A DNA stretch of 64,000 nucleotides from Saccostrea cucullata (GCF_032062105.1 NW_026923049.1:1-64000), one strand, 5' to 3'; shown: positions 1 through 64,000, counted from the stretch's first letter. Translations and numbers: made by a program. The notes: generated by a model from the sequence alone, not told the origin.

Positions 1-220
1 ACCTCCCTCTCTGGTGTCTTCTCAAACATCTTCCACGGGTCAAGTCTCAGTGGTTCAGGAGGAGATGTAAAGAAGTTTGCCCTTGCTTTCCGCTGAGGAC
101 TACTGTTCTGCACTAGGTTTTCTTCCTGACAAATATCTTTACTGGGTTTGTCTGGGGAGGAATCTTCATATTCCATTTCTTCCAAATCAGAGTCGGCCTC
201 AGAGGCTTCATACTCTGTGT
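1..220 (-). CDS. Further coding exon, probably MICAL C-terminal region (DTEYEASEADSDLEE...FFTSPPEPLRLDPW), runs off the window
   Basis: Long pyrimidine tract with ttctag acceptor at 221-222; open in phase 1 to the window edge. Confidence 0.6.
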
Positions 221-659
221 CTAGAAAAAATAAAACAAAACTTAACACATACAATACATTCAAATGTGGTGAAAAGATTTTCAATGTATTTTCAACAATG
301 CCTGAATTACTTTCAATAAGTCTGTGTTTGCTTCAAAGAAATTATTCCAAATAAATATTTTGTTTTTCTTCACAAATGAATTTTCCAAATATTTAAAGAC
401 AGTGAAGAAATTTACCTCCTTCCACTATTCCCCAAGGCAACATGTAAATTTAAATATATTTAAATTTAAAACATTAACTTTTATATAAAACTAGAAACTT
501 TTCCCCGAAATATCCATATCTTCCTGCATTTTCCCTTCCCCTGCTTAAAGCATTTTAAATTTGTTTCCCAAGCAATTCCTGTTCTTCACTCATATCTTAT
601 CTTTACTTCCCAATGCAATGTACTGTTATCATCCACTTTTTTCATCCCTCCTTCGATTC

Positions 660-1800
660 CAGACCTGCATCTTCTTTCAGACTTATTCCCCACCAGATAA
701 GCATCTTCTTTCAGACTTATTCCACATTAGATAGGCATCTGTTGTCAGACTTATTCCCACCAGATAAGCATCTTCTTTGAGACTTATTCCACATTAGATA
801 GGCATCTGTTGTCAGACTTATTCCCACCAGATAAGCATCTTCTTTCAGACTTATTCCACATTAGATAGGCATCTGTTGTCAGACTTATTCCCACCAGATA
901 AGCATCTTCCTTCAGACTTATTCCCCAAAGGAACTTATCTTCTTTCAGAATATATTCCTGGCAGAAATGTATCTTATTTCAGACTCAATCCTCAACTTAC
1001 AGACCTTATCTTATTTCAGACTCAATCCCTAACTTACAGACCTTATCTTATTTCAGACTCAATCCCTAACAGCTATATCTTATTTCAGACTCAATCCATA
1101 TCAGATATTTATATAAGTATCTTCTTTCAGAATCCATCCTCAACAAATCTGTTTCCTCTTTCACAATTCATCCATAACAGAACTATATCTTCTTTCAGAC
1201 TTATTTCCCACAAGATTTGTGTCTACTTTTAGACTCACTCCTCAACAGACCTCATCTTCTTTTGGACACAATCTTAAACAGAATTGTGTCTTCTTTCAGA
1301 CTTATTCCACATCAGATATGCATCTTCTTTCAGAATTATTTCCCAACAGATGACATCTTCCTCTCAACTTTTTTCCCACCAGAGAAGCATTTTCTTTCAC
1401 ACTCAATCCTATCAGATCTGTATCTACTTTCAGACTCAATCCTCAACGGACCTGTATCTTCTTTCAATGTCAATCCTCAATAGAACTGTGCCTTATTTCA
1501 GAATCAATCCCTAACAGACCTTATCTTCTTTCAGAATCCATCCTCAACAGAACCGTGGCTTCTTTCAGACTTATTCCCCACCAGAGAAGCATCTTCTTTC
1601 AGACTCAATCCTATCAGATCTGTTTCTTCTTTCAGACTCAATCCTATCAGATCTGTATCTTCTTTCAGAATTGATCCTATCAGATCTGTATCTTTTTTCA
1701 GAATCAATCCTCAACAGACCTTTTCTTCCTTAAGACTCAAGTCTTTATGTAGTTTTTATCTCCAACAGAACTGTGCCTCCTTTCAGACTCATCCTTGACT
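660..1800. repeat. Degenerate minisatellite, ~33-35-bp unit (tcttctttcagacttattccccaccagataagca)
   Basis: Recurrent tcttctttcagact core throughout the interval. Confidence 0.85.
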
Positions 1801-2192
1801 AATTCCCTTTCAATCCCGTATCTTGTTCTGACTAATAATCCTACAGAACTATATCTTTAGTATCTTTATCTGACTCCCTTCTCCACAGACCTGTTTGTTT
1901 GTCTTACTCATTCCCTAAACAGCCCTTTATCTACCAGGACCACCAAGAGTCCTCTTTGTCTTACATTTTTCCCTATGAATCTGTATGTTCAAAAAATCCT
2001 ACGTGTATCTTTATCTGACTCCCTGCCCCTTCAGACCTATATTTTTATCTTCAACATTCCCATCTCTCCTAGTTTATCGTCTCCCTCCTTTACCTTTATC
2101 ATCCTCTGACTATCCTTTGTCTTCTCCCCTTTAGACCTATATTTTTATCTTCCTGCCTATCCCTGCTTTGTAATCTACATTTCCCTCTCCCT

Positions 2193-2349
2193 TTATATCT
2201 TTTGTTCCACGGCCTCCATTAAATTCTCATAAGATTTCCGTTTGAGTGTTTCCACAACAGCCAGGGCTTCCTCCAGTGTCAGGTCCTTGCTGACGTTATG
2301 TCCGTACGTCGATTCCACTGCCTCCTGTAACTCATCATCATCACTCGAC
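2193..2349 (-). CDS. MICAL: MICAL exon ([11 protein letters not shown]...[17 protein letters not shown])
   Basis: cacag acceptor in phase 2; open until TAA at 2195-2193. Confidence 0.75.
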
Positions 2350-5300
2350 CTGTGTTACCATGACAACATAATTAATACTTTTGTTTAAACTGACATTTTA
2401 TTGACCCCATAATAGAGTTGTAATTTAAAACTTAAGAATTAGAAAATTAAGATATTCTGCAATAAAGGAAATTTAAAAGCAGACCATTTTTAACTTTATT
2501 ACAGAAAGCAAAAACAGAATTATAACTGCTTGAAGATAAACATTTACAGGTTTGCTTATCTTATGAATTCAAACTATACATGTAGCTAGCAAAAACTTAT
2601 TAGCAATTATTAGCAATTATTCTTAACAATACACATACTGGATATGATAAATTAGTCATTCCAATATCCACACGTGCTGGCAAGCTATTTTTGTATTTTT
2701 TGTATTGTATTGTATTATATTCATGTATAGTCTTTATAATTTATGTTTTCTTGAATAATTTATTGTCTATGTCTATGCAGTTATTACGAATTAAATGATA
2801 GTCAATTTTATCGAATTGCAGTCAATAATTTTAATACTAAATTGTTTGGTTAAAAAGCAATATACTCTGAACAGTTATATGTAATTACTTACTATTATAA
2901 TATTTAACATCTTATACATGTAAATATCTATTCCATGATTAACATATGATTAATTTAATAATATGCTGAATTTACACATAATTTGTATATTTGAATATGG
3001 AAATAATATTTGTTGTAAACACTTTTTTCAATTTATATTTCATGGCTGAATATTAAATGAATGAAGTATATTTTTATCTGCAAATTAATTTTTAATCAAC
3101 AAGGAAATATATATAAACCTTATAAAACGTGATGCAGCTATAGAATCTTTATGAAAGTGAACATTATTTAATTAAAAAAAACAAATTTAGAGAAATATTA
3201 CATTTTAGTGTACAATTTACATGGAAAGTAATAATTTAAAAACATGATAAATTTGAAGATATATTCATGATCATAATGTTATTTAGTGGAACACATTTAC
3301 ATTATAAAAATGTTATCCAAGAAACAAGTATGAATTAAATGAAATGAAAATATATTTAGCACTAAGAATGTGGGTACATTTTATGTGATGATAATAGATT
3401 CCCTTCCAGAGATATACTGACAGAGAAGTCATACAGTGATATACAATGTAGATGTCCTGAGTATACACACAGAATAACACTACAAGACAGCTATCGTCAA
3501 TATCATACCTAAGGAGAAATACATCGCTGTGGGGGAGAAAATGCAGATTATATCAAACAAGCCATTGTCATTGGTAGAGAATTGATAGGGCTAATTTACA
3601 TAATACAAAGTCATTGTCATTGGTAGAGAATTGATACATCTGATTTACAAGCCTTTGATTTGGAGAAGACAATGAACTGATCATGTTTTTTTTAAATGAT
3701 TTTGTTAGACCAAAGTTCAATACAGTTCAAATCCGTTTTTTTTTAATAGTTGTTCTTGCAAACATTGATCAAATATTCTATGAGCATATAAAGACACTTC
3801 AGTTTTATCATTAATTTTTTTAAGTTATTTGAATTCAATGTTTATGCATTTATTTAGTGTAAAATTAACATGTTAGTCAATGAAGAAAAATAAAAAATAT
3901 TAAGATTTTTTCCCCTTTTTAAATTTATAATTTTTGGGAACTCCAGGATACTTAACAGTATATAAAGAATGGACTGAATTGAAATTTGAATTGAAAATTC
4001 ATTCTCAACATGCAAAGTAAGCTTAGTTATACTGAAGCTAGTTTCTTTAAGCAACAATAAATTTATTACCACAAGGTTAAATTCTCCAAGATACAAGTAT
4101 GGATTATGTGCCCCTGATTCAAACCAAACAATGTATTTTTGGAGGGTAAAGTCTTATTGAATTTTGTATTGATATTCATTTCTTTTGATGTTTTTTGTAA
4201 ATTCTTTAATTAAAAAATACCCAAACAGAATCATATATCATGCATAATTAATTAGAGAGATAAAACTGTCAGTGCATTAATAATCTCATCATATTCTAGG
4301 AACAGACCTGCATGCAACATTCCCTTTAAACTATTCCAAAAAATAGACTTTTTTTTTTCCTAGTATCAGGTTGAAGAATCATTTAGCCCTTTATAATATT
4401 ATTAATAAACACTGTAGTAATTTTTTGAATATATGAAGTATTCAATTTTCAAGTCTGGTTTAATATATTGTATATACATTGAATTATAATCAGACAACCT
4501 CATTTTAATTGTGTGTAGTTTTATTCCAATATCAGTTCCCTCAACCTGTATATAAATTACTCTTTCAATTTTTTTTTTGACATTCATATTTCTAATCAGC
4601 ATTTTTAAATCAGAATATTAGTTGCAGTCATTTAAAAAAAACTATTTATAAAAAAAATACTAGGCATTCAAATGGACACCGACTCTCCAAATTCATGGAT
4701 AATGAGCATTCCTTTTTTAATAAAAATTAAAATGGAGACTTTCTAAAAAATATCACACTGAACAAAATAAAAGGGATTTCTAAGACTGTGTCAGGCAATT
4801 CAAACAATCGTACCACCCCTGTAGGATAGCTGCTAACTCCAGATCACTGTTGTCATGGCAACAAAATGTTTTATCATAACATTTCAAAACTCAAAGTATT
4901 TAAAATCTTCTAAACTTTCAACCAAATTGTATTTAATATAAAAACAGATGAAGCAAAACAATAGTTCCAATGGGTAAATCATATTCAATATCATATGGCT
5001 TTATCTTAGGGAATCTAGCTATTAAATAATCCTAAAGAATTTGCTTTACATGTAAAAGCTAACATATCATTAAGCAAAGTAGAAAATAAAAATTAAATGA
5101 CAATAATCAGAAATAAATAAATAAAGTATCAGAGAAAATCTTCTCTTGACACAATGAGGGATACAAGGTCAAGGTCAGATATAAATATACTTACTCAAGG
5201 TCAGAGTCGGAGAGGTCCTCGTCACTGAATTCTTCCAACATGGCGTCACGTGACATCGAGGCTCGTAGATTGTGTTCCGTTAATTCTTCCTCCGATTCCT

Positions 5301-8300
5301 CAGGAAGTCCATCGATGCTGTTCTCAAACTCGATTCTCTCCGGAGTTTTCTTAGCTTTGATGTAATCTGTGTCAGGGGCGAAAGGAGGGGTGAGAGGGGC
5401 TGCAAAAGGGGGAAAATTTTTAACATTCTGTGACTGAGTGAAAGATAGTGAAACATTAAATTTTATACATACTTATAATAAATTGCAATTACCCAACAGA
5501 AAAGAGGAAAGTGCCAAAAAATATAATTCTATGAAATATACTGAGATCAATGAAAAGTATTAAAGCTAAAAGTCTATGTGAAAATGCATGTGTATGGGTA
5601 GATTTGTGTGTTACCTCTCTATTATATTCTTTTTTCCCTGTTTAAGCAGTCAACAGATTGATACCACCCTTTAACATTTATATTTTTTCCTAAGTTTATC
5701 TTCCTTTTTGAATTTTATGATGAAAGTGAATATAATGAATGATCTATATTCACAAGAAATATACAAATTAAAAAAAACAATCTAAGTCCTGCTTGTTTTA
5801 TCTGCTTAGTCTAATTAAGTCAATTTAATAAAGATAATAAATAGATATCTGTAATCACAGCTAATACAATGTACAGACAACACAGTTTTTTACTACAAAA
5901 AATTCCTCTTCCTAACCTAAAAACATTTACTTCAGGTGACCTACTTTCTTCTACTCCTATCATTTATCAAGTGAACCTAAACACCTTAAAAACCCATACA
6001 CCAAAAACTCATTCACCATCTTAATCAATCGATTCATCACTGGACTCATCTGAACAACAACAACAAAATAATTAACTCTTATTTTATTCACAAAGCAATA
6101 AAAAAAATTCTTGATCACTCATGCAACCATGCAACAAAGTACATTTTGAAAGATGTGTATGCAGGGATTTTCCACAGCCCCGTGTAGGGCCGAATATGGG
6201 TCCCATTCCCAATTGCAAAATCATGTAACCTTTATGTAGATGCATATAAAGTGTGTTTATTTTGCATGTGTTCAATTTTTGAAAAATGGCAGTAAAACAC
6301 ACATTGAAAGTGTTTAAAGGTTAGAATGAAATGAACAAAATAAGAAATGGCTTAAACTTCATAATTATGTCACATTTGTGTAGTTCTAAATAATGATGTA
6401 AAAATCAATTTTATTCATCATAAGTGTTTATTTCTTGAAAATCATCTCGCTATACAATTTCCCAAAAAGTTGTAAAATGGATTTAAAAAAAAATGGTAAG
6501 GGCCTTCCAATTCCCAAAAGGTGGTGGAAAATCCCTGGTATGACAATATCCAACACTCATTATCACAACCCATCCCAACCCCTTAATCCCCCCCCCCCTC
6601 AAGTTTATACTATGTAACATCTTTATGTAGATGCATATAAGTGAACTTATTGTATCTGATATATCTGAAAATGGGAAGCTCAAGTTGTTTTTGCAAATTT
6701 TTACATGCCTGCTTTACTATTGAATTAAATTTTTTATCAATAATGATGAAGAAAGGGGGATAAATATTTTAATGATATTTATTTTTTTTATATTTAATTA
6801 TAATTTACATTTTTATTCTAATACTGTGAAAATTGAAAACTTTTGGTCAATCCAAAAACCAGTTTTCCTCAACGAAGCACTGGTAAAGTGTTTAAATGTT
6901 AGTGTTGCAGTGATAGTAAAAATATAGTTTACAGTTATGTCATATTTGTGAAGAAATATTTCAAGTTAAAAGCACTACAATCCTTTACCATGTAAATTCG
7001 CTTCTGCTTAGTGATGAAGGTTTTGTATTATATTTTGGGCATTAATGACATTATGCAAGTCTCACAGCAATTATTTTTTTAAAAATCAATGACCTTCCAA
7101 TTAATAATTTTACTGATACTCTATACTACAAATATATCAGAAAGAGCCTAACAAAATTGTTACTTGAAGAAAAAAATTAGACTGACCCTAACACGGGTTG
7201 AGTAATAAAAAAATTAACCAATCAGCCTGATCCTTACAAAGGTTGAGTCATAAAGAAAAAAATTAACCAATCAGACTGAGTCTTACAAAGGTTGAGACAT
7301 AAAGCATTCCATGTGAGCACGGAGACATTGCAGGTGAACATATTACTTACTTTTTGTTTCTTTCCTTCCTTTTTTAATGACTGAAAATGTGTAGTCAGAA
7401 AAAATAGCATTTTTAGTTGATCTTGCAAAATTTTAAATGCTGGCAATACTATTAATTTTTTTATTTAATGATCACAACTTTTATAACAATGCTTTTTAAA
7501 TTTATAATCCCCCCAATAAAAGAAAATCAAACTATTTGAATGGATTTACTCATTTTTAGTTTTTGTCTTGTTTTCTTTTGTTATTAAGAATTTCCCTACA
7601 TGAAATATATTTCACTCATGTTTTTCAGGGGAGAGGGATGGAAATAAATTATTTTTTTAGTAGGTGTTTGTAATTGAAAACTTTTGGTCAATTCATAAAC
7701 CAGTTTTTATCAAAGACAAGGCAACTGCTAGCTTGATAACTCATTGAACAATGTAAGATTGATAAATGTTGAGTTAATCTTAACCCTTAATAAGTAGAAA
7801 AGTGAGGTAAATAAATGTATGGGATTATCTTAAATATGTCGAAAAATGAGGTAATTTACATGTGTACATCACAGTTGATGTGAAATACAGTTAAAAACAA
7901 TATGTTAGATATTAAATACTGTAAATTAAGTTAGTAGTAAACAATAAATATCTATTAAGTATTTCAATGCATGTGTACACTGTACATATGTTGAATATAT
8001 TCTAACTTTATAAATTTCCTAAATATGGGTGTACTTGATTTGCAATGAATAGTATTATAAAATTAAGAGTGTACTTGAGTTACCATACATGCTCCTTTAA
8101 GTATTTAAGAGGATATGATTTTACAATTGTTTCATGTATTTATTGAAAATCTCAAAAGAGTTTGAAATTATAACAGTTAAAAAATACAATTTCCTTCCTT
8201 GCACAACTACTCTCCATATGATTATTCAAAATATTATAAGGAAGATAATTCTTCCTAACAAAAAGCTAGATTAATCTTCTTCACACAAAGGGTGATAACA

Positions 8301-11300
8301 CTACCAAACACCATACCTGGTATTTTTTTAGGGGAGTCACCAATTGTTTCCTTTTTGGGTGTCTTAACAATATCCTCCACAATTTTTGGTATGTTCTCCT
8401 TAAAAGAAATATCAAATAAAAATTTTCAGCAAATAATATTGATATTTTAAAAAAAATTTGCTTCCTTCTTAAAGTGCATAATTATTTACTAAAAAGAATT
8501 TAATTAATTGTATAAATACGTTGAAATGTATACATCCTCGGTATAAATTTATTACTTTTGATGTGTCCTCCTCAAACGCTCGCTTTCTCTTGGCCCGACC
8601 TAATCTCATCTCAGGCTTAGAATGGCGGAAACAGTAGAACTTCACTGTGTGAAATTAAAAATGTAGAATACACAAGGAAATAACAAAACTATCAAAGAAC
8701 TGTGGACCTTTGAAAGAACTTACAGTGATCCTCTAAGAGAGATGTTGTGGACCTTTATAAGAACTTACAATGATACTCTAAGAGAGATGTTGTGGACCTT
8801 AATATGAACTTACAATGATCTTCTAAGAGAGATGTTGTGGACCTTAATATGAACTTACAATGATCTTCTAAGAGAGATGTTGTGGACCTTAATATGAACT
8901 TACAATGATCTTCTAAGAGAGATGTTGTGGACCTTAATATGAACTTACAATGATCTTCTAAGAGAGATGTTGTGGACCTTAATATGAACTTACAATGATC
9001 TTCTAAGAGAGATGTTGTGGACCTTAATATGAACTTACAGTGATCCTCTAAGAGAGATGTTGTGGACCTTTGTAAGAACTTACAATGATCTTCTAAGAGA
9101 GATGTTGTGGACCTTAATATGAACTTACAATGATCTTCTAAGAGAGATGTTGTGGACCTTTATAAGAACTTACAATGATCCTTTAAGAGAGATGTTGTGG
9201 ACCTTTGATTTAATTTACAATGGGCATCTAAGACAGATGTTGTGGACCTTGAGTCAGATTGGTTCTGTAAGAACTTACAATGATCTTCTAAGAGAGATGT
9301 TGGTGAACATAAGACAGATAGGTCCTATGAAGACTTACCTTCACCCCCTGCCAGCCTGTCACAGCTGTAGTTGTTAACCCTCAGTCCACATTCACAGAAA
9401 TCACACTTGAGACAGCCCCGGTGGAAGAAGATGCCCTCAGCACACATTCTCTCCATGATGTACACACGTTTCTTACAGAAATAGCAGATCTCACTCTCTG
9501 GCTGGGCAGCCAAAAGAACACCTGTTGTTTTCTAAGGGATAAAGTGAGTATATTTATGTAAATAGAATACATATTAGTTACTATCTTGAAACATACGCAA
9601 TATTTTAGCAAGGAGAGAACAAGGATTTTTTTTTCCTGTAATGTATCTCAAAGAAATCCAACCCTCTAATCGAATAAAATCATGCACAAATCTTCATTTT
9701 ATACACAAAATTTCTAAATTAATTCTGAACAAAAATTTTTTACCACTTTTTGTTTAACTGGTGGCTCCAAGCCTTGTTTGAACTTTGACACCAGGATCTC
9801 TGCCATCTGGCTGACCTTGACATTAGACTGAAGGTCATTGTACAGTTTGACATTAATATCGTCCTTTTTGTCCACAGTAAGTTTGTTGGCAATCTCCTCC
9901 ATTGGTAATTTACTGTATCGGGTGAGCTGAACATCACCATTGTGCTGAAAAGTTCAAGTTTTACGTTTGTTACAAACACTTTAAAGCAATATGAGCTGCA
10001 TTTTTGAGAATTTTATTTTGCTGGTAAAATGTGTTATTATGATTAATCTGTATGTAATGTAAACCTTTATGATCAAAAAGACCAAAATAAAGTTTAAACA
10101 TAGGTAATCAGAGATTACAGAGCTCACCTCAACGAATGTTGTCTTTAAATAAGGCAAAGTCACACAATTAACCAACAAAAAATGTACATTCCAAAAATGA
10201 AAATATCTAAGCAATTTTGATCTGATACTTTGAAGTAGACCAACATAAAAAATTTAAAGTAGTTCTTCTTCATGAAAATGTAATTCAGCATCTAAAGCAA
10301 ATTTGAGTTTTCATCTCTTGATGCAACATTTGTGCAAGTTTGGTTTATACAATGTTATAAAAGCCTTAAAGTTTTTTGGTAATAGACCTGCAACCATAAC
10401 TTTAACCTGGTCTATTATCTGAAAAATGTATATGTCGAATTCAGCATCAGAAGCAAGGCCATAAGTGTGCATCCTAAGATGTATCGTCCATGCAAGTTTG
10501 CACATAATAAGGCTCATAGTTAATTGGAAATGAAACATACATCAAAAACTAACATTTTCACTCATCCACAAAATGTAGGTCAGATTCAGCATCCAAAGCA
10601 AGCCTGGTAGTATGCATCCTAAGATGTATCATCCATGCAAGATTGTCATTAAAGAACTCATAGTTACTTGGAAATGAAACCTGCACCAAAAACTTTTACT
10701 TGATCACTCAACCAGAAAATGTAGGTCAGATTCAGCATCCAAAGCAAGCCCGGTAGTGTGCATCCTTAGATTTATCATCCATGCAAGTTTGGTCAACATA
10801 GGGCTTATAGTTACTTGGAAATGAAACCTGCACCAAAAACTTTAACCTGTTCACTCAACCAGAAAATGTAGGTCAGATTCAGCATCCGAAGCAAGCCTGG
10901 TAGTATCCATCCTTAGATGTATCATCTATGCAAGTTTGGTCAACATAGGACTTATAGATACTTGGAAATGAAACCTGCACAAAAAACTTTAACCTGTTCA
11001 TTCAACCAGAAAATGTAGGTCAGATTCAGCATCCGAAGCAAGCCTGGTTGTATCCATCCTTAGATGTATCATCCATGCAAGTTTGGTCAACATAGGACTT
11101 ACAGATACTTGGAAATGAAACCTGCACCAAAAAACTTTAACCTGTTCACTCAACCGGAAAATGTTGGTCAGATTCAGCATCCGAAGCAAGCCTGGTTGTA
11201 TCCATCCTTAGATGTATCATCCATGCAAGTTTGGTTAACATACGGCTTATAGTTACTTGGAAATGAAACCTACACCAAAAACTGCACCAAAAATGTTAAC

Positions 11301-14300
11301 CTGCACCAAAAACATTAACCTGGTCATTCTTTTGCTAAAATTGCAGCATCTGAAACTTTGACTGGTACAATGAAACACACTAGAACCATCTTCCATGCAT
11401 GTCTAATCAATATAGGACATAGAAGTACTTAAAAAGAAAACTGCTCCAAAAAACTTAACCTTAACCCGGGACGCCGACACCGACGTTGAGGGAATTACAT
11501 AAGCTCCCCCAACTTCGTTGAGGTGAGCTAAAAATGTTTCAGAAGAAATATTTCTGTGCAACCAAATTATACAGTATTATATAAGAAATCATTATTGTAC
11601 AGGACGACAATAATTCAATTTTGCTTCAATCGAAGCTTATAAAAAGTTCTTCCATGGCAAATATGAACAACAAACGTTTATAAATGTTCTATTTTCCTGT
11701 CATTGAAGTAGTTGATTACAAATTGAAAATATTTTTTTCCGATGTCAAACATGCAGCTCATATTGCTTTAAACAAAGTAAATGTCAAATTAAAAGCTTGC
11801 AGATTATACTGGACATTGCATAATTAAATTTCTACATCTCATAAAAAATACACTATCATTACTATTAAAAAATCTCAGAGAGAGAGAAATGAGTCAGAGA
11901 GAGACAAGAGAGTCCAAGAGAAAGAGAAAGAAGAGAGATTTATTCACCTGTTTGATTTCCTCCCTGAACTTTTTGCGACTCAATGACGTGTTGTGTTCAT
12001 TTTTTTCCTCCTCTCGTTTAGAATTCTACAAGAAAAAGAAACAATACAGCCATGACTTTAATAAATATGAGTAAAAAAAATTCTACTTATTCCTTTCCCT
12101 TCTAAAACAATTTGATTATTATAAAAATTGTTTTGTAATGATCCTTGCTATCTTAAGGAATTTTCTGCCCCCCCCCCCCCCCCCCCCACAAAAAATCAAT
12201 ACATTCAATTAAAAAAAAGACGTTATGAAATAGAAACACTCCAATTTATATTTGAAATCTGACCTGTCAGTGTGCATAATCTTAGCACTTTAATATATAC
12301 TTTAAAAAGTACAAGTACTTGAATCACGTGACAAGAAAACAGTTCATAACGGATAACTCAACTAGGAAGCAATATTGTTGTCTGGGAGCCATGTTAGATT
12401 TACAGGTCAGATATGATACATAAAGCTGTTTTTACGTTCTTATTAAGTATTTTTAATTACCCAAATGAGTAAATTATTGTTCTACTTAAGAATTAACATT
12501 AAGATATTAATAAATATAGCTTGTCTGAAACTTCAATGTCTGAAAAAGAATGAAAGACTTTGAATTAGGTCATTGACGTGTCTGAAAATAGAATTTTGCA
12601 ATTATTACAATGAAATTTTCTTATGGTCATTCAAAATTGAAGCCATGGTCCTTTTTAAGTAGCAGTTTATAAGTGATGCCTGTTTTGAAGGGTAACAGTT
12701 AAAATTGAAACACGAGGAAAACCACTGTGAATCAACAAGTCAGTGGAGATTGACAATGGTTTTCTGAGGGATGTCAATCTTAACTGTTACCCTCCAAAAC
12801 AGGCATCATTTTTATTATTTTACTGAAAGTTTAATTGATAAAAGATTTTAGCCTAAAATTTGTCGAACATTAGGAAAGCTTTCAAATTCCTAGCTTTTGT
12901 TTTTCTCGGTAAGTTTTAAAAAAAAATTAACGACCCCTTTATTGTTTGTTTGATATTCAAAAAAAGTTCCTCATCATCAAAGTTTCATCATTTCTGTTGT
13001 TTTCAATATTTAGCCAAATTGGATGCATTGATTGATGTCAAGTGTCTTTGACTTCTTTCAAATGCATACATGTAACTTGCATTTTGAGAATTCTATGGCA
13101 TGTGTCATATTTCCGTTGTGTCACCTGTTGTTAAGTGCACTGCTAACGCTGAGGTTAACATTACAGATTGTTAAATGCATCTAAACCAATAAAATTTCAG
13201 TATTCAACATGAAAATATCACATTTCTTTACATTACCAACAGCTGTATAATCTTACTTTTCCAAAATTATTTGTATCAACAAACCAGTTAATTTCATGAG
13301 AATTTAATCATTGGTATGTAACCATCACTTTTACTTCTCTACTTTCATTGCAGATTGTCGCCTGATCTTATATAATGGATCCCCGGTATAGTGGTCAGGA
13401 TATCCTAAGGTGTGACCTTTGTGTGACCAATGCGGTTCAAAGTCACTGTGAGCTTTGTCATGTCAACCTGTGCAAGGCCTGTGTAGGAGAGCATCTCTCT
13501 GATTTTATCAAGAAACATAGAGTCATATCATATATAGAAAGAACATCGATGCCTACCTATCCTACATGCCCAAAGCATTCCAAGAACTGTGAACTTTACT
13601 GTGAAGAATGTGACATTCCTGTTTGTTCTACCTGTATCTCCTCAGGTAACCATAAGGGACATCATTTATCAGATGTTTTACAAAAACTTATCTCCAAAAC
13701 AAGAGATATGGAGAAAGACTTAAAAGAACTTGAGACTAAAATTTTCCCAAAATATGAAGAAATTGCATCTAGCATGAAAACCAAAAAAGACAACTTAGAA
13801 ACACACTACACTAAATTAACAACAGCTGTCACCAAACACGGAGAAGACTGGCACAGAGAAATTAACATCATTGTCAACAAACAGAAATCTGATATTGATG
13901 ACATGAAAACTAAGCATCTGGCAGCCCTAAATAAAGAGGAAAATGAAATCAAACACATTACTGCAGAAGTGAATCAATGCATACTTGATCTGAAGAAAAT
14001 GCTGGACGCCAATGATGTCTCCCTAACCTCTGCCTACAAATCCAGAAATGCTGAATTGAGACATTTACCTCCAGACCTCAACGTTTCATTCCCAACTTTC
14101 TCTACTCATCAGATCAACAAAGAAAAGCTCCATCAAATGTTTGGTTCTCTGTCATCATTATCCATTACAAGAGAAGAATGCGGTAACACAATTAAACCAC
14201 TGCTTGATGATCCAGAATTCATTACCACCATAGACACTGGGTATAAACTACTATACAGTGTTAGCTGTCCCAGTGATGTAGAAATCTGGACATGTGGAGA

Positions 14301-17300
14301 TAGTAAATCTATGAAACTCTACAACCTCAAGGGTAAACTTCTGAAGCCAATCAAAACCAAGTCAAGGAACAAACCAAGTCACATAGCAGTGACAAGGAGT
14401 GGAGATCTAGTTTATACTGACCCTCATACAAGAACTGTAAATATAGTGAAGAATAAACAGATACAGGAAGTAATCAGACTTCAGGGATGGACACCTTACA
14501 ATTTCTGTAGTACCTCCTCTGGTGACCTCCTGGTTACCATGGTCAGTGATGATAATAAACAATCAAAAGTTGTCCGTTACTCTGGCTCCACAGAGAAAAA
14601 ATCCATTCAGTTTGATAGTGAAGGCAAACCTCTGTATTCATCTGGTGACCTTAAATACATCTGTGAGAACAGGAACCTGGATATCTGCGTGGCTGACAAT
14701 AGCGCCCGTGCAGTAGTGGTGGTCAATCAGGCAGGAAAACTCCGATTTAGATACACTGGTCATCCCTCTACTACCACAGGATCATATGATCCATACGGCA
14801 TCACAACAGACAGCCAGAGTCAAATCCTGACAGCAGACTGGGACAACCACTGTATCCACATCCTAGATCAGGACGGACAGTTCCTCCGTTACATTGATAA
14901 TTGTGATCTACAGTATCCATGGGGTTTATGTGTAGACAACAGTGATAACCTCTTTGTGGCGGAGAATACCACTGGTAAAGTGAAGAAAATCAAATACATG
15001 TAAACACTGCATTATGTCAAGAAATGACTGTAAATAAGATTTAGTTATGAACTAAGAGTTAAAAGTAGTTTGACTTAGGACTAATCAATTTATAAGTAGG
15101 ACATGCACCTTATACAATGTTTTGAATTTCTGTTGATTATAAGAGAAACACAGTTTAAGATACTATATTTACATTTACAATGTCTTTGTTCAAGATAAAA
15201 TTACAAATAGTGAATGTACTTTTTTTCCTTATCAATGTACTAGTTCATCGATAGGCGCAGTCAAAAAAAATCACGAGCAGGGCGGGACAAACAGAGACAG
15301 AAGCAGGACTTCTAGCACGTGGATTGGCGGAATCAAAAGCATATAAATATAAGGAAAAACTGTCTTAATTTTCAATTTCAAGACAATGATATATTGATTG
15401 GCTTGCGTGATAATTTTATGCATAAACTCCTATGGCTTTGCTTTGATTGACATCATGAAATCGAAAATAAGACAGTTAATTCTTAAATCAAATGTATACA
15501 GATATTATAAAAGATCAATATTCATGAAAATCAAGAGTGCATATAGTTTGGGTTTGTACTTAATATGATTAAAAAAAAATTCTCAAAATTTTAATATTGA
15601 TTTTATCTTATCTGTATATCTAGAAATGGTTTTAAGACGTAACATTTTCAAAAATGAATACATCCAAAATCCTGTTTATAAAATAAATATACTGTAGACG
15701 TACTTTTTTACGCATGGTATTAATTTACGCTATGTACGCGGTCACAAATAATCCGCGGAAATATGTCCAAGCGTACGTAATATAAATGTAAGGCATATAG
15801 TGACAGTCTAGAAAAGCTGCATAATTTTCTACCCTCGGATTAAACAGAAATTGGGATTCCGCAGAATTATGACCCCGTGAAAAAAATACGTCTACAGTAT
15901 ATTATTATAACAGTAACTTGATCCGAAGGGTCGTATCACGTCGAGTTGACAGGCACGGATCATCAGATCTAACGAGACGCGAAGCATCAAGTTTGATCTG
16001 ATGATCCGCGTCTGTCAACGAGACGTGATACATGTGTTTGGCTCTTTGGATCAAGTTACTGTTATAATAATAAATTTATTGTATACCCCCTTATAACGGC
16101 TAAATATATTAGAATAAACCTTTAGAGATCATACTAATCCATTCAACAAAGCATAATAACAAAGGACCTCTTAACGTGAAAGAAAAATAATATAATGTTT
16201 CTGCATACTACGTCATCAGTTTCAGAGAGTGGTGATATGGATTCAGAAAACCACGGTGCTGTGATCTGGAAAGTCGAATCACGATGTCGAGATTTTGTAA
16301 AACCAACCCTAGAACTGAGTGATACACATTATGTATATAATAAATGGTTTTATTATGTGATTGAATACTCCTAGTTCTCTGTCTGGCTGAGATTTAACAA
16401 ATGAATGTAGATAAAATACTGTATTTCCTATGTAGCTTGTATCAAGAGCTTTGATTGGTTACAGAGTCGGGTGTAAATATCCGTGCATCTGACTTGAGCC
16501 GGGGGTAAATAAAACGTCACAATGCCTAGTTTTTCTATGATGATAAAAAGCAAATGACATGGAAGTCACGATGCATTGTTAGTAGTATGTTGTAAATCTT
16601 ATCGATAGGTTGAGACACAGTTGATTCAGGGAGTTATGTTTACAAAGAATTTATTTGGGTACAAAGGAAATAAATTCGTTATCCAGGTCCGATCAAGTGT
16701 GTACAGAAATTTACCCCGAGTTGTATTCCATACACCCTTCGGCATACGGCCTCAGAGTGTATTGAAGAAAAACCCAGGGTAAATCCCCGTACACACTTGT
16801 TTGAACCTGGATAGCTTATATTACACCTGCACATGAATTACCTATAGAACATTATATTATTTATTGACTTTGTTCACTTCAAAGCTGTAAAATGTTTTCA
16901 CAGCAGTGCTAACTTCAAGGCATACATGAAAAAATAAACCCAACTATTAAAATAAATATAGTATACATGTACATGAATTGTGCACAAATATATAATTTTT
17001 TATTAAGCTTTTCTCCTCATCTGCTTGAAACTATAGTTAATTAATAATAATTATTTACCCGCTCTGTAATGAATTTAAATTGGTCACATTATTTGACAGC
17101 CAAATGATAAATGCATAAACAATAATCATGCTATGAGTAATATGTATTTCAACATATTACACAATCCCAGCATAATTTTCTAACCTTTACTCTTTACCCA
17201 TATGCCACGATTTGACCCACTGGCCATATCTTTAGAGTGTTTGCCTGGCTGCCCCTTAGAGCATTGTTTGAAACAATCTGTAAAATTAGCTAGACATGCA

Positions 17301-20300
17301 GGGCTGACTGCTAGTAAAAGTTGTTAGCCCTGCCAAAAATGTACTAGCCAGAAAAAATAATTGTCTTTTATAAGTTTGTTTTAGCAATAATGTGAATGGG
17401 GGCTGCTTACTTATACATGAATAACTTACTCTCTTAGATCTGGTAAATTTGGCACTACTGCGGATTTTCTGTAGAAGAGTTCTGTGAAGGGGAGATTTAT
17501 GGCTTTCTCTTCGAACAGGGGACTCAACTGAAATATTACAAAACTTGTTTAATATACAATTCAAGTTATCAATTTTAATTTGATACAAAGAGAAAGTTCA
17601 TGATCATTATCTGCCAGTGGACTTTTCTTTCTTTTCTCATGAAAATAATGACAAATAATGAACTCCCCTTTCTGTTTCTTTGATTTTATGAACAAGTGTG
17701 AGGATTGACTTACTTTGTTATAGTAAGGTAGATGGGGATTAAGATACAAAAAGTAGAAGTTGACTGCCTAAAATGAGAGCCTCGTTTCAAAATATAAAAC
17801 AAATAACAACACACCACTTGGGTTCCTTTCTTTGTGGAACTTGTGATAGAACTCGGAGAGGTAGCTGACCATGGTCAGTTTATCTGGACACGCGCAGGTG
17901 GACATTTCCTGACCGGTCATGACTGGACTGATTCCCAGCTCTGTGTGGGCCACGTCCAACGCCAGCTGGTTATTCTTAGCCACGTCAAGCGAGGACAAGG
18001 AGTTAAACTCTCTGAAAATGCAATAAGTAAACAGTCAATGGTTGTAAGAAGATACACTGCTATATTATCCAAAGGCTCATTCTACTTTATTGTAGGATCC
18101 GAAGTAAAAATATCAATAGAAAAAAGTTATGTTTGGAAAAAGGGTCAGGCAATCCAATCCCAACCCAGCACCATCCCAAACCCCTGACTCTATATGCCTG
18201 TTTCCCTGACTCTATATGCCTGTTTCCCTGACTCTATATGCCTGTTTCCCTGACTCTATATGCCTGTTTCCCTGACTCTATATGCCTGTTTCCCTGACTC
18301 TATATGCCTGTTTCTCTGACTCTATATATGCCTGTTTCCCTGACTCTATATGCCTGTTTCCCTGACTCTATATGCCTGTTTCCCTGACTCTATATGCCTG
18401 TTTCCCTGACTCTATATATGCCTGTTTCCCTAACTCTATATGCCTGTTTCCCTGACTCTATATGCCTGTTTCCCTGACTCTATATGCCTGTTTCCCTGAC
18501 TCTATATGCCTGTTTCCCTGACTCTATATGCCTGTTTCCCTGACTCTATATGCCTGTTTCCCTGACTCTATATGCCTGTTTCCCTGACTCTATATATGCC
18601 TGTTTTCCTGACTCTATATGCCTGTTTCCCTGACTCTATATGCCTGTTTCCCTGACTCTATATGCCTGTTTCCCTGACTCTATATGCCTGTTTCCCTGAC
18701 TCTATATGCCTGTTTCCCTGACTCTATATGCCTGTTTCCCTGACTCTATATATGCCTGTTTCCCTGACTCTATATGCCTGTTTCCCTGACTCTATATGTC
18801 TGTTTCCCTGACTTTATATATGCCTGTTTCCCTGACTCTATATGCCTGTTTCCCTGACTCTATATGCCTGTTTCCCTGACTCTATGCCTGTTTCCCTGAC
18901 TCTATATGCCTGTTTTCCGTCTGCAGTCATATATCATACAGGGGCAAGTTAACAGGGGGAATTTAGTTTGAAGTCGGTATTAAAGTTCATGTTCTGTATC
19001 TTTTTATTGACAAACATGCAGGAGACATGAATAAGATGTTACAGTAACAATAATATTTTGTTCTTGAAGACTTACATAAGACTAGGTTTAAAGGTGTGTA
19101 TTAAGACTTACATAAGACTAGGTTTAAAGGTGTGTATTAAGACTTACATAAGACTAGGTTTAAAGTTGTGTATTAAGACTTACATCAGACTCGGTTTAAA
19201 GGTGTGTATTAAGGCACACAGAGCAAGTCCACTTCTCCAAGACGTAGTCAGATCAATTATGTGCACGTTACGGAACTTGTTATTTAGGACTCGCTGGCAC
19301 CAGTGTAATAATGTATAGCTGTCTATCAGCTCCTCTGGAATACAAAATTAATCACTTATGCTACCTAATATCTACAAACTTTGAAAATGTCAGACCACAA
19401 AAGAACCAATCATAAATGAGTATGAAAAATATTAAACAGCATTTTTTTTGCTACACATTGAGAATGGGTCAAGTACCAATTCACTGGGGGAAAAGTGTTG
19501 AAATAGGACAAAGGGGAATTCTCTAATGTAAATAAACATTTACCACTTCTTGGACGTTTGGCTGGAAGATCGAGGATTTCATCTTCATATGATCGATCAC
19601 CACAGTCGTACAGATGTCTCACTTGTTCAACACGGAGTAACTTTGTATTGAGGTTGGGGTACCTAATGATCAAGATAAGCAGAATGAACACAATGAAGTC
19701 AATACTTGAAAAAAAAATAGGCTTCTGTGGGTGAACATTCAATGGTATTTAACTTTTACAGAATGAAAACAGATAAGCTGAATTCAACAAAAACAAAGTA
19801 TCTATTTTTAATATTGTGCACTGTGTAGGAGAACATTTAAAATTTTCTGGGGGGGGGGGGGGGGGGGGAGAATATTTTAGAATTTTTGAACTAAAATACT
19901 AAATAAATAAATAAAAAATCTGCAAAAGAGGAAAGTAAATTTATTTCTGTGCCTGGTTTGTCACTGATATTCCATATCCAATCTTACCTTGTGTTTGGGT
20001 CGATTGTGTATTCACTGTGATTCTTGCTGAGGTTTTCAGGCGTAGTCTGTGACAGAAGCTGGTATATGCTCTCTCTCTCGGCTATGACCTGGAGTGGTGT
20101 CATTTTCCCCGAGGCCCAGCTACGGATCATCCAGGCAGCATCAAATCCGCCCAGAAATCCGCGAGCACAGCCCGAGCCTGTGGGCCAAAATGGCTGAAAA
20201 AAAAAGAATTTTTAATAAGTTTGTAAATTTTGTATGAAATACACAGAAATTATCTTGCATGATTTACTTCCATTTAAATAATTTTGCTAGACAAATTTTT

Positions 20301-23300
20301 TGGTAGGTTTCTTTACAAACAAATTCTTAATGAATTTAATCAGTTGAGGCTTTTTTAATGCATGCATACCTTTAAGTAAAATGTTAAAATATTCATGATA
20401 GAAAAAAGCAGAAAATTGAAAAATACAGTACATGCACTTAAAGACATTTAATTATATCATTTTGGTCATTTTCATTTCATTCCCTGTAATACATTGTACA
20501 TGTACTTCCAACGAAAACATACTCATTGGAAATTTGTTGTTTTCCCTTCCACTGCATAATACTTGATGAATGCTCTACCAGATTTATCTAATTTAATTAT
20601 AACTCACAAAAAAGTATAATTTTTGTCTCACTTCATTTCTGATATCTATGAATAGAGAAGCACTTCTCTAGCGAAGACAGTTACAAAACTACAAAGAAAC
20701 AATAAAAAAAAATTACCTCTAACAAACTGTCCCCAACGAGTCCAATTAAAAGCTTGTGGCCATTTCTATCCACAACTCTAGATGCATTCATAGCCGCAAA
20801 CATGGAGGTAAAATCAAACATGGCTACATCAGGTTGCCCGTAATGATTAATCGCGTACTCTAAGTTCGGCAAAGCAAAGTTTGTGGAGAAATTTGCCGCC
20901 TCTTTTGCGTAATCCAGTAATGCGTCCCTGTCAATATTATCCGGCGACAACAAGAGAGCTGTATCTGTCCTATCCTCGCGTAACACACCTTTGTCCAGTA
21001 AACTGTTCTTTTTAGCCGTCATCACAAAGTAGTGCGTGTCGTCTTTGTAATACACAATATTCTCCAGATTGATCCCTGTTTTCTCGTTCAGGTCCTTGAA
21101 GAACTTCTGGTTGAAGATGAAAGCCACGCCGCTAATTTCCTCCACTTTGGCCTCCTCTGTCGTGTTGCGGTTGATAAAGTTGGCCGTTATTGCTATGGCT
21201 AATTTCCCACGGAACTCCTTCCTTCTAAAACCTATAAACATTCCAAGATTTATGATTGTGTACAAACATGAGATTACAGCACATTAAAATTAAGTAATTA
21301 TCATCTTACTTAAAGGCTATCACGGTTCCAAAATTTTTCAGGTCATTTCAGTAACTTTTTTTAATTGTTCTGCTCTTAGTAGTACATGTATATCTATGAA
21401 ATTTTAATTTCAATACATGAATTAAGCTTAAAAAAATAATTCTTACAATAAATTTATGATTAAATCTAGTCTTAATTTTGCCACCTCCAGATCATGGGTG
21501 ATTAGCACTACTAGAATGACTATGAAAAATTGGAATTGAACATTTTACTCTGGTTTATGTTTATTCTGAGGATTCTAATACAGTCTTTCTCTAACTTAAT
21601 ACAGAAGCAAAAGTAAATGTAGTGAAAATATGATCTGAAACTTCCAGGTACTTGCCCTGTAGGGTGTTTCGTTTTCCATCAGCACCAATCAACACATCAA
21701 ATTCATACTCTGACACTACATGGTCACTCGGAGTACAGGCACACCGCCAGCCTACTGCAAAGTACATCAAATTTATATTATCAGGGTATATTCTGAATGC
21801 TTTGTAGTCAATATGTTATTTGATAAAATATCTCTAGGAGCTGGACAATTTATCAAAATTCAGACTTATTTCTCTTGGTTTGTTATTATTTTTAATTTAT
21901 TACAAGTACATTTATATCAATGTTATTTTTTAAACAACCATTGACAATAAAAAAATAAATAATATTAATATTAGCAGAACTTTTGAGAAAGATTTGGTTT
22001 TTCAAAAGATATCATACAATTTCAATGAAAGAAATGTAAGATATAATTTTAAATTGTAGAGAAATATATACTATCATTCCAATAACAGCGTGTCACTTCG
22101 CTTAACCGAGCGTGATTAAGTTCCACATGTTGATTACCATATTACTCATCGATTGGATGTTTGATTTCAATGAAAGCTACACTTCTTTGCATATGAAATA
22201 CTGAACCCAGCAATACCACTTACAATACTGACCAATCGTATTGAAATGATTGTTCACGAGAATGCAGTAAACAATAATCACATGTGGACAGGCAAAGCGA
22301 GTTTTCAACCTTGTAATGATGGAATTGATCGCTATATACAATATAATATAAATATTATAATAGTTCCAAAGTATAGCCTTACTTATTTCATGTTTTAAAT
22401 ACATGTATTCTCATTCGTATCAAAATTAACTCTATTCGGAAAAATCACAAGGAATATGGCACGTGCTTTTTCCCGGACAGTAAACGGGCTTTGACTGACC
22501 ACGTGTTGCCGGTGACTACAAATGCCGAGCAATCATTAAATACGATTGGTCAGTGTTATCGGTGTATTGTTGGATTCTGTTTTTTATATGCAAAGTAGTA
22601 TTGATTTCATTCAAACCAAACATCCAATCGATGAATGATATGGTAATCAATTTGTGAAATTTTTACCACGGTCGATCAAGCAAAGTGACACGCTGTTATT
22701 GGAATGATAGTAATTGCTCATTTTAATACAAATCAAAATGAAAACTTTATGATCTATTAAAAAGTTTTATATATTATGTATTACATATGGCTGAAATCTA
22801 AAGTAACAGCATGTTTTGTGCATAATTTTTACCATGATTACAGATACTGTAAAATCACATATTTTCAAGGGGTCAAGCAAATGAAATTTTACATTTCAAG
22901 GTGGTCATAAATTTGTGGGTCTCTCAATTCCTCAAAAACAACGATAATGAAACCCCCATGAAAGTGAGTGATTTCACACCGAGTACATAATTGTTATAGG
23001 CATTTATGTTAATTTACCACCAGGCTTCTCATCCGAGGGTTCAATCAATCCATCGAAACTAACGTTGACGTGAATTTCCACTCCGACCAGTAGCGCCACC
23101 TTCATCAGTATACACTGTAACTGTCGAATGCCTGAAATAACCAGAGGTCTCTGCATGATGATATTGAATCTCTACTGGCAAGAATTTACAATAGCACACA
23201 AAAGAATATTGTCTACTTTCATTTACCATTCAAATAACTTTAAATAAATATTTGCAAAGAGTACAACTTGAACAACTGCATTCTAAAATTACTTTTTTAG

Positions 23301-24558
23301 AAACATCTCCTGTGGAATGCTGATATCAATTAAAATATTTTTCTTGGATGAATTACATGTGTTTTCCTCAAATTTTTAAATAATTTGCTTAACATAGAAA
23401 ATGCACAAAATTTTGTGCAGCTAGTTTTTAATAAGGTACGTATGACGAATATGAAAAAAACAGAAAACTCTAATTTTCCTTATGATACAAATGTATAAAT
23501 AGTATATACATGGTATATGATCTTCCTTATTTTCTTGAGTAAAACAACATGTACATGATGTATAACTTAGGTTATAAGGAGAGATAAAGGAAATGAAAAC
23601 GGAAAGTTCTTCATGTCTAGCTATCTATGTACATTTTACATCTAGATCACAAGAAATCTAATTAAGTAATATTAAAAAACATGTCAAGTGCAAAATTATG
23701 CTGCACATTTCACAGTTATGTTTTTTTCCCCCCCAGTCTTGATATATTTTCAACACCTACAAAAGTGCACAGAATGTGCCATAAATTCTTCAACTCACTT
23801 ATATGGTCAATAGCACCAGCACAAAATTTTCCAAAAAACTTTTTGGCCCCCAGGTTTTTTAGGTCCGTGATGAGGTAGGGCCAGAGATGTAGGACATTGT
23901 TCCGTGAGAAACTGTCTCTCTTCTCCACCAGAACCACCTTACAACCAAGGAAAGCGGCCTCTATAGCGGTCCTCAGGCCGCAAGGACCGGACCCAATCAC
24001 CAGGACCTGTAATGTACAAATTTGGATTTACAAATAAATTTCTTGATAAACAATCCTTCATCAAATCCTATTCAAGTTTACAACAAAAGCATTGTATTTA
24101 ATTCTTTAAATAAAAAATTCCCACCCACCCCTTTCTTGCAGTGCATCAGTTTTGAACACAGTCTGAGTTACTCTTGTGTTTACAAAATGACCCCCCCCCC
24201 CCTTTCCTGTAATGAGATGGCCATAACCCTTGTTCAACTTACTTAGAGTTAGTACAGGCCTCCCTTTTCTTGTAGTGGGTCAGTTGTGACCCTTTATCTA
24301 ACTTACCCTGGTGTTGGCACAGGCCTCTCCTTTCTTGTACTCTTTCTGCGCCATTCTCTTGTTCAACTTCACCCACACGGTCTGGGCCTTCCATGACGTC
24401 AGCTGGCTACTCAGGCGACGGTAGAACAGTCGATGGTTGGTGTGTTTTAGTTCTAGGACCTCACAGAGCTGATGGAACGAGCTGAGAATGGACTTACAGG
24501 TTCCAGCCTTGAGGAAGCTGTCGAAAATGTAGTCGGCACTTCCACCGTGAGTACCCAT
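2193..24558 (-). CDS. MICAL: MICAL F-actin monooxygenase (MICAL2/3-like), spliced gene span; 17 coding exons, 987 aa to the stop at 2193
   Basis: Exons join with consistent phases (2964 nt in total). Translation shows FAD motifs [18 protein letters not shown] and [12 protein letters not shown], a CH domain (LLHWCQ...[13 protein letters not shown]...[14 protein letters not shown]), a LIM domain (CYFCKKRVY...[11 protein letters not shown]...YCFRH) and the conserved TPERIEFEN...EHNL block. Confidence 0.95.
5195..5399 (-). CDS. MICAL: MICAL exon (TPERIEFEN...EELTEHNL...DSDL)
   Basis: ttttgcag acceptor, GA|GTAAGT donor; conserved post-LIM MICAL motif. Confidence 0.9.
6162..6537. mobile_element. 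MITE with 14-bp TIR CAGGGATTTTCCAC
   Basis: Perfect TIRs; GTATG on both flanks. Confidence 0.75.
7351..7380 (-). CDS. MICAL: Candidate 30-nt MICAL cassette microexon ([10 protein letters not shown])
   Basis: ttttcag|30 nt|GTAAGT, symmetric phase 1, no stop. Confidence 0.55.
8317..8398 (-). CDS. MICAL: MICAL exon (ENIPKI...KKIP)
   Basis: tttaag acceptor, CAG|GTATGG donor, phase 0 to 1. Confidence 0.75.
8556..8644 (-). CDS. MICAL: MICAL exon, end of LIM (VKFYCFRH...[11 protein letters not shown])
   Basis: cacag acceptor, GTAATA donor. Confidence 0.88.
8700..9302. repeat. 45-bp minisatellite (gaacttacaatgatcttctaagagagatgttgtggaccttaatat), ~13 copies
   Basis: Direct tandem copies. Confidence 0.95.
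9339..9531 (-). CDS. MICAL: MICAL exon, LIM domain
   Basis: [31 protein letters not shown]; ccttag acceptor, GTAAGT donor. Confidence 0.92.
9744..9944 (-). CDS. MICAL: MICAL exon (HNGDV...[14 protein letters not shown]...KQKV)
   Basis: tttcag acceptor; 201 nt; resembles the conserved KVKxMAxQLxAKF segment. Confidence 0.8.
10096..11534 (+). mobile_element. Non-autonomous Helentron (HINE) with 147-bp internal tandem array
   Basis: Subterminal IR agctcacctcaacgaa (10121) / ttcgttgaggtgagct (~11514-11529), GACGCC-like microsatellite remnant, A-rich ends; period 147 (10715 to 10862). Confidence 0.8.
11948..12025 (-). CDS. MICAL: MICAL exon (NSKREEEK...EEIKQ)
   Basis: ttcttgtag acceptor, CAG|GTGAAT donor, 78 nt, phase 0. 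Confidence 0.8.
12669..12816. mobile_element. Fold-back hairpin of a probable Crypton-like non-autonomous element
   Basis: gatgcctgttttgaagggtaacagttaa ... ttaactgttaccctccaaaacaggcatc inverted arms; family label is from resemblance only. Confidence 0.55.
13375..15003 (+). CDS. RING-less TRIM-like protein: two B-boxes, coiled coil, NHL-like beta-propeller (542 aa); nested antisense in MICAL intron 12026-17429
   Basis: CDLC...[13 protein letters not shown]...H and CPKH...[13 protein letters not shown]...H..H B-boxes; NHL repeats ([23 protein letters not shown]); splice acceptor ttgcag at 13353 just before the ATG. Confidence 0.92.
   Translation: MDPRYSGQDILRCDLCVTNAVQSHCELCHVNLCKACVGEHLSDFIKKHRVISYIERTSMPTYPTCPKHSKNCELYCEECDIPVCSTCISSGNHKGHHLSDVLQKLISKTRDMEKDLKELETKIFPKYEEIASSMKTKKDNLETHYTKLTTAVTKHGEDWHREINIIVNKQKSDIDDMKTKHLAALNKEENEIKHITAEVNQCILDLKKMLDANDVSLTSAYKSRNAELRHLPPDLNVSFPTFSTHQINKEKLHQMFGSLSSLSITREECGNTIKPLLDDPEFITTIDTGYKLLYSVSCPSDVEIWTCGDSKSMKLYNLKGKLLKPIKTKSRNKPSHIAVTRSGDLVYTDPHTRTVNIVKNKQIQEVIRLQGWTPYNFCSTSSGDLLVTMVSDDNKQSKVVRYSGSTEKKSIQFDSEGKPLYSSGDLKYICENRNLDICVADNSARAVVVVNQAGKLRFRYTGHPSTTTGSYDPYGITTDSQSQILTADWDNHCIHILDQDGQFLRYIDNCDLQYPWGLCVDNSDNLFVAENTTGKVKKIKYM
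15350..15486. mobile_element. Small MITE-like inverted repeat
   Basis: aactgtcttaattttcaatttca / tgaaatcgaaaataagacagtt. Confidence 0.5.
15692..15897. mobile_element. Tc1/mariner-type MITE
   Basis: TA-CTGTAGACGTA ... TACGTCTACAG-TA. Confidence 0.8.
15902..16072. mobile_element. Fold-back hairpin with central GCGAAGC (Crypton-like non-autonomous element)
   Basis: ttattataacagtaacttgatcc ... ggatcaagttactgttataataa; GCGAAGC at 15979-15985. Confidence 0.65.
16678..16815. mobile_element. Fold-back hairpin element
   Basis: tatccaggt..caagtgtgtac ... gtacacacttg..acctggata. Confidence 0.55.
17430..17527 (-). CDS. MICAL: MICAL exon (VESPVRR...RSKR)
   Basis: tttcag acceptor, GTAAGT donor, phase 1 to 0. 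Confidence 0.8.
17815..18011 (-). CDS. MICAL: MICAL exon, CH domain C-half
   Basis: tttcag acceptor; [17 protein letters not shown]...[10 protein letters not shown]; donor G|GTGTGT fits the phase. Confidence 0.85.
18182..18915. repeat. 22-bp minisatellite (ccctgactctatatgcctgttt), ~33 copies
   Basis: Near-perfect tandem copies with occasional TA slippage. Confidence 0.97.
19067..19213. repeat. 36-bp tandem repeat x4 made of the CH exon end plus its splice donor
   Basis: acttac at 19070, 19106, 19142 and 19178. Confidence 0.9.
19184..19334 (-). CDS. MICAL: MICAL exon, CH domain N-half
   Basis: ttccag acceptor; LLHWCQ...[18 protein letters not shown]; GTAAGT donor. Confidence 0.9.
19544..19662 (-). 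CDS. MICAL: MICAL exon (RYPNLN...RPRS)
   Basis: Phase 2 to 1; ttag acceptor and GTAAAT donor. Confidence 0.9.
19988..20193 (-). CDS. MICAL: MICAL exon ([14 protein letters not shown]...YTIDPNT)
   Basis: tttcag acceptor, AG|GTAAGA donor. Confidence 0.95.
20717..21231 (-). CDS. MICAL: MICAL exon ([10 protein letters not shown]...GDSLLE)
   Basis: Core of ORF 20681..21265; ttatag acceptor, GAG|GTAATT donor. Confidence 0.95.
21656..21754 (-). CDS. MICAL: MICAL exon (GWRC...[14 protein letters not shown])
   Basis: ttgcag acceptor; best donor is GC (CAGG|GCAAGT); DG motif. Confidence 0.85.
22071..22710. mobile_element. MITE with ~185-bp imperfect TIRs and TA TSD
   Basis: TA-CTATCATTCCAATAACAGCGTGTCAC ... 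GTGACACGCTGTTATTGGAATGATAG-TA. Confidence 0.85.
23018..23131 (-). CDS. MICAL: MICAL exon ([15 protein letters not shown]...EKPG)
   Basis: tttcag acceptor, GTAAAT donor, conserved SIRQLQ. Confidence 0.9.
23799..24006 (-). CDS. MICAL: MICAL exon ([10 protein letters not shown]...GAIDHI)
   Basis: tacag acceptor, GTGAGT donor, GxGxxG FAD motif. Confidence 0.95.
24307..24558 (-). CDS. MICAL: MICAL coding exon 1 (MGTHGG...ANTR)
   Basis: ATG at 24558; donor AGG|GTAAGT; phase 0. Confidence 0.9.
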
Positions 24559-25683
24559 CACTCTCTCATCCTTGTCTGTTTCTCATGAATGATCACGAAG
24601 CATTACAACTTCTATAGTAAAAAATAATGTGTACTGTTATAAACAACCTTCGGCTCAGGTGAGCTAAAAATTACAAACAATGATTTAATGCAATCTCATT
24701 CATGCTATACAAAACTATCATTTGGGTCCTCAGTCAACAAGATTTTGTAAATGACGTCATATTTTTGTCACTTGTACAGCTCAGATTTTGATGGGAAAAT
24801 CTGAGAAATATGGCACCTCAATTTAAATGCATGGGAGCCTGGAAAGTTTCAACTATAACTTTTTTTCTCTTTGATGAATGATACCCAGTAAACGCAGGCT
24901 AAAGGAGTTTACTCAATACTGTTATAAGCAGAATGTAAAACAACATGCATTTGAGAAAGTGTGCAGAATTGCTTAAAAATAAACCATGTTTGCCCTTCCA
25001 TAGTTTCATCATCAAACATATTAACATATTCATAAATTCATTTATTAATGAATTAATCATTATTCACCACTGCTATTTTTTCTCTCTCTCTCTCTTTTGA
25101 TGGATTTTTTAAGCCCAGAAACTCAGAATTATAATTATATTGCATTACAGTTAAAACTCCTTTTATATAGCCATGTGAACTTATGTTTGCCTTTCAAGAA
25201 AAAGAATATTATTCAAGACCAAAAAAAAAAAAGATATCTGTGTGCTAATTAAACTGTTGCATTCTGCTATTTACATTTTATATATGCTACCATCAGATCT
25301 TTTTTAATAAATGCATTATTTTAAAGAAGAAAAAATAGTGAAATACATACATTATGTACACAGGTGTACCACAGTACATACCTGTATAAACAATGAAAAT
25401 ATATTTTTTTTTGTTCAGCATGTCCGGATGTTTTGAATCAACGTATCATAAGAATCCATTTATTCGAAATGTAATGAATTCCTAGTGGTACATATTGGTA
25501 CATGACATATTTAACGTGAGTGACTAATCATGTGATAATCAGGAAAAGCAAAAGATACTAGAGATAATTAGACATCGTTCAACTGGCTCTTCCGTGAGTC
25601 ATAGTTCAACAAAGACAATCCAAGAGAAATTATTATTCTGTGTTTCATTTTGAATAAACTATAGTTTCACGTAAACAACCTAC

Positions 25684-25800
25684 CTTTAACATTTATGTTC
25701 CTTTAATTTTGGATCCAAACGCGAAAAAATAATTATAAAAACATGTTTAGTCTTTTTTGTTCTACAACCGCCATTTTGCTCTTTCTGTCAAAACAGTAAT
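25684..25800 (-). promoter_or_regulatory. Probable non-coding first exon/promoter of MICAL with YY1-type motif AAAATGGCGG (25768-25777)
   Basis: AAG|GTAGG donor at 25683, YY1-like motif, local CpG enrichment; the next acceptor (ttactatag) opens an exon at 24611, upstream of the ATG. The 5' end is approximate. Confidence 0.5.
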
Positions 25801-26648
25801 TTCGAGCCCGACCCGAATATTTTTTTGAATTGCGTCGATAAGCAAAAGCAATATTGTAAAAATGTTCTCCACTGTTTATATTATGCATAAGTTTCCTCAC
25901 CATTTAATAATTTTTTTTAAAAAAATAACACAAATAGAATTAGAAAATATTTTAAAATAAAAGTAAAAGTGTTTAAAAAACAAATTGAATAAAATAAAAG
26001 GCTTATTTAAAATGATAATCTCGATTTTTGAAATATCCGATGTTGAAATTCCTTTGACCTTTTCCCTAAAAGGATTACCAACTATGCTACTTGAAGAATA
26101 TTAAAACCAGGGAACTATAATATGAGTGTATTTGTCCCTGTTAAAACATTCTATCTTTTTTTCCAAAAAGATAATTAACTTGAAATATAATATAGAAATA
26201 TGTTTCAATTAATTCATTTTGTAAAATTTTTGGTGTGTGTAAAATTATGTAAATGCTAGAACAAATTTCATTTCAACCATCTGTTTATGCATGAAAGGTA
26301 TTAATGCATTTGTTTCTGTAATAAATTTCTAATTATTACAGTTCTAAACAAGTGCCTGTGCTGAAAGGTTACAATTGACAGAAATCTGTTATTATGGGAT
26401 TATAAAGATTTTCCCGTATTAACTTATGATAATATTGTTGCTGATGTCCATAAATTTATTGATAAAACAGGTATAGATATTTGATTGACGTGTTTTATTC
26501 CAGTATATCACTTGAACATATGTTTTAAATTAAATGCATTATTTGCAAGACATGTTAATTATTATACATATAGAAAGGGGAGTAAGTAAGTTGTAAGACT
26601 TTTTGATAACATGTAACTGCACAATACTGATGTATAAGATGTGTTCAA

Positions 26649-27034
26649 CATCGGCGTCGGAAGCGATCGAATTGAAAGGGGAGGGGAGTGAAGGAGAAAA
26701 AAATTGAAAAGTAAAATTGAAAAGCAAAAAGACAAAAAAGGAAAATGTGTCCATTGGTCTATTGTCCAAACACAAGAATCTTATTTCGTAGGGGGATGGT
26801 GGTTTCTTAATTTCAGTATATTTTTTTATCCAAATATTACCACATACCCTTCTTTGACCCAAACTGCAACCGTGCAACGTGCCTGTTGAAAGTGGGGGAA
26901 AGGTTAATCCTATGCCCTCATATTCAAAGTCTATAATTATAATGTCCACTTTTGCAAAATGTGGGGGGAGGAACTACTATAGTATGTCTGCATATATATC
27001 CCCCCCCCCTCTCCCCCGGGTTCCGACGTCTATG
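26649..27034. mobile_element. Degenerate MITE (CATAGGCGTCGGAA-type TIR)
   Basis: catcggcgtcggaag ... gttccgacgtctatg with G/C-run subterminals. Confidence 0.5.
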
Positions 27035-27262
27035 TTCGATACAAAGCAATGATCGAATTATACAAAATTCTTTTGAAGAAAGAATGTATAATTTTTTCAA
27101 CTTTTCAATATTGTTATTGTGTTTGTGTTATACAGTGTTATATACACGTTTCCTCAAATACCTGTGTATATACTCCACACCTCCTCGCAAATACTGCCAT
27201 CCAGATTCCTCCATGTTTTGCCCAGGATTTCTACCGCATGGGTCCGCTGTTGAGGGAAGAAA

Positions 27263-27329
27263 TAGCCTGTTTCCCTGGTATTCCCATAAAGCTGCGCAGC
27301 ATTATGGGAAGGCCAGGGAAACAGGCTTA
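27263..27329. mobile_element. 67-bp hairpin element with 9-bp TSD
   Basis: gggaagaaa|TAGCCTGTTTCCCTGG...CCAGGGAAACAGGCTTA|gggaagaaa. Confidence 0.75.
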
Positions 27330-28011
27330 GGGAAGAAATGGAAAGGGGGGATTGAAATAAACGTGTTCCCAACTATTGTGTTCCCGACTATTTTGTCGTC
27401 ACAAAAGATTATTAATTGAAGCGTATAGCCCTAATAGAGGAGCAAAAATACATGTACAAGTCTAATTTTAATTAGATTGGACTTTTATGATTTTTTTCCC
27501 TACCTATATCCCTATGTTAAACTTGGACTCTCCTGGCAGGCTCTCCCTACCCCATGATTTGTCATATTCAAACAAATTTGAAAAATATACAAAGTAAACA
27601 AGTTTTCACCTTAGTTTCAACTGTTTTGACACAGTGGTTCTTTAGAAGATTATTAATATTGATAATAGTTTTAAACGATGCCACTAAAATTTCAAATCCC
27701 CTAAGTGACCCAAGGATGCTTTAATTGTGACAAGTTTAGTTGAAATTGGCCCAGTGGTTTTTAGAAAAGTAATAAATGACAGATCTTATTTTTATGATAA
27801 AATAAAGTGCCACGCCACAGCATGATACGCCCATCAAAAAATTATAATTAACTTAAATGGTTTAGAGTGCAAGAAAACCATGTCAACCTTGATTCTAAAA
27901 TTTCCATAATTTTTTCTATTCCTTAAAATATTTGTTTATCCATCCCCTGTGGTGTAGGCATTAATCATAGCATCATTGATAGATTTCTATACTGGTTGTA
28001 TTAGACCTTGT

Positions 28012-28604
28012 TGATGAGTAGTAATTTTAGGCTCAAAAGTAATGAAGTGATTTATGATTAAATGTCCAGAGTTACAGGCATTTGGATGCATTGCCCAGAC
28101 TAGTCAAGCTGTGTTGGGGTAATTAAAAGTAGAGCAGTGTCTAGTGTGGTCAAGAATAATGAGTCTTTAATGAGTGGAGCAATGGGAGCTATTGTTCGTA
28201 GAATCGGGAGCCGTGTATTGAGTTAAGGTCAAGCTAGGTTATGACAGTTTGATAAGGATTTGATAAAGATATATGTAGAGTTGGAGTAAGTTAATTAATA
28301 GGATGGAGCTAATGTTTTAGATAATCATCTATTGGAGCTAAGATTAGTATATAATAAGTGTGACATTTTTAGAAGGGGGGACTCCTTTATTAGGATTTAG
28401 GCAGTACTAGCTAGCATAAATGTAACATCTTTTGTTTGTATTGTGCCTCCTCATTGTATATATGTAAATAAATTAGTGCACGGTTTACTGACTTTTTATT
28501 GGAAATAGCATTACAAGGATTTATTAACCAAGGATATCTTAATTACAATTGGATATATACGAAGTGGAATTAAAAAGTATAAATGCTCGGTCACCTCCGT
28601 GACA
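28012..28604 (+). repeat. 5' LTR (593 bp)
   Basis: Matches the 3' LTR except two positions seen by eye; TATA-like tatataat at 28348. Confidence 0.97.
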
Positions 28605-28610
28605 TATTTT

Positions 28611-28630
28611 TGGTGTCAGAAGTGGGATTC
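28611..28630 (+). promoter_or_regulatory. Primer binding site complementary to tRNA-Leu (CAA type)
   Basis: TGGTGTCAGAAGTGGGATTC is the reverse complement of the tRNA-Leu 3' end ...GAATCCCACTTCTGACACCA. Confidence 0.88.
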
Positions 28631-28771
28631 CAGCATTCACATGAACTGGAAATATATTAGAACCTGTGTCTTTTTCAAAATTGGATTATTGTGTGTGTGT
28701 TTGGAAGAATTTAATATTCATTGGATTAATTTGTGAACATTCATTGGATTAATTTTTGAATTCTGTTAAAA

Positions 28772-29686
28772 ATGGGAAGAAAAGGAAGGCAAAGAAGTGT
28801 ATCTCCGATTTCGTCACCTAGGATGTTCACCAGTCAGCGAGAAGCTACCGATGATAGAATAGAATCAAAATCTCATGTTACGCCATCCAAATTCTATGGA
28901 GATGTTGGAGATGATTTCGAGAGTTGGATCAAAACATTTGAAAGGATAAGTCGTGCTAACAAATGGAGACCTGAGAGGAAAATTGAAATGCTACCTGCAT
29001 ATTTGAGAGGTCGTGCAGCTGATTTTTACGAAGATTTAGATCAAGATGTCCAAGAAGATTTTGACAAGTTACTTGATCGCATGAAGGAGAGATTTTGTCC
29101 AAAAGAGTTGCAGAGAATGTATTACACAGAATTATTTCAAAGAAAACAGCTAGCTCGAGAAAATGTTGAAGATTATGGAAGTGCTATTTTGAAGTTGGCT
29201 AGACGTGCACATGGAGGAGTTTCTTTAGATGAACATGACAGGCTTGTCATGGAGCATTTCTTGCAAGGTTTACGTCCTGAGCTACGTCGTTATGTCATGA
29301 TGGCAGATCCTCAAAGTTTTGAACAGGCTTTCAGAATTGCAAAAAGAGAAGAATGTAACGAGCAACTGATAATGAGTAGCCAACCAGAACCTGCTAAAGT
29401 CAACGTAGTTGCAAACGAAATGAAAGTTATTATGGATTCTTTTGAGAAGATGACAGGGAAGTTGGATACAATTGCAGGAAAGCTAGATGGTCTTAATCTT
29501 ACATCAATGAAACGTGTGGCACCTACTCGCCATGTTCCACCTCAAGGAAGTTATGAGTCAAGAAATCGTCAGACAAGACGTTGTTATAATTGTGGACGAA
29601 ATAATCACCTTGCCAGAGAATGTCGATTTGCAACAAGCACCCCAAGAAAATTTGTAAGGATTCCTCAGCGTACAGGTTTAAACTAA
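28772..29686 (+). CDS. gag: Gag (capsid plus CCHC zinc knuckle)
   Basis: PSKFYGD...W...FE, Q...E.VEDY, FLQGL, CYNCGRNNHLAREC. Confidence 0.95.
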   Translation: MGRKGRQRSVSPISSPRMFTSQREATDDRIESKSHVTPSKFYGDVGDDFESWIKTFERISRANKWRPERKIEMLPAYLRGRAADFYEDLDQDVQEDFDKLLDRMKERFCPKELQRMYYTELFQRKQLARENVEDYGSAILKLARRAHGGVSLDEHDRLVMEHFLQGLRPELRRYVMMADPQSFEQAFRIAKREECNEQLIMSSQPEPAKVNVVANEMKVIMDSFEKMTGKLDTIAGKLDGLNLTSMKRVAPTRHVPPQGSYESRNRQTRRCYNCGRNNHLARECRFATSTPRKFVRIPQRTGLN

Positions 29687-29718
29687 AGCAGACCTCCTTA
29701 GGAGAGGGTAAGGCGGTC
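29677..29718 (+). promoter_or_regulatory. -1 programmed ribosomal frameshift signal
   Basis: T TTA AAC in the gag frame; 7-nt spacer; stem GACC(T)CCTTA / TAAGG(C)GGTC; pol is in the -1 frame. Confidence 0.8.
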
Positions 29719-29889
29719 ATCAGTGAAAAAGAAAATGCCTCTGACAAAAGGATTTTATGTAAAAACAGTGATGAAACAAAATGTGAAAAAAGAAAATGTG
29801 AAAATTTTGTGAAAGTACCTTCTTTAGTTAAAGGTGATTAACAGGGAATACAAATAAAAGGGAAAATTTTTGGAATTGATGCTGTTCTA

Positions 29890-32800
29890 ATGTTGGATAC
29901 AGGAGCCGTTGTTTCTTTGATCAGTGACAGATTTATTGGCCCAGAAATGAGAAATAAATTGACTTCGACAGACAGACGTATAGTATCAGCAACTGGTCAA
30001 GCTATTGATGTGATAGGCATTGTTGAGTGTGAAATTGAAGTTAACTGTGAATTATTCAAACATAATGTGTATGTTGCAAGAAACCTTTGTTATGGTGTGA
30101 TTATTGGAACAGATATTTTGAAAAGTGTTGGTGCAGTTCTTGACATGGAGGATGGCTCAGTATATTGGAATGGAAGTTATGTCAAGTTTTTGAGGGAAAA
30201 CCGTAATGTTAGATGTTCTGTTCATTTGGCTGAAACAATTGAAATACCTGAAAGATCCCAAGTAGTGTGTAATGCAAGAGTCAGTCCAGAATTTTATGGA
30301 AAAATTGGAATTGTGGAGCCTAAGAGCGATTTTATGGAGAAGTATAGTGTTATGCCAGCTAGAGTATTAAGCAGAGCGTGTGAATTGATGGCAGTTACAG
30401 TTGTAAATTCATCAAGTCAACCTGTGATTCTACATGAAAAAGTGAATATTGGAAGTTTCTGTGAAGTGTGTGAAATTCATGACAGTGATGCAGTCAATGA
30501 AATACCAGAGAAAGAAAAGGAGAGAAGTGACATTTTGAAGGATTTAAATATAGATGTAGGAAAAATGTCCGAAGAACAGAAAGAGGAAGTCAGAAGATTA
30601 TTTAGCGAATATCTTGATGTTTTCGCAAAGGATGATAATGATTTAGGAGAAACAAGTTTAGTCAACCATCAAATTGACACGGGAGATGCTCACCCTATAA
30701 AACAGCGACCTTATCCAATACCATTTGCACAGAAAGAAGAAGTAAGGAAACAGATTAAGAGTATGCTAGAAAAAGAAGTTATAAGACCTTCAAGTAGTCC
30801 ATGGGGATCACCTGTAGTGTTGGTGAAGAAGTCCGATGGAAGTTATAGATTTTGCATAGATTATAGAAGAGTGAATGCAGTCACTAGGAAGGATGTGTAT
30901 CCCTTGCCTAGAATAGATGAGATGTTAGAAGTTTTTCAGAAAGCGAAGTATTTTTCTGTCATGGATGTATTAACAGGCTATTGGAATGTACCTGTATGTG
31001 AAGAGGATAAAGAGAAAACTGCATTTGTAACGTCGGAAGGATTATATGAGTTTAATTGTCTCCCGTTTGGATTGTGCAATGGTCCTAGTACATTTCAAAG
31101 GTTAATGGATTTGGTTTTATCAGGAATACAGTGGAAAATGGCTTTGGCATATATTGATGATATCATAGTTTTCTCAAATACATTTGAAGAGCATATTGAA
31201 AGATTGGAGGAAGTATTCAGGAGATTAAGGGGAGCAAATTTAAGATTGAAGAGAAGAAAGTGTTCGTTTTTCAAAAGTGAAGTGGAATTTCTCGGACATA
31301 TTATATCATCAGAAGGAGTGAAAGCAGATCCTAAGAAGGTAGAAGCTGTGCGCAACTTTCCAAGACCAACTTCCATAAGATTTTTAAGAGCATTCCTTGG
31401 ACTGGCCTCATATTACCGCAAATTTATTCCTAACTTTGCGAAGATTGCAGATCCGTTAAATAAACTTTTACATAAGGAGACATTATTTTCCTGGGATCAG
31501 AAGTGTGAAGAAGCTTTTCAAAAATTGAAAGAGTTGATGACTATTGCTCCAGTGTTGTGTTTTCCTGATTTTGAAAAACCATTCAAACTCAGTACTGATG
31601 CCAGTGATCAAGGTTTGGGAGTAGTTCTTTCACAAGAAACTGATGTTGGAGAGCGTCCTATTGCATATGCCAGTAGAAGTTTGAAGAAAAGTGAATTAAA
31701 CTACCCTACCATTGAAAAGGAAGCTTTAGCTGTTGTGTGGGGAATTGGAATATTTAGACAGTATTTATTTGGACACAAATTCACTGTTATTACAGATCAC
31801 AATCCATTGCGTTGGCTTATGGGGATAAAGAATCCAAGTGGAAGATTAGCAAGATGGGCTTTAGCTATCCAGGAGTATGATTTTGAAATTCAGTATAAAC
31901 CTGGTAAGAAACATGGAAATGCTGATGGATTGTCGAGATGTGGGAGTGGAGAACCAAGAATAATGTTCTTAGAAGAGCTACCAGAAAAACTTCAATTAAA
32001 GAGTATAAGTGAAATGCAAATGAAGGATCCAAAGTTACGAGATATTATTGACTACCTGAAAGATAATAAACTTTCAACAGACGAGGAGAGAGCTAGACGA
32101 GTTATGGCTTCTGTTTCATTTTATGAGCTAGTGGATGATGTGCTTTATCATATTTGGGCACCAGATGTTAAAGGAAAGCGTAAAGAAGTTAGAAGGAGAT
32201 TAGTTATTCCAAGGACACTGATTGATGAAGTTTTAACGTGGTGTCACAATGACCATACAGCAGGACACCTGGCATTCCATAAAACTTATTATAAAATTCG
32301 ATCGAGATTCTTTTGGGAAGGAATGTATAAAGACATAGATTTCTGGTGCAAATCATGTCTAAACTGTGCGAGTAGAAAAACACCTAAAGGGAGAAAACGA
32401 GCTCCAATGTTACCCATACCTGTTGATGGACCATTTGACAGAGTTGCGGTTGATGTTTTAGGACCATTACCACCAAGTTTGAAAGGCAATCGTTATATAG
32501 TAGTGTTTTCAGATTACTTGACAAGATGGGTAGAAGCATTTCCAGTATCAAATGCCGATGCGAAAACCACAGCAAAACTGTTCGTTGAAGAAATTATTTG
32601 TCGACATTCAGCTCCTCGTACATTACTTTCTGACAGAGGACGAAACTTCACTTCGAGTTTGATGAAGGAAGTATGTGATTTAGTGAATACAAAGAAGATA
32701 TTTACAACTGCTTACCATCCTCAGTGCGATGGATTGGTAGAGAAATTCAATGACACTTTAACAACTATGCTGTCAATGTTTGTGAATGATCATCAGCGAG

Positions 32801-33615
32801 ACTGGGATGTTTTTATTCCATATGTGCTATTTGCCTATAGGACAAGTATACAGGAAACTATTCAGGAAACACCATTTTATTTAGTTTATGGAAGGGATGC
32901 GCGATTACCAGTTGATGTGGCATTATCTGAACCAACTCGTAGATATACTGATGTGGACGACTACAAAAATGTTATATTACATCGATTAAACGAGGCCTTC
33001 ACTTTAGTGAAAAGTAATATAGAACTTGCCCAACAAAAGCAAAAACAACACCAGGACAAGAATGCGAAAGAGCCAGAATTTAGTATTGGAGAAAGAGTTT
33101 GGATTTACTTGCCTGTGACAAAACAAGGTCTTACTCACAAATTAATTCATCCTTGGAATGGACCACATCGCATAATAGAAAAAACCTCACCTGTGAATTT
33201 TAAAGTTGAAAGTTGTGATAACAAAAGAAGAGAGCAGATTGTGCATGCAAACAGAATGAAAGCATTTGTTGATCCTGAAGATTTACCACCTAATCTGCGA
33301 TTTAATGAAGACCATTCTGACAACGAAAGAGAATCTGGAGATGAGAATGAAGAGAATTATCCAGGTGATGAAAATAATTCAGAATTAGAAAATGCACAAA
33401 GAACGGTGTTAGAACCTGAAATAATAGAAGTTTGTGATAAGTTATGGTCCAGGAATGATAAAGGGAGAGCAGAAGCTAAATATTTTGTGAAATATAAAAA
33501 TGATGAAAAAGAAAGTACATGGGTGGATTCTTCACTAGTTCCAGGAAATTTAATCGAGGAATTTGAAAGAAATTATAAAGGTCGAGGTGCTGCATTCAGA
33601 CAAAGAAAAAAATAA
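29890..33615 (+). CDS. pol: Pol: aspartic protease, RT, RNase H, integrase, chromodomain-like tail (frame extends upstream to the frameshift site, with one TAA at 29839)
   Basis: LDTGA, YIDD, TDAS...E.E...TDH, HHCC, DVLGP/SDRG/EKFN, GPH, YFVKY...STWV. Confidence 0.97.
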   Translation: MLDTGAVVSLISDRFIGPEMRNKLTSTDRRIVSATGQAIDVIGIVECEIEVNCELFKHNVYVARNLCYGVIIGTDILKSVGAVLDMEDGSVYWNGSYVKFLRENRNVRCSVHLAETIEIPERSQVVCNARVSPEFYGKIGIVEPKSDFMEKYSVMPARVLSRACELMAVTVVNSSSQPVILHEKVNIGSFCEVCEIHDSDAVNEIPEKEKERSDILKDLNIDVGKMSEEQKEEVRRLFSEYLDVFAKDDNDLGETSLVNHQIDTGDAHPIKQRPYPIPFAQKEEVRKQIKSMLEKEVIRPSSSPWGSPVVLVKKSDGSYRFCIDYRRVNAVTRKDVYPLPRIDEMLEVFQKAKYFSVMDVLTGYWNVPVCEEDKEKTAFVTSEGLYEFNCLPFGLCNGPSTFQRLMDLVLSGIQWKMALAYIDDIIVFSNTFEEHIERLEEVFRRLRGANLRLKRRKCSFFKSEVEFLGHIISSEGVKADPKKVEAVRNFPRPTSIRFLRAFLGLASYYRKFIPNFAKIADPLNKLLHKETLFSWDQKCEEAFQKLKELMTIAPVLCFPDFEKPFKLSTDASDQGLGVVLSQETDVGERPIAYASRSLKKSELNYPTIEKEALAVVWGIGIFRQYLFGHKFTVITDHNPLRWLMGIKNPSGRLARWALAIQEYDFEIQYKPGKKHGNADGLSRCGSGEPRIMFLEELPEKLQLKSISEMQMKDPKLRDIIDYLKDNKLSTDEERARRVMASVSFYELVDDVLYHIWAPDVKGKRKEVRRRLVIPRTLIDEVLTWCHNDHTAGHLAFHKTYYKIRSRFFWEGMYKDIDFWCKSCLNCASRKTPKGRKRAPMLPIPVDGPFDRVAVDVLGPLPPSLKGNRYIVVFSDYLTRWVEAFPVSNADAKTTAKLFVEEIICRHSAPRTLLSDRGRNFTSSLMKEVCDLVNTKKIFTTAYHPQCDGLVEKFNDTLTTMLSMFVNDHQRDWDVFIPYVLFAYRTSIQETIQETPFYLVYGRDARLPVDVALSEPTRRYTDVDDYKNVILHRLNEAFTLVKSNIELAQQKQKQHQDKNAKEPEFSIGERVWIYLPVTKQGLTHKLIHPWNGPHRIIEKTSPVNFKVESCDNKRREQIVHANRMKAFVDPEDLPPNLRFNEDHSDNERESGDENEENYPGDENNSELENAQRTVLEPEIIEVCDKLWSRNDKGRAEAKYFVKYKNDEKESTWVDSSLVPGNLIEEFERNYKGRGAAFRQRKK

Positions 33616-33940
33616 ATTGGTGACATAGTGAATAAGTGTGCGGATTACTAGGATTGTGATTTTCATGTGAAATTGTGAATATGTTAGTTCAGAAGATGAA
33701 GATAATGGTGATTCAGATAAATTTGACAGGAACCGTGACTTGCGTAATGTACATTAAGATGGCCAGTGCTCCAAAACCATATGGATGGCTCCAAGTTTCA
33801 TTGTGTGGTGCTCCCAAAACACATAAATTTTGGAATTTGGCATTTGTCAGCCCAGGTCTATATATTGGACATTGGAATGAAAACAACTTAAACTGAAATT
33901 TACTTTCTTGGAGAACATTCAACTTATTACATGTATTATT

Positions 33941-34660
33941 ATGGATTATTCTAAGAACTATTGTTCACTTTGTAACAGAGAATTTAAACACAGACGGAAT
34001 TTATACAGACATAACAGAGAGTGTCATTCCAATGGACATTACGATCATCAGTGCCCTGTGACGACGTGCGGTAAAGTTTTCGGAAGAAAATATGCTTTAA
34101 CACAGCACATGAAGAAGTACCACACTTATTATGATGAGCCTGAGCCAGTGTTTGTGACCATCAAGAACGACATGTACTCTGACATTTCAGATGAAGAAGA
34201 AGAGAATTTTGGAGAATTCTTTACAAATTATTATTCTCCTGTGAGCAACTTATCGTTAACATCATTAGAGGAAACAATGGAAACTCTTGTAAATCCAGAG
34301 GAAGACGAGCCCCAGAACCATGAAGTGAATCCTAACTATGAGGAAGAAGATGTGTCTGACCTTGAAGACCCTGAAAGTTCAGATGACCTAGAGCGGGAAG
34401 AAGAAGCAGAAGGACCAGATGACGACTTCAACCCCACCAAGACAGTGGAATTGATGTGTATAAACTTAACATTAAAACGATATCAACATACCTATGCAGA
34501 TGGACATCAATCTATAGAAAGAGAGACTGGAATAAGTTATAGTAAAGGATTAATACCAGAAGAAATTGACTTTTCTGAAATCGCGATGAATATCATCAAT
34601 GAAGTGCCAGAACATTTGAACAATTTGAGAAATCGTTTCGTGTCTGCTGAAATTTTGTGA
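33941..34660 (+). CDS. Accessory ORF3 of the Gypsy element: two C2H2 zinc fingers plus acidic region (239 aa)
   Basis: CSLC...F..RRNLYRH...H and CPVTTCGKVFGRKYALTQHMKKYH; D/E-rich tracts; lies between pol and the PPT; no signal peptide or TM segment seen. Confidence 0.88.
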   Translation: MDYSKNYCSLCNREFKHRRNLYRHNRECHSNGHYDHQCPVTTCGKVFGRKYALTQHMKKYHTYYDEPEPVFVTIKNDMYSDISDEEEENFGEFFTNYYSPVSNLSLTSLEETMETLVNPEEDEPQNHEVNPNYEEEDVSDLEDPESSDDLEREEEAEGPDDDFNPTKTVELMCINLTLKRYQHTYADGHQSIERETGISYSKGLIPEEIDFSEIAMNIINEVPEHLNNLRNRFVSAEIL

Positions 34661-35107
34661 ATTCTCTCGTACTTCGTGTTGATGTGCCTTTGGACTAAAT
34701 GACTTATTTTGGACTTTATAAATTATTCGCTTTGGATTAATATTTTCTATGAACAGTTTAACTTATAATTTGTGATTATGGACAGCTCAATACATTTTTA
34801 TGAACAGTTAAATATTTTTTTTAAATTGTATAACTGATGTTACACTGTGTTGATATGTGTTTGGTGGTTCATATATTGTGAAATGTTAGTGTTTGTTACT
34901 TAAGTAGGTGATGAAGAGATGCTCATGGGAAGATAATGATTTAAACTAATCAATGAAGTTTAGGAGATTTTACAATGGATTTTAAGGTGTATAGATTTGT
35001 TTAAGTAGGTTAGTTCTTTTTGATAAACGTTTCCATAATGTATCTAGAGGACATATTGTAGTTTTAGTGTTAATGTAATAGTAGTTGTAAACTGAGGACA
35101 GTTACTT

Positions 35108-35124
35108 AAAAAGAGGGGAAGGAA
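35108..35124 (+). promoter_or_regulatory. Polypurine tract
   Basis: aaaaagaggggaaggaa directly before the 3' LTR. Confidence 0.9.
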
Positions 35125-35717
35125 TGATGAGTAGTAATTTTAGGCTCAAAAGTAATGAAGTGATTTATGATTAAATGTCCAGAGTTACAGGCATTTGGAT
35201 GCATTGCCCAGACTAGTCAAGCTGTGTTGGGGTAATTAAAAGTAGAGCAGTGTCTAGTGTGGTCAAGAATAATGAGTCTTTAATGAGTGGAGCAATGGGA
35301 GCTATTGTTCGTAGAATCGGGAGCCGTGTATTGAGTTAAGGTCAAGCTAGGTTATGACAGTTTGATAAGGATTTGATAAAGATATATGTAGAGTTGGAGT
35401 AAGTTAATTAATAGGATGGAGCTAATGTTTTAGATAATCATCTATTGGAGCTAAGATTAGTATATAATAAGTGTGACATTTTTAGAAGGGGGGAGTGCTT
35501 TATTAGGATTTAGGCAGTACTAGCTAGCATAAATGTAACATCTTTTGTTTGTATTGTGCCTCCTCATTGTATATATGTAAATAAATTAGTGCACGGTTTA
35601 CTGACTTTTTATTGGAAATAGCATTACAAGGATTTATTAACCAAGGATATCTTAATTACAATTGGATATATACGAAGTGGAATTAAAAAGTATAAATGCT
35701 CGGTCACCTCCGTGACA
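35125..35717 (+). repeat. 3' LTR (593 bp)
   Basis: Direct repeat of 28012-28604. Confidence 0.97.
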
Positions 35718-63215: not shown

Positions 63216-63570
63216 CTTTCTCTTTAAAATAATTATTAAGTATGTCAACCGCTCTTTGCTCGTCCTCATTCAGTTCCCGCGATTGATCTCTCAGGTCCAG
63301 CAATAGATCGATCCCTTTTGTGAAGACATCGTCGAAGTCGATCATGTACAGAGAAGAGCTCCCTGCTGGGCCCACTTTCCTGAAGTCGCACCTGACATCC
63401 GGAAACAAGGCACTCGTACTCGCATTACAGTCTGGTCCAAGTTGCAGAATAGCAAACGCTGGATAAACTAATTGTGTTGATGCTAAATTGAAGACAGTTT
63501 CCCATTCTGGTGACCTGTCATACCTGTTTTGTAGCCTGATCTTTTTCTGTTTTGGCGATTCTGCCGCCAT
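63216..63570 (-). CDS. Duplicated exon 1 of the uncharacterised gene (alternative first exon or truncated paralogue)
   Basis: 63207-64000 copies 54680-~55465; ORF, ATG context and GTATAA donor are intact; two amino-acid changes. Confidence 0.65.
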
Positions 63571-64000
63571 GTTTTTTTCATTGTTGTTAACTCGGCCCAA
63601 AAATTATTCTCGAACATGCATGCAACTGGCCAATCTCTCACAAGAGGGCACGCTCCGCTTACCGTGTTGGAGCGATGAGCGTAAAACGCCCTCTGGTGAG
63701 AGATTGGCAACTGGCATGCATGCATGTTGTGTAGCAAATGCTAGATACTGCATTTCAAAGAATTTTTTTTTTTCATTTTTTTTATGCCTCTAATAGAATT
63801 ACTAGTATGTAGAAAATCATAAAGTATTTCAATGGAATTCTTTGAAATCACAGTCACTTAGTATCGTTTTTGAAAGTGGGGGGGGGGGGGCAACCTGAGA
63901 AAATTATTTTTACTTACCTTAAAAAATTTGTCAAGCAAAAAATAAAAAGAAAAAAAAATAAAAATTGCCCAAACTTGAAAATCCTGTTTCGTAGGGGGTG

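Follow-up and report, generated by a model that had tools for sequence, protein, structure and literature searches.

A Gypsy retrotransposon of Saccostrea cucullata that carries a zinc-finger gene

LTR retrotransposons are generally thought to rely on host transcription factors, while self-encoded transcriptional regulators are regarded as a hallmark of complex retroviruses. A Gypsy-type element within a 64,000-nt stretch of Saccostrea cucullata DNA (GCF_032062105.1 NW_026923049.1:1-64000; hereafter, the window) raises the question of whether an invertebrate retrotransposon might also encode its own regulator. A preliminary description, made from the sequence alone, noted an intact third open reading frame (ORF3) with two C2H2 fingers in the env position and six copies of a short motif in U3, and proposed a self-contained DNA-binding regulatory circuit similar in logic to that of foamy virus Tas/Bel1. 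On reexamination the observation proved correct, and one motif was found clustered both in the main promoter and just upstream of ORF3. The interpretation was supported only in part; binding of the ORF3 protein to DNA and activation of transcription remain inferences.

Structure of the element

The element is young, its two 593-bp LTRs differing at 2 positions, and no other copies or solo LTRs of it are present in the window. Its features, all on the + strand, are as follows.

28008-28011 (+), target-site duplication TTGT, 5' copy; the 3' copy is at 35718-35721
28012-28604 (+), 5' LTR, 593 bp, with TG..CA ends, TATATAA at 28348-28354 and AATAAA at 28467-28472
28175-28338 (+), U3 motif cluster: [T/G]GGAGC at 28175, 28184, 28206, 28304 and 28333, plus TGGAGT at 28282; spacings 9, 22, 76, 22 and 29 nt, the last copy ending 10 nt before the TATA box
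28611-28628 (+), PBS-like, TGG-initiated 18-mer, shared with relatives L001 and L009
28772-29686 (+), gag, 304 aa, intact, with Retrotrans_gag and a CCHC knuckle
29605-33615 (+), pol (PR-RT-RNaseH-IN with the Integrase_p58_C tail), in the -1 frame relative to gag and overlapping it by 82 nt, as in relatives; interrupted once by an in-frame stop, with no frameshift detected
33716-33830 (+), conserved non-coding island in the pol-ORF3 spacer, with three inverted motif copies, GCTCC[A/C], at 33768, 33788 and 33810 (spacings 20 and 22 nt); candidate internal enhancer/promoter
33859-33865 (+), TATA-like box, inferred from sequence only, 44 nt after the last inverted motif and 76 nt before the ORF3 ATG; kept in L001
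33941-34660 (+), ORF3, 239 aa, intact: fingers at aa 8-29 (33962-34027) and aa 38-61 (34052-34123); acidic disordered region with a conserved hydrophobic-then-YSDIS-acidic motif at aa 63-165 (34127-34435); conserved beta-hairpin plus helix domain, as predicted, at aa 166-239 (34436-34657)
35108-35124 (+), polypurine tract, conserved in L001 and L003
35125-35717 (+), 3' LTR, with motif copies at 35288, 35297, 35319, 35395, 35417 and 35446

Relatives are designated here by locus number. L001 is a sister element whose ORF3 protein is 57% identical, while L003 carries a 96% copy. The terminal repeats, their TG..CA ends, the 4-bp duplication, the PBS-like 18-mer and the polypurine tract, together with the Pfam domain order in pol (RVP, RVT_1, RT_RNaseH, Integrase_H2C2, rve and Integrase_p58_C) and the Retrotrans_gag and zf-CCHC matches in gag, identify a Ty3/Gypsy (Metaviridae) element. 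Troyka elements were considered and rejected because they have CG..CG ends and 3-bp duplications.

Both fingers of ORF3 fit the classical pattern C-X2-4-C-X12-H-X3-5-H with its aromatic and Leu core, as described earlier. Finger 1 is C-X2-C-X12-H-X4-H, with His at -1, Arg at +2, Asn at +3 and Arg at +6, and finger 2 is C-X4-C-X12-H-X4-H, with Arg at -1, Tyr at +2, Ala at +3 and Gln at +6; the His-to-Cys linker is 8 residues. Pfam zf-C2H2 matched finger 2 above its curated cut-off (31.3 bits against 25.2), whereas finger 1 gave only sub-threshold hits. Residues 63-165 contain 37 D/E, 2 K/R and 11 aromatic residues. The highest 19-residue hydropathy is 0.53, so there is no signal peptide or membrane segment, and no env-like domain was found by Pfam.

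Conservation and predicted structure of ORF3

Is ORF3 a functional gene or a captured fragment of a host zinc-finger gene carried as a passenger? A profile search found about 39 clusters at 50% identity that match beyond the fingers, although generic C2H2 proteins dominate the lower part of that search. Members share two fingers, a hydrophobic-YSDIS-acidic motif and a roughly 75-aa C-terminal domain. In every locus with enough flank (L001, L002, L003, L004, L005, L006, L007, L009 and L013) the gene lies directly after the integrase C-terminus, and L004 and L009 are Mytilus edulis assemblies. The L003 copy differs by 22 synonymous and 9 non-synonymous changes (dN 0.016, dS 0.18; dN/dS about 0.09), indicating purifying selection. 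Against L001, pN/pS is 0.23 for the fingers, 0.18 for the C-terminal domain and 0.63 for the acidic middle, while dN/dS is 0.08 for gag and 0.10 for pol. Decay of ORF3 in sister copies had been named beforehand as grounds for rejecting the proposal, and ORF3 is not a decaying frame. Some copies do have damaged fingers (P0001 and P0032), and P0001, a close copy, has lost a zinc ligand of finger 2. Nevertheless, because position and three-part architecture are kept among ORF3 proteins only 23-35% identical, because selection is clear and because motif clustering has P of about 1e-3 or lower in independent tests, the view that ORF3 is functionless and the motif clusters coincidental is very unlikely and already close to refuted.

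AlphaFold2 with only 3 sequences was uninformative (pLDDT 36), but with 36 sequences it gave pLDDT 81-95 for residues 1-62, predicting a tandem beta-beta-alpha C2H2 pair. The best PDB matches by Foldseek were DNA-bound tandem fingers, the CTCF-DNA complex 5t00 and the Tramtrack two-finger/DNA complex 2drp (TM 0.68, rmsd 1.8 A, 34% identity). The Arg at -1 of finger 2 is invariant in 9 of 9 members, and Arg at +6 of finger 1 is present in 7 of 9. The C-terminal domain is also confidently predicted to fold, but has no known relative: it had no PDB sequence match even at E 10, only scattered chance Pfam hits, and no fold match in PDB or viral fold searches. In public contig collections, a distant alignment was too diverged to make patterns, a close alignment found no further relatives in viral contigs or JGI metagenomes, and a 944-nt contig (L014) was too short to reach an LTR. 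No paper describing the ORF3 family was found in literature searches.

Motif clusters in U3 and upstream of ORF3

The preliminary description placed TGGAG at 28175, 28282, 28304 and 28333, GGGAG at 28184 and 28206, and a TATA box at 28348, all of which were confirmed. [TG]GGAG occurs 6 times in U3 against 1.17 expected in dinucleotide shuffles (P = 0.0008), exceeding what composition predicts. The C that follows GGAG had been overlooked, as had the inverted cluster upstream of ORF3. The sharper unit, GGAGC, occurs 5 times against 0.29 expected (0.3-0.4 across tests; 0 of 5000 shuffles reach it), all on the + strand, and in an unbiased scan of all 5-mers it is the most enriched word of the LTR and also the top 5-mer in the L001 U3. 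Motif number and the 9/22-nt spacing are kept in L001, where the first three copies are 15/15 identical against 71% identity for their surroundings, although these surroundings are themselves fairly conserved and footprinting with two lineages is weak.

The same motif, inverted, occurs three times in the 115-nt island upstream of ORF3, a finding that strengthens the Tas-like logic beyond the preliminary description. The inversion of the motifs there suits double-stranded DNA recognition rather than RNA recognition. This island is 88-90% identical to L001, against 40% for the rest of the spacer and 65% for the ORF3 coding DNA, and is not coding-like. Clusters of three or more hits within 60 nt occur in the 64-kb window only in the two LTRs and upstream of ORF3 (P = 0.0008 for such a cluster anywhere in the 6.5-kb interior). 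A TATA-like box follows, but such words are common in DNA with 35% G+C. Two splice acceptors suggested earlier as a route to ORF3 expression are not conserved, both losing their AG in L001.

A second lineage, comprising L004 and L013, has identical recognition residues (NKNR / RSHK) and shares a different U3 repeat, ACCG[A/T]C. That repeat also clusters within about 250 nt upstream of their ORF3 and is followed by a TATA-like box. In an unbiased 6-mer test, the pre-ORF3 interval is top or tied top in L001, L004 and L013 (z 2.9-5.7) and second in the window element (z 2.4). In contrast, L009, L006 and L012 show no copy of their U3 motif upstream of ORF3, and in L006 the pol-ORF3 spacer is only 27 nt, so ORF3 must be expressed another way there.

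Finger residues and the repeated motifs

The preliminary description also argued that the C2H2 recognition code predicts a site matching the U3 repeats. This argument carries little weight and is not counted as real support. With only the reliable contacts used, predicted cores are 3 nt long, and the one predicted for this element, GGA, is not enriched in its own U3 (10 observed, 9.0 expected); the code match is close to what chance allows (roughly 0.1 per lineage). A cross-matrix of predicted cores against the U3 of seven elements did not discriminate cognate from non-cognate pairs, except GAGNA in L012. L013 has the recognition residues of L004 but no GGAA-type site, and the ACCGAC motif that the two share is not what the code predicts. 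Recognition positions were not more variable than other finger positions. Co-variation is partial: the two lineages with Gln at +6 of finger 1 and R-N-R in finger 2 (L006 and L012) have palindromic GAG-containing U3 repeats, while L009 shares finger 2 with the window element and the TTGGA half of the motif.

A proposed regulatory circuit and its alternatives

The tentatively favored explanation is that ORF3, a true accessory gene of a clade of gag-pol-ORF3 Gypsy elements of bivalves, encodes a small nuclear DNA-binding protein whose fingers would recognize the [T/G]GGAGC repeats just 5' of the U3 TATA box and, inverted, in the island 5' of the second TATA-like box. ORF3 would then be made from its own internal promoter or enhancer and feed back on both promoters. 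In this view, the acidic, aromatic-studded middle would serve as an effector (activation) region, though its almost neutral evolution also fits a mere linker, and the C-terminal hairpin-helix domain would serve in oligomerization or partner binding. The analysis itself establishes the conservation and selection of the gene, the predicted fold of its fingers, the enrichment and conservation of both motif clusters, and the recurrence of a different U3 motif upstream of ORF3 in a second lineage; binding of ORF3 to these motifs, the sign of its effect, its expression and transcription from the internal TATA-like box are inferred.

Alternatively, the motifs may be sites for host transcription factors that drive both promoters, with ORF3 binding DNA or chromatin for another purpose: steering integration, countering host silencing (on sequence alone, its hydrophobic stretch followed by Ser/acidic residues resembles a phospho-regulated SUMO-interaction motif), or repressing the element for copy-number control. 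Tandem word repeats 5' of the TATA box are usual LTR enhancers and occur in every relative examined, the code prediction fails in L013, three lineages lack the motif upstream of ORF3, and the C-terminal domain is the most constrained part of the protein, which suggests a conserved protein partner. However, this alternative, judged only somewhat less likely than the favored explanation, does not explain why the U3 word, which differs between lineages, recurs just upstream of ORF3 in two lineages with different fingers. No motif copy lies near the insertion site of the window element, the nearest being about 3 kb and 2 kb away, so a targeting role has no support from this single insertion.

A role in RNA binding, for example in nuclear export, translation or packaging of the unspliced genomic RNA, which would be comparable to that of CERV of the C. 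elegans element Cer1 or of Rev-type proteins, is judged unlikely. Finger 1 gave a weak, sub-threshold hit to the dsRNA-binding zf-C2H2_jaz model (E 0.0019), accessory export factors exist in Gypsy-type elements (PMC10309623), and the 3' U3 motifs are present in every transcript. Nevertheless, the best structural matches are all DNA-bound fingers, and no Rfam family or other RNA element was found in the element. In the window element and L001 the internal motifs are the reverse complement of the U3 motifs, so the RNA would carry two different words, whereas in L004 and L013 they are in the same orientation; that orientation is not conserved argues for duplex DNA recognition. The latter orientation also led to rejection of RNA-RNA pairing between inverted motifs in one transcript.

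More broadly, it is possible, although held at less than even confidence, that a clade of bivalve Gypsy elements are "complex retrotransposons," each encoding a sequence-specific zinc-finger transcription factor made from an internal promoter and acting on matching sites there and in the LTR, with fingers and sites co-evolving between lineages. This would be a convergent reinvention of the spumavirus circuit outside the Retroviridae and the first self-encoded DNA-binding regulator in the Metaviridae, joined to a previously undescribed C-terminal domain. It would show that such regulatory autonomy also arose in Gypsy elements of invertebrates, and would offer a natural system of co-evolving two-finger proteins and their sites, spread over dozens of lineages within the same hosts. 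Even if the motifs are host-factor sites and ORF3 serves targeting or anti-silencing, the ORF3 family and its new C-terminal domain would represent an undescribed accessory function of the Metaviridae.

Comparison with known systems

The env-type ORF3 of insect errantiviruses (gypsy, ZAM and Idefix) occupies the same position, 3' of pol and before the PPT, but the present ORF3 lacks the signal peptide, membrane segment and env-like domain. CERV of the C. elegans Gypsy-type element Cer1 is likewise a non-env accessory protein that supports the element's own gene expression (PMC10309623), but it acts on export of genomic RNA and no homology to it was detected.

The proposed wiring is that of spumavirus Tas/Bel1, a DNA-binding regulator with an acidic effector region, encoded 3' of pol, with sites in U3 and in an internal promoter upstream of its own gene (literature on Tas is cited within PMC4402516). 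It would have been reached with unrelated parts. PDB sequence, PDB fold, viral fold and Pfam searches with ORF3 and its family returned only generic C2H2 proteins and no retroviral transactivator, and the likeness is one of proposed function only. Tas is not a zinc-finger protein, and the internal promoter of foamy viruses lies inside env, a gene that this element lacks.

A precedent for internal expression is provided by the Oikopleura Tor elements (Metaviridae-type), which express their third gene from an internal promoter, Penv, in pol or in the post-pol spacer, rather than by splicing (PMC4402516). The third gene of Tor is a membrane glycoprotein (env) and not a DNA-binding protein, and no shared LTR/internal motif or self-regulation has been reported there. 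Tramtrack and CTCF, which the predicted fingers match in fold and relative arrangement, are host transcription factors, and the remaining 175 residues of ORF3 have no match in Pfam or PDB. Tramtrack shows that two fingers can suffice for sequence-specific binding.

Organization of the element and its flanks

The region 28012-35717 is a complete LTR retrotransposon on the + strand, whose two 593-bp LTRs differ at 2 positions, so the insertion is recent. The LTRs start with TG and end with CA and are flanked by a 4-bp TTGT duplication, a TGG-initiated PBS-like 18-mer follows the 5' LTR, and a purine tract precedes the 3' LTR. The same 18-mer is kept in elements whose ORF3 proteins are only about 30% identical, lying at about 218-235 in L001, a 6.9-kb contig that carries a related element, and at about 4739-4756 in L009, a locus from a Mytilus edulis assembly. 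The principal features of the window are as follows.

660-1740, tandem array (34/67 nt)
8701-9250, tandem array (45 nt)
10439-11283, tandem array (147 nt)
13375-15003 (+), intronless 542-aa ORF with a B-box and NHL repeats (TRIM-NHL-like)
18182-18915, tandem array (22 nt)
20681-21265 (-), exon encoding a MICAL Rossmann domain
28012-28604 (+), 5' LTR
28611-28628 (+), PBS-like 18-mer
28772-29686 (+), gag
33768, 33788 and 33810, three copies of GCTCC[A/C], the reverse complement of the U3 motif, in the pol-ORF3 spacer
33941-34660 (+), ORF3
34142-34210 (+), family-wide motif within ORF3 (aa 68-90)
35125-35717 (+), 3' LTR
36583-36701 and 36729-36847, pair of 119-nt direct repeats (79% identical) about 0.9 kb 3' of the element
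38559-40977, 44138-45682 and 61573-62780, three arrays of a satellite with a period of about 166 nt (88-92% matches)
41635-42755, tandem array (64 nt)

The B-box/NHL gene and the MICAL exon are the host genes flanking the insertion. Within the element, gag has Retrotrans_gag and a CCHC knuckle, and pol has protease, RT, RNase H and integrase in Gypsy order. The pol frame overlaps the end of gag by 82 nt in the -1 frame, as it does by 31-70 nt in three relatives (L001, L009 and L013, a further locus of the family). In this copy the pol frame is interrupted once by an in-frame stop, and no frameshift was detected.

The observation made in the preliminary description proved correct. ORF3 is intact and encodes two C2H2 fingers with the residues reported at positions -1, +3 and +6 (H, N and R in finger 1; R, A and Q in finger 2) and an inter-finger linker of 8 residues. 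The middle region contains 37 acidic, 2 basic and 11 aromatic residues, and no hydrophobic segment was found that could serve as a signal peptide or anchor. All six motif copies reported in U3 (TGGAG at 28175, 28282, 28304 and 28333, GGGAG at 28184 and 28206) and the TATA box that follows them (28348) were confirmed at their positions. The motif [T/G]GGAG is enriched, with 6 copies observed against 1.2 expected (P = 0.0008), but the true unit includes the next base: GGAGC occurs 5 times against 0.3 expected and is the most enriched of all 5-mers in the LTR.

Conservation of ORF3 in an element family

ORF3 is a real accessory gene of an element family. A word-indexed protein search revealed two relatives of ORF3, one 96% identical (locus L003) and the other 57% identical, on the L001 contig, which has the same gag-pol-ORF3 order and intact gag and pol. 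Compared with L003, ORF3 shows 22 synonymous and 9 non-synonymous differences (dN/dS about 0.09). Compared with L001, the fingers and the C-terminal 74 residues are constrained (pN/pS 0.23 and 0.18, respectively), while the acidic middle is nearly free (0.63). Some copies carry a damaged second finger: the 96%-identical copy (protein P0001, L003 1441-2160) has Tyr in place of the first Cys ligand of finger 2, and protein P0032 (locus L011) lacks the last His of that finger.

An exhaustive profile search found about 39 clusters at 50% identity that match beyond the fingers. Although full-length members are only 23-35% identical to the window protein, they share one architecture, consisting of two fingers, a short hydrophobic stretch followed by a YSDIS-acidic motif, a variable acidic region and a conserved C-terminal domain of about 75 residues. 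The hydrophobic stretch with YSDIS and its acidic run resembles, on sequence alone, a casein-kinase-2-phosphorylated SUMO-interaction motif. Wherever the contig was long enough, the gene lies directly after the integrase C-terminal domain of a Gypsy pol, as seen in L001, L002, L003, L004, L005, L006, L007, L009 and L013, of which L004 and L009 come from two Mytilus edulis assemblies. The position, architecture and selection of ORF3 speak against the view that it is a functionless passenger, a reading that is now very unlikely.

In L004, pol is split over at least five ORFs while ORF3 is intact, and a long tandem array with 837- and 1328-nt spacings lies 3' of the element (L004 13500-20300). 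In L012, an element with 99.5% identical LTRs, a 2.08-kb internal duplication or insertion (10237-10800 and 12314-12879) lies inside the stretch annotated as the ORF3 gene (spliced model, 222 aa).

Predicted structure of ORF3

AlphaFold2, run with a 36-sequence alignment, predicted three regions: confident fingers (pLDDT 81-95), a disordered middle (about 50) and a confident C-terminal beta-hairpin plus helix (88-96). The best matches among solved structures are DNA-bound tandem fingers, including the two-finger Tramtrack-DNA complex (TM 0.68, rmsd 1.8 A). In contrast, the C-terminal domain matched nothing in Pfam, PDB sequences, PDB folds or viral folds. No retroviral transactivator, foamy-virus Tas/Bel1 being the one in view, was returned by any search.

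A second motif cluster upstream of ORF3

A second cluster, absent from the preliminary description, was found in the spacer between pol and ORF3. It consists of the three inverted copies, GCTCC[A/C], and is followed 44 nt later by a TATA-like box, with the ORF3 ATG 76 nt beyond. In the whole 64-kb window, three or more hits within 60 nt occur only in the two LTRs and here, and in simulations of the 6.5-kb interior such a cluster arises with P = 0.0008. The cluster lies in a 115-nt island that is 88-90% identical to L001, while the rest of the spacer is about 40% identical and the ORF3 coding DNA 65%. Because the few differences are not of the synonymous kind in the only open frame, and L001 lacks the ATG of that frame, the conservation is not coding. 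L001 keeps the three copies with the same 20/22-nt spacing. It also keeps five GGAGC in U3, with the same 9/22-nt spacing for the first three, and those three are 15/15 identical, against 71% for their surroundings. Spacings of 20-22 nt, about two helical turns, recur. The two splice acceptors proposed upstream of ORF3 in the preliminary description are not kept in L001.

An alternative possibility is that ORF3 has an RNA-directed role, like that of CERV of Cer1. The inverted orientation of the internal motifs and the predicted DNA-type fold speak against this reading, and it is considered improbable.

Motif clusters in other lineages

The ORF3 proteins of L004 and L013 carry identical recognition residues (NKNR / RSHK), and these elements share a different U3 repeat, ACCG[A/T]C, just 5' of the TATA box. 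That word also clusters within about 250 nt upstream of their ORF3, this time in the same orientation, and is again followed by a TATA-like box. In a blind test of which 200-nt interior window shares most G+C-containing 6-mers with the U3 core, the pre-ORF3 window ranked first or tied first in L001, L004 and L013 (z 2.9-5.7) and second in the window element (z 2.4), but was not distinguished in L009. L006 and L012 also lack the internal copy, and L006 has only 27 nt between pol and ORF3. Thus, the two-cluster arrangement holds in two of the four to five lineages sampled, not in all. The U3 regions of relatives carry larger tandem units: L009 has about six units of about 32 nt (4254-4481), and L006 has four units of 38 nt (1600-1745), each with a 7-nt inverted repeat separated by 5 nt, directly 5' of the TATA box.

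Relationship between fingers and motifs

The preliminary description had argued from the C2H2 recognition code that the two fingers match the U3 repeats, and this argument is formally right, as the canonical contacts, Arg to G and Asn at +3 to A, place G-G-A inside [T/G]GGAGC. Some parallels among relatives are suggestive. L009 shares finger 2 with the window element and shares the TTGGA half of the word. L004 has Asn instead of His at -1 of finger 1, and its top word is GGAACC. The two lineages with Gln at +6 of finger 1 and R-N-R in finger 2 (L006 and L012) have palindromic U3 repeats built on GAG. However, when only the reliable contacts are used, the predicted cores are 3 nt long and do not separate cognate from non-cognate LTRs, and GGA itself is not enriched in the window U3. 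Furthermore, L013 has no site for its fingers, and the recognition positions are not hypervariable. The code match is therefore treated as weak, post hoc support.

The interpretation offered in the preliminary description, a self-encoded regulatory circuit analogous in logic to that of foamy virus, is supported only in part. The best-supported reading, still tentative, is that ORF3 is a DNA-binding regulator that would act on the element's own U3 and on an internal promoter or enhancer upstream of its own gene. The conservation and selection of ORF3, the enrichment and conservation of the motif clusters, and the recurrence of a different U3 word upstream of ORF3 in L004 and L013 were observed directly, while the binding of ORF3 to DNA, its effect on transcription and the activity of the internal promoter are inferred, and the fold of the fingers is predicted. 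Precedent for an internal promoter for the third gene of a Gypsy-type element exists in Oikopleura Tor (PMC4402516). A competing reading, somewhat less likely, is that the motifs are sites for host factors and that ORF3 serves targeting, anti-silencing or repression.

By all structural criteria tested, the element is an ordinary member of Ty3/Gypsy, and what is unusual is its third gene. This gene is not an env, and no homology to any known retroviral regulator was detected. No paper describing a C2H2 ORF3 in the Metaviridae was found, although the literature covered was incomplete and repeat databases were outside the search. Together with the paired motif clusters, the gene resembles the Tas/internal-promoter circuit in logic only.
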